This document shows positions 1 through 64,000 of a stretch of DNA of 64,000 nt, in pieces. The translations under genes and the position numbers were made by a program. Location of the stretch: the sequence record PZ338878.1; one strand, 5' to 3'. The notes under the pieces were generated by a model. The model was not told where the DNA came from, made no database searches, and worked only from the letters and a program-made list of their open reading frames with translations. Positions within the stretch are counted from its first letter, which is position 1. Each line of letters opens with the position of its first letter. This stretch comes from a phage.

Positions 1-1
1 G

Positions 2-166
2 TTAGATAATTATGGTGTAGATTATCTACTTAAAATTTATGAATATTTAACATTTGAAGACTATGTACAAGATCTTCACGTTAAAGATGCGGATATTAAA
101 CGTGGTCAACAGAGAACAATAAGAGAACTGGATACGGCTATGAAAAAATTAATTCCAGATTCATAA
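2..166 (+). CDS. 3' end of an upstream gene (partial, unknown function)
   Basis: Open frame from the window edge to a TAA at about 164-166; too short for the ORF track; followed by GGAGG RBS of the next gene. Confidence 0.3.
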   Translation, partial: LDNYGVDYLLKIYEYLTFEDYVQDLHVKDADIKRGQQRTIRELDTAMKKLIPDS

Positions 167-185
167 GTAATACGGAGGATTACCC

Positions 186-2165
186 TTGTTAGAAATTAAC
201 ACTTCCAAGATTAAGAATACAGTAACGTTTACTGTAGATAAAGACAGTTTAAAAAATACTAAAGACGCAATTAAAAACCTTAAAACTTTTACAGAATCTA
301 TTGAACCATCTTTAAATATGACTAAAATGCGTCGTCAGTTTAAAAGTATGGAAGAGTATGCTAAAAGAATAAGGCAGCAAATGTCAGGTCTTGGCGGCGG
401 TAATCCTCCACCAATCCCACCAGCCGGAGGTTCAAGTGGTGGTGGAAAAGGAGGAAGTGGTAGAGGTGGTTCTGGATCTTCTGGAGGACGTAAGACACCA
501 GAGGAAAGAGCCGCAGAAGCCGCCGCTAAACGTGCAGCACTTGCTAATATGAAGCAAGACGATTTTAGTTTTAAAGCTATGCCTTTTACAAAAGCAGACA
601 GCAGAATTCTAGAAAAATCTAAAAAGATTGTAGAAGAAACTGTTGAACTTTATCGTAAAGGTGTAATCACTAGCCAACAAATGAATAATACTTTGGCTAG
701 ACAGTTAGAAGAACTACGAAGATCTCATAGAGAGAAGAATGCACAACTTCTTGATGAAGAGAGAGCTAGACGTAGAATTGCCCGTCTGCAAGAAGCAGAA
801 GATAAAAGAAGACAGCGTATCCGAGAAAGAGAAAGAAAGGATTTCGAACGTCAGCAAAGAAGAGAGAAAGAAGCAAGACAACGAGATAGACAACGTAAGC
901 TATCTGGTGTAGGTAATGCTGCTATTGCTCTTAACCCTGCTATGTTTGGTGCTGCTCTTTTAGGTGCTGGTTTATATCAAGGTATAAGCAAAATAGCTGA
1001 AAATATTACAGCGGCGGCAGAACGTATTAATATGGTTAGTAAAGGTGGTCAGAACGTACAGGTAAACCCTAACGCAATTTTAACAATGCGTACTTGGGGT
1101 GAAATGAACGGTGTAGACTCTGCCAGCATTATTAAAGCCATTGACAATATTAAAGACGTTCGTGAACGTTTAGGTAATACTGTACTCCACTCTGAATTTG
1201 ATGAAAAATCAGGTAAATGGAAAGGTGGAGATAGTGGTATTAATGAAATCATGAACCAATTTGGTTGGTCGAAAGAAGATGTTGCTAAATTCCAGAACAG
1301 ACCTCTAGACTTTGTTCAAGCACTTGTTAATGAAGGTCAAAAAAGAGGAATGAACTCCGCGCAAATTGGTCGTTTGATGGAAAACCTTGGTGATGACTTA
1401 ATGCACTACCAACGTATGTTTTTGGATAACGGTAAAGAGTACATGAAAGTCTTGGATATGTTAAAAAATTCAGGAGCAACTCTTAACGATGAAAACATCA
1501 AAGCAGCACAAGATTTTGTTAAACTAAGAGCACAAATTAGTGCAGCAGGAGAAGGTTTTACCAATAACTTACTTGTAGGGTTTATGGATGGTTTAAAATC
1601 TGCACCAGATTTTGCAGAAAATATGAAAACTTTCCAAGAAGCTGCTCGTGGTCTTGGTGAAATGTCTGGTAGTATTGTAAGTAGCCTTGCAAAAATTGCG
1701 AAATATTTCCTTGATTTTTCAAATAAGGTTGGGCCAAAAAACAATACTAAAGAAGCTGTAAGAGATTATTATAATGGTACGCAGTATGGGTACGATGCAC
1801 AGGTTGGTGGTAATCCTTGGGCTTATTGGCCTATTGGAAGAGATCAACATAAACCTGAAAATCAACCTTTAGGTGACTTTGATAGTAGTTTCTTAACTAG
1901 CGCCTTAAACCCAAGTGCTTCTAGTATTGGTTACAATAGACCTGATTTAACAGCATCTATGCTAACACCACGCCAAGGTGTTCCAGTACCGTTAAGTCTA
2001 GAGAATACGGTTGTTATCCCAGACAACGCATTCCAGATTAATGTTATTCCAGATGGTTATGGTTTTAGTAATTATCTAGATGCGACAATGAATACCAGTT
2101 TTAGTAACTTCTCACAAGGTTTAACTCTTCAGTTAAGCAGTGGACAATCTTCTACTGGTGGTTAA
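186..2165 (+). CDS. putative tail tape measure protein
   Basis: 659 aa; Gly-rich N-terminal segment, long charged coiled-coil (RRRIARLQEAEDKRRQRIRERERK...); sits immediately upstream of baseplate genes; TTG start with GGAGG RBS. Confidence 0.45.
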   Translation: MLEINTSKIKNTVTFTVDKDSLKNTKDAIKNLKTFTESIEPSLNMTKMRRQFKSMEEYAKRIRQQMSGLGGGNPPPIPPAGGSSGGGKGGSGRGGSGSSGGRKTPEERAAEAAAKRAALANMKQDDFSFKAMPFTKADSRILEKSKKIVEETVELYRKGVITSQQMNNTLARQLEELRRSHREKNAQLLDEERARRRIARLQEAEDKRRQRIRERERKDFERQQRREKEARQRDRQRKLSGVGNAAIALNPAMFGAALLGAGLYQGISKIAENITAAAERINMVSKGGQNVQVNPNAILTMRTWGEMNGVDSASIIKAIDNIKDVRERLGNTVLHSEFDEKSGKWKGGDSGINEIMNQFGWSKEDVAKFQNRPLDFVQALVNEGQKRGMNSAQIGRLMENLGDDLMHYQRMFLDNGKEYMKVLDMLKNSGATLNDENIKAAQDFVKLRAQISAAGEGFTNNLLVGFMDGLKSAPDFAENMKTFQEAARGLGEMSGSIVSSLAKIAKYFLDFSNKVGPKNNTKEAVRDYYNGTQYGYDAQVGGNPWAYWPIGRDQHKPENQPLGDFDSSFLTSALNPSASSIGYNRPDLTASMLTPRQGVPVPLSLENTVVIPDNAFQINVIPDGYGFSNYLDATMNTSFSNFSQGLTLQLSSGQSSTGG

Positions 2166-2172
2166 TGCATAA

Positions 2173-2198
2173 AGCCTCGCTTCGGCGGGGCTTTTTAT
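2173..2198 (+). terminator. rho-independent terminator-like hairpin
   Basis: AGCCTCGC-TTCG-GCGGGGCT stem-loop followed by TTTTTATTT, directly after the 186-2165 stop. Confidence 0.6.
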
Positions 2199-2203
2199 TT
2201 GTC

Positions 2204-2233
2204 TTGACAAAGAGTTGTTTTTCGTGATAAAAT
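2204..2233 (+). promoter_or_regulatory. sigma70-like promoter candidate
   Basis: TTGACA at 2204-2209, about 18 nt spacer, TAAAAT at about 2228-2233, upstream of the AAGAGG RBS of the 2281 gene. Confidence 0.3.
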
Positions 2234-2280
2234 GAGTGATAAGGGAGAATGTTTCTTATCACATTAAGAGGTAAAATTAT

Positions 2281-2991
2281 ATGGCAGCAAACACTCCAGA
2301 ACAACACGTTCAAGCGGTTTATAAAGCGGAACAAGATATAAATTCTACAAAAAACACAAATAACTCTGCCTCTACTGTGAAAGGGGAGAATGGTTTTTGT
2401 ATTTTAGCAAGTGTTTACAATAGTGCAAGTGATCAATATATTCAAAACTACCAGGCTATAGTTTTTGATGCTGTGCCAAATATCGGTGTAAAACGCCAAG
2501 CAGATGTTACTAGCTATCCTGTAGAAAATGGTGCTAATGTATCGGATCACGTTCAAGTTAAAAATAATACTTTCTCTTTATCAGGAATGATTACAGAGAC
2601 ACCTGTAAGATTGATGCGAGATATGCTATATAGTGCTGGTGTTAACGGTACTCGTATCAGTCAAGCAATTACTTACTTAGATAAAATATTTGATGAAAGA
2701 CAGCCTATCATTTTAATAACAGAACATAAGGTGTATGAGAATGTTATTTTGAAAGGCATATCATATGAATATCAAACAGAATATGCAATGCAATTTGACT
2801 TGGAATTTGAACAAGTAAGATTAGTTTCCTACGGGGAAACAAATGCTATTGCACTTAAGACAAAACCAAATAAGAATACAGGTGTTAAAAACAAGAAAGG
2901 TACTAGTCCAGATGCTGATTTGGATGCAAGAACAGGGAAAGCAACTGGTACAGAACATCTTAGTGATCACAGTGCAGATGGTAAAAAATAA
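2281..2991 (+). CDS. tail/baseplate-associated structural protein (function unknown)
   Basis: 236 aa ORF between tape measure and baseplate hub; no motif recognised. Confidence 0.4.
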   Translation: MAANTPEQHVQAVYKAEQDINSTKNTNNSASTVKGENGFCILASVYNSASDQYIQNYQAIVFDAVPNIGVKRQADVTSYPVENGANVSDHVQVKNNTFSLSGMITETPVRLMRDMLYSAGVNGTRISQAITYLDKIFDERQPIILITEHKVYENVILKGISYEYQTEYAMQFDLEFEQVRLVSYGETNAIALKTKPNKNTGVKNKKGTSPDADLDARTGKATGTEHLSDHSADGKK

Positions 2992-3002
2992 GGAGAAAAT
3001 TT

Positions 3003-3422
3003 TTGGCTATTTCATCTTATTCAAAGATCAGTAGAAGCACATCTAATAGTGGCTACAATGCAGTATTTATTGATCGAAATTTAGGTTATTATTCTTGGTA
3101 CTTACCTACAGAACAGTACCCAGACCAAACATATACGGTAACTCTCGATGGAGTAGATTATGATATACGTTTGAGATGGAATACAAGAGATCAAGCGTGG
3201 CAAATGCAATTAGGATTATCAGGAGACAACCCTAGTGTAACTTTTAAAGTAACCAATGGTTTAGATCTTCTAGAACCATATAAGTATATAGAATCTGTGC
3301 CGGATGGTCAACTCTATTTGGTAGATACTGTTAAAATAAACGGTAGACCTAATTACTATGACACAGGTGTAGATAAAAGATTTGCTTTGGTTTATATCGA
3401 CGCTCTTCCATATCAAGCATGA
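3003..3422 (+). CDS. hypothetical structural protein
   Basis: 139 aa; TTG start 7 nt after AAGGAG; position in tail module. Confidence 0.4.
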   Translation: MAISSYSKISRSTSNSGYNAVFIDRNLGYYSWYLPTEQYPDQTYTVTLDGVDYDIRLRWNTRDQAWQMQLGLSGDNPSVTFKVTNGLDLLEPYKYIESVPDGQLYLVDTVKINGRPNYYDTGVDKRFALVYIDALPYQA

Positions 3423-3438
3423 TAAAAGGAGTTTTTAA

Positions 3439-4449
3439 ATGGCAGAAGAAAGAAATTACACAAAAGCTCCTGCACCCAATCTAAACAGAGCATACAAACT
3501 GTTAATAGGTACAGCTACTAATACTAAAGAAAAAAGGACAAAAAATTCCTCTTTCAAATCTACAGTAGACTTAGATACTAAACTAGGGGATGCTAAAAAA
3601 TCAACCCCTAATTTGTATGTTATTACGGAGCACCAAATATCTTTCACAATAAGAAAAGATAATAATAAAGATCCTAATCAAGCCGAGATAACTATTTATA
3701 ACCTAAGTGATGATACTGTTAATTATATTAACAAAGGTATTCGTAACAACTTGGCTGTTGCTTTGGCAGTAGGTTATGAAGGTCAAGAGTTAATTATGAT
3801 CTTTAAGGGAACGGTGCAGTGGGTGAGTGATACCTTTAACAATACAGACAGACGTACAGTGTTACATTGTCTGGATGGTGGTATTAACATCTCCGAAGCA
3901 AGGACAAGCAGAAGTTATCCGAAAGGTACAAAAGTAAGTAAGGTTGTTAAAGATTTAGTTAAAGATTTAGGTACTACAGAAGGTAATATTCACGTAGATA
4001 CAGAGAAAACTTTATCATCTGCAACAGCTATGTGTGGGAACACATCACATTACTTAGAAAGTATCTGTAAAGGTATTGATCATAACGTGTCAATACAAGA
4101 CGGATCTGTTTACGTGACACCAAGATCACAAATGTCTAGTGCAAGATGCGCATATATTAGTGCAGAAACAGGTTTAATTGGTAGTCCAGAACCTTTCCAC
4201 AACGATATTAAACCGACACAAAAAGTAACTAAATCTTCTAAGAAAGCTAAAAAGCCTACAGATGGTGTTAAGTTCAGATGTGAAATGAACGGTGCTATCT
4301 TACCAGAAAAAACTGTTTGGCTCAAGAGCCATAACTATGATGGTGGTTTTAAGGTGGTGTCTGTTGTTCATACAGGCGATAGGGAAGGTAAAGACTGGAC
4401 AACTGAAGTAGAGTCTGTATCTGTATCTGCAATTATTAAGAAGGGCTAG
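3439..4449 (+). CDS. putative baseplate hub protein (P2 gpD / Mu gp44-like by position)
   Basis: 336 aa ORF immediately upstream of the spike gene; assignment by gene order only. Confidence 0.35.
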   Translation: MAEERNYTKAPAPNLNRAYKLLIGTATNTKEKRTKNSSFKSTVDLDTKLGDAKKSTPNLYVITEHQISFTIRKDNNKDPNQAEITIYNLSDDTVNYINKGIRNNLAVALAVGYEGQELIMIFKGTVQWVSDTFNNTDRRTVLHCLDGGINISEARTSRSYPKGTKVSKVVKDLVKDLGTTEGNIHVDTEKTLSSATAMCGNTSHYLESICKGIDHNVSIQDGSVYVTPRSQMSSARCAYISAETGLIGSPEPFHNDIKPTQKVTKSSKKAKKPTDGVKFRCEMNGAILPEKTVWLKSHNYDGGFKVVSVVHTGDREGKDWTTEVESVSVSAIIKKG

Positions 4450-4451
4450 AA

Positions 4452-5189
4452 ATGGATGCTTTAAATTTTGTAACAGCAATCCGTGGATTAATCAACGAAC
4501 AAGTTGCGGAAGTACATACATCTTTACCTGTAAGGGTAATTGGTGTAGATTATGGATCTAAGACAGTAACTTTAGAATCTATTGTAAAAAACACCAGATC
4601 TACTGAAGATGAAATAGATTACCCAACATTCCACGATGTTCCTTTTATGGTAAATGGTGGTGGTACAGGTAGAATTTCATTTCCAATTAAAGCAGGAGAT
4701 ATTGGTGTTGTTGTCTTTTCGGAAAGAGATCCGTCGAATGCTTTCCAGACAGATGGAGATACAGCCAGCAGCGGAACATTAATTCAACCTTGTGGTTTAT
4801 ATCCAGCCTGTTTTATTCCTAAGATAGCAACAGCTACAGATTCTTCAGAAGAAGTAGATTCTGAAAAAGTTGTTATCTCAAATAATAAGCAAACTTACGC
4901 TTCGTTTGATCCTAACGGTAATATATCTGTGTACAACACACAAGGTATGAAAATAGATATGACACCAAACAGTATCGTTCTTACTGATGCAGGAGGAGGA
5001 AAACTTACACTGCAAGGCGGGACTATGACATATAAAGGTGGTACTGTAAATTTAAACGGTTTAACAATCACACCTGACGGTCGTATGAAAGATAGTGGTG
5101 GCATTGGTTTACACACACATACACACCCTGTACGCGGTGTTGAAACTGGTGGTAGCACTGTTACTTCCGACAAACCAAATGGAGGTTAA
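4452..5189 (+). CDS. baseplate central spike protein (gpV-like)
   Basis: 245 aa; N-terminal OB-like region, Gly-rich beta-strand repeats, C-terminal GLHTHTHPVRG His-rich apex typical of gpV/gp138-type spikes; precedes gp25-like gene. Confidence 0.55.
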   Translation: MDALNFVTAIRGLINEQVAEVHTSLPVRVIGVDYGSKTVTLESIVKNTRSTEDEIDYPTFHDVPFMVNGGGTGRISFPIKAGDIGVVVFSERDPSNAFQTDGDTASSGTLIQPCGLYPACFIPKIATATDSSEEVDSEKVVISNNKQTYASFDPNGNISVYNTQGMKIDMTPNSIVLTDAGGGKLTLQGGTMTYKGGTVNLNGLTITPDGRMKDSGGIGLHTHTHPVRGVETGGSTVTSDKPNGG

Positions 5190-5192
5190 CAG

Positions 5193-5828
5193 ATGGGAAT
5201 ACCATTTGATTTAAAACTTGATGGTTCTAACGATTTAGTAATGGTGGATGGTGATTTAACACTAACCACAACTAAAAGTGAAATTGCAGCACAGACGCTT
5301 GGAATAACACTTAGAACTTTCCGTGGAGAATGGTTCCTCAATTCTAATTTTGGGGTTCCATATCTGCAAGAGATTATTGGTGTTGCCAAGAAGAAAGAGA
5401 TTGTTGATCGCATTTTCTTATCAACTATCGCAAGTAATGTTTATATAGATAATATCAATTCCTATACATCCTCTTATGATAGAGATGATAGGTATTACTC
5501 AATGAACGTTACTGTTACAGTTGGTGAACAAGTTGTTAGTGCTCTATTCAGTACACAGCCGTCTGAAGAATATATCTATCCAGAAGCTGGTGATGATAAT
5601 GCAGCAATCACTTGTGAAGCATTTGAAATTGTTGAATCTGCAAATAGACTCTATCGCTTTATTAACATTGTTGGTCTTCCTAAAGATACTTATTCTACTT
5701 GGTGGAATGAGTGGTCTAACGAGGCATTGCTTGAAAAATACCTTGTTAACGAAGCCAATAAAGGTCTTGCAACCAATTACAATTATGCTATAACAGCAAC
5801 AATGGGAGCTACAAATAATAATGGCTGA
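5193..5828 (+). CDS. baseplate wedge protein (gp25/GPW-like)
   Basis: N-terminal region (MGIPFDLKLDGSNDLVMVDGDLTLTTT..., GEWFLNSNFGVPYLQEIIG) resembles GPW/gp25 family; gene order. Confidence 0.55.
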   Translation: MGIPFDLKLDGSNDLVMVDGDLTLTTTKSEIAAQTLGITLRTFRGEWFLNSNFGVPYLQEIIGVAKKKEIVDRIFLSTIASNVYIDNINSYTSSYDRDDRYYSMNVTVTVGEQVVSALFSTQPSEEYIYPEAGDDNAAITCEAFEIVESANRLYRFINIVGLPKDTYSTWWNEWSNEALLEKYLVNEANKGLATNYNYAITATMGATNNNG

Positions 5829-6294
5829 TTTAACTACAATCAAGGTGTCTGATCTACCTGTAACAACATCTGTTTCAGACACAGATTATTTTGTAACAGA
5901 TCAATCAGGCATCACTAAGAAAACATCATTACGTGTTCTTCTTGCGGGTGCTGGTGTTACACGAAATCGTCTTTCTGCAAGGGGTACTGTTACAAATACC
6001 CTAGCTTTAGATATTAGCACGGCAGAGTATTTCTCTGCCACTTTATCTAGTCCAACTTGCAGTATTTCATTTAGTAATGTTCCAGTTACAACTAACATTG
6101 TTCAAAACTTTACTCTATCCCTACGTCAAGGCAGTGGAGCAAATAAAGTAACGTGGCCTCAATCTGTTAAATGGAGTTTTGGTCGCGCTCCTGTTTTGAG
6201 TTATAAACAGGGAGCTACAGATATTTTTGAATTTGTTAGTTATGATAATGGAGCTACCTGGATAGGTAGTTTAGTGATGGCAGGAGTGATTTAA
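5821..6294 (+). CDS. fibre-like structural protein
   Basis: N-terminus (SDLPVTTSVSDTDYFVTDQSGITKKTSL) shares the motif seen at the N-terminus of the 11347 tailspike (TNLPETSKVNGSDYLVLDQPDKTVKSTVSNFL). Confidence 0.45.
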   Translation: MADLTTIKVSDLPVTTSVSDTDYFVTDQSGITKKTSLRVLLAGAGVTRNRLSARGTVTNTLALDISTAEYFSATLSSPTCSISFSNVPVTTNIVQNFTLSLRQGSGANKVTWPQSVKWSFGRAPVLSYKQGATDIFEFVSYDNGATWIGSLVMAGVI

Positions 6295-9170
6295 TGTCAA
6301 GAATTAAGCACAGAATTGACAATGTTTTTCAACTGATCGATGGACATATTCAGTTCTTAGATCGTAATACAGGTTTAACTGTAGATCCTACAGTGCAACA
6401 CTATGTATTAAACCCACAAAACGTTCTAGCTAATAACAGACACTTTATAAACTGGACTGCTCAAGAAGGGCAACCAAACGGGGATGCTACAACAGAAGGT
6501 CAATCCGTGCTTGTTCTTGGTTGCGCTTATGCATACCTAGCTTCCGGCGATACAAAGTATTTAGACTCTGCTAAAAAATATTGGCAAGCCTATATAGATT
6601 ACTTCTTTGGTGGTCAACCTATCCCAGATCCGCCAGCAAAATATCGCCCTAACTGGATTATTAACGGTAAAGAACCACGTCTTGCACACTATCCTCTTAC
6701 AGATGATGGCTACCCTACACACGGAGGTTTTAAGGGTAGCTTAATGACGTGGACTAACGGTAGAACAGTTATTCCTCATGGTGCTCCACATTGGGGAGAA
6801 TACCTTGATAAAGCATGGTTTGCTTTTAATGGTAATCTAGGATGGAACTCTGTAAACGCTACAGTATATGCTGTTAATGCAGATGGAACAACAGATTGGT
6901 CTAAGAATGGAGATCAGTGGGACGTTGATTGGATCATTGATCGTCTAGGACGTAAAGTTGATTGGGATGGAAATATCTTAGAAGAAGGTTTTCCAACATC
7001 TCAATACGGAACAGTTCAACTAAAAAATACTTCTGTCAACGGTACATATAAATTTAACTACGCGACTTGTAACCCTGTTGAACACGGCGGTTATTTAATG
7101 GAGCGTAACACTATGTGGCATAACAGACCAGTTAACGTTCCGGTAGAAATGGGCTTTCAGGATAATGCGTCAGATGCCGAAACTTGGTGGTGTGATGCTA
7201 ATTACCTGATGTACCAAATTACAGGAGAAAGAAAATATTGGCTATGCTGGCAGTCTTCACTGTTAGTGTGTCAAGATTACTCAAACATTGATATGTTTGA
7301 TAAATTCTTCCGTAAATCTACATATGCAACTATTCCGTTTACAGATGGCATCTCTTACGATTATTCGTATCCATCTACAGCAATACCTAAATATTCAAGA
7401 GATACTTTAGGTTATATTGTTATTAGACAAGATGTTGCTGCTCAAACAACATTAGAACAGCAAGCCATTTGGTTTAAAGTTGATCAGAACTCTAAGTTAC
7501 GAGTTCAGTTCCAAGGTGTAGATGACGTAGGACATGGTATCCTTTTCCGTCCAGAATTGGAGCTAAGTAAGACCAAAGATGAAAATAACACAGTAACTTA
7601 CCGTTGTGGTTTACCACTAGGTACAGCTAATATGACAAGCATGGATATTCCATTATCCAGCTTTATGAGAAGTACCCCTCCGAATGGTGGAACATATATT
7701 ATCGCAGACCCGCGAATTATTGTTGACTGGGGTGACAATACTGTGGTACAATATAAGTATGTAACAGGTATTGCTGGAACTAATAATGACCAGATTGTTA
7801 CTGCATCAATGGATACGGATGGTGGTATCACTGTTGGTTTTTGGTTAACTCCTACATCAAAAGCTAATGTTAAGTCTATCACATATAGAACATATGAAGA
7901 TGACTTTAACATGACTATCACGGATGCTCAAGGTTGGAGATGGTGGGCTATGCTGCCTAAAACGCAAGGGGCATGGAGTACGAAGACTTTATCAGCCTCT
8001 GCTTTTAAGTTAAGTGCTTATCAGCCTAATCATCCAGAAACAGATCCTAAACCTTCAGCAATAAATCTTACTGCGGTAGATCAGGTAAATTTAGTTCTGG
8101 ATACGGCTCCTGTCAATGGTTTAACAGGAACAATAGATTTCTATTGTATTAACGATGTACCTGAAAGATATTCATCATCTTCTGGTGATGATTATACCAT
8201 GTACTTCCGTATCACTGTACAGGCTTCAAGTTCTCATACTGCTAAGTTAGGTGATTGTACTATTATTGACTATAAGTTAAATAGTCTTAATTACACACCA
8301 GGAATAATTCCATTCTCTAATATCAGTGACCCAAACACTGCATTATACGATGGATGGCGTGGTATTCCATACCCAGGATACCAGTATCCTTCCTTATACT
8401 GTTTCGCAGGTAGGGATATTGATTGGACACGTTTAAACAACAGTATTGATTTCTTGTATGATGCTCAAATGTGGTTTTATAACACGTTTGATCCTGTGAT
8501 GCCTGGGCCTATGGCACAAGCATATGTGTGGGATCGTTGGGATGCAAGAAAATACGGTGAACCGAATACGTTCACAATGAAACACTGGAATGAAAAAGCG
8601 TGGGATGGTTATGAAGCTCGTGCATTCTACTGTGCTTGTCATGCTGTATACGAACTTGTACAAAGAGGAGAAACACCTCCTGAAAAACTGGTAACAGTTT
8701 GTAAAAATTGGATCAACTACCTTAAATGGTTCCAAGACAATAATGATGGAAGAACACCAACTATCTTTAACCCAGATGGTACAGTTCTTGCACCTATAGA
8801 TGACTTTACTAGTCATATGTCTGCACTGTTTATGGCTGGTTGTTCAATCATGGGTTTGGCAGGTTATGATTCACAAATTCCAAACATTGGTATTGTAGCA
8901 GACAGATGTTTTGATCTGATTCAGCAAAACTATATTGTGCTTTCCCCTAACCATCCGATGAATGGTTGTTGGAGTGTTGCACCGCGTCCAGATTCAGATA
9001 ACGGAATGTTCTTTGGTTTCCATGCTGGAGAACTACTACGTGGTTTTGGTTTATATGCTTTATATCGTAAACTAAATCCTCAAAACGCCTTACCAATTTT
9101 GGACAATAGTAACATACCGACACTAACTGTTCTAACTATGAATGATATTAGTGTTGATGTAACCAAATAA
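6294..9170 (+). CDS. large virion structural protein, possibly enzymatic
   Basis: 958 aa ORF in the baseplate/fibre region; TAATG coupling to upstream gene; Trp/Tyr-rich carbohydrate-binding-like composition. Confidence 0.45.
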   Translation: MSRIKHRIDNVFQLIDGHIQFLDRNTGLTVDPTVQHYVLNPQNVLANNRHFINWTAQEGQPNGDATTEGQSVLVLGCAYAYLASGDTKYLDSAKKYWQAYIDYFFGGQPIPDPPAKYRPNWIINGKEPRLAHYPLTDDGYPTHGGFKGSLMTWTNGRTVIPHGAPHWGEYLDKAWFAFNGNLGWNSVNATVYAVNADGTTDWSKNGDQWDVDWIIDRLGRKVDWDGNILEEGFPTSQYGTVQLKNTSVNGTYKFNYATCNPVEHGGYLMERNTMWHNRPVNVPVEMGFQDNASDAETWWCDANYLMYQITGERKYWLCWQSSLLVCQDYSNIDMFDKFFRKSTYATIPFTDGISYDYSYPSTAIPKYSRDTLGYIVIRQDVAAQTTLEQQAIWFKVDQNSKLRVQFQGVDDVGHGILFRPELELSKTKDENNTVTYRCGLPLGTANMTSMDIPLSSFMRSTPPNGGTYIIADPRIIVDWGDNTVVQYKYVTGIAGTNNDQIVTASMDTDGGITVGFWLTPTSKANVKSITYRTYEDDFNMTITDAQGWRWWAMLPKTQGAWSTKTLSASAFKLSAYQPNHPETDPKPSAINLTAVDQVNLVLDTAPVNGLTGTIDFYCINDVPERYSSSSGDDYTMYFRITVQASSSHTAKLGDCTIIDYKLNSLNYTPGIIPFSNISDPNTALYDGWRGIPYPGYQYPSLYCFAGRDIDWTRLNNSIDFLYDAQMWFYNTFDPVMPGPMAQAYVWDRWDARKYGEPNTFTMKHWNEKAWDGYEARAFYCACHAVYELVQRGETPPEKLVTVCKNWINYLKWFQDNNDGRTPTIFNPDGTVLAPIDDFTSHMSALFMAGCSIMGLAGYDSQIPNIGIVADRCFDLIQQNYIVLSPNHPMNGCWSVAPRPDSDNGMFFGFHAGELLRGFGLYALYRKLNPQNALPILDNSNIPTLTVLTMNDISVDVTK

Positions 9171-9178
9171 GGAAAATA

Positions 9179-11338
9179 ATGAAACAGGCTATTTTTACTG
9201 TAACTCGAAATACGAGAGTAAATGCCAGTTCATTCAGCTATAAGACCGTCGATGGAACGGCGGTCGCTGGTAGAGATTATGTAGCTAAACAGGGAACAGT
9301 AACGTTCCCTTCTGATGCAGATTCTGCTACTGTGGTGGTTGATGTATATGAACGTCCGGCAAACTCTTTAGATCTTTATTTTACTCTTGAGATTACTAGC
9401 ATAAGTCAAAATAACATGATGATCAATGAAGAAATTCGTTGTGTTATTACGACTAATCAATCGAATACAACCCCGCTAACTTGGCCTGTTGTGAAGTCTA
9501 GAATGTTTGATCCTAAGTTTTGGACAATAGATTCTCAAGCAACAGAAAGTTGTTCTATTATCTCTAATGGTGATTCTTTCACAGCAAGAATGGTTAATAG
9601 GACAGTGGCTGGTCTTGCTGGGATTATTTGGTCAACTTACGATAAATATGATCACAAAGGATTAGGCTACCAAGAACATTCTGACTTAAGTAAAGAGAAA
9701 CTTTGGTTTAAAATGGAACTTAGTCAAGGTGTTCCTGGATTAAAAGAAGAAAAATTAATACCATCCTTAACAGTGACACTGAAGGATGAAACAGTTCATT
9801 ATGTATCTCTAAACTTTTATGCAGAAGAAGTTTCAGAAGATGGTAAGACAGCAACAATCAAATTAGATTTCTCAAACTTAAAATCGGGGCCAGAAAATGA
9901 TATTGTTGTTGACACTACACAAATAGATAATATGTTCTTCTCCTTGATCTCAACGAGGTATCAAGAAATTGAAGATATTATTCCTGTAGACAATGAGGAT
10001 CTTTCCTTTAAGTTTACCATACTGGAGCCTGATACTGGTTACAGTATGATGAATATGGGTAATTTAAATGTTCCAGCACACACCATAAGAATGTGTACAT
10101 CTTATGATGATATGTATAACCTGACCCCAGAGCGAATTATTTCTAACACCTACAGATTAGGTTATAGGGATATGATTAACCACTATAATGGTATGTCACA
10201 CTATTATCAGTTTAGTTGGGATGCTGGTTCTAATAAATGGGCTTTGAATAGAACAGAATATTTAAACCCAGCAACAGAAGCATGGTTTGATAATTTCCAC
10301 GCTAATGCAAAAGCTATGGGCTACACAGTAATGAATTCCTTAAGTTTTGAACTTATGAGTACAGTGTGTCCTGTAGAATGGGTACAACATACTTGGAATG
10401 ATGATCTTGCTGCTACAGGTTATGAGCCACCAAGTTATGTTTTATCTCCTTCAATTGATGAAGGGATGAATTATTTACAAGGTGTAATAAATAAAATAGC
10501 TTCTATATCCGCTGCTAATGATCTTCCGGTTATTATTCAGGTTGGTGAACCGTGGTGGTGGTATAACACAGCTACCAATCTACCGTGTATTTATGATTAT
10601 ACAACCAAAGTTGCATTTAATAATGAAACTGGATTGTATGCACAAGATGTTGGTACAGTTAAAAATTATAAAACTGGTACACCATATAATGAATATTATG
10701 CATTCCTATCTAAAACATTAGGACTGCGTGTTGCTAAATTTGCAACAGATACCAGATTAGCATATCCTGGAGCTAAAGTTACATTGTTACCATTTGTGCC
10801 ATCCATTTTGGGTAATGGTATGATGGAGTTTGTTAACTTCCCTAAAGATTATTATATCCCAGAGAACTTTGACTTTTATTGTTCAGAATGTTATGACTGG
10901 TTGTTGGAAGGTAAGATGGAAAAATCTTTCGACGCTATCACAATACCTAATGAGCAACTAGGTTTTAGTTACGATAAGATACATTATCTTGCAGGGTTTG
11001 TTCCAGACGCAACTCTAGCACCATTATATGGCTTTGATCCTGAATCAGACTACAGAACATATTTGTGGAAAATGATTATAGGTAATATTGTATTGAATGA
11101 TCAGAAGTTTGTTGGTTTATATCAATACATATGGGCTTACCCACAAATAATGCATGATTCAATAACTGTTCTTAATTCAAAATCCCAAGTGTTTTATATG
11201 GGTAATGTGCCTTTGAATTGCTACTTGCAAGATATCACTCTTAAACAGGTAAATGTTGAGATTGCCACTATAAGTGGAATTACATTAGCCACTAAATCTG
11301 GAGAAGATTTAGTAACAACACAAAAATTTTATATATAG
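9179..11338 (+). CDS. virion structural protein (baseplate/fibre-associated)
   Basis: 719 aa ORF tightly packed between structural genes. Confidence 0.45.
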   Translation: MKQAIFTVTRNTRVNASSFSYKTVDGTAVAGRDYVAKQGTVTFPSDADSATVVVDVYERPANSLDLYFTLEITSISQNNMMINEEIRCVITTNQSNTTPLTWPVVKSRMFDPKFWTIDSQATESCSIISNGDSFTARMVNRTVAGLAGIIWSTYDKYDHKGLGYQEHSDLSKEKLWFKMELSQGVPGLKEEKLIPSLTVTLKDETVHYVSLNFYAEEVSEDGKTATIKLDFSNLKSGPENDIVVDTTQIDNMFFSLISTRYQEIEDIIPVDNEDLSFKFTILEPDTGYSMMNMGNLNVPAHTIRMCTSYDDMYNLTPERIISNTYRLGYRDMINHYNGMSHYYQFSWDAGSNKWALNRTEYLNPATEAWFDNFHANAKAMGYTVMNSLSFELMSTVCPVEWVQHTWNDDLAATGYEPPSYVLSPSIDEGMNYLQGVINKIASISAANDLPVIIQVGEPWWWYNTATNLPCIYDYTTKVAFNNETGLYAQDVGTVKNYKTGTPYNEYYAFLSKTLGLRVAKFATDTRLAYPGAKVTLLPFVPSILGNGMMEFVNFPKDYYIPENFDFYCSECYDWLLEGKMEKSFDAITIPNEQLGFSYDKIHYLAGFVPDATLAPLYGFDPESDYRTYLWKMIIGNIVLNDQKFVGLYQYIWAYPQIMHDSITVLNSKSQVFYMGNVPLNCYLQDITLKQVNVEIATISGITLATKSGEDLVTTQKFYI

Positions 11339-11346
11339 GAGTAAAA

Positions 11347-13662
11347 ATGTCAACTACAATTACTAATTTACCCGAAACATCAAAAGTTAATGGTTCTGAT
11401 TACCTGGTTTTAGACCAACCTGATAAGACTGTTAAAAGCACAGTTTCCAACTTTCTTACTAACACTGGGGTGGTTGCTGCGGGGAGTTATACACCTAGAA
11501 CATTAGCCGATAGATTTGCTGATGTATTTAACGTTAAAGACTTTGGTGCAATTGGTGATGGAGTTACCGATGATACAGCAGCACTGCAAGCAGCAATAGG
11601 CGCAGCAGCAACTTCTGGTGTAAAACTGATATGGCCTGCTGGTACTTACTTGTTCACCAAACTTAGTAGCACTATTAGATATGGAGCATACAATTGGGAG
11701 GCAATAGGTCACGTAGAGCTTATCAGCACAGCTAACCCTGTCGGTGAAGCAGGTCAGGCTATACTACTAAGCGGAGCTTATAGTTCAGATCTGCTAAGTT
11801 TCGAGGAATATGATGTTAAGAAAGGTGATAGATCTATTACCTTAAATAAGGTACTTGATGCATCTACAAAAGACCTCATCGTGATTCGTAATAAGCACGT
11901 TGTACGAGGTGATCATCGTGGTAGCTGGCAAGAAGGTCAAATATCAGGTATTACAAAAGTAGAAGGAAATACCATTATGTTAGACCAGAATGCGCAGTAT
12001 TACTATAGGTCTGGTGGTAACTTCCATTTCACAGTTACTGGTGCGGAAAGTGGACGCAAGTTTTCTGCTGCTGAGTTTTCTGTTACCAACCCGCCACGTG
12101 ATGCATTATATCGTATCACAGGAACAACCGGTGTTAATGCTGGTATAACAAAGGTTGTAACAGCATATGATGATGCAACTAAGACCTTCACCATAGGTTC
12201 TGATGCAAACACAGGGTTCCCTAATACACCAGCAGTTGGTGATCAGTTCTTACTAGATAGGAAAGCAGAGGCTTGGTTGGTATACCCAGCAACTGTACAC
12301 ATTTCTGGTGACTTCGTACTTAAGACACAGCGTGGCCTTATTACAGATGCAGAAAAAGGTTCTCTCGCATGGGATGGACTTGTTCTAAGATATTGCCGTG
12401 ACAGCAAGATACAACTTGGTGGTGTACACAATTTCCCTAACTCAGGTGTTACAGTGAATATGTCATTGCGTGTTCATGTCAATGTAAGTAATATTACTGG
12501 GGCTAACAGGGTGTGGGATGGGTCAGGAGGCTCTGGTAATGCGGTATCCATTAACACCAGTAGCTTCTGCATAGTAGAAGGTCTGTCTTCGACAGGTTGC
12601 CGAAGGGGTGTAGATGTCACCGGTAGTAACTGGTCTAGTTTCTATAACATGATTAAAGACATCTCTGTGAGAGGGGGTGGCGTAGGTTTCACAGGTCAAT
12701 CTATCTTCCCACAGATAGGGTCTGCTGCTGATTGCTATGGAGTGGGCAGTCATGGCGGAGCTGTAGGTACAATGTATGATGGATGTGATTTAGTGGATTG
12801 CACTATACCATTTACCATACGTGGTTTTGATGAGAGTATTCAGAATAGTACAATTCGTGGGTATTGCTCTCAGCCAATTCGCCTGTATTACGCAAGCGGG
12901 TGCTACATTAACAATGTTACATACTCTGACGGTTTCACAGAAACTAAAGGGAGCACTAGCGAGTGGCAGACGATTACAACGACAGAGTACCGTAAGTTAC
13001 GACCAATTAGTTTCTTGACTATCACAGATACTTGGTCTTTTGAAACACCAACTGTAGTGGAGAATTGTGTTGCCAAATCTATTACTCGCTCTTTTGCTTA
13101 TGTAACAACAAAGGAAGAACAGCTAGATAACTTGGTACTTAAGGGTTGTATAGCTTATGTGGATAACTATGGCGCATCTACCACTGATGCAGCTTTCTTG
13201 CAAGTGATTGGTACTCCAGAGTTCCTAGGTAATATAGGTATGTTTGGTGGATGTGATCTTATTTTAGTTGGTTCAAACAACACAGTAAGCTCAAGTCAAA
13301 TGGTGAGAATTGCCTCCGCTTGTACTGGTATCATCCGCAGAAGTGAGACATTGTGGGAAGTAAGGATTAATTCAGGAGAGCAGAAGCGTGTGCCTCTTTC
13401 GAAAACATCTTCTATGCTTCTTGTAGATGTAGCTAACATGGGCAACCCAGGTAACTATAGTGCTTGCAATGTAATCATGGGTAAGGACGATGCAACCGAT
13501 TACTCGCCACTAAGCTCCTTCAACAAGAATAAGGTAGAGTTGCGAGATACTGGAGGGGCAACTGCCGGCACTCTTGCCTTATGGTTTTCTGGTAACAAGC
13601 TAGGAATAACTAATGGTTTCGGAGGAAAAGCTAATATACTTATAGATATTAGATCGTTCTAA
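11347..13662 (+). CDS. tailspike protein with pectate-lyase-like beta-helix domain (depolymerase 1)
   Basis: FGAIGDGVTDDTAALQAAI motif typical of pectate_lyase_3 / right-handed beta-helix tailspikes; fibre-type N-terminal motif. Confidence 0.7.
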   Translation: MSTTITNLPETSKVNGSDYLVLDQPDKTVKSTVSNFLTNTGVVAAGSYTPRTLADRFADVFNVKDFGAIGDGVTDDTAALQAAIGAAATSGVKLIWPAGTYLFTKLSSTIRYGAYNWEAIGHVELISTANPVGEAGQAILLSGAYSSDLLSFEEYDVKKGDRSITLNKVLDASTKDLIVIRNKHVVRGDHRGSWQEGQISGITKVEGNTIMLDQNAQYYYRSGGNFHFTVTGAESGRKFSAAEFSVTNPPRDALYRITGTTGVNAGITKVVTAYDDATKTFTIGSDANTGFPNTPAVGDQFLLDRKAEAWLVYPATVHISGDFVLKTQRGLITDAEKGSLAWDGLVLRYCRDSKIQLGGVHNFPNSGVTVNMSLRVHVNVSNITGANRVWDGSGGSGNAVSINTSSFCIVEGLSSTGCRRGVDVTGSNWSSFYNMIKDISVRGGGVGFTGQSIFPQIGSAADCYGVGSHGGAVGTMYDGCDLVDCTIPFTIRGFDESIQNSTIRGYCSQPIRLYYASGCYINNVTYSDGFTETKGSTSEWQTITTTEYRKLRPISFLTITDTWSFETPTVVENCVAKSITRSFAYVTTKEEQLDNLVLKGCIAYVDNYGASTTDAAFLQVIGTPEFLGNIGMFGGCDLILVGSNNTVSSSQMVRIASACTGIIRRSETLWEVRINSGEQKRVPLSKTSSMLLVDVANMGNPGNYSACNVIMGKDDATDYSPLSSFNKNKVELRDTGGATAGTLALWFSGNKLGITNGFGGKANILIDIRSF

Positions 13663-13752
13663 TGCCACTAATCAAATCAGTTAAGCAAAGTGCTGTACGC
13701 CAGAACACACAAGAGGTTATTCAGTCAGGACGTGACACTAAACAGGTTATAA

Positions 13753-13775
13753 GACCCCTCTTCGGAGGGGTTTAC
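13753..13775 (+). terminator. terminator-like hairpin
   Basis: ACCCCTC-TTCG-GAGGGGT followed by TTT, downstream of the tailspike stop. Confidence 0.45.
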
Positions 13776-13796
13776 TAGAAAAACAAAGAGGTACTT

Positions 13797-13946
13797 ATGA
13801 ACGAATTATTCTACCAAGGCGGTATTGCCCCAGGTACTACTGCCATTAGTCTTAGTGCTGCTGTACTTGTGCATTCAGCGGGTTCTGTAGACCTTGGGGA
13901 ATTAGCTGTATCTTGTGATTTAAAAAGTAATGAGAACGCACCATGA
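13797..13946 (+). CDS. small hydrophobic protein (49 aa)
   Basis: ATG 6 nt after AAAGAGG; hydrophobic core IAPGTTAISLSAAVLVHSAG; stop overlaps the start of the next ORF; not in ORF track because under 60 aa. Confidence 0.3.
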   Translation: MNELFYQGGIAPGTTAISLSAAVLVHSAGSVDLGELAVSCDLKSNENAP

Positions 13947-14188
13947 GAAAATTTTTAATAGGTATGTTTTGTACATATCCTGATAATAAAGTCAGTTCTA
14001 CTAAAGTTTGGAATGCTATTGGTATGATTGTTATGTCCAGTATGTTTATTTATTTGGGAATTGATAAAGAAATTCCTGAATGGATGGGCTGGGCTTTTGT
14101 TTTTATGATCACACCATCCAGACTAATGAAGAATTTAATAGATTTACGTTGGGGCAGATCACCTGCCCCTGATAAGGAGGATAACTAA
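13943..14188 (+). CDS. small membrane protein (two predicted TM helices)
   Basis: 81 aa with two hydrophobic stretches (IGMIVMSSMFIYLGI, WMGWAFVFMITP); ATGA coupling to downstream gene. Confidence 0.4.
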   Translation: MRKFLIGMFCTYPDNKVSSTKVWNAIGMIVMSSMFIYLGIDKEIPEWMGWAFVFMITPSRLMKNLIDLRWGRSPAPDKEDN

Positions 14189-15675
14189 TGGCAGATTATG
14201 GTTTAACAGATGCTGGTTTTGTAATTCCAACGTTTGATGATATTTTAAATAATTATATGACAGCATTGAAAAACACTTTCGGTGCAGATACAGCTACATC
14301 TGAAGATACTGTCTTTGGTCAACTGTTTCGTATTATTGCATATACAGATTACACACTTTGGGAAGGTATGCAAGGTGTTTACAATACCCAAACCTTAGAT
14401 GGTGCAGAAGGTATTTACCTTGATGAAATTTTCTCTAAAAGGGGTTTTTATCGTAAAGCTGCTTCTGCTGGTAGTGGTTATGCTTATGTTAAATCTAACA
14501 ATAAGGCAGCTTGGACTTATGAACTAAGCACAGATGTTTATTTTAATGCCGATAACGATTTGACATATTATGTCAGTGCACCAACAATGTTGAATGCTAA
14601 GATTGGAGCATATACCATTTCTAAAGCAAACGCAACAGCTTCTGGTGAAACTTCTATTACTTTCTACATTCAAAGTGCTATTGATGGTGGTCTTAACAGT
14701 AAAACATTAAGTCCTAGCAATACAAACTTTATTGTAGATCTCACGAATTTCATTAAAGCTAACGTATCAACAACAGATCGTGCTTTAGTATGGAATGATG
14801 CTAGTAATGTTTACATGGGTTATAATCCAGAAGATAATGTTAATCCAATAGGTCTAGTAACACCAGTGAAATTTTATGCATCTATTGCCATTGGTACAAA
14901 ATGGAGTGAAATTCCAGTTACGTGTTCAGACGTTGGTTATAATCCAGTAGGTACAGAAAGTATTACAGGTATTTCTTCAACGTTTACAGGCTTTTTAGAT
15001 ACAGGTAACTTCTATCCGTTCTCTCCAGGTACAGATGTTGAAACAGATGCAGAATTCCGTTCTCGTTTCAATGATAATATGGATGAAGCTAATGCTGCTA
15101 CTCGTGCTGCTATTGTTAAAGCTCTATTACTGACAGACGGTGTGACAAAGGTTAAGATTTATGATAACCCTACACTACACGATCAGGAACATGCTCCAGC
15201 TATGACATTTCAGACTATTGTGTATGGTGGTACAGCAGAAGAAGTTGCACAGGTTATTTATAATACTAAGCCTATTAACACCTTAACTTATGGTACGACA
15301 GCAATTACTATCATAACAGAAGATGGTGGTCAAGAAGTAATTCGTTTTTCTCCTGGTGATAATGCGGAATACTCACTTAAACTGGTATATCAAACTGGCA
15401 ATGGTAGTGTGTTAAGTACAACAGAAAGGGAAAATATTGTTTCTGCTCTTGCAAACTTACAGGCTTATTTTGAATTAGGCTCAACAGTAACTAACGATCA
15501 GATAAAAGGTGTAATTTATTCTGCACTTGCGTTCGGACGCTTGACTTCTCTCCGTGTTTATGTTAAACTTAATACTGAGGATGACAGTAAATATAATGAG
15601 GGAGATATCACTCCAGCGTACAATGTTGTACCATCCTTTGACCTTGATAATATTTCCTACGAGTACGGAGTCTAA
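14188..15675 (+). CDS. baseplate J-like protein
   Basis: 495 aa; position after gp25-like and before gpI-like/fibre genes; N-terminal region resembles gpJ/gp47 family. Confidence 0.5.
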   Translation: MADYGLTDAGFVIPTFDDILNNYMTALKNTFGADTATSEDTVFGQLFRIIAYTDYTLWEGMQGVYNTQTLDGAEGIYLDEIFSKRGFYRKAASAGSGYAYVKSNNKAAWTYELSTDVYFNADNDLTYYVSAPTMLNAKIGAYTISKANATASGETSITFYIQSAIDGGLNSKTLSPSNTNFIVDLTNFIKANVSTTDRALVWNDASNVYMGYNPEDNVNPIGLVTPVKFYASIAIGTKWSEIPVTCSDVGYNPVGTESITGISSTFTGFLDTGNFYPFSPGTDVETDAEFRSRFNDNMDEANAATRAAIVKALLLTDGVTKVKIYDNPTLHDQEHAPAMTFQTIVYGGTAEEVAQVIYNTKPINTLTYGTTAITIITEDGGQEVIRFSPGDNAEYSLKLVYQTGNGSVLSTTERENIVSALANLQAYFELGSTVTNDQIKGVIYSALAFGRLTSLRVYVKLNTEDDSKYNEGDITPAYNVVPSFDLDNISYEYGV

Positions 15676-15677
15676 AA

Positions 15678-16307
15678 ATGGCAGTGAGTGTTGACCATGT
15701 GACAACGTGGGATAGTATCAATGAAGATGTTAAAGACCTACTGATTGAAGATTTTAAATCTTCTCCGAACATTGTCAAACTACTCTATATCATTTCTAGC
15801 GAAAAACAAAAGATAGATCAGGCAATGATCTATCTTGCCAAACACCGCTTAATCTCTACTGCAACTGGTAAGTATTTAGATCTTATTGGTGAAGAGATGG
15901 GGATGGAGAGAAATGGTGCTACGGATGAAGAGTATCGTACAATATTAAAAATCAGGGCTTATCGTGTTGCGTCTTCTGGTACGCGAGATGATATCATTGA
16001 TATGTTCGCTCGTTTTACAGGAACAGAAAAAGAAACGATCAATACATACGTTGGATTAAATAAAACATTCGACGTATTCTTTTATAATTTGTGTCTACAA
16101 TCCGATCAGGCAGTAGCACAGTTACTTAACGTTTTCCCGATCCTAAGTAGTTATCGCTTAGGTGCGAAAGCGGGTGCAGCCTTTGGTTTCACTTCCTATT
16201 ATGCCACAAAGCCACCTCATGGTATAGGTGGTTTAGGTTCTCTTTACACAGAGGCTGAAGGAGATGATACAGGGCGAATGACTATGCTGATAGCTCAAAT
16301 AGAATAA
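15678..16307 (+). CDS. baseplate protein (gpI-like by position)
   Basis: 209 aa directly downstream of the J-like gene. Confidence 0.4.
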   Translation: MAVSVDHVTTWDSINEDVKDLLIEDFKSSPNIVKLLYIISSEKQKIDQAMIYLAKHRLISTATGKYLDLIGEEMGMERNGATDEEYRTILKIRAYRVASSGTRDDIIDMFARFTGTEKETINTYVGLNKTFDVFFYNLCLQSDQAVAQLLNVFPILSSYRLGAKAGAAFGFTSYYATKPPHGIGGLGSLYTEAEGDDTGRMTMLIAQIE

Positions 16308-16320
16308 GGAGTTACTCTTA

Positions 16321-17301
16321 ATGGCAAAGCCACAATACTACCCTGACTGGGCGACACAAACAGTAACCCTCCCAGGAACGGGAAACACAAACAAGATTAG
16401 ACCAAAAGAAACCATCCGTAATGTTGGTATGGATTTTGGTCAGATTATGACTTGTGAAGAAATGAACTGGATCTTGAACAATATTGGGTCTTGGATTCGC
16501 TATATGCAAGATGAATTCTTCCCAACATTGCCTACTACATATCTTCCTATAGTCGGTACTAAAATTACAATGGCAGGTGATGCTACAGGTGAAGTTACAT
16601 GGAATGGTAATGCTGCTGTAACATTATCTATTCAAGTCGTAGATAATAGTCATAATCACTTATCAGCTAACATTACAGACGCAACATCAAACCAAGTTGT
16701 AGGAAATGTCCTTGTTAAGCGTGATAATGGTGGTGCTATCTATGCAGGTGATATTTACACTTGTGGTACAGGTGCTACAGATCCTGCAACATTATTTTTT
16801 AGAAACTATAACGGACAAACAGTAGGCAATATGTCTTCTGAACCAGGTGCAGGTGGTCAACTCTATATTTATAGAATAAATCCATCTACTGGAGGAACAT
16901 CTTGTGGAGTCCGTTTGTATGATGCAGGTTATGTTTTAATAGACAACCCTCGTTCTAATTCTGGTCAAGATACTGGTAATGGTAATGCTCTTGTAAGATT
17001 AGATTATCTTAACTCAAGACTAAACTCATTGCAAAGTACACTGCAAAATAATATTAACAACGTTAATAGCAACTTGCAAGGCCAAATTAATAACATTAAC
17101 AATAGAGTTTCTTCTGTTGTGTCTTCTATCCGTCTAGGTACACGTATTAAAGCTGGTGTATCTGAATCTCCTTTCTATGCTGGTCACGTGATCACAGGCT
17201 GGGGTTTTGGTGATAAGAAAGAACTTCGTGGTGCTTGGTATTGGTCTGCTCCGCTACAATATTACATTAATGGTAGGTGGATAACAGTAACCAACGTTTA
17301 G
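16321..17301 (+). CDS. tail fibre protein
   Basis: 326 aa; Gly/Thr/Asn-rich beta region and C-terminal coiled coil (LNSRLNSLQSTLQNNINNVNSNLQGQINNINNRVSSV). Confidence 0.55.
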   Translation: MAKPQYYPDWATQTVTLPGTGNTNKIRPKETIRNVGMDFGQIMTCEEMNWILNNIGSWIRYMQDEFFPTLPTTYLPIVGTKITMAGDATGEVTWNGNAAVTLSIQVVDNSHNHLSANITDATSNQVVGNVLVKRDNGGAIYAGDIYTCGTGATDPATLFFRNYNGQTVGNMSSEPGAGGQLYIYRINPSTGGTSCGVRLYDAGYVLIDNPRSNSGQDTGNGNALVRLDYLNSRLNSLQSTLQNNINNVNSNLQGQINNINNRVSSVVSSIRLGTRIKAGVSESPFYAGHVITGWGFGDKKELRGAWYWSAPLQYYINGRWITVTNV

Positions 17302-17313
17302 TAAGGAGAACAC

Positions 17314-17865
17314 ATGAAAAAAGATGTTATTTACACTGGCTTTGAACTATATCAACCAGAATTGACAGAAGAAAATGTCATCTATCTTTCAATAGGTGCT
17401 GGTTTTCTTAAAGATAAAGATGGTAATGATTGGTACGAAATTCAGAAATATTTATCCAAAAATTACCCTGATGCCTATTTCTTAACTCTAGATCACAATA
17501 ATGTAGTTGTTGCAGCTACGAAAGATGTTTCTACATATTTTCCCGCTGGTCTTACTGTTCTTGTAACATACAATGTTCCAGATAAAATAGAAGAAGAAAG
17601 CAACCTAGGATCGTGGAGATATGACAATGGTAAGTTTATTTCTCATAATGGGTTTGCAATAGAAGATGCCAACCTTAAAATGGAAAAAGAATTAACTTGG
17701 GCCACAAATCAAATATCTGCAATTCAAGATTTAGAGGAATTACAAGGTTTATCTGAAGAACAAAAAGATTGGTTAGGAAAAGTTAAACTATATCGTGCAA
17801 CACTGATTCAAATTAACGTTGAAGATGCACCTAATATAACTTGGCCTACAAGACCTAAGAAATAG
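17314..17865 (+). CDS. tail fibre assembly chaperone (Tfa-like)
   Basis: 183 aa immediately after the fibre gene; C-terminus (DWLGKVKLYRATLIQINVEDAPNITWPTRP) resembles the Tfa/gpG C-terminal signature. Confidence 0.5.
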   Translation: MKKDVIYTGFELYQPELTEENVIYLSIGAGFLKDKDGNDWYEIQKYLSKNYPDAYFLTLDHNNVVVAATKDVSTYFPAGLTVLVTYNVPDKIEEESNLGSWRYDNGKFISHNGFAIEDANLKMEKELTWATNQISAIQDLEELQGLSEEQKDWLGKVKLYRATLIQINVEDAPNITWPTRPKK

Positions 17866-17874
17866 GGGTAATGT

Positions 17875-18216
17875 ATGGAGCTAACAGAAGTATGGGATAT
17901 CGCTAAAGAGGCGATTATCCCTCTTATTGGTGTAATCTGGGTGGTCTTCAAACAGAAGATAGATGATATAGCAAGTGATTTGGATAAAATGGAAGACAAA
18001 TACCGTGAACTAGAAAAGAAGTTGGTGTTTGTTGAATCCACTTATGCTACCAAAGCAGAACTTGCTCAAATGCTTAACCAGATCAACTCTACATTAATGG
18101 CAAATAATACTGCCTTAGAACAGAAGATTGAAAAAATAATGGATTTAAAAAATGCTCCTGTTCAATTAATGCTAGAGGAGATTACGAAGCGCACACAAAG
18201 TAAGGACAAAAATTAA
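17875..18216 (+). CDS. hypothetical coiled-coil protein
   Basis: 113 aa; N-terminal hydrophobic segment then charged helix; ATGA-type coupling to next gene. Confidence 0.4.
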   Translation: MELTEVWDIAKEAIIPLIGVIWVVFKQKIDDIASDLDKMEDKYRELEKKLVFVESTYATKAELAQMLNQINSTLMANNTALEQKIEKIMDLKNAPVQLMLEEITKRTQSKDKN

Positions 18217-20630
18217 TGGCGAATTTTCCAACATATCCTGCTACGACACTAGAACAAGGTGTTGATCTGGTTATATTCTCGTCTAACCAGATGCATGATG
18301 TTATTAACGGGGATGCTACAGCAACTGTAGAAACCGAAACAGGTTTAATACCTACACTGCGTAAAGCACTTGTTGATAACTTCTTCTTTAAGAGTCCTGT
18401 TGCTTGGTCAGCAGGATCAACTGAAACTGTATTTAACCAGTTACGTTATTTTGAAAACGGTATCTTGAGTGGGTACTACTATGCTCCATCTGCCACTACT
18501 GCGAACCCTGTACCTATGCAGGGTACACCTGTAGGAGACAGTAACTGGACTCTGTATGCTCTTAAAACTGAACAGTTAGCTTCAGATGTGTATCCTTGGT
18601 ATTTTAAAGGTGCTACAGGGTATGAGACAGAAATCAGTCCTCCTTATATCTTTGATAATGCTATTGTCACCATTAACGGTGTAATTCAGATTCAGGGTGA
18701 AGCATTTACTATCAAAGATAGTAAAATTATTCTGGCAGAACCATTAGGTTTAGATCCGTCTACTGGTCTACCTAACAAATTGTTTGCTTTTATTGGTAAA
18801 ACAACAGCCTCTACTTCTTACGTAGAGAAAAACCTTTTGTCATCTACCACTGGTGCAGCAATGGTTGGTCTTCCATCTGGAGGCAATCTGTTACAAGCTC
18901 AATACTTTGTAACGCCTGAGCAGTTTGGTGCAATTGGTGATGGAGTTACCGATGATACTCAAGCAATTCTAAAAACCATTACTTTCGCTAACACGAATAA
19001 CATTCAAGTACGTGCAGATAAGAATTATAGATTCACAAGCTCAATTGCTATGTCTGGTATTCGTTGGTATGGTGGTACATTCACTGGTAACGGTGGAACA
19101 ATGATTTCTACTGTGTCCTGTTGGATTGAAAACGTTCGCTTTGAAAAATGTTATGTTAAGATGTTAGGTGGTGATTGCCGATTCTATCGTAATATCTTCT
19201 CCAACGCAACATCTACAGCAGCATTTTTAATGCAAGCAATGACAAGTGAAGGTACGTTGGACTTCAGTTACAACGAAATGTATGGTTGTAAATATGCGAT
19301 CCTGCAACAAGGTACTGGAGAAGTAATGACCTATGGGCGTTACTCTAACAACTACATTCACGATATCAAAGGTGATGCTATTGAACTTAACGTAGTTCAA
19401 AAACACTACACTGAAGGTTTGATCATCGAGAATAACCACATTGCTAACGTAGATGCTTCTGGACAAGGGGCAAACTGGGGTATTGGTATTGGTGTAGCAG
19501 GTAGTGGCCCATATGGTGTTGATGCTCCTGATTCACAATATGTACGTAACTTCAGTATCGTTGGAAATAGGGTTTACAATTGCCGTCAATGTTTACACGT
19601 TGAAATGGGTAAAAACTTCACTATACGTGACAACGAAGTTTATCCTAACACAGCAGTTTCAACAGGTACAGGTTTAACTACTTGTGGTGTTGCATTATAC
19701 GGATGCCAAGATTTTGAAGTTGATGGTTTAACTGGTTATCTGCTTAATGATCCGTCTGTTTCAACACGCATGGTCTTTATTGACTGGGGTGTTAACAGTG
19801 GAAGATATGCGGGGCCACCAATTAACTTTACAATTAAGAATTTGGATATTCCAGAATCTTCAATTGAAATTGCAACGGCTGGATCAGATGCCTGGGAAAA
19901 CTCTACAATTGTTAGTAACATCAATTGTAATGTTTTTAAATGGCGTGGATTACCATCTAGCTCTACCTTTAATAATATTCGTTGCCGTAGTATTGACTTT
20001 ATTGGTCAACACGGAAGCGGAGAAGGAAGTGGTGGCGGTTTCTATACTCGCAGCCAATTCACTTATATGAAGTGGGTAGGATGTACAGCACTTAGCGGAG
20101 ATGAAACAACAGTTTCTTTTGCTAAAATCTACACGGATCGTTGCGATCAGGTTGGAAATAACTTTGGTGTTCCAACTGCTGTTGATGGTACAGGTCATCG
20201 TGGGCCAGTCTTAACCACTATTTCTGAACAATATTTTACAGATTATGATGAATTCCCAGGTGGGCGTGACTTCCCTACTGGAACAGTTATTCATTGTGCA
20301 AGCGGTAAAAAACACGTTGTTACAGTAGGTGGTGCTTTCTTTAGTAATAATGAGAAAATAAAAGCAACTGTTACAGGTCAAACCTATCTACAGTCTAATG
20401 CTTTAAACTGGGCTAGTAATGGCTACGCTAAAGCGGCAGGTACTAAGATTGTTATTCCAGGTGCAGGAGCAAATGGTGGCGATCTTGTGACAACTATAGC
20501 ACGTGCTACGTATGTGACAAATAGTTTGTACACAATAGATATTGCAGATCCAATTGTAACACCTACAGCAGAGAATACACAAATTAAAGCTCTGAACCCT
20601 GTTACTTTTGTTACTGTCAATAATGCTTAA
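18216..20630 (+). CDS. tailspike protein with pectate-lyase-like beta-helix domain (depolymerase 2)
   Basis: FGAIGDGVTDDTQAILKTI motif; 804 aa; distinct sequence from the 11347 tailspike outside the motif. Confidence 0.7.
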   Translation: MANFPTYPATTLEQGVDLVIFSSNQMHDVINGDATATVETETGLIPTLRKALVDNFFFKSPVAWSAGSTETVFNQLRYFENGILSGYYYAPSATTANPVPMQGTPVGDSNWTLYALKTEQLASDVYPWYFKGATGYETEISPPYIFDNAIVTINGVIQIQGEAFTIKDSKIILAEPLGLDPSTGLPNKLFAFIGKTTASTSYVEKNLLSSTTGAAMVGLPSGGNLLQAQYFVTPEQFGAIGDGVTDDTQAILKTITFANTNNIQVRADKNYRFTSSIAMSGIRWYGGTFTGNGGTMISTVSCWIENVRFEKCYVKMLGGDCRFYRNIFSNATSTAAFLMQAMTSEGTLDFSYNEMYGCKYAILQQGTGEVMTYGRYSNNYIHDIKGDAIELNVVQKHYTEGLIIENNHIANVDASGQGANWGIGIGVAGSGPYGVDAPDSQYVRNFSIVGNRVYNCRQCLHVEMGKNFTIRDNEVYPNTAVSTGTGLTTCGVALYGCQDFEVDGLTGYLLNDPSVSTRMVFIDWGVNSGRYAGPPINFTIKNLDIPESSIEIATAGSDAWENSTIVSNINCNVFKWRGLPSSSTFNNIRCRSIDFIGQHGSGEGSGGGFYTRSQFTYMKWVGCTALSGDETTVSFAKIYTDRCDQVGNNFGVPTAVDGTGHRGPVLTTISEQYFTDYDEFPGGRDFPTGTVIHCASGKKHVVTVGGAFFSNNEKIKATVTGQTYLQSNALNWASNGYAKAAGTKIVIPGAGANGGDLVTTIARATYVTNSLYTIDIADPIVTPTAENTQIKALNPVTFVTVNNA

Positions 20631-20633
20631 TTA

Positions 20634-20656
20634 AAAGGGGCGAAAGCCCCTTTATA
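20634..20656 (+). terminator. rho-independent terminator
   Basis: GGGGC-GAAA-GCCCC hairpin followed by TTTAT. Confidence 0.6.
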
Positions 20657-20670
20657 AAAGGAGTAGTAAA

Positions 20671-22632
20671 GTGATTTTAACACGTCCAAATAGTGCCATT
20701 GCAGACATGGTAGAGTCTCGCTATAGAAAGCGTAGAAGTTTTGCAAGTGGTTTTACCTTAAGAGATGCTCGTGAAGCATTGCTCTTTGAAGCTGACGGTA
20801 ACTACTATCAGTGGAAAGGTTCTCTACCTAAAGTTGTACCTGCTAACTCTACTCCTACATCTACTGGAGGGATTTCAGATACAGCTTGGAAAAATGTGGG
20901 TAATGCAGATGACATTGCTCAAATAGAATCAGAATTAGATGCTATTGAAGCTGAAATTGAAGATCTTAGAGAATCCATCCCAGAAGCTGGTAAATCAGCT
21001 TACCAGATTGCCGTAGACAATGGTTTCCAAGGTACTGAGACACAGTGGTTGGCTTCTTTAAAAGGTGATCCAGGTGCTCCATTAAAGCTATTAGGGACAC
21101 TATCTAATACCAACCAATTACCTACAAGTGGAAACAATGCAGGGGATGCATGGATTGTAGGCGAGAATATGTATGCTTGGGATGGTACTGCTTGGAGAAA
21201 AGTAAACTCACAGGGGCCAGAAGGTAAATCTGCTTATGAAGTATGGCTTGCAGCAGGAAATGAAGGTACAGAACTAGATTATCTTGCTTCAATTAAAGGT
21301 GATAAAGGGGAGCCTGGCCCAGAGGGGCCACAAGGTGTGCCAGGTAATAATGCTAATGGTTTTGATTACCAAGGCGCAGCTAATTCCGTTTCAGATCTTC
21401 CTTCTGCATCTCATGGAAACACATCTCAAGCATGGAGTGTTGGTACATATCTATACGTGTCAAACGGTGTAGAATGGATCAATATGGGTGCTATAGTGGG
21501 GCCAAAAGGAGATAAAGGCGACAAAGGTGATAAGGGTAACACTGGTGATTCAGCTTATCAAGTCTGGTTAAATGCTGGTAACGTTGGTACTATTGACGAA
21601 TATATTGCCTCTCTGAAAGGAGAAAAAGGTGATAAGGGAGACAAGGGTGATCAAGGTGCACAGGGTATACAAGGCTTGACGGGGCCAACTGGTGCAGGGT
21701 TGACCATTATTGACATTCTGACTAACACTTCTGAACTACCACAAACTGGAGAAGAGGGTGATGGTTATCTGATCAATAATGAACTTTGGGTCTGGTTGCA
21801 AGGAGCCACAGAGTGGACAAATGTTGGTCGTTTAGCTGGTACTCCAATCACTGCAAAAGGACACGTTGCGTCTGCAAGTGCACTTCCTCCTACAGCTAAT
21901 TACGGTGATGCTTATCTGACGGAAGATACAGGTCATCTTTACATTTACACCTATGATGAACAAACTCAAACTGCTGAATATGTAGATATGGGTAGTTTGA
22001 AAGGTGATAAGGGTGAAAAAGGTGACGCTGGTACTAACGGTACAGACGGTGCAACTTGGATTGTTAAAACAACAGATCCAATCTCTAGTGATGGTAAACA
22101 AGGTGATTATGCCTTTAATATCTCCACGGGCGAGGTGTTCTTAAAAACATCTGCAACTGTCTGGACTTCTCAAGGTACACTACCTAGTATCACAGATGCA
22201 CCTAGTGACGGTAAGACTTATGCTCGTAAAGATGGGGCATGGGAAGAACTCACTAATTCTGTAGATGGTCAAGATATAGTTCCAACAAAAGTAACAACTA
22301 ATTTTATAGAGGTTACAGCATATACCAACAATTCTGTTACAGGGGACTGGACACCTCCAGGAACACATAACATGAATGTGTTGAATCTTACTGGTAACGC
22401 TACTATAAAAGCATGGCCTGGTGTCGAAGATAGTACAAAACCTAAACCATTCTCTGCAATAGTTTATCTTATCCAAGATGCCACTGGAGGTCGTACTGTT
22501 ACTTTAGATCCATCTTACAAAGTAATTGGTTCCAGTGATATTAATACAGATCCTAACGGAGTAACAATACTACAACTAACATATTGTGGTGTTGGCGATT
22601 ACGTGGATGCTATTGTTGCTAAACGCACATAA
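20671..22632 (+). CDS. collagen-like tail fibre protein
   Basis: Gly-X-Y triplet runs (GPKGDKGDKGDKGNTGD; GEKGDKGDKGDQGAQGIQGLTGPTG) and a reiterated module SAY(Q/E)(I/V)W..AGN.GT..EY(L/I)AS(L/I)KG. Confidence 0.7.
   Translation: MILTRPNSAIADMVESRYRKRRSFASGFTLRDAREALLFEADGNYYQWKGSLPKVVPANSTPTSTGGISDTAWKNVGNADDIAQIESELDAIEAEIEDLRESIPEAGKSAYQIAVDNGFQGTETQWLASLKGDPGAPLKLLGTLSNTNQLPTSGNNAGDAWIVGENMYAWDGTAWRKVNSQGPEGKSAYEVWLAAGNEGTELDYLASIKGDKGEPGPEGPQGVPGNNANGFDYQGAANSVSDLPSASHGNTSQAWSVGTYLYVSNGVEWINMGAIVGPKGDKGDKGDKGNTGDSAYQVWLNAGNVGTIDEYIASLKGEKGDKGDKGDQGAQGIQGLTGPTGAGLTIIDILTNTSELPQTGEEGDGYLINNELWVWLQGATEWTNVGRLAGTPITAKGHVASASALPPTANYGDAYLTEDTGHLYIYTYDEQTQTAEYVDMGSLKGDKGEKGDAGTNGTDGATWIVKTTDPISSDGKQGDYAFNISTGEVFLKTSATVWTSQGTLPSITDAPSDGKTYARKDGAWEELTNSVDGQDIVPTKVTTNFIEVTAYTNNSVTGDWTPPGTHNMNVLNLTGNATIKAWPGVEDSTKPKPFSAIVYLIQDATGGRTVTLDPSYKVIGSSDINTDPNGVTILQLTYCGVGDYVDAIVAKRT
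21290..21700 (+). repeat. collagen-like G-X-Y coding repeat blocks
   Basis: Three blocks of GGN-GAT/AAA-AAR type triplet codons at about 21299-21346, 21498-21548 and 21617-21697. Confidence 0.7.
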
Positions 22633-22635
22633 TCA

Positions 22636-22660
22636 AAGCCCCTTCGGGGGCTTATTATTT
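22636..22660 (+). terminator. rho-independent terminator
   Basis: AAGCCCC-TTCG-GGGGCTT hairpin followed by ATTATTT. Confidence 0.6.
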
Positions 22661-22671
22661 AAGGAGATTAA

Positions 22672-25491
22672 ATGTATCCTATTCCTTTATTTATGTCAAC
22701 AACATCAGCTTCAGTAGTAACAGCTACATCTATAACCACTTCCTCTATTGGTATTGCAATAGTTGGTAGTAAAAAGCAACTGACATACACAGTTTCACCG
22801 GAAGATGGTGCGTTATTTGATATAGCTTTTTCATCTTCAGATAATACCAAAATGGTTATAGATAATAATGGTATGATGGAGTTTGTTGCCGAAGGTGGTT
22901 TTGATGCAATAATGACAGCTAAAAATAATTTAGGTGCTGTCTTAACTGATCAATCTGGTGGCTATGCTTCAGAATTAAGTGTGTACACTGAAAGTCTGTC
23001 TGCTATGGATGCAGGAACTACTCAACAATTGGTTGCTACAATCAGTCCAGAAGGTGCTAAAGACCTTCCAGACATGGTAATTACGTACACCACAACAGAT
23101 CCAGAAGTAGCTACTGTAAGTCCTACAGGATTAATAACTGCTCTTAAAGATGGCAGTTGCCGTATAGGTTGCACTGCAACTTATCAAGGAACAGTGGTGG
23201 CCTCTGATAGTTCTTATTTAGGTGTTAATGCTGTTCCTGTTATTTCTAATGTAACAGCCGTGGCAAACAGCTATGGAGACATTCGTGTTGCTTGGGATGT
23301 AGCTGATCCGCTAGATGGTGATACTTATACTGTAGAAGTATTAGATTTAAGTAATAACAGTGTCCAGTGGACTACAACAACCACGAATACTTACGCTTAC
23401 TTTGATATCTCTGACTCTATTCCTCTTTATGGGTTTGCTCCAACATACCTTAAAATTAGCGTTAAGAGCACCAAAGCAGCACCCGTTATCTTTAATAACT
23501 CAATAGCTACAGATGATTCATTCATTAAAGAAGTTATTGTCTTTGCTGGACAAGATAACGTAAATGCACACTTTACAGAACTATCTGGTGCAAATAAAGC
23601 AGCAATGAGTAGCACAACAGCCCGTAATGCATATGCTACGCAACGTGGTTTAGCAAATGCTGAAGTTCTCCCGTTAAATACAGCTTCTGGATCATCAGCA
23701 GCAGATAAATATGCTGACGATAAAGCTGGAACAGGTACACCAGACAACTACTGGTATGATCTGGATAACACAGCAGATGGGCCATGCTTAACTAACTTTA
23801 TCACTAAAGTCACACCTTATGCAAGTAAGGTTAAAGCGATTATTTGGGGACAAGGTGAAAATGATGCTGTATCAGCATCTTCAACTGTTGCAGGTAGATA
23901 CAGTAACACTACACGTTACCATGATGCTACGATAGCTATCTTTGATAAGATGCGTACAATAGTTCCTGCTTCTCAAGCAAAAATTGTTTGGCAGATCCTA
24001 GGACGTTCTTATTTATATGGTGTAGAAGTTAATGGTGTGGATTGGCAGAAATACAGAAATGTACAAAGAACCATCTCTACAGCACGTGACGATGTTATCA
24101 TTGGTTCTTGGGTGGATGGTGCTGAACGCTACAGTGGTTATGTTTATGAAGAAGGTATTGCTGGTCGTATCCATTATATTTCTTCTGTATACCAAACAGC
24201 AGCTACAAAACTTGCTAAATCAGCAGCAGACGGTACAGACCTAACATCAACGTCACCTGTTTGGGTTGATATGGCTGTTCCAACTGGAGCAACAGCTATT
24301 TCCCAATCTAATCAAGATATAATTTTAGCATGGGATGCTCAAGGTTATAGTAAACACTACTTCCGTAATATTAACGTCTTAACAGCATCTGTATTAACTG
24401 AACAAACCCTTAATACGAACAGTTATACGTTTACCTATGCAGATCAAGTAGAACAATATGGTTTTGCAGCAGGTACTACGGTATTTGATGTTGCATATTA
24501 TGACGAAGCAAATGATGTGTTATCTCCTTTAGTACGTTTTAATGTTAGCGTTACAGCAGGAAAAGTAGAAGATAAACCTGTCGTGATGGATTATGATTTG
24601 ACACAAGAAACTCTTCCATCAGATGTTAAGGTTAATGGTGGGAACTCTTTTGCTCGTGCTTCTGGAGATAAACTTGTAGCCACTAACACCTTGGTTGCTC
24701 CGTTGGAGTATGTTGGTACTACCCCTGTAGGTAGACGTGTAACAGCTAACACAGCTACACAAATTTTTGTCAACAACGCCTTAACAAGCGCAAGCCCGTG
24801 GGTAAAGACCAACTTAACTGTTGCAGCTTCATCTGATAACTCTCCGGCTGGAACTACTGCTAATGTATTCAAATTAACTCCGACTACAACCTCTGGTAGT
24901 CATATCTTAACTGCAACATATACTAACGCGTACAACATATCTGCCGGACGTAACTGGTCTGCCTCTGTTTTCTTGAAAGCGAACGGGATTACTAAGGCCA
25001 AACTAAGATTAAAAGCAGGAACTGAAGTTAATGAGGGTACTTTTGATTTAGCAGCAGGTACATTCGCAGGAAGTGAAGCTAATATTATATCTATGGGCAA
25101 CGGTTGGTATCGTGCTATTCTGCATAAAACAGGGATAGCCAAACAGTCCTCCATAAGTTTTGAAATAATTGCCTTGGATGCAACTGGTGCGGAGATTTTC
25201 GCTGGAGATGGTACTAGTAACCTTGCAGTTTGGTTGCCACAGCTTGAAGGTGCTTCTACAGGAGACACATCAAAAGCTGGATCGCCTTATGTCTGCACAT
25301 ATCCTGGAAATTTAGGAGGAGTATCCTTCACTATACCAAGGAACGGACATACTGGTGTGGATGTTTACTATTCCAACGGAGACGTTGTTCGTGACGTATT
25401 CTCTGGTACGGCATCTACTTGGACAATAAACTACTCCAGCTTGTACGATTGGGGATCAGTCTTTATTACAGGTTTGAAATATTACGACTAA
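22672..25491 (+). CDS. fibre/decoration protein with Ig-like region and SASA/SGNH-esterase-like domain
   Basis: 939 aa; central motifs VIVFAGQDNVNAHF and IWGQGENDA resemble sialate O-acetylesterase-type blocks; Thr/Ser-rich Ig-like N-terminal part; lectin-like C-terminus. Confidence 0.45.
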   Translation: MYPIPLFMSTTSASVVTATSITTSSIGIAIVGSKKQLTYTVSPEDGALFDIAFSSSDNTKMVIDNNGMMEFVAEGGFDAIMTAKNNLGAVLTDQSGGYASELSVYTESLSAMDAGTTQQLVATISPEGAKDLPDMVITYTTTDPEVATVSPTGLITALKDGSCRIGCTATYQGTVVASDSSYLGVNAVPVISNVTAVANSYGDIRVAWDVADPLDGDTYTVEVLDLSNNSVQWTTTTTNTYAYFDISDSIPLYGFAPTYLKISVKSTKAAPVIFNNSIATDDSFIKEVIVFAGQDNVNAHFTELSGANKAAMSSTTARNAYATQRGLANAEVLPLNTASGSSAADKYADDKAGTGTPDNYWYDLDNTADGPCLTNFITKVTPYASKVKAIIWGQGENDAVSASSTVAGRYSNTTRYHDATIAIFDKMRTIVPASQAKIVWQILGRSYLYGVEVNGVDWQKYRNVQRTISTARDDVIIGSWVDGAERYSGYVYEEGIAGRIHYISSVYQTAATKLAKSAADGTDLTSTSPVWVDMAVPTGATAISQSNQDIILAWDAQGYSKHYFRNINVLTASVLTEQTLNTNSYTFTYADQVEQYGFAAGTTVFDVAYYDEANDVLSPLVRFNVSVTAGKVEDKPVVMDYDLTQETLPSDVKVNGGNSFARASGDKLVATNTLVAPLEYVGTTPVGRRVTANTATQIFVNNALTSASPWVKTNLTVAASSDNSPAGTTANVFKLTPTTTSGSHILTATYTNAYNISAGRNWSASVFLKANGITKAKLRLKAGTEVNEGTFDLAAGTFAGSEANIISMGNGWYRAILHKTGIAKQSSISFEIIALDATGAEIFAGDGTSNLAVWLPQLEGASTGDTSKAGSPYVCTYPGNLGGVSFTIPRNGHTGVDVYYSNGDVVRDVFSGTASTWTINYSSLYDWGSVFITGLKYYD

Positions 25492-25492
25492 T

Positions 25493-25523
25493 AAAAAAGG
25501 AGCCATTAGGCTCCTTTTCTTTT
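25493..25523. terminator. bidirectional terminator at convergence of plus and minus modules
   Basis: A-tract, AAGGAGCC-ATTA-GGCTCCTT hairpin, T-tract; lies between the last plus-strand gene and the last minus-strand gene. Confidence 0.65.
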
Positions 25524-25526
25524 ATC

Positions 25527-25907
25527 TTAATCAGTGAAAATTACGCTCACATCTTCTTTAGAGAAGAGTTTATGATCTTCACCTTTTGTCTCAAGAGTTT
25601 CATACAGGTTAAGAAGTTCTGAAACATCTTTCTCTACCAGTTTCTTCAATGTTGCAATTTTCTGTTTGCGATTCTTAATACGTTCAGCTACAACCTTACG
25701 TTGGTATCCAGCAGTACGATAACCTGAGAAAGTTACACCAGTAAGACTTGCAGTTACAGGATCGTAGTGACGTTCAATCTGAAATTTATTAAAAGGTACA
25801 GCGTCATCACGAATAATCTTACCGCCATTACTTACTTGACGAAGACCAGTAACTTGTTCCAGTCGTGCCATAGAAATCTTTGGAGACAGACCAGAGTCCA
25901 AATTCAT
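25527..25907 (-). CDS. hypothetical protein
   Basis: ORF-track 25527-25958; probable start at internal Met (MNLDSG...) to avoid overlap with the methyltransferase gene. Confidence 0.45.
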   Translation of the reverse strand: MNLDSGLSPKISMARLEQVTGLRQVSNGGKIIRDDAVPFNKFQIERHYDPVTASLTGVTFSGYRTAGYQRKVVAERIKNRKQKIATLKKLVEKDVSELLNLYETLETKGEDHKLFSKEDVSVIFTD

Positions 25908-25914
25908 ACCGTTG

Positions 25915-26646
25915 TTAATCAGTGCTTTCAGGGTGATTTTGCTGTTCAGTGTACTCATTTAGTCGTTCCTCCGCTTGCTTAAAAATATTTACATCGGCTT
26001 CACAGCCTAAGTATTCTCTACCTGTTAAAAGTGCCGCAACTTGTGTTGTTGCACTTCCAGAGAAGAAGTCTAAGACTACATCTCCTTCGTTGGTATGTAT
26101 ATTAATAAGGTCACAAAACAAAGTCAAGTGTTTTTGTGTTGGATGAAAACGATCTGCTCCTTGATAGATAGGATACTCAAACACACCCTTATGGTAGGAA
26201 GCATTGAAGGTTGGCTTCGAACCTTTAACACAAACAATAGCCATCTCTTTAGCGTTACTAAGGTAGTTAACACCACTGTTGATGGGTACAGGGTTTGTTT
26301 TAATCCATTCAATAGTACGGAACATACGAAAACCAAGCGGTTCAAGGATTTCACGTAGTTCCTGGATCTTCCAGATATCATACCAAACTATGCAAGTACC
26401 ACCTTTTCTAAGCACCCTATAGGCTTCTTTGAATACTTCTTTAAAGTAAGGAATATCTACAACATCCCAGTCACCAAAGTTGTAAGATACACGGAATCTA
26501 TCCGTATCTTTTCCAGTAGGTTCTCCAGATTGAAAATTTGTGTCACGAGAAATAGCATATGGTGGGTCAGTAAGAATCAAATCTACACTATTGCTTTCGA
26601 GGGTTTGCAGGTAGTTTAATGCGGTGTTGTTTACAAATTCGCTCAT
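25915..26646 (-). CDS. DNA methyltransferase (beta-class, N6-adenine or N4-cytosine)
   Basis: N-terminal DPPY motif (LILTDPPYAI) and C-terminal AdoMet motif (VVLDFFSGSATT); no adjacent restriction endonuclease recognised. Confidence 0.75.
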   Translation of the reverse strand: MSEFVNNTALNYLQTLESNSVDLILTDPPYAISRDTNFQSGEPTGKDTDRFRVSYNFGDWDVVDIPYFKEVFKEAYRVLRKGGTCIVWYDIWKIQELREILEPLGFRMFRTIEWIKTNPVPINSGVNYLSNAKEMAIVCVKGSKPTFNASYHKGVFEYPIYQGADRFHPTQKHLTLFCDLINIHTNEGDVVLDFFSGSATTQVAALLTGREYLGCEADVNIFKQAEERLNEYTEQQNHPESTD

Positions 26647-26656
26647 TATATCTCCT

Positions 26657-26686
26657 TCAAAGAAAAGGAGCCGTTAGGCTCCTTAT
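26657..26686 (-). terminator. terminator-like hairpin between SSB and methyltransferase genes
   Basis: AAGGAGCC-GTTA-GGCTCCTT followed on the minus strand by TTTCTTTG. Confidence 0.5.
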
Positions 26687-26706
26687 ATTCACACAATATT
26701 TAATTA

Positions 26707-27654
26707 TTAGAAACAGTGCAGGAAGTTTCGACCATATTGCAAACCAATAGGAGCAAACGGGATATCATCATCGAAATCTTGAACAACAGGTTCTGGTTCT
26801 TTCGGTGCTGGCTCTTTCTTCTCTACTTTTTTAGTTTCTTTCTTAACTTCTTGTACTGGGGTAGACATTCCACGGATAGCAGCAGCTACTTTATCAGACA
26901 AAGCAAGAACTTCACGAGCAGCTTCAATAATCTCTTCTGCCGTTACAGTTTTACCTGTATGATCACGACAAGCGTTAAGAATTGCGTGTCCAACTGAAGC
27001 ACCAAGATCATAGTCAGTTACATCAACGCCACGATCTTTAGCAATTTCAGCTTTCAGAGTAACAGTTGCAGATTGTACCACACCAGCCAAGTCGAAAGCA
27101 TCACCTTTCACACCAGCACGTAGAAGCTCCAGAGCGCCGTTTACAGCGTGTCCTGTTTCAATCCCTACGGTATCACGTTTTTTGTAGTTAGGCTTGTTAC
27201 CGTCATTATTAGATGGCTTATTTCCACCTTTTGAAGAGGATTGCGCTTGCTGAACACCTTCTGTTGAAAGAATAGTGATTTTACCTTTAGAGGAGTTGTA
27301 GTATGTTTTGCCATTCCATTCGGAAGGTTTAACATCCATAGTTAGTTCTACGCCTTTTTCGATAGTAACCCACTTATCACCATCTTTAACTTGCAGGTTT
27401 TCATGTTCTGGGTGCAGTTTAACTTCACCTAGGCTAACCCAAACACCTTTATCATCAGCACCAGCACCTTTCTCTTTAATAAGCAGAGATGCTTTGTGAG
27501 TTGATTCAATTTTCTTATCTGGCTGACCTGCAACCTTAATATAAGAGACTTTCATTTCATCAAACTTATCTAGTTTGACATATTCGACAATACCTTCAGC
27601 CCAGAATGCTTCTTTTTTAGTACGGCGGTCGATTTCAGAATTAATTACTGGCAT
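26707..27654 (-). CDS. ssb: single-stranded DNA-binding protein
   Basis: Gly/Ser/Asn-rich linker and C-terminal acidic tail ending DDDIPF, the canonical SSB C-terminus. Confidence 0.75.
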   Translation of the reverse strand: MPVINSEIDRRTKKEAFWAEGIVEYVKLDKFDEMKVSYIKVAGQPDKKIESTHKASLLIKEKGAGADDKGVWVSLGEVKLHPEHENLQVKDGDKWVTIEKGVELTMDVKPSEWNGKTYYNSSKGKITILSTEGVQQAQSSSKGGNKPSNNDGNKPNYKKRDTVGIETGHAVNGALELLRAGVKGDAFDLAGVVQSATVTLKAEIAKDRGVDVTDYDLGASVGHAILNACRDHTGKTVTAEEIIEAAREVLALSDKVAAAIRGMSTPVQEVKKETKKVEKKEPAPKEPEPVVQDFDDDIPFAPIGLQYGRNFLHCF

Positions 27655-27670
27655 AAATTCTCCTCTATAA

Positions 27671-28069
27671 TTACATTACTTTAACACAAAACTCTCGTAA
27701 AAGAGTAGCGTCAGTTTCTTCCAACAGGTATTTACCAAGACCAATACCAAATCCTATTTCACCACTTTCAAAATGGAGAATTTGTATCTTTTCTCCACCA
27801 AGGTTAATTACTTTTGCTTTTCCAGGATTGTCCAAAACATCTCGTATTGTGTCCTGTAGTAGCATTAGTTCACGTTTTGTAATAGTGGTTTCAGATATCT
27901 CTTTGTCTTCTACCCGCACTGTTAAACGGTTGTATCCACCAAAGAGACATAGTATTTGAATAAAAAAGGTATTATCTTGAGGTTCAACATCTTTTTTAGT
28001 TAGTTCAAGACGATTAGTTTCTCTACTATAGAACGTCTCGACTAAGATTTTAGAACGATTGTCTGTCAT
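27671..28069 (-). CDS. hypothetical protein
   Basis: 132 aa ORF in the replication operon. Confidence 0.45.
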   Translation of the reverse strand: MTDNRSKILVETFYSRETNRLELTKKDVEPQDNTFFIQILCLFGGYNRLTVRVEDKEISETTITKRELMLLQDTIRDVLDNPGKAKVINLGGEKIQILHFESGEIGFGIGLGKYLLEETDATLLREFCVKVM

Positions 28070-28112
28070 TCAAGTCCTCATAATAACACATAATTGTAAG
28101 GTTTGTCAACAC

Positions 28113-28706
28113 TTAAATCTTAAATTCTTCGTTGTTAAACGAATCTAGTGTACGTACTTCTGGTTTTTTGGGAATGAAAACGTCTTTTACAAAGCGGAAC
28201 ATAGGGAAACGTTCTGCCATTTTACGGACGTGTGCTTCTTTACCTGTGTATCGGTGATTAATAGTGCAAATATTAGTTTTCAATGCAAAGTCAAAATCTG
28301 GATGATATACATAATTTTGACCATCCCAGTAACACAGGCAAATAGCTACGTCAAAATTCCATACGATTTCACTGCGTACACCCTCTTCCATGATCATAAA
28401 GTTAAACTTAAGATCTTTATAGTATGCTTCAAATACCCATTTCAAATGTGGTAGTTCGGCATAAGTGTGTTCTGTTTGCTTAGTAAGTTGTTTAACATTA
28501 CGTGCACCAACACCCAACATCAAAAATTTCTCTACCAGTACGGTTGTATTGTGGTTAGGCATACGCAAGTAAATGTCAATATCTTGCGCAGGTGTTTCTA
28601 ATCGCCAGTCGCGTACAGCGCCGCCAGCTACAATTGCAAACGGATCTACCAGTTGGCACATACGTAATACTTCTAAAGCGCGTACTTTTTGATCTTCAAT
28701 ATTCAT
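28113..28706 (-). CDS. Pol-beta-superfamily nucleotidyltransferase (CCA-adding/poly(A) polymerase head-domain-like)
   Basis: IVAGGAVRDWRL...AQDIDIYL matches the GG(A/S)VRD ... DxD signature of class II CCA-adding enzymes; only 197 aa. Confidence 0.5.
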   Translation of the reverse strand: MNIEDQKVRALEVLRMCQLVDPFAIVAGGAVRDWRLETPAQDIDIYLRMPNHNTTVLVEKFLMLGVGARNVKQLTKQTEHTYAELPHLKWVFEAYYKDLKFNFMIMEEGVRSEIVWNFDVAICLCYWDGQNYVYHPDFDFALKTNICTINHRYTGKEAHVRKMAERFPMFRFVKDVFIPKKPEVRTLDSFNNEEFKI

Positions 28707-28843
28707 ATTTTCTCCTATCTCTTATGGTCTTTGCGTTATTCTAGATGTTCAAACATCTAATTATGAAATGGTTTAAAAGTGCGGAACAACCTTGGCAATA
28801 ATAGATTGTCCCACATAAAAACTCCTTTAAAATCAAACAGATA

Positions 28844-31423
28844 CTAGTGACAACTGGCCCATGAGTTACCAACATCGTAACCAGCAGTGAGAGGTACATT
28901 AAGATTGTAATACTCACCAGCTTTATTAACAGCGATAGATGCTAATTCTCCAGCACGACTGTAGGCTGTAAACCAACCACCTTTCGGAGATTCATGTACG
29001 TTAGCCCAAATCTTGCCAGTACGTTTCTCTTCTTCTTCTTTCCAGGCGTTAACTTTATCCAAACATTCTTTATCAATTTTCTTTTGTTCTTCTGGATCAT
29101 CAACTTGAGTCCAACCTAAAGATTCTTTAGAGAACCATTTAAAATGCACTAGATCACGAGTTACTTCAAGCTGTGCTTCATCGTGATATGCAATCATTTG
29201 TTGAACGAATGACTTATTTTTCCAGTCATCAACAAAAAAGTCAACAGCTAATCCTTCTTCTTCGATAAGATCATCGTAGATAACCATTGCTCTTTTTGCA
29301 CAAATAACACCACCACTCTGGAACAGAGAGTTAAGTATTGCGTGTGCAGATCGTGTAGGTACTTTCCTACCATCAATACCAAGAATGTATTTCTTACCTG
29401 TTTTAACCCAAAAATCATGCAGACGTTCTTTAAGAAGCGCAAGAGGCTTTGCAGCTTCCCAGAAAGCATCGTATACAAGCTGTCCTGTATACATATCACT
29501 ACCAATAGTTTTTGCTACTTTTGCAGCTTGAGCACCATAGGTAATACCATATTTAACAGATTTAGCAGGGCTTCGTTCAAACTTACGACCAATAGTATCA
29601 GAAATACGTCGAGCCATCATTGTATGAACATCATTAGGTTTTTCCAACAATAGAGCGTTACAATATTCGTGTGGCTCCTGCTCGTACCGCCAACAGTAGT
29701 GTGATTCTATTTTTGCTTCAAGAGAATCGAAGTCATAACCAATCTGGAAGTATTTTGGAACTTCTACACCAAATAAGTTACGCATTTCATATCCGTACAG
29801 AGATGTTACACGTGGAATGTTTGCTACTAATCTATGTTTCATACGAGACGTAGCTGCATCACACGTTGCAGCAGGAGTTGGTATACGACCATCAGCCCTT
29901 ACTGCCGCCAGATAACCTTTATCGTAATCCTCTTCATCTTCTTCCCAATCAGCACCACCACCTAGAATAGAGTTTCTACGATGTTTATACGTAAGATACT
30001 GCACAATCTGCGTAGCATAAGGAAACTTTTCACCCAGTGCTTCCAAGTTAGGACAAATATCTTTCTCTTGCCCTTTTGTAAAGGAAGGGTTAGTAAGCAC
30101 TTTAACACCACGACCTTTAGCTTTAGCAATACGATCTCTTAGTTTCCATTCCAAAGTTTCTGGTGTGCACTCCAGATGATCACATCTATCCTGGCAGAAG
30201 TTAGATGCTAATGTTTGATCAACATAGTCACGAATAGCCTTCTCCATTTGTGCTTCATCTTTCTTAATCTTAGTGCCAGATTTAAGAGTGATATCTTTAT
30301 CTTTATATTCAGATGGACTCCAACCTAAACCAACTAACCAATTTTTAATATGTGTAGTGTCGTCTAAAGTAGCAGGTACTGTAGGATCACAAATAGGTTC
30401 TTCTGCTGGAATAGGTAGTTTAAACTCTTTACCTAATGCAAATAACCACCAACCATCTTCTTTTTGTACAAGTTCACCAGAATGTTTCTCTGCAAACTTT
30501 AGCATGTTACTTGAAGGTTCACCATTCTTTTTAAACTGTAGTTTAGGTGGAATGAATGATTTCAAATAACCTTTAGTAGCAGGTTTAGGAGGTAGCACAG
30601 GTTCTGCCTCTAAACGACATGCTTCCATTCGAGCATCCAGATCACGAATATTATCCTCTGCTTGTTTCATATTGAAAGCAAAGCCACGGTGCTCTTGACG
30701 TGTAATAATATCAGCTACACGTTGTTCTAAGTTAAATGGTTCAGACCACTTATTATAATCACCCCACTCTTCCATCAAATAACGGAACACTGCGGTGTTA
30801 GCTTTGTTATCGTAAATACAGTAATACAGCATATCTGCTGCAAATGTTCTAAATCTTTCAGTTTCAGGGATGTTTTTTCTAAAATCAATTTTAACATCCC
30901 CTCCAGCTTTCTTAGATAACTCTGCCAGACTATGACCACCGAAGCGATCAGGGTTTAGTGTCTTACTTAAGATCATAGTATCACAAATTTCAATGTTACT
31001 ATTACCCCAAGTATTGTACTTAATACTGTAGTTGAGTTTAAAAAATAATTTAATTGCCAGTAAGTCGAAGTTAATGATGTTGTGTCCAACTACTTTGGTA
31101 ATTTTATAGTTTGAATTACCTTTAAATTTACCTGTTCCATTTACAAAATCAGGAAAATCTTTAAGAGGGAAATGGGTATATTCTAAATGCTCATATTCCT
31201 CCAGTCGGTATTCATACTTTCCGTCAGTCTCAATATACGGACGACCATCGAAAAGATATTTATCACCATCATGGAAAGCAATAATCTCTCCAGTATCATG
31301 ACTTTCACACACAATACAGTGCATTGCAAAACTATCTTTTAAACGATATGGACTTGCCAAGTAATCTACACTTTCGTCATTAAGCAAGTTGTTACTTTCA
31401 ATGTCGAAAGTAAAAGCTCCCAT
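28844..31423 (-). CDS. DNA polymerase, family A, with 3'-5' exonuclease domain
   Basis: Exo I motif FDIESNN near N-terminus; motif B-like RSPAKSVKYGITYGAQAAK; motif C MIAYHDEAQ; AAGGAGGGAG RBS. Confidence 0.85.
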   Translation of the reverse strand: MGAFTFDIESNNLLNDESVDYLASPYRLKDSFAMHCIVCESHDTGEIIAFHDGDKYLFDGRPYIETDGKYEYRLEEYEHLEYTHFPLKDFPDFVNGTGKFKGNSNYKITKVVGHNIINFDLLAIKLFFKLNYSIKYNTWGNSNIEICDTMILSKTLNPDRFGGHSLAELSKKAGGDVKIDFRKNIPETERFRTFAADMLYYCIYDNKANTAVFRYLMEEWGDYNKWSEPFNLEQRVADIITRQEHRGFAFNMKQAEDNIRDLDARMEACRLEAEPVLPPKPATKGYLKSFIPPKLQFKKNGEPSSNMLKFAEKHSGELVQKEDGWWLFALGKEFKLPIPAEEPICDPTVPATLDDTTHIKNWLVGLGWSPSEYKDKDITLKSGTKIKKDEAQMEKAIRDYVDQTLASNFCQDRCDHLECTPETLEWKLRDRIAKAKGRGVKVLTNPSFTKGQEKDICPNLEALGEKFPYATQIVQYLTYKHRRNSILGGGADWEEDEEDYDKGYLAAVRADGRIPTPAATCDAATSRMKHRLVANIPRVTSLYGYEMRNLFGVEVPKYFQIGYDFDSLEAKIESHYCWRYEQEPHEYCNALLLEKPNDVHTMMARRISDTIGRKFERSPAKSVKYGITYGAQAAKVAKTIGSDMYTGQLVYDAFWEAAKPLALLKERLHDFWVKTGKKYILGIDGRKVPTRSAHAILNSLFQSGGVICAKRAMVIYDDLIEEEGLAVDFFVDDWKNKSFVQQMIAYHDEAQLEVTRDLVHFKWFSKESLGWTQVDDPEEQKKIDKECLDKVNAWKEEEEKRTGKIWANVHESPKGGWFTAYSRAGELASIAVNKAGEYYNLNVPLTAGYDVGNSWASCH

Positions 31424-31464
31424 TCTCCCTCCTTAAAATATTTCTAAAGTCTTAATTTGTTAAT

Positions 31465-31493
31465 ACTGTACCATAAATTAATTGTTTTGTAAA
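31465..31493 (-). promoter_or_regulatory. sigma70-like promoter candidate for the DNA polymerase gene
   Basis: On minus strand TTTACA - 17 nt - TACAGT, upstream of the polymerase RBS. Confidence 0.3.
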
Positions 31494-31509
31494 GGGGCTT
31501 TCGCCCCTT
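31494..31509 (-). terminator. GC-rich hairpin downstream of the 31514 gene
   Basis: GGGGC-TTTC-GCCCC stem-loop; weak U-tract on the minus strand. Confidence 0.4.
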
Positions 31510-31513
31510 CTTG

Positions 31514-31909
31514 TTATTTATTGTCAGCACTTAATTGTACTTTAATAAGGCAATTAGGGACACCATTGGTATTTCTCAAACCTACACGGTCAATTTTAAC
31601 TGTCCCTGTTAAGCCACTAAAAGTGGAAACAATGTTATTAATGTTTTCATCCTTACTAGCGATATCAAGAACAACTTTATCACTAACATTTTTCAACATA
31701 CGATCTACAAGCTCTCCCACAAAACCACTGGTAGTTTGAATGAGAAGGTATAGGCAACCATCCTCAAACCACAAATGTTCGCCATAAGCATAACCGTATG
31801 GTTCTAACTCCGATCCATCTTGAAATTTAAACTTGGCAATAGTTTTCGTATAATCATACCCTAACGCAGAAGGGGATACCCCATAGAGGATATTTTCGTT
31901 GTCTTTCAT
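31514..31909 (-). CDS. hypothetical protein
   Basis: ORF-track 31514-32038; start reassigned to ATG at 31909 (MKDNEN...) preceded by AAGGAG, removing overlap with the primase-helicase gene. Confidence 0.5.
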   Translation of the reverse strand: MKDNENILYGVSPSALGYDYTKTIAKFKFQDGSELEPYGYAYGEHLWFEDGCLYLLIQTTSGFVGELVDRMLKNVSDKVVLDIASKDENINNIVSTFSGLTGTVKIDRVGLRNTNGVPNCLIKVQLSADNK

Positions 31910-31919
31910 ATTTTTCTCC

Positions 31920-33692
31920 TTAATAAGAACCATCAGGAATATTCTCTGGGTTACTTGTGTATTGATCGTAATCGTGAAGTGTCGCTGTTTTAATCTCATA
32001 GAAGAAACTACCTGCTGCACCAGTCTCTGAGAACTCACGGTTCTTTAGAATGTAGCAATATGTGCGGTTACGTTCCATAGGATCTTCAGCTTGTTTATCA
32101 CGCTCCAGCGCAATTGTGATACCAGCACCTTTAGCAAGGAAGCTACTACCCATTGCATCATCTTCTACAATATGTTCATTACTATTGTTAGAAGACTTTT
32201 TAACGTGTGAAATTACAACAATGGTAATTGCGTACTCTTTCATAATGCGTTTGAGCCACGTCGCAAGTTCCTCTTGTTGTGACACGTCCATACCAGAAAG
32301 CAAGTCAGAATAAGGGTCGATAACAAGAATGGTTACTCCGAAATAAATAATCATTTCCAGAACCTTCTCTTTAATCACATCTACGTTAGCTCCACGATCA
32401 TCACAAACATAGAAACGTGGTGTTCCATCTTCTCGTTCGTAAAAATCACGAATCTTTTCTTCATTATCTTTTAAAATCTTTTCCTTCTCTTCTTTTGTTT
32501 TACGGTGAAGAGGGATGTGCAAGAATGAAGACAGTAAGTTACGAGAATACTTCTTATACGTTGCCTCCAAAGATAAAATACCAAGAGTATGTTCTGGGTG
32601 TGCAAGAATAATGTGCTTTGTAATCTCGTTAACCAACAGTGTTTTACCGATACTTGTTTTTGCAAGTATAACAGTAATTTCTTCTTCTACCAAGCCTCCA
32701 CCTAACATATTAGAAGCAACACGCATGAATGGAGGAAGGGTGATCATTTTAGCTTCCAGGCATTCCAAGGCTGCTTCATACAGTACGTTAGAAGCATAAA
32801 CACCAGCAGGTGTGTACAGTTTAGCTTTGAAAAAGCGATCAAGAAAGTGATCAATTTTTCCTTCTACTAGTGCCTGGTTAGGATCTTTAACATCCGTTAG
32901 TTCCATCACGTAAACTTTATTACGTGGTAAGATTTTAACACATTTCTCAACTGCTGCACGTCCAGCTTCATCATTATCCATACACAGAACAATCTTTTTA
33001 AATTGATCTAAGAATTTATAACGATGTTGAAGCTGCTTATGCAGAGATGTTTCGCCACAAGTACCAGATACTACAGCAGGAACAGGGTATTTACCGCCCT
33101 TGTTATAGTCTTTTAGCATCTGTGTTGCAGCCAGCATATCGTGTTCACCACCAACGATTAGAATAGTACCGCTGTGGTTACGATATTTAAACTCACCAAA
33201 AAGATCACAATCCTTTCCTGTTTCACCAATAGGATGCGAAAAATCTTTTGGATCGATACGTTGTTTATACCCAGCAATATTGTAATCTTTAGTTGTAGGG
33301 TATAATGTTGAAATTACTTCGCCAGTAGCTTCATCGTACATATAGCGTACACCGAAAGGTTTAGAGATATCTTCACGAATACCGCGATAACCTTTTGGAT
33401 TAGTTCCAGTGCTGGCTTTTAGTTTATCATGTACTTCTGGATTAAACTCACTACCCAAGATATCCTCCTCTTCAATTTCTTCGCCGTGTGCATTTAACCA
33501 TTTTTGATCAGGGATAGTAAAGCCACAAGAAAAACAATGTGCGCCTCGATGGTCTTCATCGGCATCTAAGCCATATACCATCAAATTGTTTTGTGATCGA
33601 TCACGCCCTCCTTTCATACAACGAGGACACCCAGTATGTCCTTCTTGACTTAGATCAATGTTATACCCATATTTATTTACAACATAAGACAC
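31920..33692 (-). CDS. bifunctional DNA primase/helicase (T7 gp4-like)
   Basis: N-terminal zinc ribbon (CPRCMKGG...HCFSCGF), TOPRIM-like region (ILIVGGEHDMLAATQ), DnaB-family Walker A (AKTSIGKT) and Walker B (VLVIDPYS). Confidence 0.8.
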   Translation of the reverse strand: MSYVVNKYGYNIDLSQEGHTGCPRCMKGGRDRSQNNLMVYGLDADEDHRGAHCFSCGFTIPDQKWLNAHGEEIEEEDILGSEFNPEVHDKLKASTGTNPKGYRGIREDISKPFGVRYMYDEATGEVISTLYPTTKDYNIAGYKQRIDPKDFSHPIGETGKDCDLFGEFKYRNHSGTILIVGGEHDMLAATQMLKDYNKGGKYPVPAVVSGTCGETSLHKQLQHRYKFLDQFKKIVLCMDNDEAGRAAVEKCVKILPRNKVYVMELTDVKDPNQALVEGKIDHFLDRFFKAKLYTPAGVYASNVLYEAALECLEAKMITLPPFMRVASNMLGGGLVEEEITVILAKTSIGKTLLVNEITKHIILAHPEHTLGILSLEATYKKYSRNLLSSFLHIPLHRKTKEEKEKILKDNEEKIRDFYEREDGTPRFYVCDDRGANVDVIKEKVLEMIIYFGVTILVIDPYSDLLSGMDVSQQEELATWLKRIMKEYAITIVVISHVKKSSNNSNEHIVEDDAMGSSFLAKGAGITIALERDKQAEDPMERNRTYCYILKNREFSETGAAGSFFYEIKTATLHDYDQYTSNPENIPDGSY

Positions 33693-33704
33693 ATGATTCT
33701 CCTA

Positions 33705-33974
33705 CTAAAATGATTCGTTTGTCTCCATAATATATTGCATTTCCAAATCTTCCATATGTTTCTTAAATTGGTAAACAATTTCCGATGGGGAAATATCTAT
33801 ATCAAAAAGTTCTTTTGTACCAGAATAGAACCTAATACCATCAACAATAAGGCCACCATAATAATCCCAATCACTTTCTCGTGAGAAAGGATTAGGTTCT
33901 TCATAATAGTAATCTACTTCAACAATAATAGGTTCTTTATTATCTTGTTTATACTCAAAATCAAAAGTGTTCAT
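33705..33974 (-). CDS. hypothetical protein
   Basis: 89 aa acidic, Tyr-rich ORF; stop-start overlap with neighbour. Confidence 0.4.
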   Translation of the reverse strand: MNTFDFEYKQDNKEPIIVEVDYYYEEPNPFSRESDWDYYGGLIVDGIRFYSGTKELFDIDISPSEIVYQFKKHMEDLEMQYIMETNESF

Positions 33975-34918
33975 TATAAATCCTCGATAAGCAGTCTGCG
34001 GGTTTCATTTAAATCATCAATATTGTAGTTATCTCTTACATACTTAGCAAGAGCCAATCCTTTCTCAATACAAACATCAGGAGATTCGATTAAGTATTCT
34101 ACAATATCTTTCCACTCTTTAACTGAATCAGCAAAGAAGATTAGATCTTTAAATTCTTCAGTATAGTAGTTCTCTCGTGGAGAACAAACGAGTGGCAAAC
34201 CTTTAGCACCAGCCTCAAGAATTTTTAAATTACTTTTGGCATTATTAAAATGATTATTTACTAACGGAGCTATGGAGATTTGATGACCATCGTATGCTTC
34301 CATATAACACTCATAAGGACGAATACCTTCATAAACACAATCTGGTTGAATATCTTCTTTAATTTGCAACCATTGAGCACTACTTAACTCTTCGTGATCT
34401 CTACGAAATCCACATAAAGTTAAATCTTTACCAAAAGTAGGAAGAATTGCTAAATCATGTTTATGGGTTTCACTTCCAGCCCAAACCAGTGGGCTTTTAG
34501 AATAACGATCTTTAGTAAGAACAAACTGTCCTTCATCAAAAGGTAGTCCGTTAGGCACAATATGTACATTATCATTGTATTGGCTTAATTCAACCTTTAA
34601 TGCTGGAGTTGTTGTAGTTACAAGATCGCTTCTTTCAAGGAACCATTTTAGGTCATCTCGGATTTGATTTTCAAATAATCCTTCCAGCATATGCCCTTCA
34701 GGAATAATTAAAGAATCATCCAAATCCATTACCAATTTAAACCCAAGCTGTTTAAGAGCCAGGAAACCTGGCTTTCCACGAGTTGGTACTCCATTGAATA
34801 CAAAAATATTATGCTTAGGATTAATAGTCAGTTTGCGTTTATATGGCAAAATGATTCTATGAAAGTCACATACACTATACCTTTCATGTCCACGTGTGTC
34901 AAGAATAATATTAGGCAT
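33974..34918 (-). CDS. putative glycosyltransferase (GT-B-like), paralog A
   Basis: Clear paralogy with the next ORF (LPFDEGQFVLTKDRYS...; SNLKILEAGAKGLPLVCSP); C-terminal E..K..E-like block resembles GT1-type nucleotide-sugar-binding region. Confidence 0.45.
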   Translation of the reverse strand: MPNIILDTRGHERYSVCDFHRIILPYKRKLTINPKHNIFVFNGVPTRGKPGFLALKQLGFKLVMDLDDSLIIPEGHMLEGLFENQIRDDLKWFLERSDLVTTTTPALKVELSQYNDNVHIVPNGLPFDEGQFVLTKDRYSKSPLVWAGSETHKHDLAILPTFGKDLTLCGFRRDHEELSSAQWLQIKEDIQPDCVYEGIRPYECYMEAYDGHQISIAPLVNNHFNNAKSNLKILEAGAKGLPLVCSPRENYYTEEFKDLIFFADSVKEWKDIVEYLIESPDVCIEKGLALAKYVRDNYNIDDLNETRRLLIEDL

Positions 34919-34929
34919 ATGGCTCCTTG

Positions 34930-35904
34930 TTAAAGACTTTCAATAACTTGACGACGCAGTTCATTGGCATCTGCAAGATTATAATTAAGACGAACGTGCT
35001 CTGCAAGCATCATACCACGATCTTCTGTGTATCTAGGGTTCCTCATTAGCTTGACAACTTCATAATGCCAAGATGCTTTAGAGTCTGCATAAATAACAGC
35101 CTTTGCATCTACCGGATTGAAGTACGGCAGCACAGGAGAACAGATAATAGGAAGACCCTTTGCACCTGCTTCCAAAATCTTCAAATTGCTTTTACAGTTG
35201 TTGAAGTCATTATCTACCAGAGGAGCAATTGCAATACTGTGACCGTCATACACAGACATATACTCACCTAAATTTTTAATAGCTGGTTTATACTGTGCAT
35301 TTGGAATTTTACGTTTTACTTTAACCCACTCCGCAGTAGTTAGATACTGACTATTATTTCCAACAGGTGCAGAAGGATACACTTCATACCCTGCAATTGT
35401 CAATAGTGTATCATCAAATGTATTAGCTACAAGAGATAAATCAGGTTCATGGCTTGCTCCTCCAGCCCAAATAATAGGCGTGTCAGAATAACGGTCTTTT
35501 GTCAAAGTAAATTGACCTTCATCGTAAGGTAGTGCGTTTCTAATAACGACAACATTACGATTTAAATGACGAATTTTGTAAGCCAGATATTCTGTTGTTA
35601 CAGTAACAACATCTGCTAACTTAATCATCTCTACAATAGTCTTTGAGTGATTAGTAAACACGCCAGCCATATAATGTTCAGGATTAAGTGAATAAAAGTC
35701 ATCTAAATCAACAATAATCTTAACACCTTGTGCCTTCAGGCGTTTAACTTCGTCTGATCCACGAGAATACACTCTATTAAAAACTAAAACGTCTTTCTTA
35801 GGCTTAAACGTATTTCCCGCAAATGGCATTACAATACGATGGTAATCACAACCACTGCCTAACTTATTATCACACTTAAGTACAGGAGTATTAGGATTTA
35901 CCAT
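34930..35904 (-). CDS. putative glycosyltransferase (GT-B-like), paralog B
   Basis: ORF-track 34930-35943; start probably at internal Met (MVNPNTPVL), aligning with paralog A; LPYDEGQFTLTKDRYS and SNLKILEAGAKGLPIICSP. Confidence 0.45.
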   Translation of the reverse strand: MVNPNTPVLKCDNKLGSGCDYHRIVMPFAGNTFKPKKDVLVFNRVYSRGSDEVKRLKAQGVKIIVDLDDFYSLNPEHYMAGVFTNHSKTIVEMIKLADVVTVTTEYLAYKIRHLNRNVVVIRNALPYDEGQFTLTKDRYSDTPIIWAGGASHEPDLSLVANTFDDTLLTIAGYEVYPSAPVGNNSQYLTTAEWVKVKRKIPNAQYKPAIKNLGEYMSVYDGHSIAIAPLVDNDFNNCKSNLKILEAGAKGLPIICSPVLPYFNPVDAKAVIYADSKASWHYEVVKLMRNPRYTEDRGMMLAEHVRLNYNLADANELRRQVIESL

Positions 35905-36577
35905 ATTTTTGAGCCTCCTCATAAGAGATAAAAGTTTTACCATTGCGAAGATCCTCCAGTGATTGTTTATATTGTTCCCAGTTTACACCAATCCCCTGTT
36001 CTTTCTCTTCTTTTGACAGATTCGCAAAAGGTAAAGGGTTGTCTCCAAACACATCATCAGGATGGATAAACGCCATAATTCGAATAGGACATGGTACGCC
36101 CTGAATACCTCGGTTCAAACCTGCCAGTGGAACGCGCTGAATCCACTCTGCATCTTCATATCCATAACCGTGGGTGTATGAGCGGAAATAGCCAGCTTTC
36201 TCAATAACTGCACGGGAATACATACCAAACTGGCACATACCTAGTTCCCAAATAACCACTTCACCTTCAATACCTTTTACTTTATCTTTAAAGTATTCAG
36301 GCATACCAAAGAAATCCCAGCCATTTTCCTTAGCCTGTTTTACAAAATATGTTTCCCAACCTGGCACAACCGGATAGCAATCATCATCAAAAATAAACCA
36401 GTAATCATACCCTTCATCATAAAACTTTTTCATCAGTTCATTACGGGCATATGCAACACCTTTTCGTTCCCGATCATACTGTACAACAAAAGTAGCATTA
36501 GGATCAGTCACAAGATAATCTTTAAGAGGACGCTTACCTACAGTAATAACACCAACACCAATTTTTGTATTTTCCAA
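35891..36577 (-). CDS. putative glycosyltransferase (GT-A-like, DxD motif)
   Basis: YWFIFDDDCYPV motif after an N-terminal Rossmann-like stretch. Confidence 0.45.
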   Translation of the reverse strand: MENTKIGVGVITVGKRPLKDYLVTDPNATFVVQYDRERKGVAYARNELMKKFYDEGYDYWFIFDDDCYPVVPGWETYFVKQAKENGWDFFGMPEYFKDKVKGIEGEVVIWELGMCQFGMYSRAVIEKAGYFRSYTHGYGYEDAEWIQRVPLAGLNRGIQGVPCPIRIMAFIHPDDVFGDNPLPFANLSKEEKEQGIGVNWEQYKQSLEDLRNGKTFISYEEAQKYGKS

Positions 36578-36586
36578 AATAACTCC

Positions 36587-37150
36587 TTAAATAATTTTAT
36601 TCATGTCTTGACAATGTAAAAGGTGTGAAACAGCTTTTCTAGGATCATCGTTACCTAAACGGTATGTGTGAAATAAATATAACCCACGTAGTAAACCTAG
36701 CCTTTTATTGTTAGCGTGTAATGCTTTAGAGAAAATTATATCAAACTGTATTGATCTTTCCTCAAAAGGGATTTCATTCCACAGACTCTTACGAAAGAGA
36801 AGAAAGAATCCTGCTAAGATAGCATCTGTAGGTACTTCCTCTATTGAGTTTCCCCATTCTAGATGTGCTCTTTTTGCAATCTCAATGTGGTGTAATATAT
36901 TTGGATCTTCACTTCTTTCATTATTAAATAATTGATATGTTGATCCCAATCTATTACAAGATGCACCAAGAACATCAAAATCAGGATTTGAACGGACTAT
37001 TGATTCCAACCAAGCAGGTTGTTCTGGAAGAAGAAACATTGTATCAATGTCTCTTAGGCAAATCCAACTATCTTCTGGTAAGACACTTATTGTGTCATTG
37101 ATACCTTTTCCAATATCTCCAGAAAGATAGGGAGTTATGTGAAATATCAT
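36587..37150 (-). CDS. hypothetical protein, possibly glycosyltransferase-like
   Basis: 187 aa; LRDIDTMFL acidic motif; adjacent to glycosyltransferase genes. Confidence 0.3.
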   Translation of the reverse strand: MIFHITPYLSGDIGKGINDTISVLPEDSWICLRDIDTMFLLPEQPAWLESIVRSNPDFDVLGASCNRLGSTYQLFNNERSEDPNILHHIEIAKRAHLEWGNSIEEVPTDAILAGFFLLFRKSLWNEIPFEERSIQFDIIFSKALHANNKRLGLLRGLYLFHTYRLGNDDPRKAVSHLLHCQDMNKII

Positions 37151-37207
37151 ACTCCCTCCGTATTATTACTTTAGCATTTTTAGACTAAAAAGTCCAAATG
37201 GTTTTAC

Positions 37208-37402
37208 CTATTGATTACGTTTTGCGAGTTCCATCTGGATAGCTAAACTGTGATCTCGTGCTTCCATATACTCTTTATATGTTTCATTAAGATGATCACG
37301 ACAAACATCACGCAGTTTAATCAGTTTATCTGTAGGGATACCACTAAGATCATCCCAAGACTTTACAACTTCACCAGTATCATTGATCCCAATGGTTTTC
37401 AT
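37208..37402 (-). CDS. hypothetical protein
   Basis: 64 aa ORF. Confidence 0.35.
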   Translation of the reverse strand: MKTIGINDTGEVVKSWDDLSGIPTDKLIKLRDVCRDHLNETYKEYMEARDHSLAIQMELAKRNQ

Positions 37403-37610
37403 CTACAACCTCCTTAATTGCTACAGCACAGTTTTTGCAGATACACTGCCCTTTACCTTTAGAAATCTGGATGTAAGGTTCATTTTCATTTTCGCCCTTA
37501 CGTGAGTCATATATTACAGAATTGAAGCACACAACGCAAATATTTTTTAAGATTGTATACTTATCAACTTTCTTTTTTGTTTTAAAGTTAACTTCAATAA
37601 CATCAGCCAT
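37380..37610 (-). CDS. zinc-ribbon protein
   Basis: ORF-track 37380-37658 trimmed to internal Met; CVVCFNSV ... CICKNCAV four-Cys arrangement. Confidence 0.4.
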   Translation of the reverse strand: MADVIEVNFKTKKKVDKYTILKNICVVCFNSVIYDSRKGENENEPYIQISKGKGQCICKNCAVAIKEVVDENHWDQ

Positions 37611-37888
37611 CAGTGTAACACTCCCAGTATGTTGTTTTGTGACATAACCATAGAACATTCAACATTATCGTGACTACGTGAAAAACGTTCCCAAACATCT
37701 TCATCGACTCGTAAAGCTATACAAGGATAGACGTTATCATTGATCATTTCAATTGAATAAACATCCACATTGTCTTCGTCTTCGATGAACATCATTGCAA
37801 ACTGTTCTAAATGTTTCCTAATGTAATGTACATCCTCTTCTGTAAGACCAATAACAAGATAACTTGCAACGATAACGCCATCTTTCAT
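37610..37888 (-). CDS. hypothetical protein
   Basis: 92 aa acidic ORF. Confidence 0.4.
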   Translation of the reverse strand: MKDGVIVASYLVIGLTEEDVHYIRKHLEQFAMMFIEDEDNVDVYSIEMINDNVYPCIALRVDEDVWERFSRSHDNVECSMVMSQNNILGVLH

Positions 37889-37898
37889 CTATATCTCC

Positions 37899-38408
37899 TT
37901 AGCGATAGAATTGATGTTCTTTGTAGCGGTACACTAGAACCATATCTTTTTCCCAGTGTGCTCTTATTGTAGATTTTTTAAAGTATAATGCTCCTTTTGT
38001 AATATCTAATGCAATTCGTAATTCTGGAAAATGGTTATCGAGATAAAGTAGACGTTCTGCTATAGCTTTAGCGTCTTTCCACTTATCGTGTTCCATAACG
38101 TTGAATGTCTTCGTGTAAGAGAATTGTCCTTTTTGAAACAAAACTTCTTTTATAGTATCAGGGAAATATGAATCTCTCGCCCTATTCAATACTACATTAC
38201 CAACAGCAGACATACCGCGCTTTCCTTGATTACGACTTTCTGCATAGATTGCACAAGCTAATAGATTTTCTTTACTATCACGCTTTGTACACTTGTGAAC
38301 TACTTTAGCAGTTTTTACGTTTGCAGCTTCGGCTTGCGCCACAACAGGTGTAAATGTAAAAGCAGTTAAGGATAGTAACGCAATTGCGACAAAGGTTTTT
38401 ATTGACAA
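37899..38408 (-). CDS. secreted cell-wall hydrolase, SleB/Hydrolase_2 family (candidate endolysin)
   Basis: N-terminal signal peptide (MSIKTFVAIALLSLTAFTFTPVVAQA); CAIYAESRNQGKRGMSAVGNVVLNRARDSYFPDTIKEVLFQKGQFSY resembles SleB-type hydrolases. Confidence 0.65.
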   Translation of the reverse strand: MSIKTFVAIALLSLTAFTFTPVVAQAEAANVKTAKVVHKCTKRDSKENLLACAIYAESRNQGKRGMSAVGNVVLNRARDSYFPDTIKEVLFQKGQFSYTKTFNVMEHDKWKDAKAIAERLLYLDNHFPELRIALDITKGALYFKKSTIRAHWEKDMVLVYRYKEHQFYR

Positions 38409-38471
38409 ACTTGCCTCCTATTTTGTTAAACGAACTTTTATTGTAACACAGAAGAGGCTATTTTGCAAGTG

Positions 38472-38490
38472 GAGGGGGATAATCCCCCTC
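38472..38490 (-). terminator. GC-rich hairpin (terminator or processing site)
   Basis: GAGGGGGA-TAA-TCCCCCTC perfect stem-loop between the 38501 gene and the hydrolase gene; no clear U-tract. Confidence 0.35.
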
Positions 38491-38500
38491 TTACACTCTG

Positions 38501-39103
38501 TTAGATATTGTAAACCTTTGTATGAGTTACTACACCATCTTCTACAAAATCAATACGTTCTTGATCCGTAACTAGTGCAGACAACACTTTAAATTTAATT
38601 TTTACACGTTCAAAAGCTGGTTGACCATCTTTAAGATAATTATGTTCAGTTGTCACTGTCTTGTTTACAAAATCAACTTTTGCTTTACCGTTCTCGCGTA
38701 AGTGGAATGTTTTTCCTGCTTTATACACAATTTCAACATTACCTTCGAGAGTAATTCCTTCAAAAAGTTCACCCTCTTCTTCATTTTCTTCACTTTTGAA
38801 CAGACGACGAAACTCTTCCATATCAAGATAAACAACATCTTCAGAATAACTATCAGTAAGATATGTCTTACCCTCCATTAACCCGAAATATTGCCAGATT
38901 GCCGAATAAACATCACTAGATGATCCAAGGGTTTCTCTGAGTTTAGTTCCACGGATTACTTCATAAACTTCAAAATTGAAACCAGACTGCAAAGCATCAA
39001 ACAGCACATCACTAACTTCTAAAGCATAATCTTCATTGTTGTCAATATCTACAAGAAAATTGCCGCTACGAATAAGTTTTTGACCTTCTAAAGTAATACT
39101 CAT
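38501..39103 (-). CDS. hypothetical protein
   Basis: 200 aa acidic ORF. Confidence 0.45.
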   Translation of the reverse strand: MSITLEGQKLIRSGNFLVDIDNNEDYALEVSDVLFDALQSGFNFEVYEVIRGTKLRETLGSSSDVYSAIWQYFGLMEGKTYLTDSYSEDVVYLDMEEFRRLFKSEENEEEGELFEGITLEGNVEIVYKAGKTFHLRENGKAKVDFVNKTVTTEHNYLKDGQPAFERVKIKFKVLSALVTDQERIDFVEDGVVTHTKVYNI

Positions 39104-39119
39104 TGTTTTCTCCTCTTTT

Positions 39120-39150
39120 ATTTCAAATATGCGCCCCGAAGGGCGCTATG
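39120..39150 (-). terminator. terminator-like hairpin downstream of terD-like gene
   Basis: GCGCCC-CGAA-GGGCGC followed on the minus strand by a T-rich run. Confidence 0.5.
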
Positions 39151-39167
39151 ATTTATTACTTGATGTA

Positions 39168-39764
39168 TTACTCGAACCAATCGTCGCCAGCGCCAAACGC
39201 TTTAACTACATCGTAAATGTCAAGCCCAGCTTTACCTACACCATATGCTTTCAGTTTCCATTCGCTATCTTCTCGCACCAGGGAGGCAACGTGGCAAATG
39301 GTGTTACCTGCAAGTTCTGGAGCCAAGAAGTCAAAGTCCAGCAGTTCAACATTACGTTCATCATCGAAGATTTTAAGGAAACCTTCGGTAGCGTGACCAA
39401 GGCGTTTCTTACCCGTTTCGTCATCAATAGTAATTACGAATGCAATTTCCTGTGCTTCAGCAGAGATATTATCCAGTGTAACATCAATCTGCTCCATCTG
39501 TCCTACACCATCACGAACATCTTCACCTGCAAAAGTAGAACGTTCAGGATCAAATTTCTGTGCGTAGCACACCAGGTGACGAGGAGACAACAGTTCCGGC
39601 AGACCAGATGCATTGTGTCGGCAAATCAGAGCACTAACATCCAGATCCAGTTTTTCGTTAGATTTCCAAGAGAATTCCAGACGAATGCGTTTCAGTGCTG
39701 GTGCGATCTTTTTCAGAGAAACTTTTTCGCTAGAACCTTTTTTCAGGGAAATTTTCTGAGTCAT
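39168..39764 (-). CDS. terD: TerD-domain protein
   Basis: ISLKKG...VSLKK, DLDVSAL, FAGEDVRDG, EIAFVITIDD, EWKLKAYGVG match TerD-family hallmarks. Confidence 0.8.
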   Translation of the reverse strand: MTQKISLKKGSSEKVSLKKIAPALKRIRLEFSWKSNEKLDLDVSALICRHNASGLPELLSPRHLVCYAQKFDPERSTFAGEDVRDGVGQMEQIDVTLDNISAEAQEIAFVITIDDETGKKRLGHATEGFLKIFDDERNVELLDFDFLAPELAGNTICHVASLVREDSEWKLKAYGVGKAGLDIYDVVKAFGAGDDWFE

Positions 39765-39837
39765 AATTTATTATCTCCTTTGTTGTTAATTTACGTTGTC
39801 TATTTTACTAATCTTTTCTACAAAGTCAAGCGTTTTT

Positions 39838-40632
39838 TTACGCTTTTGCTCCGAATTTTTTAACCCACTCACCAAACTCTTCAGATAACAATTTATCGTA
39901 AAGTTCTTCATCAGACAAGGACAAATCTGCAATACCGATAAAATCAACATTATCGTACTCTTTTGCCAAGTCTTTCAGGAATTTAAAGTTTGCATTACCT
40001 ACACCAACCATAAACCAGTAAACAGGCGTATTGCGGTGTTTGTTCAGTAAGCTACGTACTGCTGAAGTATCCATGTTTTCCCCGTCAGTTTGGAAGAAAA
40101 TCATTGCAGGAGTACGATCAACTTGTGCATCAGTATCTACAACCTGTTCTACAACAGTACGTGTTACTTCTACAAGTTCTTTTTTACCAGTTAGTTTAGC
40201 AAGGAAACCCTTAGCTGGGACTTCTTCATACTCAACGACTTCGCGTGTAATATTTTTCATAGGTACACTACCGAAGTATGTATCATAGATCTCCTGCATT
40301 ACTGGAGCATAAGCAGTACCACCATTGATGCAAACATTAGACATGCAAGAGCCGACATAATCATCATACACATCAGCCGTTGCAGGAGGCAGTTCAAAAG
40401 AAGAACTATTGAAAGCCCACATGTCAATCTGTGCATTGTCATCAAACTTCATACCAAACGGCAGCAGTTTACCTACAAAATCACTAACAGTGCCATCACG
40501 ATACAGCTCACACATACTACCCGAAATATCTAAGGCGCTACCGACACGAAGAACAACATCGTTAATCTTTTTCTTACGCAGAGATACAGTAAGAGTTTCT
40601 TGACGTTTTTTAAGACTGATTTTATTGGACAT
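39838..40632 (-). CDS. vWA-domain protein with TerD-like N-terminal motif (TerY/TerF-like)
   Basis: N-terminal ISLKKRQETLTVSLRK then MIDAS-type DISGSM. Confidence 0.6.
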   Translation of the reverse strand: MSNKISLKKRQETLTVSLRKKKINDVVLRVGSALDISGSMCELYRDGTVSDFVGKLLPFGMKFDDNAQIDMWAFNSSSFELPPATADVYDDYVGSCMSNVCINGGTAYAPVMQEIYDTYFGSVPMKNITREVVEYEEVPAKGFLAKLTGKKELVEVTRTVVEQVVDTDAQVDRTPAMIFFQTDGENMDTSAVRSLLNKHRNTPVYWFMVGVGNANFKFLKDLAKEYDNVDFIGIADLSLSDEELYDKLLSEEFGEWVKKFGAKA

Positions 40633-40633
40633 A

Positions 40634-40903
40634 TTATTTCTCCTTTCTGAGTGTAATGTTAGTAACTTCTAAATCCACTTCTACCATTTCTGTATCATAT
40701 GAAATACAGCTAAGTTGACCTCTTTGTGAACCGTTCAGACACATTGCTTGGTTTGTATTAACTTTAATAAACACTAAGTTTCTGAACGTATCTAAACCAG
40801 AATCTTGATACGCAACATAATATACGAATGTATCACCTGCGTCAAGTTCTCCAAAACATTTAGGTTCATCTGATTTATCGTCTTTGATATTAAATTTAAG
40901 CAC
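40634..40903 (-). CDS. hypothetical protein
   Basis: 89 aa. Confidence 0.4.
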   Translation of the reverse strand: MLKFNIKDDKSDEPKCFGELDAGDTFVYYVAYQDSGLDTFRNLVFIKVNTNQAMCLNGSQRGQLSCISYDTEMVEVDLEVTNITLRKEK

Positions 40904-41459
40904 TGTCTTCTCCTTTACCTGCCCTCCAGCCTAAATAGAAAGCCTCTCTGGTGATCTTTTGCAACTCGTTTAAAGAGATAGTTACAACTAAATTATCTTC
41001 AATTTCTAGCTTTGAGTCTTCTTCTGTCTCAATGCAAGTATTATGCACTTTGTGGTAAGGATTGTCAACACGTTTAAATTTATTATTTTCAGTGCTGAAG
41101 AAGCAATCTGGATCTTCTTCTCCATCACCCCAACCCTGGTTAGGGTCTTCTTCAGATCTTTCTGTTGGGATCTCACCTGTAAAGTGCTCTTCTAATACCA
41201 TAGCGATACCATCTCCAAGATCGGAAGAGAACATCAAATTACAAACTTCTTCCCAAGGCATAGACCACTTAAATCTTTTACGATTACCATGTTTATCTTC
41301 TTCGTTAGAGAAAACACTACCATAGCTATCATAATTGCCATACATCTCTTCAACAACTTTACCACCTTTCAAAAGAAATAGGTAGCAAGGAGAACCATCG
41401 AAAGAGGTAGAAAGAGCAGCATTGCCAGACTCTTTGCACAAGAAACTAAAACACCCCAT
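40896..41459 (-). CDS. hypothetical acidic protein
   Basis: 187 aa; C-terminal motif LNELQKITREAFYLGWRAG. Confidence 0.45.
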   Translation of the reverse strand: MGCFSFLCKESGNAALSTSFDGSPCYLFLLKGGKVVEEMYGNYDSYGSVFSNEEDKHGNRKRFKWSMPWEEVCNLMFSSDLGDGIAMVLEEHFTGEIPTERSEEDPNQGWGDGEEDPDCFFSTENNKFKRVDNPYHKVHNTCIETEEDSKLEIEDNLVVTISLNELQKITREAFYLGWRAGKGEDSA

Positions 41460-41659
41460 TATACACCAGCCTTAAGATCAATTAAAGCCAAAGTTGTTTC
41501 AGAATGTGTTTGCTCGTCTACAGGTGCAGTCATATGATAATACAAAAAGTCTTCGGCATCATACCAATCTGATTCTTGACCTTGTTTCCAACCATCAATG
41601 AAAGCATCCTCCATAATGGTTTGTAATTCTTCACGAGTTAAGTGAATATCTTTATTCAT
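41459..41659 (-). CDS. hypothetical protein sharing motif with upstream neighbour
   Basis: 66 aa; N-terminal LTREELQTIMEDAFIDGWKQG. Confidence 0.4.
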   Translation of the reverse strand: MNKDIHLTREELQTIMEDAFIDGWKQGQESDWYDAEDFLYYHMTAPVDEQTHSETTLALIDLKAGV

Positions 41660-41892
41660 TACACATTCTCCTCTTTTACCAATTCCATCGTTGAACTATC
41701 AAAACCATCTTTAGAAGAATAGGTATAGACAGAACGTAGTTCTCGCAGGACAGTAAATACATTAGGATCATCTAACCAAGCATCCTGGAGGAGAACATAA
41801 CGATCTTCATTGTCATACTGGACAGCAATCATAGAACCAGACAGTTTGTAAATTTTAATATTCATAATATATTTCTCCTTAAAGTAGACCAC
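41659..41892 (-). CDS. hypothetical protein
   Basis: 77 aa. Confidence 0.4.
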   Translation of the reverse strand: MVYFKEKYIMNIKIYKLSGSMIAVQYDNEDRYVLLQDAWLDDPNVFTVLRELRSVYTYSSKDGFDSSTMELVKEENV

Positions 41893-42982
41893 GTTTAACA
41901 GTTTGAATCATACCATCTTCAAGAGATTGCACTTCTTGAATGTAATCAATACGAGCAGCACGGGCTTCAGTGTTGATTCGGTTAGTTTCTTCCAACATTT
42001 TAACTAAGTTTTCTTGATCGCGACGTAATGTTTCAATATCCAATACTTGACGATTAGCAAGTTGCGTAGCTTCAATTTGGTTTTGTGCAGCCAGATCACT
42101 ACCCATTGCAATAGCAGCATTAAATTCATTCAGTACATTGTTCTGTGTATCGGCTGCTTTCTTCTGGCGTAGACTTTCAATATACATAGAAAAGTTTGCA
42201 GAGTAAGCAGGAATAACATTATTCACAATATTACGGGCTGATCGCATCAAACTTGCAGATACTTTCTGCATACTTTGTACACGTGGCCCCATCTGAACAC
42301 ACAGTAAACGCAAGGCTTTCAGGTCTGCAATACGAATTTCAAGCAGATCCATAGTATCACGAGTACGTTGACGCTCTTCTACTTCATTTTCAGGTAGTGT
42401 ATTAAGGCGAACTTCTTCTTTTTCATAAGTAGCTGTTAGAAGCTCTATATCCCTGTTTAAGCTAAGAGCATATTTTGCAATAGCCTCTTCTAAACGTTGC
42501 AGATATCGTAAAGAATCTTCTTCTTTTTTCAAGTCTGTTTGGAGTGTCTTTACCAAACCTTCAATACGATTATTGATGGTGTCAAATTCACCAAACAAAT
42601 CTTCTTTCATACCTAATACTTTCTTAACTAGTTTACCTAAGCCTTTAGATTGTTTAATAGAATTAGGATCAAGTTGCTTTGCTTGCTTAATAAGTGCAGT
42701 TAAACGCTCACTCATTTCATCTCCCTGAGATGAACGCTGGTGTTTAAGCACTTCCGCATTAAGGTTACGAAGAGTAAGTCCTGCATCAGCACCAACCTGT
42801 TCAATCTCTTCACGAGACATTGGAGGCAGCATTTGTACAGGTCGTGCAACAGCAGGGGCATATACAGGGCTTGCATCCATAGCAGTTGGAGCAAACAAAG
42901 ACTTACTTTTTTCTGTTGTTGCCGTGAATACACTCATTTCAGACGGTTTGCTTTTTACGGCACTGATAAAAGGACTGGACAT
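41879..42982 (-). CDS. telA: TelA-like toxic anion resistance family protein
   Basis: 367 aa, largely helical/coiled-coil, with size and pattern resembling TelA/KlaA; context with TerD/TerC. Confidence 0.55.
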   Translation of the reverse strand: MSSPFISAVKSKPSEMSVFTATTEKSKSLFAPTAMDASPVYAPAVARPVQMLPPMSREEIEQVGADAGLTLRNLNAEVLKHQRSSQGDEMSERLTALIKQAKQLDPNSIKQSKGLGKLVKKVLGMKEDLFGEFDTINNRIEGLVKTLQTDLKKEEDSLRYLQRLEEAIAKYALSLNRDIELLTATYEKEEVRLNTLPENEVEERQRTRDTMDLLEIRIADLKALRLLCVQMGPRVQSMQKVSASLMRSARNIVNNVIPAYSANFSMYIESLRQKKAADTQNNVLNEFNAAIAMGSDLAAQNQIEATQLANRQVLDIETLRRDQENLVKMLEETNRINTEARAARIDYIQEVQSLEDGMIQTVKRGLL

Positions 42983-43050
42983 TCAATTTCCTCCATATTC
43001 TTTAGTAGATGGTGATACCTCTGTACCACCATCATAACACAAATTAAGTA

Positions 43051-43902
43051 TTAAACAAACATATCTAAATAATTTGTAGTAATAAATGCTCCATCTGCTT
43101 CCAGATTAACATAACCAGTAGCATTAGTGGTTAAGAAATCCAGATCGAAGGACTCTTTAACACCCCGTACCTCAACACGAGAGATATCGAATACAGGTAG
43201 TGTAACAGCCTCTTCGTGCAATACCGTACCTTTGTAGGTTGCCTTAATGATAAACTTGATATTACCCGTTCCCGCATCATACAAAACACTTTCAAAGCCT
43301 TTGAGAGTATACTTATCACCAGAGGTGAAGTGCAAAGTTGCTTTGTTTACAGTACGTTTTTTACGAGGAGTTCCTTTCACACGTTTATGATCACTACGTT
43401 TTTTGTATTTAGGAATGAATACAAACGATACACTCTCAAGAAAAGTATCAACATCAAGGATTTTAATATCCTCTGTTGCAGCAAATTTTGAAGTCGTTGC
43501 ATCAAAATGCTTTGCTCTGCGATCATACATAAAGATATCAAACCGATCTTCTAAATCAAACAAATTGTGTATCTTAATTTCAGAATGCTTGCACATTGCA
43601 GCAACCTTAAACTCTTCAAAACGTGGGTGTTCTACAAGCTCTTCAAGTTTTACACCAAAGACAGTATATTGTTTCGAAGTTTTTTCTGGCGTTGGCATTA
43701 CAGAAGCATAATCACCGATTGCGCTTTTAAAGCAAAATTGTTCTTGACCTGTATTTTTACCAACGAATTTACAGTATTCGTCATCGTGCATACTTTCTTT
43801 GGTAGTACCAACAAACTCAAAACCATCTTTATTCTTCTCAAGAATTTCTTGATTAAAGATCCAACCTTCCAGGCGATACACTTTACCAACTTCTAGTTTC
43901 AT
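43051..43902 (-). CDS. hypothetical protein
   Basis: 283 aa; basic patch KKRSDHKRVKGTPRKKRTVNK. Confidence 0.45.
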   Translation of the reverse strand: MKLEVGKVYRLEGWIFNQEILEKNKDGFEFVGTTKESMHDDEYCKFVGKNTGQEQFCFKSAIGDYASVMPTPEKTSKQYTVFGVKLEELVEHPRFEEFKVAAMCKHSEIKIHNLFDLEDRFDIFMYDRRAKHFDATTSKFAATEDIKILDVDTFLESVSFVFIPKYKKRSDHKRVKGTPRKKRTVNKATLHFTSGDKYTLKGFESVLYDAGTGNIKFIIKATYKGTVLHEEAVTLPVFDISRVEVRGVKESFDLDFLTTNATGYVNLEADGAFITTNYLDMFV

Positions 43903-43937
43903 CTGTTTCTCCTTCTTATTTAATCTGTATTAAATTA

Positions 43938-44543
43938 TTAACGACGACGTGAGCTACTAAAACTACGTTTCGACGAAGAATAACTTTTCGAAGACTTACT
44001 ATAAGAGCTAATAGGGCTTGAGTAAGACTTACGAGCAGAGTAATCACTATTCACTTTTGTTGTTGATGGGCGTGAATACGTTTGTACACTTTGCTGCTTA
44101 ATTGTGTTTTGTTTAGTTGTTGTATATGTATTCCCTTGTTTATCATAAAAACTATGCTTTTGTGTTGTATATGATTTACTGTTAGTTGTAGGAGCAGCGT
44201 TGTTATTAATAATTGTTGTATTGCTACCGCCATCTCTATAACCACCACCGCCACTATTACCACTCAACATATGACCAAGAAGCATACCTGTAGCAAATTC
44301 ACCTACACCAGAAGAACCACTGCCGCCTCCTTGCACAACAACTGTTGAAGGCTGTGCAGGTGCTGCTTGAACAACTTGAGGTGCAGGTTGATTTACATAT
44401 TGTTCATCTACCATCTGATTTGGTGTCTGTTGGTAACGTTGGTTTTGTACATTTTCAGAATCATCACAACCTACCAGCAATGCACTACCTAAAACAACTG
44501 CAACAATAAAAGATTTAATGTTTTTCATTTGTAACCCTCTCAT
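43938..44543 (-). CDS. lipoprotein with Gly-zipper segment
   Basis: Signal peptide with lipobox (VVLGSALLVG-C); Q/P-rich linker; GGGSGSSGVGEFATGMLLGHMLSGNSGGGG; S/Y/T-rich basic C-terminus. Confidence 0.55.
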   Translation of the reverse strand: MRGLQMKNIKSFIVAVVLGSALLVGCDDSENVQNQRYQQTPNQMVDEQYVNQPAPQVVQAAPAQPSTVVVQGGGSGSSGVGEFATGMLLGHMLSGNSGGGGYRDGGSNTTIINNNAAPTTNSKSYTTQKHSFYDKQGNTYTTTKQNTIKQQSVQTYSRPSTTKVNSDYSARKSYSSPISSYSKSSKSYSSSKRSFSSSRRR

Positions 44544-44721
44544 TTAAAGTCTCGACACAATTTTTAAAATCTCTAGAGAAACAATACATCTGTTCTCCGT
44601 TCCTGTTGATAGTAATTGTATGGTTATCAACATATGTTGTCAAGATAAAAATCAAACAAAATAACCCTAAAGCAAAACAAATATTTTCAAACAGAATCCA
44701 AAGAACACGTAAAACCACCAT
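44515..44721 (-). CDS. small membrane protein
   Basis: 68 aa; N-terminal TM helix; GAGGTGA RBS; overlaps 5' end of lipoprotein ORF. Confidence 0.3.
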   Translation of the reverse strand: MVVLRVLWILFENICFALGLFCLIFILTTYVDNHTITINRNGEQMYCFSRDFKNCVETLNERVTNEKH

Positions 44722-44736
44722 CAGATCACCTCAATA

Positions 44737-44757
44737 AAGCCCCCGAAGGGGCTTAAT
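44737..44757 (-). terminator. terminator-like hairpin downstream of terC
   Basis: AAGCCCC-CGAA-GGGGCTT followed on the minus strand by TTTATT. Confidence 0.45.
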
Positions 44758-44760
44758 AAA

Positions 44761-45738
44761 TTAAGCAACAGACTGGTCTTCTTTTTCAGGGAAGATTAAA
44801 CTTGCAATAACACCCAGCCCCAGAGTACCTAACACAATATACATACTGATCGTCGGATCAATGTGTGCTGGCAGGAAACTCACTTTTGCGTGCAGAGTTT
44901 CTGCAAACGGGTGATACATCAGTTTTACACCCACAAATACCAGGACTACGATAACTGCTTTCTCCAGATGAACCAAATATTTCAGTGCAACACTAAGGAC
45001 AAAGAACAGAGCACGCAGACCTAAAATTGCACACAGCATTGAAGAAAATACAAGCAGAGGTTCTTGTGTCACTGCAATTACTGCTGGAACAGAGTCTACT
45101 GCAAAAATTACGTCAACCATTTCCATTACAAATACACAAACCAATGCAGGAGTTGCTACACGAACACCATTTTTGATTGTGAAGAACTTCTCACCATCCA
45201 TCTGATCAGATACAGGGAACAGCTTACGAACAATGCGAGTAGCCCAGTGCTTAGAGTAATCAACTTCTGCGTCATTATCTCCAGCAAATACCATTTTAGC
45301 TGCACAGAAAAGGATGACCGCACCGAAGAAGATATTAACATACCAACCCAAACTCAACAAGTAAGTGCCTACTGCTACAAACACACCTCGGAAGACAATC
45401 GCACCTGCAATACCCCAAAGTAGAATCTTGTGTTGCAAGTGTGTGCTTTTAATACCAAAACTTGCGAATACTGCCACAAATACTACTAAGTTATCTACAG
45501 AAAGAGATTTCTCCAACACATACCCACTCAAAAACAAGCTCGCAAAATCAGCACCGTGTTGGAAGTATACAAAACCATAGTAGGCTAACGATACCCCAAT
45601 CCAGAAAATTGACCAGCCAATTGCAGATTTAAATGAAATTTCTTTGTTTTCTCTGTGTCCAAAGAAATCAATACAAATCGACAAGACTAAAATACCCACT
45701 AAAACAACCACATCAATAATTGGGAAACCCAGTTGCAT
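44761..45738 (-). CDS. terC: TerC-family integral membrane protein
   Basis: 325 aa with multiple TM helices and the TerC-type LEKSLSVDNLVVF motif. Confidence 0.8.
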   Translation of the reverse strand: MQLGFPIIDVVVLVGILVLSICIDFFGHRENKEISFKSAIGWSIFWIGVSLAYYGFVYFQHGADFASLFLSGYVLEKSLSVDNLVVFVAVFASFGIKSTHLQHKILLWGIAGAIVFRGVFVAVGTYLLSLGWYVNIFFGAVILFCAAKMVFAGDNDAEVDYSKHWATRIVRKLFPVSDQMDGEKFFTIKNGVRVATPALVCVFVMEMVDVIFAVDSVPAVIAVTQEPLLVFSSMLCAILGLRALFFVLSVALKYLVHLEKAVIVVLVFVGVKLMYHPFAETLHAKVSFLPAHIDPTISMYIVLGTLGLGVIASLIFPEKEDQSVA

Positions 45739-45756
45739 TCTTTTCTCCTCTTTAAT

Positions 45757-45775
45757 GCGGAGGACAATCCTCCGC
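45757..45775 (-). promoter_or_regulatory. hairpin in terC 5' leader
   Basis: GCGGAGGA-CAA-TCCTCCGC perfect stem-loop 18 nt upstream of the terC RBS; no U-tract. Confidence 0.35.
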
Positions 45776-45815
45776 TCTATGTCGTATACTATAAACTGTT
45801 TTTAAAGAAAGTCAA

Positions 45816-46064
45816 CTAGTTCAGTTCTGTAATTTTAAGTTTATCTTCTTTGTTAATGATAGGGAAAGCTACAGCATCACCTACATCATCAATAAAGCAA
45901 ACAGCAAGACCACCTTCCACTTTGCTAACCTGACCATTAAAGGCGTGATACGGGGCAGGAACAATATCTCCATCTTCAAGGAGAATAGCCTCATAAACCT
46001 TACCAATAGTACAATCACGAGTGTTTTTAAATTTTTCAAGCACTTCAACATTTACTTTACGCAT
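45816..46064 (-). CDS. hypothetical protein
   Basis: 82 aa. Confidence 0.45.
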   Translation of the reverse strand: MRKVNVEVLEKFKNTRDCTIGKVYEAILLEDGDIVPAPYHAFNGQVSKVEGGLAVCFIDDVGDAVAFPIINKEDKLKITELN

Positions 46065-46078
46065 ATAAAGATCCTCTC

Positions 46079-46285
46079 TTATTTGTTAGATTGAAAGATA
46101 CCACGAAGTACCGCAAGAATGAACGTCACACAGACTACACTCCAAAACGTTACAGGAACATGATGCCAGTCTAAGCCGATAATGTCAATCATATAGTTGT
46201 ATGCTAAAAGCAGTAGCCAACTAGGGATTAACACAATCAAGAACACAACAATAAAACAACCTAATACTGCTAAAACACCTGCCAT
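46079..46285 (-). CDS. small membrane protein (two TM helices)
   Basis: 68 aa; VLAVLGCFIVVFLIVLIPSWLLLLAY and FWSVVCVTFILAVL. Confidence 0.45.
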   Translation of the reverse strand: MAGVLAVLGCFIVVFLIVLIPSWLLLLAYNYMIDIIGLDWHHVPVTFWSVVCVTFILAVLRGIFQSNK

Positions 46286-46294
46286 ACTTTCTCC

Positions 46295-47011
46295 TTATTT
46301 CAGTTTGTAAACAATTACATTTAAACCTTTGTTCACTAGAGTTTCTTCGATCATAAGTTTTACAATATTCCAAGAACCTCCAGCCAAACCACAACCAAGC
46401 ATTGGTAAACCTACAATTTTACCGCCTGAAGATACAACATCGTCTCCCATACTATCTAACGCATTGTAGATAGCTTCATAATTCAGGTCACGCTTACCTT
46501 CCTCACGACGACTATAACCATATTGTCCATATAAATTATAAATTGTCAAATTGTTTTCTGTATACTTAGTAAACGTACCTAATTTTTTATAATCACCACG
46601 TTTAGTGGCACAATCTGCTTTAAACGCACCAGGCCACTTGCTTTTAATTTTTGGTGCAATACCACTACCCATAGTGCAAAAACAGTTACAGCAGTGTGCT
46701 ATAGCGTCTATATCGCCTCTCTCTGCTGCTGCTAAAAGATCACCGTATACCTCAATGATACCTGGTGGATAACTTGTTACAATTTCATCTTCCCAGTACA
46801 TTTGCTCTACACCACCGATCAGTGCAAAGTTTTGTGTGATGCGATCATCAATATAATTAAGACCTGAAACATACACAGCATATTCATCCTGTGCTGTAAT
46901 GCCTTGTACACGAATTCTTAAGACACCATCTTTATCTGTTGCTACACGCCCAAAATCTTTTTCTGTAATATTGGTGATAGGATCTCCGAAAGTCGTCACT
47001 TTATTAGACAT
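46295..47011 (-). CDS. macro-domain protein (ADP-ribose binding/processing)
   Basis: ORF-track 46295-47077, start at internal ATG with AAAGGGGA RBS; GDIDAIAHCCNCFCTMGSGIAPKI and LPMLGCGLAGGSW resemble macro-domain motifs. Confidence 0.55.
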   Translation of the reverse strand: MSNKVTTFGDPITNITEKDFGRVATDKDGVLRIRVQGITAQDEYAVYVSGLNYIDDRITQNFALIGGVEQMYWEDEIVTSYPPGIIEVYGDLLAAAERGDIDAIAHCCNCFCTMGSGIAPKIKSKWPGAFKADCATKRGDYKKLGTFTKYTENNLTIYNLYGQYGYSRREEGKRDLNYEAIYNALDSMGDDVVSSGGKIVGLPMLGCGLAGGSWNIVKLMIEETLVNKGLNVIVYKLK

Positions 47012-47073
47012 AATAATCCCCTTTAACATTAGATTTGTTGATAATGTTGCTTTCAAAAAATTGACGCAGGAAA

Positions 47074-47862
47074 TCAAAGTTCTCTTTGTATTTTTTCAAT
47101 ATTATTGTAACCTTCTGCAAGGCAACCAAAGAACAGTTGTTCTACATAATACAAAGGAAGTTGTGAAAGTGCAATTTTAAAATCAACTTCGCTTTGACTC
47201 ATTAGATACTTAATAGGACGAACCAAACATTTAGCATCAGTTTCTTGCTTAATCATTTTAATAAAAGCTGCCAAGTTATTGATATAGTTGAAGTTAAGTG
47301 CAGCTTCGGTGTTGGCTTCTGTACCTTCATACTTTGCAAAGTACAGGAAAAACGTATCGTTTTCAACACCTTCTTTGTCTAAAATTTCAATAAGTTTTTC
47401 TTCGTGTGTTCCTGTAATATTAACATCATCAATGAAAATCAGAGTTTTATTACCCCAGAAATCACGATTGATAGAGAAAGTGTCACCATCGATCAAAGCC
47501 TTACGATCTTCTTTGCTAAGAAATCCATAATCATTGATATAACTCACTTTACGATGAACGATATCCCACTCTACTGCTTTACCTCCTTTGATAGAGATTA
47601 GGTAGTTGAGGTGATCTACAAAATGCTCAGATAACACTGTAGCTGCATTTTTCACATAGTTATATGGAGATGGAATAACAACAAAACTTTCATTTGCCAG
47701 TCGTTCTTCATACTTAGAAAAGAAACTTTCAGCCAAAATGCGCCCCATTCTTTTTGCTGCCTGGTTACTACCAAACTTTAGTTTGGAATAATCTGCAATA
47801 TTAAATTTTGCTTCCTTCAGGTTAGTAAAAGTATTAGCAAAATGTTGAATTTGATTACGCAT
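47074..47862 (-). CDS. phosphoribosyltransferase (PRTase)-like protein
   Basis: PRPP-binding-type motif KTLIFIDDVNITGTHEEK. Confidence 0.6.
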   Translation of the reverse strand: MRNQIQHFANTFTNLKEAKFNIADYSKLKFGSNQAAKRMGRILAESFFSKYEERLANESFVVIPSPYNYVKNAATVLSEHFVDHLNYLISIKGGKAVEWDIVHRKVSYINDYGFLSKEDRKALIDGDTFSINRDFWGNKTLIFIDDVNITGTHEEKLIEILDKEGVENDTFFLYFAKYEGTEANTEAALNFNYINNLAAFIKMIKQETDAKCLVRPIKYLMSQSEVDFKIALSQLPLYYVEQLFFGCLAEGYNNIEKIQREL

Positions 47863-48511
47863 TAATAAGTTCCTCTTTTTTAAGTTTAGCCAACAAGTCT
47901 TCTGGATTAATAATATGACAGAACTTCATCCCTATGTCAACAGCTTTTCCATCATAAATCAAACTATCTCCAACGTGTAAAATCTCCTCTGGTGCGAGAT
48001 CAAACGTTACCATTTCATCAAAAGAGAGTTTAAAAAACCTAGGATCTGGTTTACACAAGCAAAACTCATCAGAAAAATGCATAAAGTCAAATGGTAATTT
48101 TGTTAAGCCAGAATATACAGCTAAGAAACTACCTGGTACAAAATTAGTATTGCTCTTAATACTCAAAGAATAGATTGAACTCAGCTCTTCCAATTTCTTG
48201 CAAAGCTCAGGGTTCAATATTGGAGGATGTTTTATAAACATTGCTAAACAGTCTCTTTTTAACCCATCCACTTTATCAAGATCAATGTTCAAACGAGTAG
48301 AAAGTGTTTCCCAAGCATTCCTAGACGTTCCACAAATGCCTTTTTCTGCTTTTAAATCCAGGAGAGTTTTTACCTCTTTATATACGGTAGCTGCTTCTGC
48401 CTCAGAACAAGAGGCATACTCGGCAATAACCTTGTTGCGTTCTTCTGCATACAAAGGATTAGCAGTAATAAGAGTATTCCATACATCAAAAGAAATATGC
48501 TTAACAGTCAT
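47855..48511 (-). CDS. HAD-superfamily hydrolase-like protein
   Basis: ORF-track 47855-48529, start at ATG 48511 after GGAGG; motif I-like FDVWNTL, motif III K in CKPDPRFF, motif IV HVGDSLIYD. Confidence 0.5.
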   Translation of the reverse strand: MTVKHISFDVWNTLITANPLYAEERNKVIAEYASCSEAEAATVYKEVKTLLDLKAEKGICGTSRNAWETLSTRLNIDLDKVDGLKRDCLAMFIKHPPILNPELCKKLEELSSIYSLSIKSNTNFVPGSFLAVYSGLTKLPFDFMHFSDEFCLCKPDPRFFKLSFDEMVTFDLAPEEILHVGDSLIYDGKAVDIGMKFCHIINPEDLLAKLKKEELINA

Positions 48512-48513
48512 TT

Positions 48514-48669
48514 TTAATCCTCCGTCCAAAAGAATATCATCTGCTTAATTTTATTGATCTCTTGATGTAGTAACTTTCCAGCATGTGATTGATCTTTAAT
48601 ATTGACAGCAAGAATTTCAAGCTCCGTTAGTTTTTCCTGAATAGCTTTATATTCATCATCTGTAAGCAT
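48514..48669 (-). CDS. small helical protein (about 51 aa)
   Basis: Unlisted short ORF (MLTDDEYKAIQEKLTELEILAVNIKDQ...) with purine-rich RBS, filling the gap between the 48681 ORF and the HAD gene. Confidence 0.25.
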   Translation of the reverse strand: MLTDDEYKAIQEKLTELEILAVNIKDQSHAGKLLHQEINKIKQMIFFWTED

Positions 48670-48680
48670 TTTCTTCCCCT

Positions 48681-48884
48681 TTAGAATGGTAATCTTTGTA
48701 TGTCACTTATCCCCACACCCAGAAGTCTAGCAATATCCTTATCTAAAAGCAACTCTTTTTGTTCTAAAATGTTAATCAAATCTCCTAATACTTCTTTAAT
48801 GTCACGATCATTTTTAGCAACGTGACCACCTGCGGTATCAACTTTATCTTTAAAAACAAAATAATGATCCATAATACCCTCCAT
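48681..48884 (-). CDS. hypothetical protein
   Basis: 67 aa; possible start at internal Met after GGAGGG. Confidence 0.4.
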   Translation of the reverse strand: MEGIMDHYFVFKDKVDTAGGHVAKNDRDIKEVLGDLINILEQKELLLDKDIARLLGVGISDIQRLPF

Positions 48885-48912
48885 ATAAATAAAGGAGGCT
48901 TTCGCCTCCTTT
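48880..48912 (-). terminator. rho-independent terminator downstream of the ATPase gene
   Basis: AAAGGAGGC-TTTC-GCCTCCTTT followed on the minus strand by TTTATTTAT. Confidence 0.6.
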
Positions 48913-48918
48913 TATCAC

Positions 48919-50079
48919 TTAGTAAGAACGACCACCAAACACATACTCTGTGTAGTTTTTACGTTCTTTGTTTTTAATAACAACTTCAATGTTGTTACCT
49001 TTATCATCGGTGAACATAAAGTGATAACCGTCACCACCCATTGTACGAATGTGTTTTTCATCATACGTTAGCAAGATACGGTCTACACCCCAGTAGTAGT
49101 CACCTTCTTCATCTTTATCTTCTACGGTAACAATCCCTTCCATTTCAGGAAGATGCTCTTCTCCTGACTTATGATCTACAGCTACAACATAACGATTACC
49201 GCTAAACAAACCTTGTGCTGTCATACCGTCAATATCGGTATCTGACGAAACATCTGCTGTACGATCTACACCATTAACTTTCAGAAGTTTAACTTCTTTT
49301 GCAGCATAGCGGTGTTCAGTAATACTGATACCCATTAATGCAAGTGCATCAGAGAATTTGTCATTAGGATAACGGTTAAGTTCTTCTACTAATGATTGAA
49401 CAATATCAAAGTTCAAATCCACGGAGAGATTATAAAGCGTTTCAAAATCTGGTAAGAAGGCTTTGTTCTCCAGATTTTTAGCCAGATAATCATCCATAGT
49501 AGCTTTAGGTAGTTTCTTATAGCTAAAACTGTAGAAAATACGGCTAGGACGATTACGCAAAAATTCTGATACATAACCATCATTTTTAGTCAATACAAAC
49601 AGCTTGTCATAACCACCAACACCATCCAGCAGGGTAAGCAAACCATCTTGTGCATCTTTTTCAGCATACAGTTTATCAAATTCATCGATCATAATCATCA
49701 CAGGTTGTGTGATTTTAGACATAAAGTTGATAAAGCCTTCACCATTAAAAGCACTACCGATAGAAATAGTAGGAATACCCATTTCACGAAGAGCAGAAGA
49801 CAGCATTTTAGCTTGCAAAGTTTTACCGCTACCTTTCGTACCCTCAAGGAGAACACCTGTGTTTTTACCTTTGCGGCTAAGGAACGTCTTGATAATACGT
49901 TCTGATTTATCATCAGTATCACCGTATGTTACTGAAGGTACTTCCATATCATTTTTAGGATACAGGAAGAACTCACCACTTTGAGTAACACCTACACCAA
50001 AAGTTCCTGCTGGAATTTCTTCAATATCTGTACCAGACTTCTGACGCAGGAAGATTTGATTGCCGAATACTGTAAACAT
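48919..50079 (-). CDS. P-loop NTPase, AAA-like ATPase
   Basis: Walker A GVLLEGTKGSGKT, Walker B VMIMIDEFD, sensor-1-like FVLTKND, Arg-rich RNRPSR; extra N- and C-terminal regions. Confidence 0.6.
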   Translation of the reverse strand: MFTVFGNQIFLRQKSGTDIEEIPAGTFGVGVTQSGEFFLYPKNDMEVPSVTYGDTDDKSERIIKTFLSRKGKNTGVLLEGTKGSGKTLQAKMLSSALREMGIPTISIGSAFNGEGFINFMSKITQPVMIMIDEFDKLYAEKDAQDGLLTLLDGVGGYDKLFVLTKNDGYVSEFLRNRPSRIFYSFSYKKLPKATMDDYLAKNLENKAFLPDFETLYNLSVDLNFDIVQSLVEELNRYPNDKFSDALALMGISITEHRYAAKEVKLLKVNGVDRTADVSSDTDIDGMTAQGLFSGNRYVVAVDHKSGEEHLPEMEGIVTVEDKDEEGDYYWGVDRILLTYDEKHIRTMGGDGYHFMFTDDKGNNIEVVIKNKERKNYTEYVFGGRSY

Positions 50080-50099
50080 AGTTTTCTCCTCTATTTAAT

Positions 50100-50570
50100 T
50101 TAGTCAGATTCCCAAATGTTGTCTTTCTTAACCCACATTCGTTGATTATCTGAACCTCTATAACGTTTCGTTGTTGGTTGATTCATATCATACTTACCAT
50201 CTATCACTATGTCAACCAGTTTTTTAATTTTTTCTGGAATTTCTTCAAAAAGATATCCTGTATATAAGACAATATCTTTTTTGTTTCCAAAACAATCTCT
50301 TACCTTCTCAAGAACATACTCTACAGTGTCAATGTTCTCTTTGTCAAGAGGTTCACCACCTAAAACTGTTAATCCTTTAATGAAAGGTCGAGATAAATCT
50401 TCCAAGATAAGATCTAATGTTTCAACAGTGAACTCTTGTCCGTAATTATACGACCAGGCTTTCTGGTTAAAGCAGCCACGGCAACCGTGGCTACAACCGC
50501 TCACCCACAAAGAGCATCTTACACCGTCACCGTTGAGCATGTCAACAGGTTCATATCCGGCGTAATTCAA
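50100..50570 (-). CDS. nrdG: anaerobic ribonucleotide reductase activating protein
   Basis: Radical-SAM cysteine cluster CSLWVSGCSHGCRGCFN; overlaps nrdD stop. Confidence 0.8.
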   Translation of the reverse strand: MNYAGYEPVDMLNGDGVRCSLWVSGCSHGCRGCFNQKAWSYNYGQEFTVETLDLILEDLSRPFIKGLTVLGGEPLDKENIDTVEYVLEKVRDCFGNKKDIVLYTGYLFEEIPEKIKKLVDIVIDGKYDMNQPTTKRYRGSDNQRMWVKKDNIWESD

Positions 50571-52366
50571 AAATGTTTCTCCCTTTCTAGTACCTCTTGC
50601 ATTTTACCTTTGTTATAAGGGCGAGAGTTAGGGGCAGAAAGGTATCCTGACACTCTTCTGATCACAGATATGGATTCTTCTTCATGATTACCGCAACTTG
50701 GACACTCGAAGCCTTTAGCCGTTGCTTTAAATTCACCATGAAAACCACATTTGAAACACTGATCTACAGGTTGGTTCACGCCAAAATAAGGAATTTTATT
50801 GTAGGCATAATCTACAAGAGTTTCCAGTGCTTGCAAGTTATTTTTAAGGTTTGGTGTTTCTACATAACCTATGTTCCCACCATTACTAATTTGTGCAAAA
50901 CCTTCCTCATAATCCCATTTTTGGAACGGGGTAGTGTGCATCCATACAGGTTGATGGAAAGAGTTTGTCAAGTAGTCACGATCAATAGAACCAGGATAGC
51001 GATCATTTAATGCTTTGGCAAATTTATAGCACAAGGATTCTGCTGGTGTTCCATACAAACTAAAAGCTAAACCAGAACGTTCTTTAAATGTGCAACAGAT
51101 ATCCTTCATATATTGAAGGATGTTTTTACCCATTGCTTTTGGATTGGTGTTATTTGGGTATAAAATCTCCATAGCTTCTGCTAAACCTACATAACCGATA
51201 CTAATAGAGGCATAGCCACCTTCAAATAGTTTACCAATCTCTTCATTAGCTTCTAATCGAGCTAAAGCCCCTTCCATAAACAATGTAGGGTTTTGAGATG
51301 CTTTGGTATGTCTAATACGGTTAACACGTAGCATATGTGCCTTATACGCCATCTCCATATGTTGTTCCAACAGTTCAGTAAATAAGATGCCCTTTTCACG
51401 GGACTCTGCTGCAATGATAGGTAAGTTTAAAGAAACTACGCCTAAGTTGAAACGACCATCATATTTTTCACCTTGCTCTGTTGCATAGTATGACAAGAAA
51501 CTACGGCAACCCATGCTTGTGACGCGACCATCTGAAGATCCTGTAACTTCTTTGTTTAAAGGTACAGAGATAAAATCAGGATAAATGCGTTCAGCACAAC
51601 ACTCCATTGCCAGTTGCTTCAAATCATAGTTTGGATCACCAGCTTTCATGTTAACACCATCTTCCAAGAAGAAGATAACTTTAGGAAACACAGGAGTTAC
51701 CCTATCTTTTCCTAATCCTTGTTTGTGCACCATTAGGTAGTTTTTAGTGATCATTCTACCAAAAGCAGAGGTATCCAAACCTAAACTAATTGTTATAAAA
51801 GGTGACTGACCATTTACACTCATTAGGGTGTTCACCTGGTAGATTAAAGTTTGCATTGCATCATAGACCTGTTTATCTACCATACGCATAGCAATATCAT
51901 AATCGCCAACATCGGCATATATTTTATTAAAACTTGCTTTAACGTATTGACTAAGCCCAGTATCAATATGTGCACAAGTTTGTCCACCATATTGGCTAGA
52001 AGCTACTGCTTGAATAATTTGAGTTAGAACAGTAGTTGCTACACCGATAGATTTTGGTTTTTCAATATGTGCATTACCAATACGGAAACCGTTCTCAAGC
52101 ATATCTTGGTAATTTACCAGGCAACAATTAGTTAAAGGTGAGAGTAAATAATCTAAATCGTGAATGTGACCATACCCGCTTTTATGCCATTCTGCTAGAT
52201 CTTCCGGTAAAATATGGGTCATTGCCATGTGCTTGCTCAGGATACCTGCTAGTAAGTCTCGGTGAGTATTAACAATCATTGCAGGTTTGTTTGCATTTTC
52301 ACGAGTAAATTCTTCGGATGTTTGTTCGAGGAATCCGATTACATCCTCATATAGTTTTTGGGTCAT
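50567..52366 (-). CDS. nrdD: anaerobic ribonucleoside-triphosphate reductase
   Basis: ORF-track 50567-52396, start at ATG 52366 after GGAGG; C-terminal Zn ribbon CFKCGF...CPSCGN and glycyl-radical-type RVSGYL. Confidence 0.85.
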   Translation of the reverse strand: MTQKLYEDVIGFLEQTSEEFTRENANKPAMIVNTHRDLLAGILSKHMAMTHILPEDLAEWHKSGYGHIHDLDYLLSPLTNCCLVNYQDMLENGFRIGNAHIEKPKSIGVATTVLTQIIQAVASSQYGGQTCAHIDTGLSQYVKASFNKIYADVGDYDIAMRMVDKQVYDAMQTLIYQVNTLMSVNGQSPFITISLGLDTSAFGRMITKNYLMVHKQGLGKDRVTPVFPKVIFFLEDGVNMKAGDPNYDLKQLAMECCAERIYPDFISVPLNKEVTGSSDGRVTSMGCRSFLSYYATEQGEKYDGRFNLGVVSLNLPIIAAESREKGILFTELLEQHMEMAYKAHMLRVNRIRHTKASQNPTLFMEGALARLEANEEIGKLFEGGYASISIGYVGLAEAMEILYPNNTNPKAMGKNILQYMKDICCTFKERSGLAFSLYGTPAESLCYKFAKALNDRYPGSIDRDYLTNSFHQPVWMHTTPFQKWDYEEGFAQISNGGNIGYVETPNLKNNLQALETLVDYAYNKIPYFGVNQPVDQCFKCGFHGEFKATAKGFECPSCGNHEEESISVIRRVSGYLSAPNSRPYNKGKMQEVLEREKHF

Positions 52367-52379
52367 TAATCCTCCGTGG

Positions 52380-52410
52380 AAAATAAAAGCCAGCATTAAG
52401 CTGGCTTTAG
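52380..52410 (-). terminator. terminator-like hairpin upstream of nrdD
   Basis: GCCAGC-ATTAA-GCTGGC stem-loop with flanking A/T tracts, between the 52456 gene and nrdD. Confidence 0.5.
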
Positions 52411-52455
52411 GGTGGATCTTTATTTTAAATCTTTTTCGTAAGATTGTCCTTGATC

Positions 52456-53406
52456 TTAGTCAAGGTTTTTGGTAATACGTGTACAACCATCAGAAGTCAA
52501 ACCGTCAACTTGAGTTTCCCAAGTACCATGAATATTTCGGAACAATGTTGTTACACCTTTTGGTTCATTAATAATGATTGCCATAACAAGTTTAGGATCG
52601 ATAACAGACATAATCTTTTCCTCAATACCCTCTGTAATAACATTATTGCGCACAATATTAATTGCATCTTCTTGTACAGTAAGAACACTTACGTTCTTAA
52701 GAGTATATACCTGCTGTGTAGTGTAAATGATACGAACATAACTTACAGAACGAGTAGGCACAGGTTTACGCGGTCGGCGAAAACGTGGTTTTGGTGAAGA
52801 TTCAGTTTTACTTTCATCTTTTGAATAATACTCCTCAAACAGTTTAGTAAATGTTTTTACATCAACTACAAACCGATCTTTCCGATATGGAGAATTCTTA
52901 TGTGCACCATTAATACCACTGTTTTCATCGAAGAAAGTAATGTTTTCTTCAGTTGAATACATTAGATAATGATCTGCATTTTTCCAATGTGGTTGTGGAC
53001 AACGAGGATTACAAACTGAAAGCAGATAACTAATATCTTCTTCCGTGGCATCAGTATCCAGGAAACACGTATTATGCACAGTCAGTTGTACTTTTTCAGC
53101 CATATCTTTTTCTTTATCCTCATTAGCAAGATATTCAGTACGAATAATTTCCAGAAAACCTTCAGGTGTTACTTCCATAAATGTATATTCAGGATGAAGT
53201 TCCATATATTCAAATCCACAACCATCTAACTGCTGTAGAAAGTTAGGGTAGAAGAACAAATCATTAACACTGTGAATCAGATCATTGATTTCTGCTTCAG
53301 TTGTGTAGCCAAAACTCTTGTGAATTGCTTCGTTAAGAATATGCAGGATACCCATCTCTTCTGCTGCTTTTTTAACTTCCAGTTTATTAGCGTAAAATGC
53401 AATCAT
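52456..53406 (-). CDS. hypothetical protein
   Basis: 316 aa; basic patch PKPRFRRPRKPVPTR. Confidence 0.5.
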   Translation of the reverse strand: MIAFYANKLEVKKAAEEMGILHILNEAIHKSFGYTTEAEINDLIHSVNDLFFYPNFLQQLDGCGFEYMELHPEYTFMEVTPEGFLEIIRTEYLANEDKEKDMAEKVQLTVHNTCFLDTDATEEDISYLLSVCNPRCPQPHWKNADHYLMYSTEENITFFDENSGINGAHKNSPYRKDRFVVDVKTFTKLFEEYYSKDESKTESSPKPRFRRPRKPVPTRSVSYVRIIYTTQQVYTLKNVSVLTVQEDAINIVRNNVITEGIEEKIMSVIDPKLVMAIIINEPKGVTTLFRNIHGTWETQVDGLTSDGCTRITKNLD

Positions 53407-53423
53407 TATGTTCTCCTTCTAAA

Positions 53424-53858
53424 TTAGTTTAAAATTTCTTTTGCAATGGTAGAAGCAAGTTTTCCATCATATTGATTCGGATACTCTGCTTTAAGGTGTT
53501 TCATCATATCTGGCATTTTCTTGCCTGTCAAGGCAAATTCTTCAGCAATAGCTCGAAGATCATCTTCAGATAGCATTTCTGGTAAATATTTTTCCAGAGT
53601 GGTGATATCACGCATAGCTCGCTCACACTTGCTAAGGGAAGCATTAACTTTCTTAAGTGAGTCTAGTTCCTCTTTAGCGTGTGCAATACCAATCTTAACA
53701 ATGTTAATCATAATATCGTCTTCTGATTTGTTTAGATTTGCCTTTTGAGTACGAGCAAGGTCAAACTCACCAATAATATTAGTTAACAAAGCAAAAGCAC
53801 CCTTATCGGTTGTACGTGCTAAGATACGATCTGCTTTCATTTGTGTCACAATAGACAT
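53424..53858 (-). CDS. GatB/YqeY-domain protein
   Basis: 144 aa; LEKYLPEMLSEDDLRAIAEEFALTGKKMPDMMKHLKAEYPNQYDGKLASTIAKEILN closely follows YqeY-type architecture. Confidence 0.65.
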   Translation of the reverse strand: MSIVTQMKADRILARTTDKGAFALLTNIIGEFDLARTQKANLNKSEDDIMINIVKIGIAHAKEELDSLKKVNASLSKCERAMRDITTLEKYLPEMLSEDDLRAIAEEFALTGKKMPDMMKHLKAEYPNQYDGKLASTIAKEILN

Positions 53859-53870
53859 TCTATTCTCCTC

Positions 53871-54443
53871 TTATTTGCTAATGCTTTGAATTTTATTTAC
53901 AACACGGTTTATTGCCAGTGAAGCCCTAGGCTCTGCAATACCTGTTGCATAGATATAAGGATGACCTTTTGGAGACTCCCTCATACCGAATGAACCTAAT
54001 TCTAAACCATATTCATCCTCTACGTCAACCCCAATATTAGTGGGTACTAAATATGTTTTAACTCCATAATAAGTAGAGAAGAAACAGCGCATAGCGTTAG
54101 CATACTCTTCAATTGTAGCATCAGGGTAGAACTCAATCAACTCCAATTTCAAGAAAATATTAAAATGAGTATCATCTAAATTTTCTTCTGTACGGTAACA
54201 TGGTGTTAGTGCCATATACGGATTACCTGCTGCAAATTCAAAACCATCCTTCTCCATTTGCAGGAAAGATTGTTCTGCACTAGCTACATAGTATTTACCG
54301 TTAGGATGCCCTAATGGGCGATCCTCTTTATTTTCTGGTAATGTGTACGCCAGTATATCAGCATCCACGAGATATGGAACTTCTAACATTTGTGCAAATC
54401 GACCATAGTAATCAATAGCTTGAGCTATTACTGCAACATTCAT
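53871..54443 (-). CDS. hypothetical protein, possibly class II aminoacyl-tRNA-synthetase-like core
   Basis: MALTPCYRTEEN...FLKLELIEF weakly resembles class II aaRS motif 2; only 190 aa. Confidence 0.35.
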   Translation of the reverse strand: MNVAVIAQAIDYYGRFAQMLEVPYLVDADILAYTLPENKEDRPLGHPNGKYYVASAEQSFLQMEKDGFEFAAGNPYMALTPCYRTEENLDDTHFNIFLKLELIEFYPDATIEEYANAMRCFFSTYYGVKTYLVPTNIGVDVEDEYGLELGSFGMRESPKGHPYIYATGIAEPRASLAINRVVNKIQSISK

Positions 54444-54691
54444 GATCGACCTCCGCTGCGGAATGCACGTTTAGTAATGTTTGACATAGTGATCAAATCT
54501 TGAAGCGTCATATCAGGAAAATGCTGTTCAAGAACACCTTCAACAGCGCCTACAATATCTGATAACTCAATAAGTTGCATCAGCTTGCAATCTTGATCAA
54601 TAGCATCTTGAAGTTCATAAAGCTCTTCTTGAATCTTAGCAACAGAACCATATTCCTCTTTACTAATCTCCTTCAAATGATACCCTGCCAC
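54440..54691 (-). CDS. MazG-like nucleotide pyrophosphohydrolase (small all-alpha)
   Basis: EELYELQDAI and ELSDIVGAVEGVLEQ resemble MazG/HisE-type motifs. Confidence 0.45.
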   Translation of the reverse strand: MAGYHLKEISKEEYGSVAKIQEELYELQDAIDQDCKLMQLIELSDIVGAVEGVLEQHFPDMTLQDLITMSNITKRAFRSGGRS

Positions 54692-54701
54692 TTTAACCCC
54701 C

Positions 54702-57476
54702 TTAGTTTACCAGTTTATTTATGTCTGGTAAAAGATTTATTTCACCTAAAAAATCACCTTCACCTTCCTCTAGCCAACTCTCATATGCTTGTGCATGATT
54801 ATAGTTACCATCAAAAGAATCTGCAACAAATTTTTCTACAGTTTTTCGAGATGTGCCAGCGCCAAATACACCAAGTTTAATACCATTGATCGGTAAAGTA
54901 GGGCTTGTTGGTACTTTCTCTGTTGCAACACGGTTGATATCTATAATCTCTTGTACAGTTGTATTCCATTGTAAGCATTTAACACAACGGGTATGCGCTA
55001 CATACAGTAAGTTTCGCTCTGCCTCTTCTAGTCCTACCCATTCACCAGTCTTTTTATCATAGTTGGAAGGAAAATCATTAGCAACAATAACCTGATCCCA
55101 CTCCAAACCTTTAGACTTATGTGCTGTAGTCAGTGTGACTTTTGCTGTAGGAGAATTTCTATGCGTTCTAAGTGTATGTGCTATAGTGTTTGCCTTGCCA
55201 GAAACTACGATGTTTAACAAGCGTTTAGCATCTGGATCAGCCTCTGCACACTCAACAAATTCATTCCAGTCTGCGTAAGGTAATACAGTTTCATGTTTTA
55301 CTTTCTCAATATCCCCTCTCCGAAGAGCATTAACACTATCCACCATAGAGATAAAATCCCTGGTATCTACGTTAATAATAATTTCTTCCCCATCTGCAAT
55401 ACGATCCATTGCCTCCATAAGCAAGGTTAAATTCTTGCGAAAGATGATAGTGTAAGGTTTTGTATAGTCTACAACATCTGATTTGTAGCTACCTACTACA
55501 GTATCAAAGCCTTTACCAACCAAAGGATGACGCAAAGGTTCTTTATCACTTAAAATCATATTCGCAATGTTTGCCACTTTGGGGCCAAAACGGAAGCAAG
55601 CAGTTAATGGAAGCTCTGCCCCATACTTAGCTGTTTCAATCATCATATTAGAGCTACCTCTAAATTGATAAATGCAGTTGTGGCTAAGAATTTCATTGCC
55701 AAAAAAGTTAGCAGTATCTTCTACTTCAATATCATAATAGATACCCTCACTATCTACAATGTCCACAATCTCTTCTGCCGTTACAGTATCACCATCTTTT
55801 ACTAACACAGACATGCCTTTAAACAAACCCGCTGCCGGAATTAAATTATATTTGGGAGTGTTCACAGAGGACATGCATTCTTTTAAAGATGCAAACGGAA
55901 CTATTTCAAGGATCTTTTGTGCAAAACTCAATGCTTCACGATAAGAATTGAAATATTTACGTACACGGTAACGACCTTCCAATTTAGCAACACTTACGCT
56001 TACACCTGCTTCAATGAGTGAGGCATAGATTGGCATTTCACTTTCTGTCCACTCAAAGCTAACTTGTGTTCCTTTACAACCTTGTGCTCGCAAAGTCACT
56101 GTTAACATTTTTCTTGCATCTACTGCACAATTGATGCTGTGCCAATGTGGATAAGCAAAATGATAGTCTTTATCCTCTAAAAGTTTAAAACCATTTTGTC
56201 CGAATTGTTCAAAGATATTGTTGATCCTTTCTTGATTAATACCGCGTGAACTTGCTTCAAATACACAAGTAGGAATGCCATATTGTAAACTGTATGCCAT
56301 TTCTTTTTCCATAGCAGCTTCACGGTTTTCAACAATATCCAACACCCACAACTTCTGTGCTTTTTCAGAACGTGTACGTTGCCCCAGTTTAGAAAAACCT
56401 TCTTTATCATCGAATTTGTTAGTGATCCCTACTCGGAAACCTAAATCTTTTCTCCACATTAGGTATACCACCATCTGATCATCTTTCAGAACATAAGGTG
56501 AAGCCCAAATACGATGGTTATGTGTCATATCTAAAGTCTTACCTTTAGCAGTAATAATATTCCTACCTTTTGTACGTGTAGATAAAGTCTTATTTGTTAC
56601 TTTTCTAAATGTAACTTTACCGTTAGAATAAGACTCTACCTTATCACCGATTTGCAGGTCTTTCATTGTAACCTGACCATTTTCGGTATTAAGTACCGTG
56701 TTTTCTGACACACATTGGAATTCATCACCAACTACCACAATTTGTTTGGCAGATTTAGCATTCCGCAGAATAGACAAGAATGCAGGGTTAACATCCTGGA
56801 ATTCATCCCCAAAAATAATGTCATAACCAAGATCAGCACCAGACAATTCAAACAATTTTACATAGGTGTCATGCGTCATCAAAGTATCTGTGTTAGGATC
56901 AATGCGCTCTCGCCACAATTGTTTTGCATACTTAACTACTTCTGTAATTAGTTTGTGTTCGTTAATACCTTTTCTTTTAATATCTGCAAGATGTACACCA
57001 GGAAAATGTTTACGGCTGATAAAAGGATCATCCGAAAATTCAAACTTACCTACGGTTTGCTTGATCATTAAACCAATCATAGCACGAGTTAAAAGTGTTT
57101 TCCCTCGTTTATCAATAAGATTATTAATCTTAAATTTCTTTGCTATCTCACTACCTGTACCTGCAACGTTAACATACTGTCCTTCTGGTCGTGACAGTTT
57201 TGCACGTAAACGATGATCCAGGAATTGATAGCAAATGGAATGCAATGTACGGCATTCTACATTTGGTGGCATCTTACGCCGTGCTTCTTCTGCCATGCTT
57301 TTATTGAAAGCTAAGTAAAGAATGCGATCTTCTGTACTGTTAGCCAGCAAATAAAGTGTTGACGTTTTTCCTGATCCAGATTTAGCTTGGATAGTTAAAA
57401 ACCGATGATCTGGAAAAGCCTCCTTAATAGCTGTTTGCTCTTCTGTTGGAGTAAAACTCAACTCTTTCTTAGCCAT
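54702..57476 (-). CDS. UvrD/Rep-like superfamily I DNA helicase containing an intein
   Basis: ORF-track 54702-57515, start at ATG 57476; Walker A AKSGSGKTST, motif II GDEFQD, motif III split by insertion (VVVGDEFQ | intein | CIYQFRGSS). Confidence 0.75.
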   Translation of the reverse strand: MAKKELSFTPTEEQTAIKEAFPDHRFLTIQAKSGSGKTSTLYLLANSTEDRILYLAFNKSMAEEARRKMPPNVECRTLHSICYQFLDHRLRAKLSRPEGQYVNVAGTGSEIAKKFKINNLIDKRGKTLLTRAMIGLMIKQTVGKFEFSDDPFISRKHFPGVHLADIKRKGINEHKLITEVVKYAKQLWRERIDPNTDTLMTHDTYVKLFELSGADLGYDIIFGDEFQDVNPAFLSILRNAKSAKQIVVVGDEFQCVSENTVLNTENGQVTMKDLQIGDKVESYSNGKVTFRKVTNKTLSTRTKGRNIITAKGKTLDMTHNHRIWASPYVLKDDQMVVYLMWRKDLGFRVGITNKFDDKEGFSKLGQRTRSEKAQKLWVLDIVENREAAMEKEMAYSLQYGIPTCVFEASSRGINQERINNIFEQFGQNGFKLLEDKDYHFAYPHWHSINCAVDARKMLTVTLRAQGCKGTQVSFEWTESEMPIYASLIEAGVSVSVAKLEGRYRVRKYFNSYREALSFAQKILEIVPFASLKECMSSVNTPKYNLIPAAGLFKGMSVLVKDGDTVTAEEIVDIVDSEGIYYDIEVEDTANFFGNEILSHNCIYQFRGSSNMMIETAKYGAELPLTACFRFGPKVANIANMILSDKEPLRHPLVGKGFDTVVGSYKSDVVDYTKPYTIIFRKNLTLLMEAMDRIADGEEIIINVDTRDFISMVDSVNALRRGDIEKVKHETVLPYADWNEFVECAEADPDAKRLLNIVVSGKANTIAHTLRTHRNSPTAKVTLTTAHKSKGLEWDQVIVANDFPSNYDKKTGEWVGLEEAERNLLYVAHTRCVKCLQWNTTVQEIIDINRVATEKVPTSPTLPINGIKLGVFGAGTSRKTVEKFVADSFDGNYNHAQAYESWLEEGEGDFLGEINLLPDINKLVN
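55677..56714 (-). mobile_element. intein (about 346 aa) inserted in helicase motif III
   Basis: Begins with Cys after DEFQ (CVSENTVLNTENGQVTMKDLQIGDKV), ends ...FGNEILSHN followed by +1 Cys; codons checked at both junctions. Confidence 0.65.
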
Positions 57477-57477
57477 T

Positions 57478-57954
57478 TCAACCTCTCTTAATTTGTTTAA
57501 CAAGCATAGGAACAAAATCTCGTTTTAAAATTTGTTCAATAATATGATCAGGTAGCTGTTGGAAATTATAATTAAATGCTACTGTCTCACCTTTAGGTGT
57601 TTCTACCCGCACATATAGCATGTTACGAAGTTTATCCACTTGTGCTGTATATTCTAAACCACGTAATTGATGCATTGCAAACATCAAATCATCAGTTTCA
57701 GTTTGGAATCTATCCCTTGTTTGCATCAAGGATAAGGCAAAAGGTAGATTTTCCCTAAGAGCCACCTTCTTAGGCACTAATGAAGGGAAATACTCCCCAA
57801 TAACTTCCTGTGTAAGCTGAATACACTCTTTTTCAAGCTGGTTTTGTTCCTTGAGTTCACAAACACTTTTTTGTAAAGTGTTAACCTCTTTTTGCAAAGC
57901 TGCTAGTTGAGTATTTAACTTTCTTTTTTGATTACGACCAAAACGTTTAGACAT
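57478..57954 (-). CDS. hypothetical coiled-coil protein
   Basis: 158 aa; basic N-terminus and coiled coil. Confidence 0.45.
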   Translation of the reverse strand: MSKRFGRNQKRKLNTQLAALQKEVNTLQKSVCELKEQNQLEKECIQLTQEVIGEYFPSLVPKKVALRENLPFALSLMQTRDRFQTETDDLMFAMHQLRGLEYTAQVDKLRNMLYVRVETPKGETVAFNYNFQQLPDHIIEQILKRDFVPMLVKQIKRG

Positions 57955-57962
57955 ATCTCCCC

Positions 57963-58478
57963 CTAGTAAAACCCCTTAACAATTTGTATTAACTCGGCAC
58001 AACGGTTGACCAACTTTTCATCGTACAATACACGTTGTGGCATATGTTGTATAATATACTCCATTTGCTCATGCCATGTCCACTTTTCTTTTTTGTCTGG
58101 GATAACATCACTAGCACGAGAATTATCTTTTAATGTTTGTATAATCCAATTGCTTGGAAAGTGCTCTCCACCTTTCTTAAATGGTTTATAGTGGCCTAGA
58201 GTGAATTGAGAATCCCCTGTTAGAGCACCCAATTTATTTAGATGGATAATCAAACTACGAAACACGTAGTATTCATAGATGTTATCCACCGTATAGCAAG
58301 CATAATATTTCAAGATGCCCTTATCTCGCGGATACTTACCAACATCCAGATTACACCAGTTGACATTTTCTGGATCATAGTTGTGTTCCTTAAGCCATAT
58401 TTCTCTTTCATCAAAGTCTGGGTATATTACCGCCCTGCTTACAGAGTCAACAAGTGGAGATTGAGCATCAAAAAACAT
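57963..58478 (-). CDS. hypothetical protein
   Basis: 171 aa. Confidence 0.45.
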   Translation of the reverse strand: MFFDAQSPLVDSVSRAVIYPDFDEREIWLKEHNYDPENVNWCNLDVGKYPRDKGILKYYACYTVDNIYEYYVFRSLIIHLNKLGALTGDSQFTLGHYKPFKKGGEHFPSNWIIQTLKDNSRASDVIPDKKEKWTWHEQMEYIIQHMPQRVLYDEKLVNRCAELIQIVKGFY

Positions 58479-58499
58479 TATATTTTCCTTATTGGTTTA

Positions 58500-58940
58500 T
58501 TAAACGTTTTCTAAATCTTTTAAGGCATTACCCAACGTTAGAACAATAACATCGTTTGCTGCCTCTTCCCCATTGATATTGGTGAAATTTGGTGTGACAA
58601 AAGTAACCATATAAAACTCGTCCACCTGGAAGACAGCAATAACACCGTCCATCTTAACATCTTGACGAAAGGAAAAACCAATCATCTTCTCTTGCAAAGG
58701 CATATCCCCTTCCTTCATTACTGCCAGGGAGTTTTCAGGAATGTTATATTTATCTGCTCCGATGTAGATGTACGTAATGTTATCTTTATCGTGATGATAC
58801 AGGGTTGCTTTTTCCATATCTAAACCTGACAGATCAAATACGTTAATTTCTTGTGTAGTCTTCATAAATATCCTCCCAAATCCAATAATCATCTGTGTAA
58901 GTAGGATGCCTTTTATCCCACTCTGTTCTAGCCCAAGCAA
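58500..58940 (-). CDS. hypothetical protein
   Basis: ORF-track coordinates; true start probably an internal Met (MKTTQEIN...) after GGAGG. Confidence 0.4.
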   Translation of the reverse strand: MLGLEQSGIKGILLTQMIIGFGRIFMKTTQEINVFDLSGLDMEKATLYHHDKDNITYIYIGADKYNIPENSLAVMKEGDMPLQEKMIGFSFRQDVKMDGVIAVFQVDEFYMVTFVTPNFTNINGEEAANDVIVLTLGNALKDLENV

Positions 58941-59229
58941 CCGCTGCTACCAACACATCACCATGACAAGGTTGAGGTGAGCAGAAGCAAACTAAGTCTT
59001 TCCCTTCTAATTCTAACAAATCTTCAAGAGTGATTTTACCACAACGAATTTGTTCCCACAACCACTCTTTATATCTTTGTATAGTTGATCCTCGTGGTTC
59101 ATCATCCTTTAACTTAAAAGGATTTGCAAACTTTGAGGCTTTTAACCCCATATGAGGCATAGCTCTGCCAATGTACACTGCACCTTCAGGTATTACTTTA
59201 CCTAAATGGTAGAAATTTAATACTTTCAT
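58843..59229 (-). CDS. DUF4326-like protein
   Basis: ORF-track 58843-59253 trimmed to internal Met; GAVYIGRAMP...SKFANPF...GKDLVCFCSPQPCHGDVL recalled as DUF4326-type signature. Confidence 0.4.
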   Translation of the reverse strand: MKVLNFYHLGKVIPEGAVYIGRAMPHMGLKASKFANPFKLKDDEPRGSTIQRYKEWLWEQIRCGKITLEDLLELEGKDLVCFCSPQPCHGDVLVAAVAWARTEWDKRHPTYTDDYWIWEDIYEDYTRN

Positions 59230-59230
59230 A

Positions 59231-59581
59231 TTAACCCAAACACATCTGTGCAATCAAGCCCTGTATAAATTTATTAGCTTCTTTACTGTCGTAATCAGTT
59301 TCTTCTGGATATCCATCTTCATCGTACACAACTGTACCTTCAATATACCCTGCCTCAATTAAGGCACGGATCATATCAAATTGCCAGCATGAGTTACCAA
59401 ATGGACGTTTACCATTAAAACACTCTTCTTCTCTCCATAACGTAGAGAGTAGTTGTCGGAAATATTCCCGTACAGTGACAGTACCAAGATCTGAATCCTC
59501 AAACATAACATCCAGGGCATCAGGATTGCTTTTCTCTACATAAGGAATATATTTAACACCATTAATAGTTACATCAAGCAT
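59231..59581 (-). CDS. hypothetical protein
   Basis: 116 aa acidic ORF. Confidence 0.45.
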   Translation of the reverse strand: MLDVTINGVKYIPYVEKSNPDALDVMFEDSDLGTVTVREYFRQLLSTLWREEECFNGKRPFGNSCWQFDMIRALIEAGYIEGTVVYDEDGYPEETDYDSKEANKFIQGLIAQMCLG

Positions 59582-59944
59582 TTATTTCTCCTTATCATCA
59601 TATTCTAGGAACATATCTGCACGATATGCTTTACGCTCTTCAAACTTAGCAGGATCTACAACAATAAGCAATACAAGGTTAACATCTAAATACTTCTTAA
59701 CAAATAGAAATAAATCTTTTCCACAGTTAAAACCTACACCAGTATAGGCATCCCCATATTGATCTACTGATTTAATCTTCTTACTAACCGTACATTCTAT
59801 GCTATTCTTTTCTTCTTGGTATAAGGCTTTCCCACCCCAATATGTAAAGAATTTAGTACCGTCAGCACCAAGTTTAAAACCTTCTGTTGCATGTCCAGCA
59901 AATGAAAGTAAACATAACCAAGTGATCATCAGGTACTTTAGCAT
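59582..59944 (-). CDS. secreted/periplasmic protein
   Basis: ORF-track 59582-59998 trimmed to internal Met; signal-peptide-like MLKYLMITWLCLLSFAGHA-TEG. Confidence 0.45.
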   Translation of the reverse strand: MLKYLMITWLCLLSFAGHATEGFKLGADGTKFFTYWGGKALYQEEKNSIECTVSKKIKSVDQYGDAYTGVGFNCGKDLFLFVKKYLDVNLVLLIVVDPAKFEERKAYRADMFLEYDDKEK

Positions 59945-59945
59945 T

Positions 59946-60428
59946 TTAACCACCCAATTGCAAATGTTTAGAAAGAACAATATCCCACTGATCACCACAA
60001 CCGTTATCTATGCGGAACATAATGTACGTATCATCTTCTTCTACAACATATAACACCTCATAGGAATTACAACAGCCTTCCCAATTTTTAACAGCCTCTG
60101 GTGTATCATGTGTAAAAATTTCATTACCATCATACGACCAAAACAAAGGGGTGAGGTTTTCGAAGGTCAGTGAAGTAGGGTTCACTTCATCTTTAACTGC
60201 TTCCTCATACTCCTTATGCGTTTGTACTGCTTTAGTTAGTGTACTCATGTCTATCTCCTTTTCTCCTTCTTGACTATGGAGGATAGCGAACTCTCTAAAC
60301 TCCACTTCACGCCATGTTTTTAAGTAGTGCTTTATAATTTTATCAACATCTGCCTGTTCAACATTACTTTTCAAGCAATAGTAATCATGGTCTTCGCCCA
60401 TTCTACCCCATATGCTATACCTTGTCAT
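59946..60428 (-). CDS. hypothetical protein
   Basis: 160 aa. Confidence 0.45.
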   Translation of the reverse strand: MTRYSIWGRMGEDHDYYCLKSNVEQADVDKIIKHYLKTWREVEFREFAILHSQEGEKEIDMSTLTKAVQTHKEYEEAVKDEVNPTSLTFENLTPLFWSYDGNEIFTHDTPEAVKNWEGCCNSYEVLYVVEEDDTYIMFRIDNGCGDQWDIVLSKHLQLGG

Positions 60429-60696
60429 CTGATTGATCCTTTACATTGCTCTTGGTATACACAGGAATAACATCGTCGTGATCTTTATTACTTTCATCTG
60501 TTAAAGCCCAAAACAACTTACCTGCTGGATGTTTAAAGATGTAGGCAATAGGTTCCTCTTCCTGTGCTTCTTTGCTACGGATACCATCCCGCCAGGCAAG
60601 CCAAGTGTAGATCATCACTTCTTGACGTTCTTCTTCGTTAGGCCACATATGTGGTGGGAAGGTTTTATCAAACCATTGCTTAAATTCTTCGGTCAT
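60415..60696 (-). CDS. hypothetical protein
   Basis: 93 aa. Confidence 0.4.
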   Translation of the reverse strand: MTEEFKQWFDKTFPPHMWPNEEERQEVMIYTWLAWRDGIRSKEAQEEEPIAYIFKHPAGKLFWALTDESNKDHDDVIPVYTKSNVKDQSDDKV

Positions 60697-60931
60697 AATC
60701 TACTCCTTAACGTACAAAGTTAACCTCTGCTTCTTTCAGCTTTGACACTTCTACATAACCACCATGATCATCTTTAATCCATTCTTTTCCTTTACGGATG
60801 ATAACAGGGTATGTAGAGTGAGTAAGTTTAGGTACAGATCTTTTTGTTTTAGTGATAGAAATGTTTTGCATAGTAGTCTCCTTAGTAAATTTTACATAGA
60901 GTCTAGATTATTTAGTAGATAGAGTCAATAA

Positions 60932-61198
60932 CTAATTACTGTTAGATCTGTATTCTGTCTTCCATTCACAATGGTAAACTTCAACAGGTTCTAACTTCCA
61001 GTGTTCAGGAACTAATTCAGGGCAATATCTACAAAAGAGAAATAGATAGATAATTAAGACAGGTATTAAATAGTAAAATGGTATACGATCATAACCATAC
61101 TTACGAGATAACATGTAGACATATAGATAGGGTATAACAATTAATCCTATAACTATAAGTAAGAAGAGAAGTATAAACCTTAGTGTAGTAACATCCAT
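60932..61198 (-). CDS. small membrane protein (two TM helices)
   Basis: 88 aa; LRFILLFLLIVIGLIVIPYLYVYM and IPFYYLIPVLIIYLFLF. Confidence 0.45.
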   Translation of the reverse strand: MDVTTLRFILLFLLIVIGLIVIPYLYVYMLSRKYGYDRIPFYYLIPVLIIYLFLFCRYCPELVPEHWKLEPVEVYHCEWKTEYRSNSN

Positions 61199-61237
61199 AG
61201 TATTCTCCTATACAGTAATATACTCTGTTCCTGCCCC

Positions 61238-61266
61238 TCCATGAGTGGCAGGAACAATATCTATAG
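61238..61266 (-). promoter_or_regulatory. perfect 9-bp stem hairpin in intergenic region
   Basis: GTTCCTGCC-(11 nt)-GGCAGGAAC in the 164-bp gap between two minus-strand genes; no U-tract. Confidence 0.3.
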
Positions 61267-61362
61267 AGAATACTAACTCGCTTCGCTCGTCACCTTTCAG
61301 GTTTAGGGTAGCATGTTTTTCTGAAAAAGTCAATACTCTCCACAAAACTTTACAAAATACTT

Positions 61363-61635
61363 TTACATAGGTACAACAGAGTCTGTTTTGAAGTCGTACA
61401 TATGATTTACACCTGTGATTTTTGACATAGAGATTGCACGTTTAACACCTGCAATTACCTGGTCTGTCTTCTTAATCTCTTCACGGAACTTACGTACAGT
61501 TAGAGAGAAGAAACGATGATCCATCCATTGACGGTTAACACGATCACGTTTGAAGTGACGGAAATCTTCAATCTGTCTGTTACGCAAACGGCGCAGTACA
61601 TATAATAATTCATAGTAAGGGTGTTTATTTTTCAT
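61363..61635 (-). CDS. hypothetical basic protein
   Basis: 90 aa, Arg/Lys-rich. Confidence 0.4.
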   Translation of the reverse strand: MKNKHPYYELLYVLRRLRNRQIEDFRHFKRDRVNRQWMDHRFFSLTVRKFREEIKKTDQVIAGVKRAISMSKITGVNHMYDFKTDSVVPM

Positions 61636-61638
61636 AAT

Positions 61639-62067
61639 TTATTCTCCAAATCGAAAATCGTCAATATCATCAAACCATACACAATGGCGAGTCCTTTCTT
61701 TTTCTGTTGCAGACATTGTTTCAACAGCTTTAGGACTAAGCACAACAGGAATGTAACGAACAGGTCGTTCATAATAGTAGCCATACTTTTCTGTATTAGC
61801 TGCCTCAAAGACTTTACGGCGTTCTTCAAGATCTTCTATGGTGAATCCTACCATATAACCATCATGTTTGCTACCCCATCCTTCCTCACTTTCAACAATC
61901 GGGATATAAAAGCCGTTACGCGTCCCTGACGCTGGTTTTTCTTGAGCCTGAAGGCAAGCCTCCCATCCTGCTTTAAAGACGTTATAGAGCGATTTACGCA
62001 CGTTATGAGTGCCGCTTTCGCTTGCTGGATAGATTTCATTAAACTTGTCTTGGATTTGTTGTGTCAT
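61639..62067 (-). CDS. hypothetical protein
   Basis: 142 aa. Confidence 0.45.
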   Translation of the reverse strand: MTQQIQDKFNEIYPASESGTHNVRKSLYNVFKAGWEACLQAQEKPASGTRNGFYIPIVESEEGWGSKHDGYMVGFTIEDLEERRKVFEAANTEKYGYYYERPVRYIPVVLSPKAVETMSATEKERTRHCVWFDDIDDFRFGE

Positions 62068-62210
62068 ACCCGCCCCTTAGTGATTATTTGACCAGCTAAA
62101 CAAATAGCTTGTAGTACAATAAAGAAGTAGCCTAATTTTACACTACCCAATACCCAGAATGCAATGTTTGCAAACAAACAAAAAGCAATATTAAGTCTAA
62201 AGAATAACAT

Positions 62211-62477
62211 TTAATCCCCTTCATATTTAGGTAAAGGCATATATGCCACAATAGGAGGGTAATCAAAGTGAAAATGATGGTTCACCACAATAATCTTACC
62301 AGACATACTTTTATGCACTTCACAATACCCTTTTCCACCATCTTCCATTACCACCACATACTCACCTAGTGGGATATCGTATGGATCTTCTACTTTTACC
62401 CATTCTGTCATTTTGTAAACTCCTCGTAGTAAGGTAAAGCCTTGATCAGTTGTTCTGAAGTGCCATTTTGCACCCAC
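62211..62477 (-). CDS. hypothetical protein
   Basis: 88 aa. Confidence 0.4.
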   Translation of the reverse strand: MGAKWHFRTTDQGFTLLRGVYKMTEWVKVEDPYDIPLGEYVVVMEDGGKGYCEVHKSMSGKIIVVNHHFHFDYPPIVAYMPLPKYEGD

Positions 62478-62575
62478 GTAACACCATTGTCAACAGAAAC
62501 ATACCCTTTTTTGTCAATAAATTTACGCAGACAGCCAGTGAACTTATTTTTGTAGATAACCATCTTTACTCCTTG

Positions 62576-62929
62576 TTACATCCACAGGTTATGAAAATAC
62601 TTAGCAAATAAAATGCGACCTTCTAAACGATCTTGCCGCTGTTTTTCATTAACTTCTTCTGGTGGAGTTGAGTCCTTAAAAGAAGACTCCATTTTTTCAA
62701 GAATTTCTAACCAGTGTTCTGCTGCTCGTTCTTCCATATAAGGTAGATAGTCACCTTTAGCGTGTGGGTACATCCGACGAAGTAACCCACTAGGAATTTT
62801 AACATTGTTTGTGGCTATCACTTTTGCACGATACGCAGAAAGTGCATTGTAGATCAGTTTACTTAGTGTCACATCCAGATCAAGAAGATCACTCTCTTCA
62901 AATTGAATTTCATCGTGTACAATTTTCAT
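62576..62929 (-). CDS. hypothetical protein
   Basis: 117 aa. Confidence 0.45.
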   Translation of the reverse strand: MKIVHDEIQFEESDLLDLDVTLSKLIYNALSAYRAKVIATNNVKIPSGLLRRMYPHAKGDYLPYMEERAAEHWLEILEKMESSFKDSTPPEEVNEKQRQDRLEGRILFAKYFHNLWM

Positions 62930-63213
62930 CGTGCCTTCTCCCGATCTGCATCTAATTTCAACAAGAAAGCTGTATACTCTTCCGAACCTTGGTGTAAAAA
63001 CATGTGATAAGAGCTTACCAGTTTCTTCGTTGTCGTATAACGTTCCATTTCCCCAACAACACCTCCACCTAGTGTGTAGAGCACAATACCTTCAACTCCA
63101 ACATAGTTTACTACTTCAACCAAGTCTGTGTTATCCCAATAGTAGTTAGGTGACACAATAAGATCGCCCACTGCCAGTTTAATGTTTGCTACTTCGTCTT
63201 GTGAATAATACAT
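62926..63213 (-). CDS. hypothetical protein
   Basis: 95 aa; ATGA-type overlap with downstream gene. Confidence 0.45.
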   Translation of the reverse strand: MYYSQDEVANIKLAVGDLIVSPNYYWDNTDLVEVVNYVGVEGIVLYTLGGGVVGEMERYTTTKKLVSSYHMFLHQGSEEYTAFLLKLDADREKAR

Positions 63214-63225
63214 TTGGTTCTCCTC

Positions 63226-63519
63226 TCACATTAAGACACGTTTTGTGTTGATGGGTGCATTATCAAACATGTTAAGAACATTATCAAGCAGTTTTACTAA
63301 TTCATTTGTAATTTGTTCCCTTGAACGGGAGGAAGTGAGCACTTTGCTTTCACCAACAATATGCATAACTTTTATAGGAGCGTCTAAAATGATGTTGTGC
63401 TGATGATCCTCTTCAAAAGAAGCCAACCATTTCTCATTGTTACCGTGCAAGGCTACAATCACACCAAAACCGTTAATTGTTTCAGAAATATTCTTAGTTG
63501 CTAAAGTAATGTTCATCAT
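63226..63519 (-). CDS. hypothetical protein (promoter-proximal gene of the minus-strand early operon)
   Basis: 97 aa; first ORF downstream of the divergent intergenic region. Confidence 0.45.
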   Translation of the reverse strand: MMNITLATKNISETINGFGVIVALHGNNEKWLASFEEDHQHNIILDAPIKVMHIVGESKVLTSSRSREQITNELVKLLDNVLNMFDNAPINTKRVLM

Positions 63520-63575
63520 CTACCTCTTTTGTTACGATACACACAGAGTACCAGAAACTAATTTCAGATCAAGTA

Positions 63576-63603
63576 TTGACATACTGTTTTATTGTGCTAA
63601 TCT
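63576..63603 (+). promoter_or_regulatory. sigma70-like promoter candidate in divergent intergenic region
   Basis: TTGACA at 63576-63581, 16 nt spacer, TGcTAATCT extended -10-like, upstream of the AGAGGAG RBS and ATG at 63636. Confidence 0.3.
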
Positions 63604-63635
63604 TAATGCATACACAAATGAGAGGAGATAAACGA

Positions 63636-64000
63636 ATGCAAAACACCGATCTGACTTGGGTAGAAGCCAAAGAAGCAATGTTAAAAGGCAAACGTGTTAA
63701 ACATAAATACTTTTGCGAAGGGGAATGGTTTGAAATGCGTAACCGATCCCTTGTAGACGAAAAAGGAAATAACATGGAACAATGGTTCAAAAATGAAATT
63801 TGGCAGGGAACAGGTTGGTCTATAGTTGAAGATCAGCCTAGCTCAAGCGCACTGTTTAGCCCTATTATGTATCGCGTCATCGGTGCTTTAGTTGTTGATC
63901 ACGGAATTGCAGTGGAAAAAGAATGCTGGGAAGAGGTATCTTTTTTCAACCTGGCTTCTTATGCAAAAAGCCATATGCACTTGTTTGAAGAAGGTGATGA
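63636..64000 (+). CDS. hypothetical protein (5' portion; continues beyond window)
   Basis: ATG at 63636 8 nt after AGAGGAG; open to window end (MQNTDLTWVEAKEAMLKGKRVKHKYF...); absent from ORF track because no stop in window. Confidence 0.45.
   Translation, partial: MQNTDLTWVEAKEAMLKGKRVKHKYFCEGEWFEMRNRSLVDEKGNNMEQWFKNEIWQGTGWSIVEDQPSSSALFSPIMYRVIGALVVDHGIAVEKECWEEVSFFNLASYAKSHMHLFEEGD

Follow-up and report, generated by a model that had tools for sequence, protein, structure and literature searches.

The DNA analyzed here is read, with a probability of about 0.85, as the host-recognition baseplate region of a phi92-like phage that carries two independent beta-helix tailspikes, one of which is a colanidase and the other a swapped-in spike with a different presumed target. 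The window, i.e., the whole 64,000-nucleotide stretch of phage DNA that was analyzed (PZ338878.1), was identified by gene order and by identity to type members as the tail/baseplate module of a Justusliebigvirus, a phi92-like myovirus. A new receptor-binding cassette sits here in an otherwise known system, and the pattern of the module is ordinary.

Layout of the tail and baseplate module

Using megablast, the window matched 177 phage records, chiefly Justusliebigvirus and Phapecoctavirus, and the best of these were 96 to 99% identical over 74 to 77% of the query, a share that corresponds to the backbone. The genes for gp134 to gp153 are collinear, with identical gene order in ECGD1 and phi92, and the order shared with phi92 runs from the tape measure to the 939-aa fiber. 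Except for the 771-aa protein and the C-terminal 311 residues of the 939-aa fiber, every protein of the module is 98.5 to 100% identical to its phi92 or ECGD1 counterpart. For phi92, this range holds for gp140 to gp142, gp144 to gp151, and residues 1 to 628 of the last fiber. The gp143 slot holds the endosialidase endoN92 in phi92, whereas here it holds a pectate-lyase-like beta-helix, and the last fiber is one open reading frame here but is split into gp152 and gp153 in phi92. Intact open reading frames were found for gp141, gp142, the gp143 slot, gp147, gp150, and gp151. A tRNA scan across the window found none. The features are listed in Table 1.

Table 1. Features of the host-recognition region (positions in the window)
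Feature	Coordinates	Strand	Evidence
gp140 ortholog, 157 aa, small tail-fiber-like protein	5821..6294	+	100% identity to phi92 gp140; phrog_9017 'tail fiber protein' E 1e-69
gp141 ortholog, 958 aa, large conserved tail fiber/spike candidate	6294..9170	+	99.3% to phi92 gp141; phrog_2871 'tail protein'
gp142 ortholog, 719 aa, Calx-beta + NCTSP_N + NCTSP TIM-barrel domain	9179..11338	+	98.7% to phi92 gp142
771-aa tailspike, gp143 (fiber I) slot: conserved anchor + new beta-helix receptor-binding body	11347..13662	+	
Anchor, aa 1-45, MSTTITNLPETSKVN...TGVVxA, nearly invariant in gp143-slot proteins whatever the body	11347..11481	+	alignment A2
Linker and motif, aa 46-77 (...TPRTLADRFADVFNVKDFGAIGDGVTDDT), second-level recombination junction	11482..11577	+	comparison with L013
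Receptor-binding, presumed catalytic cassette, aa 78-771: right-handed beta-helix + C-terminal beta domain	11578..13662	+	
GC-rich hairpin AGACCCCTC-TTCG-GAGGGGTTT, terminator-like, weak T tract	13752..13773	+	by eye; right-hand cassette junction
Small ORF, 49 aa, conserved 3' of gp143 slot	13797..13946	+	read from sequence; same ORF in L010
gp144 ortholog, 81 aa, small membrane protein	13943..14188	+	phrog_1322 E 5e-27; 96-100% to phi92 and ECGD1
Baseplate wedge: gp145 (495 aa, Baseplate_J) + gp146 (209 aa)	14188..16307	+	Pfam PF04865; 99.4-100% identity
gp147 ortholog, 326 aa, short tail fiber (fiber III)	16321..17301	+	99.4-100% identity; phrog_4465 'tail fiber protein'
gp148 tail-fiber assembly chaperone (183 aa) + gp149 (113 aa)	17314..18216	+	phrog_136 'tail fiber assembly protein' E 4e-44; 99-100% identity
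Colanidase tailspike, 804 aa, phi92 gp150 ortholog	18216..20630	+	PDB 6E0V, phi92/ECGD1 identity, phrog_6117
gp151 ortholog, 653 aa, collagen-like fiber with Tail_spike_N anchor	20671..22632	+	PF18668 E 4e-21, Collagen E 5e-8; 98.5% to phi92 gp151
939-aa fiber: Big_2 Ig-like, central N4-tail-protein-like/SGNH-like region, C-terminal GTA head-spike-fiber-like domain	22672..25491	+	

The original prediction, made from the DNA letters and the open reading frames, had counted at least four receptor-binding candidates: the two tailspikes, a collagen-like fiber, and an esterase-like fiber. This number stands but is an undercount, since orthologs of gp140, gp141, gp142, and gp147 are also encoded. 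The gp141 ortholog had no match in a Pfam search; its ECGD1 counterpart is annotated as a potential glycosidase or carbohydrate-binding-module fiber. The gp142 ortholog matched Pfam PF23845 (E 1.9e-81), PF23844, and PF03160, where NCTSP denotes the 'non-contractile tail sheath protein' families, and it also matched phrog_15324 'tail sheath and receptor binding protein'. The gp145-gp146 wedge has been assigned by cryo-EM in the same study that identifies gp147 as fiber III (PMC13450770). A Pfam Caudo_TAP match was found in the gp148 ortholog of L010, a second Justusliebigvirus contig, and ECGD1 annotates the counterpart of the 49-aa open reading frame as a 150-bp 'tail spike protein'.

The collagen-like nature of the 653-aa protein was borne out by its Collagen and Tail_spike_N Pfam matches. 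In the 939-aa fiber, a Pfam Big_2 domain was detected, as was NCBIfam GTA_spike_fiber over aa 694 to 863 (E 1e-18). Residues 1 to 628 of this fiber equal ECGD1 gp161, and residues 629 to 939 occur in BME3, alia, SD2, and others. An esterase-like character, as proposed for this fiber, is weakly suggested by a subthreshold SASA match in Pfam (E 0.009; 16 bits versus a cutoff of 24.8). Of the SGNH blocks, block III occurs as WGQGENDA, block I has the sequence GQDN or GGDN and lacks a serine, and the candidate block V histidine is not conserved in P0248. The AlphaFold model of the esterase region had a pLDDT of 46, and the homolog search behind it found two proteins only; in Foldseek, this low-confidence model matched N4 tail complex chains strongly (E 1e-13) and SGNH-esterase folds weakly, the latter serving as hints only. 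An esterase-like fiber would agree with the 'glycan deacetylase tail fiber' described in phi92-like phages and N4 (PMC8594841).

Several co-expressed glycan-degrading spikes on one phage represent the same concept as in phi92, whose multivalent adsorption apparatus was reported by Schwarzer et al. in 2012, as related in PMC11984140 and PMC8594841, with cryo-EM in PMC13450770. Broad or multistep host recognition, which had been suggested for this DNA, is likewise the published model for phi92-like phages, in which the tail is a multivalent 'Swiss army knife'.

Two beta-helix tailspikes with a common cap motif

Both tailspike open reading frames were found where they had been predicted (Table 1), and so was the motif said to link them: FGAIGDGVTDDT is located at aa 66 to 77 of the 771-aa protein and at aa 237 to 248 of the 804-aa protein, and G[AS]xGDGxxD[DN] has only these two matches in a six-frame translation of the window. 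Rather than a chance match, this motif is a hallmark of the N-terminal cap in pectate-lyase-like beta-helices: PF12708 matches the 771-aa protein there (aa 61 to 106; 46.6 bits, above the gathering cutoff of 27), and many beta-helix enzymes of solved structure align over these residues. End_N_terminal also fell on the motif of the 771-aa protein, at a subthreshold 18.3 bits versus 26.3. Within the motif, 35 nt at positions 11542 to 11576 (plus strand) are identical to positions 18924 to 18958 in the colanidase gene (35/35), and the shared segment contains the rare codons ACC and GGA. This exact DNA identity, rare codons included, favors the idea that the two spikes are recent paralogs that arose by duplication within the genome and that the motif is a remnant. 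However, the spikes differ elsewhere, as had been claimed: in BLASTP, the alignment was confined to 31 residues at and near the motif (16/31, E 2e-5), and the structural match between the two has 13% identity. In addition, the colanidase is 99 to 100% conserved across the genus, yet the nearest relatives of the 771-aa body lie in other phage families, and a single base separates the linker relatives L010 and L013 from the 35-mer of the colanidase gene. A duplication origin, which we consider highly improbable, was rejected on the basis of the 31-residue BLASTP limit, the genus-wide colanidase identity, and the 13% structural identity. The two proteins would instead be independent trimeric beta-helix tailspikes at the baseplate periphery, each with its own N-terminal anchor (aa 1 to 45 of the 771-aa protein and approximately aa 1 to 180 of the 804-aa protein).

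Its sequence identifies the 804-aa protein as the colanidase tailspike gp150 of phi92, with an identity of 99.0% to phi92 gp150 over the full length and of 100% to the ECGD1 'colanidase tailspike'. PDB entries 6E0V and 6E0W ('colanidase tailspike gp150') span aa 180 to 804, and 6E0V matches these residues at 1,422 bits and ~98.7% identity, with ~8 substitutions within the 625 crystallized residues. The protein also matched phrog_6117 'colanic acid degradation' (E 2e-270), contains WcaM homology at aa 358 to 552 (E 9e-29), and ends in a TSP_Ig-like domain (Pfam). The WcaM-like core and the TSP_Ig-like C terminus are common to phi92 gp150, and there is no difference of note between what is the same protein in two phages. 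According to a 2025 study, as cited in PMC13450770, gp150 hydrolyzes the beta-1,4 Glc-Fuc bond of colanic acid. Because the 804-aa protein is 99.0% identical to gp150 and ~98.7% identical to the 6E0V fragment, and because the enzymology of gp150 is published, it can be regarded through the gp150 literature as a proven depolymerase. One of the two spike substrates is colanic acid, the M-antigen exopolysaccharide, and not capsule K antigen or O-antigen. The proposal that the spikes target capsule and/or O-antigen therefore does not hold for the 804-aa spike.

The 771-aa protein, placed by sequence in the gp143 slot, has the invariant 45-aa baseplate anchor. The N-terminal anchor conserved in gp143-slot spikes of the Stephanstirmvirinae (MSTTITNLPETSKVN...GVV) is present in it, and 38 positions within aa 1 to 45 were invariant in an alignment of 12 proteins with differing bodies (endosialidase, beta-helix, and others; alignment A2). 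Matches confined to the anchor (96% identity, 6% coverage) carry bodies of diverse Pfam content. Phi92 gp143 (endoN92) and the other gp143-slot spikes share the anchor and the genomic slot with the 771-aa protein, and many of them contain a GDGxTDDT-type motif after the anchor, but their bodies are unrelated to it; in tblastn, no GenBank Stephanstirmvirinae phage covered more than 14% of the 771-aa protein. Sialidase and stalk domains (PF12217, PF12219, and PF12195), the C-terminal S74 chaperone (PF13884), and the P22 head-binding domain (PF09008) were not found in the 771-aa protein by Pfam. Fiber I is assigned to gp143 in PMC13450770, in which the virion position of gp143-slot proteins is itself inferred.

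Downstream of the anchor, aa 49 to 767 matched phrog_14558 'tail spike protein' (E 4e-55). The AlphaFold model of the 771-aa protein (monomeric, based on 13 sequences, and of moderate confidence, with a pLDDT of 75.8) has a beta-helix fold, and Foldseek returned beta-helix proteins: the best matches were phi297 gp61, LKA1 gp49, K1 lyase, AP22 gp54, and the Sf6 tailspike, with low TM-scores of 0.35 to 0.47, and the HK620 tailspike was also found. The lyase-type phage depolymerases LKA1 gp49 (4RU4), phi297 gp61 (4RU5), K1 lyase (7W1C), AP22 gp54 (4Y9V), and K5 lyase (2X3H) are 11 to 19% identical in sequence to the 771-aa protein; the likeness is to the predicted monomer, with no common catalytic motif demonstrated. 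Eight residues (R419, R420, D423, H469, R492, E496, Y515, and D528) were invariant in homologs down to 23% identity (alignment A1). Single-sequence and profile searches of the PDB aligned the N-terminal cap only, and no catalytic residues could be assigned. Two different polysaccharide specificities, as predicted from the DNA, agree with the identity of the 804-aa colanidase and with the modeled 771-aa beta-helix. A second, different glycan specificity is a sound inference for the 771-aa spike, because its nearest solved structures are phage depolymerases.

Probable exchange of the 771-aa cassette

The 771-aa body was absent from 50,697 GenBank phage records searched by tblastn and blastn, and an exact look-up of the protein in the contig index gave no record. 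Relatives were found at 96% in L010, at 91% amino acid and 88% nucleotide identity in a Vectrevirus-like (K1-5-like podovirus) contig (P0003 on L014), at 60% identity over 93% in the gp9-position tailspike of a P22-like E. coli prophage (P0004), which lies directly after mnt/arc, and at ~48% in an Aeromonas siphophage-like contig. Among 1.84 billion representatives, 129 clusters at 50% identity matched the body at E ≤ 1e-3 and 28 matched at E ≤ 1e-30. P0003, the second tailspike in this K1-5/SP6-like phage, has the same body starting 9 nt before the motif, but it has a short N terminus (35 aa) unrelated to that in the 771-aa protein, and its gene neighborhood is typical of a 44-kb podovirus, with lysis genes upstream and a NUMOD4 endonuclease downstream. 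P0004, a prophage counterpart of the gp9-type spikes of Lederbergvirus (P22, Sf6, and HK620), shares the whole receptor-binding body with the 771-aa protein; the Sf6 and HK620 tailspikes are of the same fold class. Only this body is shared, however, since P0004 contains PF09008 whereas the 771-aa spike lacks it and sits on a myovirus baseplate.

The edges of the cassette are sharp. DNA identity to ECGD1 (98.1%) and phi92 (96.4%) stops at position 11475, the end of the anchor. L013, which encodes a different, endosialidase-like body (P0012), remains 90.5% identical up to position 11576 and diverges right after the motif. On the right, identity to L014 ends at position 13750 and identity to the ECGD1 backbone resumes at position 13754, so that the junctions are at 11475, at 11576, and within the interval from 13662 to 13754. 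The GC content of the cassette is 43.0% versus 37.7% for the window. These data indicate that the 771-aa body was most probably acquired by horizontal transfer. Three recombination points probably serve to move the cassette from phage to phage: the anchor end, the motif-coding DNA, and the hairpin just 3' of the gene. A scan for consensus terminators and promoters in the intergenic region 3' of the 771-aa gene found nothing and did not call the hairpin, which resembles the downstream 'motif three' of PMC10408124. For Justusliebigvirus, the same study reports that receptor-binding domains are swapped, and it describes conserved DNA motifs at the flanks.

Proposed targets and roles of the spikes

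What the 771-aa spike recognizes was weighed among three possibilities. As a lyase, the spike may cleave capsule (K antigen) or some other acidic exopolysaccharide common across O serogroups, in which case it would functionally replace the phi92 endosialidase; we hold this to be plausible, at somewhat less than even odds. The slot carries the capsule depolymerase endoN92 in phi92, and in the K1-5-like Vectrevirus contig the 91%-identical body belongs to the second, terminal spike, at a position that carries capsule depolymerases in such podoviruses. Alternatively, it may be an O-antigen-specific endoglycosidase of the P22/HK620/Sf6 type that hydrolyzes one E. coli O serogroup and extends the host range by that serogroup, a tentative reading to which we give about a third of our credence. 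P0004, the closest nonmyovirus homolog with full genomic context, is the gp9-position tailspike of a P22-like prophage, both Sf6 and HK620 tailspikes were returned by Foldseek, and the behavior of Eryne, which is also a Justusliebigvirus, is that of a phage with an O16-specific spike. Prophage spikes of this sort usually match the O-antigen of the host (PMC10408124). However, the prophage spike occurs at 99.8 to 99.9% identity in 4 of 5,426 complete E. coli genomes, and these four share no common O type. From their O-antigen loci, ECCWS199 is O86 with a wzy pseudogene and LH10-b-1 is O21, while XH992 and LS45 are not O21 and do not appear in a list of 60 O86 genomes (20 more are unlisted). Assigning a serogroup to the 771-aa spike from the lysogens was rejected because their O types are discordant. 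This discordance fits a target other than O-antigen, and receptor-binding subtypes of mixed serogroup have been read as probably not O-antigen specific (PMC10408124).

Folds also bear on the choice. The top structural neighbors are lyases and not endorhamnosidase-type hydrolases, which argues against an O-antigen endoglycosidase, and, judging from the nearest folds, the spike is somewhat more likely to work by beta-elimination, as a lyase on an O- or K-antigen that contains uronic acid, than by hydrolysis. On the other hand, fold ranking cannot separate mechanisms, and a lyase need not have a capsule as its target, because the top match, LKA1 gp49, is an O-antigen lyase. A purely binding role for the 771-aa protein, as a catalytically inactive beta-helix that attaches to a glycan or protein receptor, is improbable. 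Some beta-helix tailspikes are without demonstrated activity and no catalytic residues are identified here, but charged and aromatic residues are strongly conserved on successive rungs, a pattern typical of an active-site groove, and the closest structural neighbors are all enzymes.

Under the preferred reading of two independent spikes, the 804-aa colanidase would hydrolyze colanic acid and allow the virion to cross the slime layer. The 771-aa spike would fill the exchangeable 'fiber I' slot, which is occupied by the endosialidase in phi92, and its body would bind and cleave a different E. coli surface polysaccharide, so that the phage reaches the lipopolysaccharide core, to which the short fiber gp147 would bind irreversibly. 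More speculatively, and we think this unlikely as a whole, the 771-aa body founds a small family of depolymerases that act as lyases on an E. coli glycan not tied to one O serogroup. Its cassette would be mobile among myoviruses, K1-5-like podoviruses, P22-like prophages, and Aeromonas siphophages, with the FGAxGDGVTDDT-coding DNA as a portable left-hand junction and with exchange inside the genome by way of the 35/35 copy in the colanidase gene.

Earlier work has already described the multivalent system and its variable slot, as well as the exchange of cassettes with prophages and the flanking recombination motifs. The sharp junctions provide one further clean example of exchange at a beta-helix cap motif, conceptually nothing new. 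Multivalent spikes make phi92-like phages candidates for therapy and for the production of enzymes, and the rare new receptor-binding cassette extends the catalog of E. coli glycan-targeting modules. If its substrate is found, the 771-aa spike could serve host-range engineering, serotyping, or capsule stripping.

The tail module and its receptor-binding proteins

By megablast against 50,697 phage records, 11347-20630 matched 177, mostly Escherichia phages belonging to Justusliebigvirus and Phapecoctavirus. The top records were 96-99% identical, yet their query coverage was just 74-77%. The gene order in the window was that of the annotated regions of phages ECGD1 and phi92: tape measure, hub, central spike, gp140-gp143, wedge gp145/146, gp147 with its chaperone, gp150, gp151, and terminal tail protein (phi92 gene products). 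Individual proteins were 98.5-100% identical to those of phi92 or ECGD1, with two exceptions: a 939-aa fibre and a 771-aa spike, the latter matching only over aa 1-45. The collinear genes and these identities indicate that the window is, by homology, the tail module of a phi92-like myovirus.

A multivalent adsorption apparatus (a "nanosized Swiss army knife") is textbook for phi92-like phages. The original prediction, which read two beta-helix spikes and two further fibres as broad or multistep host recognition, is essentially right but already published as the phi92-type apparatus; only the receptor-binding cassette that this phage carries at gp143 is new. Its figure of at least four receptor-binding candidates is conservative, as orthologues of gp141, gp142, and gp147 also lie in the module, and its collagen-like fibre is the gp151 orthologue. 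Both spike genes were found as predicted (see table).

Features of the tail module in window coordinates
Feature	Coordinates	Extent	Location and content
gp141 orthologue		958 aa	Upstream of the spikes
gp142 orthologue	9179-11338	719 aa	Upstream of the spikes; Calx-beta, NCTSP_N, NCTSP TIM-barrel; PF23845, E 1.9e-81 (Pfam)
771-aa spike	11347-13662 (+)	771 aa	gp143 slot
Motif 35-mer, first copy	11542-11576	35 nt	FGAIGDGVTDDT at aa 66-77 of the 771-aa spike
Cassette	11578-13662	aa 78-771	Receptor-binding body of the 771-aa spike
GC-rich hairpin	13752-13773		Right-hand junction
gp147 short fibre and chaperone			Between the two spikes
804-aa spike	18216-20630 (+)	804 aa	gp150 orthologue
Motif 35-mer, second copy	18924-18958	35 nt	FGAIGDGVTDDT at aa 237-248 of the 804-aa spike
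WcaM-homologous core	19287-19871	aa 358-552	Within the 804-aa spike
gp151 orthologue			Downstream of the spikes; collagen-like (Pfam)
939-aa fibre	22672-25491	939 aa	Downstream of the spikes; Big_2 (Pfam); C-terminal GTA head-spike-fibre-like domain, E 1e-18
939-aa fibre extension	24556-25491	aa 629-939	C-terminal part of the 939-aa fibre

The 804-aa spike shared 99.0% of its residues with gp150 and all of them (100%) with the ECGD1 protein. Over aa 180-804 it aligned with the Phi92 colanidase tailspike protein gp150 (PDB 6E0V/6E0W; 1422 bits, ~8 substitutions); its PHROGs class was "colanic acid degradation" (E 2e-270), and Pfam placed a TSP_Ig-like domain at its C terminus. The core was homologous to WcaM (NCBIfam TIGR04004, E 9e-29, well below the equivalog cut-off). 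WcaM is encoded by the last gene of the cluster with which the host makes colanic acid, and the homology points either to common ancestry or to WcaM being a colanic-acid glycanase in its own right. As relayed in PMC13450770, a 2025 biochemical study found that gp150 hydrolyses colanic acid at its beta-1,4 Glc-Fuc linkage. The 804-aa spike is a known enzyme.

The 939-aa fibre matched ECGD1 gp161 over aa 1-628. The remaining extension, which carries the GTA-like domain and has a higher GC content (42.6%), was missing from ECGD1 gp161 and phi92 gp152/153. It recurred in about 20 records besides BME3, alia, and SD2, at 98.5-99.5% identity among those listed for Justusliebigvirus (SD2, BME3, alia, PHB05, and others). 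By this comparison, the extension is a second variable point of the module. The earlier label of an esterase-like fibre is reasonable given the "glycan deacetylase tail fiber" described as common to N4 and these myoviruses (PMC8594841), but it is unproven: the SASA esterase match in the central region was sub-threshold (Pfam), and the expected Ser nucleophile was not evident there on sequence inspection. A low-confidence model of this region (pLDDT 46) matched N4 tail complex chains (9LC0 and 9YF5; Foldseek E 1e-13) and, weakly, SGNH esterases. The gp142 orthologue and the 939-aa fibre each bear a resemblance to the same large family of phage tail proteins, and both matched phrog_15324, "tail sheath and receptor binding protein." An N4-type glycan receptor has been reported for Justusliebigvirus, and these two proteins may be candidate recognisers of it.

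The 771-aa spike: anchor, body, and substrate

The 771-aa spike stands where phi92 encodes gp143, the endosialidase endoN92, which a cryo-EM study inferred to be the tip of "fibre I" (PMC13450770). Among 12 aligned gp143-slot proteins, the N terminus was nearly invariant (38 invariant positions in aa 1-45, MSTTITNLPETSKVN...GVVxA) and the bodies that follow were unrelated. In a 5.8-billion-protein set, the 45-residue anchor recurred in other proteins at 91-98% identity and ~6% query coverage, joined to widely varying Pfam content that included endosialidase domains, beta-helices, SGNH hydrolases, sialidase, and a GDPD domain. Judged from these alignments, the gp143 slot is where the genus varies its receptor-binding protein.

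Among GenBank phages, tblastn and sensitive blastn searches of the phage collection found no match to the body past the N terminus except 34% identity to aa 42-211 in Vibrio phages. Close relatives were drawn from the 5.8-billion-protein set. P0001 (771 aa, 96%) has the same gene neighbourhood, on a second contig of Justusliebigvirus. Two others, P0002 and P0003 (742 aa), each match the 771-aa spike at 91%; P0003 comes after the lysis genes and closes a K1-5-like Vectrevirus contig. P0004 (867 aa, 60%) carries a P22 head-binding domain and belongs to a P22-like E. coli prophage, in which its gene comes after mnt/arc. P0005-P0011 (47-49%) have other anchors, and P0009 follows the tail-tip protein on a contig that shares 83% identity with Aeromonas phage AsC4_1. 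When aa 78-771 were searched exhaustively with HMMER against 1.84 billion cluster representatives, only 129 clusters scored E <= 1e-3 and 28 scored E <= 1e-30. As far as these searches reach, the body is absent from the GenBank phage genomes in the collection and belongs to a rare, small family. The GC content of the cassette is 43.0%, against 37.7% for the window. Homologous spike genes in two contigs have NUMOD4/HNH homing-endonuclease genes nearby, one directly downstream in the Vectrevirus-like contig (L014, 5113-5487) and one upstream in the tail region of the P22-like prophage (L003, 1-251); such endonucleases may promote cassette movement.

The AlphaFold2 model of the 771-aa spike (13 sequences; mean pLDDT 75.8, pTM 0.72) was nearly all beta from residue 60 onwards. 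Structure prediction had been proposed to define catalytic grooves; the nearest folds in the PDB were phage tailspikes and depolymerases: phi297 gp61 (Foldseek E 4.5e-14), LKA1 gp49, K1 capsule lyase, AP22 gp54, Sf6 tailspike, and HK620. Residues invariant in homologues down to 23% identity, among them R419, R420, D423, H469, R492, E496, Y515, and D528, sit on successive rungs and look like a candidate active-site groove. Sequence and profile alignments to PDB yielded no equivalent known catalytic site on which to superpose them.

The target of the spike may be an O-antigen or another surface polysaccharide. The P0004 spike gene was present in 4 of 5,426 complete E. coli genomes at 99.8-99.9% identity. 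ECCWS199 (NZ_CP032237.1) has an O86 cluster and LH10-b-1 an O21 cluster; XH992 and LS45 are not O21, and neither was among the 60 O86 genomes listed. The O types of these lysogens are thus discordant. The ECCWS199 wzy annotation records a frameshift and an internal stop (L007, 19480-20878), which could reflect O-antigen loss in the lysogen or an assembly error. The same mixed-O pattern was reported for several receptor-binding subtypes, Justusliebigvirus ones included, for which a receptor other than O-antigen, e.g., K antigen, was suggested (PMC10408124). At 60% identity, the specificities of P0004 and the 771-aa spike may differ anyway. Because of the endosialidase history of the slot, the Vectrevirus homologue, and the lyase-like structural neighbours, we lean slightly toward an acidic capsule-like polysaccharide.

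The shared motif and the cassette junctions

The two spikes share FGAIGDGVTDDT, as predicted, and six-frame translation of the window gave no other copies of this type of motif. They also differ elsewhere, as had been stated: the BLASTP alignment was limited to 31 residues surrounding the motif, 16 of them identical. PF12708 matched aa 61-106 of the 771-aa spike (46.6 bits; cut-off, 27), and PDB alignments to this stretch included glucanases, mannuronan epimerases, polygalacturonases, and Sf6 tailspike. By homology, FGAIGDGVTDDT is the signature by which pectate-lyase-like beta-helices mark their N-terminal cap, and a chance match is ruled out.

The motif DNA was identical at 35/35 nt between the two genes (TTTGGTGCAATTGGTGATGGAGTTACCGATGATAC), with two rare codons among them, ACC (used for 9% of Thr) and GGA (used for 22% of Gly). 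From the codon usage of the window, the probability of the same codons given the same residues is ~3e-4. The 35-mer occurred in 51 GenBank phages, in single copy per genome and each time within the colanidase gene; in contigs L010 and L013 the Thr codon was ACT, giving a 34/35 match. The 35-mer may be a patch left by gene conversion, or it may serve recombination within the genome. Four 146.4-kb records labelled "Campylobacter phage" (MG065639, MG065645, MG065656, and MG065689) contain it, and Campylobacter-labelled records were also present among the megablast matches to the Justusliebigvirus module; those with the 35-mer are probably mislabelled coliphage genomes.

Identity with the ECGD1 and phi92 backbone ended at 11475, the end of the anchor, and returned at 13754 (ECGD1) or 13948 (phi92). 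Contig L013, whose gp143-slot protein P0012 has an endosialidase-like body and an S74 chaperone, was 90.5% identical up to 11576, the final base of the 35-mer, then completely divergent until 13663, the first base past the stop codon. Homology with the Vectrevirus-like L014 began at 11533, nine bases 5' of the motif, and continued at 88% through to 13750. The right-hand junction coincides with the GC-rich hairpin. In these genera, recombination has been proposed to be concentrated in conserved DNA on either side of the receptor-binding domain, part of which is a terminator-like motif downstream (PMC10408124), and the junctions and downstream hairpin of the present phage agree with that proposal.

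P0012 (L013, 3001-5607) came from SRR21291532 and P0001 (L010/L011) from SRR21291458 and SRR21291533. These neighbouring-accession runs contain Justusliebigvirus contigs with a common anchor, linker, and motif (aa 1-77) and two different bodies, the 771-aa beta-helix and an 868-aa endosialidase-like spike with an S74 chaperone. As a naturally occurring pair, the P0012 and P0001 contigs lend themselves to a test of whether cassettes are exchanged at the motif.

Follow-up and report, generated by a model that had tools for sequence, protein, structure and literature searches.

The stretch of phage DNA analysed here (sequence record PZ338878.1; 64,000 nucleotides, hereafter the window) derives from a phi92-like myovirus (Stephanstirmvirinae), which is ~98% identical to Justusliebigvirus alia in its conserved parts. 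Two small open reading frames at positions 13,797 to 14,188 lie at the downstream boundary of a tailspike-exchange hotspot. Judged by its sequence, the first, of 49 codons, is a decayed relic of the 5′ part of a tailspike gene of Ackermannviridae/G7C type, from the region encoding the D1 anchor domain. The second, of 81 codons, is by its conservation and substitution pattern a core gene under purifying selection, and not an insertion. The overall account that we regard as probable combines the scars of tailspike exchange, one of them the tailspike relic, with an ancestral 81-aa gene whose product is a candidate holin, the kind of protein that sets the moment of host lysis.

The two ORFs (13,797–13,946 and 13,943–14,188, both on the plus strand and starting with ATG) are joined by an ATGA stop/start overlap, as the initial annotation had described, and its description of the flanks is also borne out. 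Upstream, the gene at 11,347–13,662 (plus strand) encodes a variable tailspike of 771 residues with matches to PF12708, a pectate-lyase-like family (4.8e-12), and to tail spike families of PHROG (phrog_14558, 3.7e-55). It sits in the position of the phi92 gp143 endosialidase and has a different, pectate-lyase-like receptor-binding body. Downstream, the stop codon of the 81-aa gene overlaps the start of a J-like gene at 14,188 (TAATG). This gene (14,188–15,675, plus strand) encodes a baseplate wedge protein of 495 residues (Pfam Baseplate_J, 3.5e-11; phrog_6, 2e-46), a homologue of phi92 gp145, which has been assigned to the baseplate wedge (PMC13450770). A DNA search with positions 11,347–16,307 matched relatives in the flanks alone, with a coverage of at most 56%.

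The 49-aa ORF matches PHROG tail spike families (to 6.2e-12), and tblastn with this ORF finds the tailspikes of Kuttervirus and of G7C-like phages. Codons 1–9 correspond to tailspike residues 1–9 and codons 10–40 to roughly residues 63–94, followed by a tail without tailspike homology (codons 41–49); homology to the tailspike of Kuttervirus phage GG32 stops at 13,918. DNA alignment places the deletion junction at 13,823/13,824 and defines an in-frame gap of 159 nt, equal to 53 codons (residues 10–62). An undeleted form of 102 aa is present in nieznany, tuntematon, vB_Ec-G1 and PD114. It is nearly identical to residues 1–95 of CBA120 TSP1 (PDB 4OJ5; 3.7e-49), also matches G7C gp63.1 (4QNL; 4.9e-44), and represents a complete D1 domain that ends exactly at the domain boundary. 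The window copy retains homology to residues 1–95, but its D1 domain is incomplete and the receptor-binding or enzymatic body that should follow is missing, with a stop after 49 codons. As 53 internal codons have been lost, the 49-aa product can no longer fold as D1. Public records give both forms, of 49 and 102 aa, the label 'tail protein' or 'tailspike'.

An earlier description of the 49-aa product as a hydrophobic membrane protein is not tenable. Its best 19-residue Kyte-Doolittle mean of 1.32 falls below the usual transmembrane cut-off of 1.6, its net charge is −4, and the tailspike domain with which it shares homology is soluble. Neither ORF, of 49 or 81 aa, had a significant match in Pfam or NCBIfam.

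Across the 120 nt shared by nine phages, the variable sites of the 49-aa ORF comprise no synonymous and seven nonsynonymous changes. The remnant is almost identical across genera, while about half of the synonymous sites in the neighbouring genes differ between those genera. This substitution pattern and the near identity across genera argue that the remnant is a recently exchanged recombination scar. The ORF would formerly have encoded the D1 anchor domain of ~95 residues and would now be free of constraint at the protein level. Most relatives carry nothing at this position (phi92, phAPEC8, outra and ESCO13 lack the fragment), and some have the 102-aa form. A third form occurs in SKA64, where the same 3′ piece is joined in frame to part of a T7-type holin (phrog_920, 8.4e-21). 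At least 80% of the fragment was found in only 24 records, compared with ~134 records for a close homologue of the 81-aa protein.

A further relic precedes the 49-aa ORF. Positions 13,662–13,748 (plus strand) are the start, about 28 codons long, of a small ORF normally located 3′ of the endosialidase gene in K1E/K1-5-like podoviruses (Vectrevirus). About 85 nt of it match many Vectrevirus records with 86–93% identity, at or just past the 3′ end of the endosialidase gene. The phrog_2423 match (4.7e-10) covers residues 1–28 of a 52-position profile, and alignment identifies a 49-aa ORF in ULINTec6 as the intact counterpart. In the window, the remnant reads as a 38-aa ORF (13,662–13,778) that runs into a GC-rich hairpin.

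This hairpin, identified by RNA folding at 13,752–13,773 (plus strand), has a 9-bp stem and a UUCG loop. For the 61-nt segment, the folding energy is −15.3 kcal/mol (z = −1.7), and 11 of 200 shuffled versions folded equally well. It had been called terminator-like; the stem is indeed present, but only three T residues stand behind it, and the terminator scan did not list it. The homologous hairpin of nieznany and tuntematon has TTTTTT behind the stem, and in ECGD1 the stem carries a compensatory change (CCCCTC/GAGGGG to CCCCGC/GCGGGG). An Rfam scan of 13,300–14,500 gave nothing close to any gathering score. In eight of the nine relatives examined, SKA64 being the exception, the hairpin and then TAGAAAAACAAAGAGGT stand ahead of the fragment, and both elements also precede the full tailspike gene in Kuttervirus GG32. 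The hairpin arrived with the tailspike 5′ region and would be either a weak terminator or an mRNA-stabilising stem. The ribosome-binding site noted previously is a good one: AAAGAGG, read directly at 13,785–13,791 (plus strand), lies 5 nt before the ATG and is kept in relatives carrying the tailspike fragment.

Tailspike cassettes imported one after another from unrelated phages would have left two scars between the current tailspike gene and the first conserved gene. The first scar would be the beginning of the K1E/K1-5-like post-endosialidase ORF, and the second the hairpin, the ribosome-binding site and the first part of the Ackermannviridae/G7C-type tailspike gene.

The 81-aa protein matches the phrog_1322 profile over its full length (residues 1–80, 4.7e-27) and is a homologue of phi92 gp144, phAPEC8 gp094 and PVP-SE1 gp41; the PHROG annotation of the family is 'membrane protein'. 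Its gene occupies the same position in phi92, phAPEC8, outra, ESCO13 and KP2025. The slot is thus kept in KP2025, a Klebsiella phage, and also in metagenomic relatives with a family member that shares just ~26–30% identity with the 81-aa protein. Compared with Phapecoctavirus, the gene has a pN of 0.054 and a pS of ~0.5 (pN/pS ~0.1). This conservation of the slot and the purifying selection contradict the proposal of a moron acquired between structural genes. What had been described as an inserted pair is a fixed core gene with the variable DNA upstream of it. Nor do the two genes form one unit, as their histories are entirely different and the fragment is missing from most relatives with the 81-aa gene.

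The 81-aa gene would accordingly be better described as the ancestral occupant of the slot before the J-like wedge gene, with tailspike cassettes having entered upstream. The cassette boundary falls inside its first codons: the protein equals phi92 gp144 apart from about seven residues at the N-terminus, which read MRKFLIG in the window and MVKEKNGFKKFIRG in phi92. The records of ECGD1, ESCO5 and EC_OE_11 label the gene 'structural protein'.

Hydropathy analysis of the 81-aa protein revealed one clear transmembrane segment (residues 22–40, Kyte-Doolittle mean 1.71) and a second, weaker hydrophobic segment (residues 47–65, 0.93). Of the two hydrophobic proteins initially proposed, only this one has a transmembrane segment; the 49-aa product has none. 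AlphaFold2 predicts a helical hairpin (residues 19–41 and 46–70) at low to modest confidence (mean pLDDT 66). A Foldseek search of this model against BFVD returned only a family member (8e-8); the best named hit, a 'Holin/antiholin', was not significant (E = 0.21). Across the family, the C-terminal tail is highly charged and of variable length, and the conserved extramembrane positions are S18, K21, E46-W47, L61 and G71. The 81-aa product would be a helical hairpin in the inner membrane, its two ends cytoplasmic, with a periplasmic loop of about six residues bearing the invariant Glu-Trp pair and a charged C-terminal tail. For the PVP-SE1 homologue, the annotation gives a single transmembrane domain, and the authors of the BME3 genome report that DeepTMHMM assigns the topology of a class II holin to a protein of 81 residues (PMC12210895).

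A candidate holin of class II type is the best reading of the 81-aa protein and one that we moderately favour. Small size, at least one transmembrane domain and a charged, hydrophilic C-terminus agree with the holin class in general. The reading draws on lysis-cassette synteny, the predicted hairpin topology, the charged tail, the late-operon position and the fact that no recognised holin was found. By profile searches, the protein has no significant match to a curated holin family in Pfam, NCBIfam or the PHROG lysis category, and the same holds for 29 family members, all of them scanned against Pfam and two against NCBIfam. DUF2644 appeared as weak matches in precomputed tables, with a best E-value of 0.036 in a direct scan, and is not mentioned in the literature searched.

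The synteny comes from two distant lineages, in which an endolysin and a spanin pair flank the family member. In one (L025), the gene order is a sheath initiator, an Amidase_3 endolysin (phrog_435, 1.2e-38), the phrog_1322 member (4.3e-18), an Rz-like i-spanin (phrog_1152, 3.4e-20), an overlapping lipobox ORF and a J-like gene. This cassette belongs to the orthologous baseplate module, where it immediately precedes the J-like wedge gene; the phrog_1322 member and the J-like gene are 36% and 40% identical, respectively, to their counterparts in the window. In the other (L022), a 4-TM protein and a GH108 endolysin (phrog_315, 8.3e-30) precede the phrog_1322 member (5.8e-23), which is followed by an Rz-like i-spanin (phrog_89, 7.7e-7) and an overlapping lipobox ORF. 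This second cassette holds other holin candidates, so the phrog_1322 member there could be an antiholin or a regulator. In about 11 of the 13 sampled lineages, the gene lies amid baseplate or tail-fibre genes with no lysis gene near. The initial suggestion of a holin/antiholin pair gains ground for the 81-aa protein, owing to its relatives between endolysin and spanin genes, and fails for the 49-aa product, a fragment of tailspike D1.

In the window, a SleB-like endolysin gene with an N-terminal signal or signal-anchor sequence (37,899–38,408, minus strand; phrog_938, 1.7e-20) lies 24 kb from the 81-aa gene on the opposite strand. None of its neighbours encodes a membrane protein, and its homologue in alia is annotated as endolysin. 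It is probably the functional, though unlinked, partner of the candidate holin. The phage also has a cytoplasmic endolysin candidate, a T4-lysozyme-like enzyme. The alia record has no annotated holin. Within the structural gene block of alia, a hydropathy scan set against the annotated gene order found a hydrophobic segment in just two annotated small proteins, the 81-aa protein and one of 113 aa. The genome has several further genes for small membrane proteins; six such proteins of alia, together with its annotated 'hol-like' protein, had no lysis-family match. The 113-aa protein was considered as an i-spanin and set aside, as alia has a proper Rz/Rz1-like pair beside its terminase gene. Membership of the Mu releasin family, as defined previously (PMC9239132), was rejected because there is no DUF2730 match; the predicted topology also differs from a single N-out/C-in transmembrane domain.

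Published accounts of the rV5 genome and of that of BME3, a phi92-like phage, report no holin homologue and name topology-based candidates only; the rV5 paper proposes gp129 instead. Topology-based holin calls have failed before, for Mu gp19 and gp20 (PMC9239132). Genome-wide CRISPRi-ART screens have covered T4, T5, SUSP1 and PTXU04, and the rV5-like phage EdH4, which carries a homologue of the 81-aa protein, was given a few individual guides only.

From its position in the structural operon, we infer that the 81-aa gene is expressed late. The candidate holin would then be made together with the tail proteins, build up in the membrane until, at a programmed moment, it permeabilises or depolarises that membrane by presumed hole formation. 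The unlinked endolysins would thereupon reach or attack the cell wall.

The 81-aa protein may, with a rather low but appreciable probability, have no role in lysis. It could be a membrane factor tied to the tail, such as an anchor or aid for baseplate or tail-fibre assembly at the cytoplasmic face of the inner membrane, or else a superinfection-exclusion protein, encoded beside receptor-binding genes, that shields the infected cell or the progeny. In most lineages the gene directly precedes a wedge or tail-fibre gene, with starts and stops often overlapping or close, and in Vequintavirinae and phiTE-like contigs it lies near two further membrane proteins in the tail-fibre cluster. The conserved extramembrane positions also suggest a specific binding partner. 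However, its placement between an endolysin and a spanin pair, twice independently, is hard to square with tail assembly, and gp144 is unmentioned in the phi92 cryo-EM paper and not among its baseplate components. As for superinfection exclusion, such a short loop leaves almost nothing facing the periplasm, which argues against the blocking of incoming phage.

We regard a candidate holin as the preferred reading, and its translation may be linked to the relic upstream. In all three variants of the upstream ORF (49, 102 and 114 aa), the reading frame is open to the same ATGA junction and the strong ribosome-binding site is kept. The 81-aa gene's own Shine-Dalgarno sequence is weak in the window (GAG), and fragment-free relatives such as outra and phi92 have other sequence before the gene. 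The frame may have been kept open because ribosomes ending on the 49-aa ORF re-initiate on the 81-aa gene. As there are only three independent variants, which would all be in frame by chance with p ~1/9, this pattern is statistically weak.

These same features would also fit a remnant retained for a function of its own, either as a free D1 domain (the 102-aa form) capping a docking site on the branched fibre, or as a translated leader setting the amount of the membrane protein. That the 102-aa form is a full D1 up to the exact domain boundary speaks for such a function. We nevertheless consider it unlikely, as all seven substitutions are nonsynonymous, the window copy is without 53 of the ~95 domain residues, most relatives do without the fragment, and the variants are few. 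Slightly more doubtful again is a combined scheme, in which phrog_1322 would be an unrecognised holin family ancestral in the baseplate operon of phi92-, rV5- and phiTE-like myoviruses and the relic, where a phage carries it, a translated leader whose strong ribosome-binding site determines the holin dosage; if true, a swap of host-range cassettes would also retune lysis timing. A co-acquired moron encoding a functional holin/antiholin membrane pair is highly improbable: the ATGA overlap and the shared upstream hairpin and ribosome-binding site would suit it, but the 49-aa product is an acidic fragment of a soluble domain below the transmembrane threshold, most relatives keep the 81-aa gene without it, and its history is horizontal and unconstrained whereas that of the 81-aa gene is vertical and constrained.

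The phi92 gp144 family (phrog_1322) provides a concrete, synteny-backed holin candidate that is open to standard lysis assays, and the rV5- and phi92-like groups include therapy candidates. As relics rather than receptor-binding proteins, the ORFs of 49 and 102 aa should be left out of tailspike inventories used to predict host range. The scars record the entry of cassettes into one myovirus slot from at least three unrelated groups (Ackermannviridae/G7C-like, SP6-like and, in SKA64, T7-like) and locate a recombination boundary precisely, at the first codons of the 81-aa gene.

Among known lysis proteins, the 81-aa protein resembles class II holins (phage 21 S68 pinholin, T7 gp17.5) in size, in two predicted helices with cytoplasmic termini in the model, in its charged C-terminal tail, in its late-operon position, and in a partner endolysin with a secretion or signal-anchor sequence. 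It has no detectable sequence relationship to them, and the dual-start motif is not conserved in its family. Its first helix is strongly hydrophobic and its second weak, whereas the order is reversed under the same scoring in what we take to be the S68 sequence. In T4, the holin gene t adjoins tail-fibre genes, far from the endolysin gene e. Like t, the 81-aa gene lies at the edge of a tail-fibre block in a large virulent myovirus and is unlinked to the endolysin gene. The T4 holin T, with one transmembrane domain and a large periplasmic domain, shares no homology with the 81-aa protein.

The 49-aa ORF shares residues 1–9 and ~63–94 with the Ackermannviridae/G7C tailspikes (CBA120 TSP1, 4OJ5; TSP3, 6NW9; G7C gp63.1, 4QNL), and the upstream hairpin and leader with Kuttervirus tailspike genes. 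It differs from these tailspikes in lacking 53 internal residues and the receptor-binding body, in its last nine residues, which are unrelated, and in its location in a phage of another subfamily. Modular tailspike exchange in Ackermannviridae involves conserved 5′ anchors that flank interchangeable receptor-binding modules (PMC8432352; PMC11414711). Here, in contrast, all that remains of the anchor is a truncated relic, found in a different phage subfamily, where it adjoins relics of SP6-like podoviruses and, in SKA64, T7-like ones.

The window comes from a phi92-like myovirus (Stephanstirmvirinae), of which it spans the late and replication region; in its conserved parts it shares 98–99% identity with Justusliebigvirus phages, among them alia, ECGD1 and BME3. 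The gene order of its tail module agrees with that of phi92, for which structural roles were taken from PMC13450770. A 958-aa fibre protein (phi92 gp141 counterpart) is followed by a 719-aa protein with non-contractile-tail-sheath-like domains (gp142), a tailspike in the gp143 position (11347–13662, +), two ORFs of 49 aa (13797–13946, +) and 81 aa (13943–14188, +), a J-like baseplate wedge gene (gp145; 14188–15675, +), a second wedge protein (gp146), fibre III (gp147), a fibre assembly protein and, at the end, a 113-aa protein and a colanidase. The initial annotation took the two small ORFs for a coupled pair inserted as a unit behind a good ribosome-binding site. Both ORFs are present, they overlap at ATGA, and AAAGAGG lies 5 nt ahead of the ATG of the 49-aa ORF; the end of the 81-aa gene likewise overlaps the J-like gene start, as TAATG. 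The reading as a unit fails: the 81-aa gene belongs to the core, and the 49-aa ORF is a relic with a separate history.

The 81-aa protein is identical to phi92 gp144 except for its N-terminal residues and matches the family phrog_1322 (4.7e-27). In every member of the Stephanstirmvirinae examined, its gene lies directly 5′ of the J-like gene. The order is baseplate gene (206 aa), phrog_1322 gene, J in Klebsiella phage KP2025, and sheath initiator, phrog_1322 gene, J in the metagenomic contig L035; two further genes separate sheath initiator and phrog_1322 gene in record L027. As the slot is conserved in KP2025 and L035, the phi92-like fibre and tailspike genes were inserted upstream of the 81-aa gene, not the reverse. 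The phrog_1322 gene of Vequintavirinae (FV3, PVP-SE1), of Aeromonas phage phiA047 and of several metagenomic contigs sits in the tail-fibre cluster, directly 5′ of a large fibre gene. With 16 clusters at 50% identity among 1.84 billion proteins, the family is small; it has conserved S18, K21, L61 and G71, an invariant E46–W47 within a short loop, and highly charged, variable C-terminal tails. The hydrophobic character claimed for both products holds for the 81-aa protein, which has a clear transmembrane (TM) segment at residues 22–40 (Kyte–Doolittle 1.71) and a weaker one at 47–65 (0.93), but not for the 49-aa product, which peaks at a Kyte–Doolittle mean of 1.32 and carries a net charge of −4.

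Judged by its sequence, the 49-aa ORF is what remains of a tailspike gene. Of the eight PHROG families that it matches (best E = 6.2e-12), seven comprise tail, tail spike or tail fibre proteins; the alignment covers approximately positions 60–94 in tailspikes of 550–770 residues. A tblastn search returned 265 phage records, in most of which the match is a tailspike gene of Kuttervirus or G7C-like type. A 102-aa ORF that starts with MNEMFSQGGKGSTGILTNKQ and ends with DLKSNENAP or DLKSNENAL occupies this slot in nieznany, tuntematon, vB_Ec-G1 and PD114. The 102-aa product matches residues 1–95 of CBA120 TSP1 (PDB 4OJ5; 3.7e-49) and, in addition, G7C gp63.1 (4QNL) and CBA120 TSP3 and TSP4; it is thus an N-terminal D1 domain and nothing more. 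DNA alignment revealed an exact in-frame deletion of 159 nt in the window, alia and ECGD1 copies, which fuses codon 9 of the long form (GGT) to codon 63 (ATT) at window 13823/13824. Without 53 of the ~95 domain residues, the window copy is unable to fold as D1. Homology to a full Kuttervirus tailspike gene, GG32, extends from the upstream hairpin through window 13918, and the final nine codons of the ORF are unrelated in sequence to the GG32 tailspike.

An identical junction at the protein level, GG/IAPG, is found in the Phapecoctavirus DIJ07P2 (L018, 4501–4650), which reflects either movement of the module between genera or recurrent deletion at a short GGT microhomology. Both Justusliebigvirus and Phapecoctavirus hold the deleted form (window; DIJ07P2) as well as the undeleted 102-aa form. 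Across the 120 nt common to nine phages (codons 10–49), all seven variable sites are nonsynonymous and none is synonymous. This pattern has a probability of ~0.13 under neutrality (74% nonsynonymous sites) and of ~3e-5 at the constraint level of the 81-aa gene. The relic shows no protein-level constraint. Between the window and Phapecoctavirus phages, the 81-aa gene itself differs with pS ~0.5 and pN 0.054; the fragment is thus near-identical across genera whose core genes diverged long ago. It is absent in phi92, phAPEC8, outra and ESCO13. At least 80% of the fragment is present in only 24 records, against ~134 with a close homologue of the 81-aa gene, and DNA similarity to many relatives sets in exactly at position 13943. 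As a product of modular tailspike exchange the relic is ordinary, that process being well described (PMC8432352; PMC11414711); it is noteworthy solely for crossing phage families and for its mislabelling in databases as ‘tail protein’ or ‘tailspike’.

The stem of the terminator-like hairpin noted upstream is present at 13752–13773 (9 bp, UUCG loop, −15.3 kcal/mol), but just three T residues follow it and a terminator scan did not list it. In a shuffle test of the 61-nt hairpin segment, 11 of 200 shuffles folded equally well. Hairpin and leader are conserved together with the tailspike fragment in relatives, and the ECGD1 stem bears a compensatory change.

Further debris surrounds the relic. 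Window 13662–13748 corresponds to the first 87 nt of the small ORF phrog_2423 (49 aa), which in K1E/K1-5-like podoviruses starts 23 nt inside the 3′ end of the endosialidase gene and extends beyond it; the window remnant is truncated after 28 homologous codons and then runs into the hairpin. It forms a 38-aa ORF (13662–13778, +) overlapping the tailspike stop codon as TAATG, with ~85 nt at 86–93% identity to K1E/K1-5-like phages. In Escherichia phage SKA64 (L017, 4279–4623), a 114-aa chimeric ORF lies directly upstream of the phrog_1322 gene. Its residues 1–52, which come from a T7-type holin (phrog_920, 8.4e-21), are joined in frame to a tailspike D1 fragment, evidence that a tailspike cassette arrived from a T7/K1F-like podovirus and brought along a piece of the holin gene downstream of it. 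The phrog_2423, Kuttervirus/G7C-type and T7-type remnants mark the region between tailspike and core gene as a dump of cassette ends that derive from three or more unrelated groups of phages. Among 177 related phage records, none closely matches the body of the tailspike at 11347–13662 at the DNA level, and the flanks alone match; the N-terminus of this tailspike, MSTTITNLPETSKVNGSDYLVLDQ, also starts the first ORF at the corresponding DIJ07P2 position, a pattern of conserved anchor and swapped receptor-binding body. The relic ORF remains open through the same ATGA in each of its three variants (49, 102 and 114 aa), and the 81-aa gene has only a weak Shine–Dalgarno sequence of its own in the window, which suggests that the relic frame may be kept open because the 81-aa gene needs it for its translation.

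We consider it somewhat probable, from gene context, that the 81-aa protein is a holin or has a holin-like role in lysis. In L025, a distant relative with a J-like gene 40% identical to that of the window, four genes lie in this order between the sheath-initiator and J-like genes: an Amidase_3 endolysin without signal sequence (phrog_435, 1.2e-38), a phrog_1322 member (4.3e-18) with 36% identity to the 81-aa protein, an Rz-like i-spanin (phrog_1152, 3.4e-20) and an overlapping lipobox ORF. The phrog_1322 member is the sole membrane protein there besides the spanins. In the unrelated 83-kb contig L022, the phrog_1322 member (5.8e-23) is preceded by a 4-TM protein and then a GH108 endolysin (phrog_315), and is followed by an Rz-like i-spanin (phrog_89, 7.7e-7) and then an overlapping lipobox ORF. 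This sandwich between endolysin and spanins, seen twice, would be hard to explain for a protein unrelated to lysis. In the window, the SleB-like endolysin (37899–38408, −) has an N-terminal secretion signal or signal-anchor sequence, MSIKTFVAIALLSLTAFTFTPVVAQAEA, and the small ORFs adjoining it have no TM segments; the lysis genes of this phage are therefore scattered. The alia annotation includes no holin, and the alia spanin pair adjoins the terminase gene. A hydropathy scan set against gene order found, among the annotated small proteins of the alia structural block, a hydrophobic segment only in the 81-aa and 113-aa proteins. The initial annotation had noticed real features, and its guess of a lysis or holin function is probably right for the 81-aa gene and was wrong for the 49-aa ORF.

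Several observations temper the holin assignment. The protein matches no curated holin family, its second helix is weakly hydrophobic, and the authors on rV5 put forward a different protein, gp129, as holin; topology-based holin calls have been wrong before, for Mu gp19 and gp20 (PMC9239132). Since L022 has other holin candidates, its phrog_1322 member is possibly an antiholin or regulator. A tail-associated membrane role would fit the tail context, the only one seen in most phrog_1322 lineages; with the two lysis cassettes on the other side, we regard it as rather unlikely. These cautions together set our modest preference for the holin reading.

The 113-aa protein (17875–18216, +), a phi92 gp149 homologue, is labelled ‘lipoprotein’ in relatives; it has no cysteine, so lipidation is impossible. 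An N-terminal TM segment, with an acidic flank before it and KQK after, leads into an acidic coiled coil of ~85 residues. It is weakly similar (E = 0.0022) to phrog_5345, whose PVP-SE1 member, gp43, is encoded two genes ahead of that phage's phrog_1322 protein. The phrog_1322 gene repeatedly lies beside 1-TM coiled-coil and 4-TM proteins: in PVP-SE1 (L014, 2641–3710; gp43, gp42 and gp41) and L028 (3201–4267), where these partners belong to phrog_5345 and phrog_7451, and in L022 (3416–5297), where analogous partners lack a family match and the endolysin gene is inserted between. The phrog_1322 protein and its two partners may form a conserved membrane-protein trio in lysis control.

Compared with known systems, the 113-aa protein resembles the Mu releasin in its N-out/C-in topology but does not match DUF2730. 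The 81-aa protein falls in none of the described holin families and is a candidate addition to the holins. The BME3 paper (PMC12210895) points out class II holin features in a protein of 81 residues, and it is to a class II holin that the 81-aa protein is most closely likened in function.

Follow-up and report, generated by a model that had tools for sequence, protein, structure and literature searches.

The open reading frame (ORF) at 20671..22632 on the + strand of the window, i.e., the whole 64,000-nt stretch of phage DNA analyzed, started with GTG and encoded a protein of 653 aa orthologous to gp151 of coliphage phi92. The original prediction had placed this ORF exactly, and all the motifs it quoted were present. 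A ribosome-binding site (RBS; AGGAG, 20659..20663, +) was found 7 nt 5' of the GTG, and the same RBS was annotated in phi92. A GC-rich hairpin seen by sequence inspection between the upstream tailspike gene and the fiber ORF (AAAGGGGCGAAAGCCCCTTT, 20634..20653, +) had no T-run and was not called in a terminator scan; a second one (AAGCCCCTTCGGGGGCTT, 22636..22653, +) lay 3' of the fiber stop codon, immediately 5' of the RBS of the next gene. The gene was located inside the tail-fiber gene cluster, in a synteny shared with phi92, PD06 and phAPEC8, and was flanked by a colanidase tailspike gene directly upstream (ORF 18216-20630, 804 aa, equal in length to phi92 gp150) and by another tail protein gene. 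No paralog was obtained when the N-terminal, middle and C-terminal parts of the fiber were searched by tblastn against the whole 64-kb window, so a second fiber sharing the anchor or the modules was absent from these 64 kb.

Gene 151 of phi92 matched the ORF with 98.8% nucleotide identity over 100% of its length and 98% amino acid identity. Its product (YP_009012483, 'tail fiber protein') was alike in its 653 aa, upstream neighbors, RBS and GTG start; the gene itself showed no substantive difference, while the downstream gene differed (939 aa here vs the 203-aa gp152 in phi92). Matches of at least 95% over the full length (about 97-99%) were found in 56 Justusliebigvirus records, annotated as tail fiber, and PHROG 15437 ('tail fiber protein') aligned with residues 1-653 on profile positions 1-656 of 656 (E 0, 1364 bits). 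Orthologs from BASEL phages (Justusliebigvirus and Phapecoctavirus) were annotated as 'lateral tail fiber protein with type I collagen domain'. Judged by its sequence, the ORF encodes almost exactly the collagen-like side tail fiber already known as gp151 of phi92. The module anatomy presented here was not found in the literature searched: searches on Justusliebigvirus with collagen and on collagen-like tail fibers with a foldon gave nothing specific, and the BASEL, RBPseg and HIDEN-SEQ papers did not mention the protein.

The N-terminal part harbored an anchor domain, Tail_spike_N (PF18668; aa 11-77, 20701..20901, +), well recognized by Pfam (E 4e-21) with 75.2 bits, above the gathering score of 25. 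This anchor matched CBA120 TSP1, TSP3 and TSP4 and G7C gp63.1 in the PDB sequence search, in agreement with Foldseek, and homologous anchors in CBA120 TSP1/TSP3/TSP4 and G7C gp63.1/gp66 shared 35-45% identity over about 65-85 residues. Beyond the anchor the CBA120 and G7C tailspikes are beta-helix enzymes, whereas a collagen-like, non-enzymatic fiber was found here. A coiled coil was predicted next (aa 80-103, 20908..20979, +), modeled as a helix at 80-102; in the heptad read from the sequence, Ile and Leu were spaced 3-4-3-4 (I82, I85, L89, I92, I96, L99, I103).

Four G-X-Y blocks were counted, one more than originally predicted, with 6 + 6 + 9 + 6 = 27 triplets plus a two-triplet GDPGAP. Blocks 1 (aa 210-227, 21298..21351, +), 2 (aa 277-294, 21499..21552, +; GPKGDKGDKGDKGNTGDS) and 4 (aa 445-462, 22003..22056, +) encompassed 6 triplets each and block 3 (aa 317-343, 21619..21699, +) encompassed 9. 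Block 3 was the stretch matched by Pfam Collagen (PF01391), which reached its gathering score (33.1 bits, cut-off 27.2), and the reading of the protein as a collagen-like fiber agreed with this match, with Tail_spike_N, with PHROG 15437 and with the tail-fiber cluster. The NCBIfam models Scl1, Scl2 and Lcl matched the collagen region weakly, with 44, 29 and 28 bits against cut-offs of 400, 325 and 500, respectively. All blocks had pLDDT values below 50 in the monomer model, as is expected from one chain of a triple helix. Short, charge-rich G-X-Y helices free of hydroxyproline, which need flanking non-collagen trimerization domains, occur in streptococcal Scl1/Scl2, Bacillus BclA, the EPcl proteins of E. 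coli prophages and phage HylP. The fiber would share this helix type with these bacterial and prophage proteins; unlike them, in which one long collagen domain carries one or two flanking domains, it interleaved four short collagen blocks with nine small modules.

Three 'SAY...KG' linkers were present, S1 (aa 107-132, 20989..21066, +; 54.6 bits), S2 (aa 185-210, 21223..21300, +) and S3 (aa 292-317, 21544..21621, +). Each had two short helices in the model and was predicted as a helix-turn-helix (in S1, helices at 110-116 and 123-129). The beta module A, with the signature LP..GDAY..LYVW..W.NVG, was found in four clear copies of 44-53 aa, shorter than the roughly 60 aa first proposed: A1 (aa 138-181, 21082..21213, +; four strands, pLDDT 84-88), A2 (aa 231-276, 21361..21498, +) and A3 (aa 344-389, 21700..21837, +), both supported by sequence profile and model, and A4 (aa 391-443, 21841..21999, +), which had a longer hairpin. 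A4 was found by the profile of modules 1-3 with 15.6 bits, the best of 2000 decoys scoring 9.4. The supposed fifth copy, B (aa 461-504, 22051..22182, +; TWIV...GDYAFN...VFLKTS..W..G), was missed by the profile built from A1-A4, so that mutual recognition in sequence was limited to the four A copies. It was linked to A only when family profiles were compared with each other (hhalign P 9.6e-5, probability 58%, 30 columns in register) and by a four-strand arrangement like that of A in the AlphaFold model, where all A and B modules had four strands each (pLDDT 84-90). B is a separate conserved module type, only remotely related to A, and the five-fold repeat originally described thus held for four copies. 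The proposed alternation with SAY linkers was observed for modules 1-3, each preceded by one linker, but not for modules 4 and 5: modules 3 and 4 adjoined, 4 and 5 were parted by just one collagen block, and start-to-start spacing was irregular (93, 113, 47 and 70 aa).

Apart from the foldon-like motif, no Pfam match up to E 10 was obtained with the A module, the S linker or the knob as separate fragments, and Phage_fiber_2 (PF03406), sought for the SAY linkers, did not match the whole protein or isolated linker and module fragments up to E 10. The PDB sequence search with the A-module profile and the S1-A1-S2 segment gave no meaningful match. The A module has no solved structure, and the Pfam copy searched contained no model of it. 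Its profile found 2957 cluster representatives (about 3000 clusters at the 50% identity level), and single proteins carried as many as 15 A copies.

When the protein was aligned with itself by Smith-Waterman, with G-X-Y masked and the diagonal excluded, the top off-diagonal scores were 114 and 69, while among 100 residue shuffles the scores averaged 38.6 (sd 5.1) and never exceeded 61. Internal repeats beyond the G-X-Y triplets, as claimed from the first reading, were thereby borne out at the protein level; at the DNA level, no repeat other than the 9-nt GDK/GEK triplet runs was found in the gene. That the modules merely reflect chance or the composition of a Gly/Asp/Lys-rich sequence would fit the fifth copy escaping the profiles of the other four, and several lower-ranking self-alignments that scored inside the shuffle range. 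This reading has next to no probability against the two top scores, the recovery of A1-A4 by each other above decoys, and the column-by-column conservation of the modules in orthologs at 55-62% identity and their presence in 2957 clusters; for A1-A4 and S1-S3 it was refuted by shuffles, decoys and these clusters. The repeats within the protein, though real, are old and have diverged, so the fiber is of a type already known and ranks as an ordinary representative of the modular phage fibers, a very common family.

Downstream of module B, a foldon-like hairpin (APSDGKTYARKDGAWEEL; aa 505-530, 22183..22260, +; hairpin at 517-526 in the model) scored 19.4 bits with Fibritin_C (PF07921) in the whole protein, below the cut-off of 21, and 23.0 bits, above it, in a 70-aa fragment. 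Fibritin foldon peptides from the PDB matched this motif at E 0.05-0.5, and 11 of 19 residues were identical to the T4 foldon core when counted by eye. It shared with the foldon of T4 fibritin (wac) the C-proximal beta-hairpin signature A-P-x-D-G-x-x-Y-x-R-K-D-G-x-W. In T4 fibritin, however, the shaft is a segmented coiled coil and the foldon forms the extreme C-terminus, whereas here the shaft was made of collagen and beta modules, and the motif (505-530 of 653) came after a beta module and was followed by a knob of about 120 aa. The foldon-like motif of this fiber was therefore found elsewhere than at an extreme C-terminus behind a coiled-coil shaft.

The C-terminal beta-sandwich knob (aa 549-653, 22315..22629, +; pLDDT 82-93), presumed to be the receptor-binding tip, had a single and modest PDB fold match, the trimeric capsid spike gp52 of Pseudomonas phage Pa223 (9ny6_C, E 3.7e-4, TM 0.46, 13% identity). 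It also matched 248 BFVD phage fiber models at E <= 1e-3, plus the C-terminus of PHROG 4549. Pa223 gp52 stands on the three-fold axes of the capsid and consists of an N-terminal capsid attachment, a triple beta-helix and a TNF-like knob. It has neither collagen nor SAY linkers, its N-terminal attachment belongs to another family than that of the fiber, and the full-length model superposed on it with an rmsd of 23 A and TM 0.14.

The foldon-like motif and this sole fold match of the C-terminal part would both suit a capsid or neck decoration fiber comparable to T4 fibritin or the Pa223 spike, instead of a baseplate fiber. So would the phi92 cryo-EM study of 2026, in which an AlphaFold3 model of gp151 fitted no fiber density and gp151 was not placed in the tail-fiber density (PMC13450770). 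Such a location is nonetheless very improbable: the N-terminal anchor belongs to the family of CBA120 and G7C tailspikes that join branched tail complexes and is unrelated to the N-terminal segment by which Pa223 gp52 attaches, the gene lies within the tail-fiber cluster, and a knob of this fold tops many proteins annotated as tail fibers.

Linkers, A modules, B modules and foldon-like motifs numbered 3, 4, 1 and 1, respectively, in every ortholog cluster at 58-99% identity, while G-X-Y triplets ranged from 27 to 37. Length differences in the alignment all fell within G-X-Y blocks and were multiples of 3 aa. Within the genus, the sole length polymorphism was one triplet, a 9-nt indel (AAAGGTGAG, GEK) in block 4 of PD06, ECGD1 and EC.P2. 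Block 4 was also where C-terminal swaps and insertions of relatives started; homology with Tr1, for instance, stopped at aa 445, the start of this block. Between phAPEC8 and anhysbys, which were otherwise alike (97-100% identical), 133 differences were counted, of which 113 were packed into 277 nt running from the boundary of S3 and collagen block 3 to just inside A4, which corresponds to one block-plus-module cassette. Whole cassettes are exchanged from phage to phage, and their boundaries coincide with collagen blocks. Among 120 homolog clusters of the wider family, numbers differed greatly, with 0-11 A modules, 0-19 linkers and 0-9 foldon-like motifs.

The original prediction took the modules as a substrate of intragenic recombination, in which unequal crossing-over would quickly alter the length or specificity of the fiber. 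Module numbers varying in the wider family, with up to 15 A modules per protein, are in line with this mechanism, as are the absence of B in P0014, the three tandem B modules of P0016, and an in-frame deletion of 486 nt in the EP57 ortholog that removed two collagen blocks and two A modules. The junction of this deletion was, however, without long homology, and with a genome record of just 130.7 kb it may be an assembly artefact. Nucleotide identity among copies was low (47-56% for A and B, 61-67% for S), no exact run shared by copies exceeded 9 nt, and the longest exact direct repeat in the gene (15 nt) lay within the triplet runs, which makes homologous unequal crossing-over within the gene unlikely. 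The module count was moreover the same throughout the 56 Justusliebigvirus records and the Phapecoctavirus orthologs, and a single triplet accounted for the within-genus length polymorphism. The predicted proneness to recombination and rapid variation was borne out in part: triplet numbers and cassettes varied, whereas module number was constant in these orthologs. The architecture is evolvable by module, slowly and mainly through exchange between genomes, and did not act as a hot intragenic repeat.

Taken together, the ORF most likely encodes a homotrimeric, segmented side tail fiber of a phi92-like myovirus (Justusliebigvirus), with a modular shaft built by ancient duplications and now varying by slippage and cassette exchange (probability about 0.8). 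A trimeric state is suggested by three independent indicators, the 3-4 heptad of Ile and Leu, the G-X-Y runs and the identities to the foldon core, the heptad and the foldon count being our own reading of the sequence. Tail_spike_N would dock the fiber onto the branched adsorption apparatus and be followed by the short Ile/Leu coiled coil. In the shaft, collagen triple helices of 6-9 triplets, rich in K-G-D/K-G-E, would alternate with SAY linkers and beta modules (four A, then B), before the foldon-like hairpin and the beta-sandwich knob that presumably touches the receptor. Beta modules, linkers and the foldon-like motif may act as trimerization and registration nodes, on which collagen segments too short for stability of their own would nucleate and be held together, and which would set fiber length and flexure points. 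The repeats would derive from an ancient duplication of building blocks whose DNA is now too diverged for mutual recombination. Present variation would come from slippage in the 9-nt triplet repeats on the one hand, and from exchange between phages, insertion or loss of whole cassettes with junctions at collagen blocks on the other hand.

More tentatively, and with clearly less than even chances, the A and B modules, perhaps with the SAY linkers, could form a family of trimer 'registration nodes' that has been neither described nor structurally solved, and that would nucleate and clamp very short, hydroxyproline-free collagen helices. If so, they would be natural counterparts of engineered foldon-collagen chimeras, reusable in designed fibers. 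The fiber anatomy leaves the understanding of phage adsorption unchanged. Its value for annotation lies in residue-level limits for each building block of a fiber that was neither placed nor modeled in the phi92 cryo-EM work, and in flagging a very common small beta module that has no solved structure. It also maps where change is tolerated, namely in the number of G-X-Y triplets and at cassette boundaries in collagen blocks; these sites offer cut points for engineering chimeric fibers or host range in phi92-like therapeutic phages.

The aromatic residues of the A and B modules could alternatively make them lectin-like glycan binders, the shaft being multivalent for surface polysaccharide with an avidity tuned by copy number. 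Tyr and Trp positions were conserved in each module (GDAY, LYVW, W..VG), and phi92-like phages recognize several surface glycans (PMC8594841, PMC11984140), both of which speak for this role. We consider it very improbable, as the conserved aromatics lay on predicted strands, consistent with a hydrophobic core, the modules matched no carbohydrate-binding family by sequence or fold, and they always stood between obligate-trimer elements. A further point in favor of glycan binding along the shaft is that the knob was no more divergent than the shaft, with between-genera identities of 51-56% for the knob vs 41-72% for the A modules. No signature therefore singled out the knob as the specificity determinant, and a hypervariable receptor-binding tip was rejected, as divergence between genera was even along the protein.

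The plus-strand ORF of the fibre gene (20671-22632) was confirmed, with a GTG start codon, an AGGAG ribosome-binding site 7 nt upstream and a product of 653 aa. By megablast, 57 phage records carried the gene, and in 56 of these the match spanned its full length with at least 95% identity. Gene 151 of Escherichia phage phi92, 98.8% identical, bears the label 'tail fiber protein'; in the BASEL phages the label is 'lateral tail fiber protein with type I collagen domain', and PHROG 15437 ('tail fiber protein') covered the protein end to end. In phi92, gene 151 follows the colanidase tailspike gp150 inside the tail-fibre cluster, and the upstream ORF in the window encoded 804 aa, as in phi92. The gene is thus not new: an almost identical copy has been annotated and published, and collagen-like fibres are a recognised type among phages; useful though modest additions are a residue-level module map, evidence for cassette exchange and a module of about 3000 clusters without solved structure.

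All motifs quoted in the original prediction were found in the protein, which encompassed four G-X-Y blocks rather than three: blocks 1 (aa 210-227), 2 (aa 277-294) and 4 (aa 445-462) of six triplets each, and block 3 (aa 317-343) of nine, besides a two-triplet GDPGAP. Three 'SAY...KG' linkers (S1-S3) were located at aa 107-132, 185-210 and 292-317. When the protein was aligned to itself with G-X-Y runs masked and the diagonal excluded, the top score (114) paired linker and module 1 with linker and module 2, extending into linker 3, and the second (69) paired modules 1 and 3; 100 shuffles scored 38.6 on average (sd 5.1, maximum 61), and the other self-alignments (49 or less) fell within the shuffle range. 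With profiles made from orthologous copies, modules 1-3 retrieved module 4 at 15.6 bits (maximum of 2000 decoys, 9.4), and module 1 alone retrieved modules 2, 3 and 4 at 10.1, 17.1 and 7.5 bits, while the fifth copy was detected by no profile of modules 1-4, and its own profile detected none of these modules. A chance origin of the repeats was ruled out for both the four modules and S1-S3.

Since the profiles linked modules 1-4 and not the fifth copy, four clear copies were retained: A1 (aa 138-181), A2 (aa 231-276), A3 (aa 344-389) and A4 (aa 391-443), ranging from 44 to 53 aa with the consensus h.h.G.h.....LP.....GDAY.h...LYVW....W.NVG. Neither the A module nor the S linker had a model in the Pfam copy searched or a sequence match in the PDB. 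The fifth copy, B (aa 461-504, TWIV...GDYAFN...VFLKTS..W..G), is a module type distinct from A; relatives bearing B mostly had exactly one copy, after the last collagen block, and one had three in tandem. Family alignments of A and B kept 30 columns in register (GD.Y, hairpin, W...G), with an hhalign P-value of 9.6e-5 and a probability of 58% (controls: A vs S, P 0.18; B vs S, P 0.41), and both showed the same four-strand pattern in the monomer AlphaFold2 model (pLDDT 84-90). The five-fold module originally proposed therefore resolves into four clear copies and a remote relative. Module B is followed by an element, APSDGKTYARKDGAWEEL (aa 505-530), resembling the T4 fibritin foldon; Fibritin_C (cut-off 21 bits) scored 19.4 on the whole protein and 23.0 on a 70-aa fragment, and PDB foldon peptides matched at E 0.05-0.5.

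At the N-terminus, a Tail_spike_N domain (residues 11-77; 75 bits, cut-off 25) was homologous to the anchor domains of CBA120 tailspikes and G7C gp63.1. Residues 80-102 formed one helix in the predicted model, with the 3-4-3-4 Ile/Leu spacing typical of coiled coils, and the S linkers each formed two short helices. Residues 549-653 were confidently predicted as a beta-sandwich knob (pLDDT 82-93). The only significant PDB match of the C-terminal model (aa 505-653) was the capsid spike of Pa223 (9ny6_C, E 3.7e-4, TM 0.46), which is homotrimeric and comprises a triple beta-helix and a knob termed TNF-like by its authors (bioRxiv 10.1101/2025.06.11.659172). A capsid or neck fibre is considered improbable. 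Among predicted phage proteins the same model had 248 matches (E <= 1e-3), many of which carry the name tail fibre or collagen repeat protein. Pfam PF26209 was carried by all full-length orthologs in the homolog clusters P0001-P0014 according to precomputed annotations, and the local Pfam copy gave no hit for it in the fibre protein, nor in the C-terminal fragment with the cut-off relaxed to E 10; PF26209 probably postdates that copy and probably covers the C-terminal knob.

A homotrimeric bead-on-a-string side fibre is the best-supported reading of the protein. The anchor domain would be followed by the coiled coil, a shaft, the foldon-like hairpin and the distal knob, and short charge-rich collagen helices would alternate in the shaft with small helical and beta elements. 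Collagen helices of six to nine triplets without hydroxyproline require flanking trimerisation domains, as seen in collagen peptides and bacterial collagen-like proteins, and K-G-D and K-G-E triplets stabilise such helices. Because of this requirement, a role as registration nodes is inferred for the A, B and S elements and for the foldon-like motif. Lectin-like binding, as another role for the A and B modules, has a low probability.

The repeats of the fibre gene are ancient duplications. Tandem Repeats Finder and a repeat finder displayed a 9-nt GDK/GEK periodicity and 19-27-nt stretches near 'SAY' and 'ASLKG' (70-84% identity), and no other DNA repeats in the gene. The longest exact direct repeat was 15 nt; A and B copies were 47-56% identical in nucleotides with exact runs of 9 nt at most, S linkers 61-67% identical with runs of 8 nt at most, and collagen blocks had common runs of up to 14 nt. 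With copies this diverged and exact runs this short, the gene is a poor substrate for homologous unequal crossing-over. The original prediction of recombination-prone repeats, in which the gene would change through its own copies as intragenic hot repeats, was given low probability.

At present the gene changes rather by slippage of triplets and by the exchange of cassettes between phages, with junctions at the boundaries of collagen blocks. Fibre genes of Justusliebigvirus measured 1962 or 1971 nt, the longer form having an additional AAAGGTGAG unit in collagen block 4 that encodes a single G-E-K triplet; this unit was identical in the three 1971-nt genes aligned (PD06, ECGD1 and EC.P2). Phapecoctavirus orthologs (55-62% aa identity) were collinear with the fibre protein, and all their length differences lay within G-X-Y blocks, in multiples of three residues. 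Divergence between genera was spread over the entire protein, with S linkers most conserved and no hypervariability of the knob seen. An HMM census of modules in the 120 best homolog clusters displayed three S, four A, one B, one foldon-like motif and the same knob in all orthologs of 58%-99% identity, only the triplet count (27-37) being variable. Repeat number among relatives, the comparison originally suggested, was thus constant in these orthologs and differed widely across the 120 clusters (A 0-11, S 0-19, B 0-3, foldon-like 0-9, triplets 14-173); a profile of A1-A4 from the window matched 2957 of 1.84 billion cluster representatives, in which a single protein had as many as 15 copies.

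The fibre genes of phAPEC8 and anhysbys (L003 4000-6024 vs L004 600-2624) showed 133 differences, of which 113 were concentrated in 277 nt (gene nt 957-1233, 42-70% identity), the remainder of the gene being 97-100% identical. This patch started exactly at the S3/collagen-3 boundary and stopped just within A4; collagen block 3 and module A3 were replaced as one cassette. Homology with Citrobacter phage Tr1 ended where collagen block 4 begins (aa 445), with a different C-terminal region beyond, and at this point other relatives had additional modules or B modules in tandem. One ortholog (P0014) was without B. In vB_EcoM_EP57 (L009 1500-3038), an in-frame 486-nt deletion removed two collagen blocks with A3 and A4, and long homology was not found at its junction; the deletion may be an assembly artefact, suspected from the unusually short genome record (130.7 kb, vs about 150 kb in relatives).

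The variable locus is the downstream gene (22672-25491, plus strand) and not the collagen-like fibre. Its product is a tail protein of 939 aa that has Big_2 domains (E 7e-14) and weakly matched SASA/sialate-acetylesterase-like domains. Of 61 related phage records, only 27 had the gene in full length, and in phi92 its position is taken by gp152 (203 aa) and gp153. GC-rich hairpins without T-run, in a window of about 35-43% G+C, flanked the fibre gene on its 5' (AAAGGGGCGAAAGCCCCTTT, 20634-20653, plus strand) and 3' side (AAGCCCCTTCGGGGGCTT, 22636-22653, plus strand), each directly preceding the ribosome-binding site of the following gene; possible roles are in RNA stability or processing, or as weak terminators separating the tail-fibre genes. 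Cumulative GC skew over 1-64000 climbed to about 24-26 kb and steadily fell after, and the last plus-strand fibre gene ended at 25491, near this peak. Four GenBank records named 'Campylobacter phage' A150, A145, C3 and A110a (MG065639, MG065645, MG065656 and MG065689), with C. jejuni as stated host, had a fibre gene 99.2% identical to coliphage versions and genome sizes as in phi92-like phages; their host labels look doubtful.
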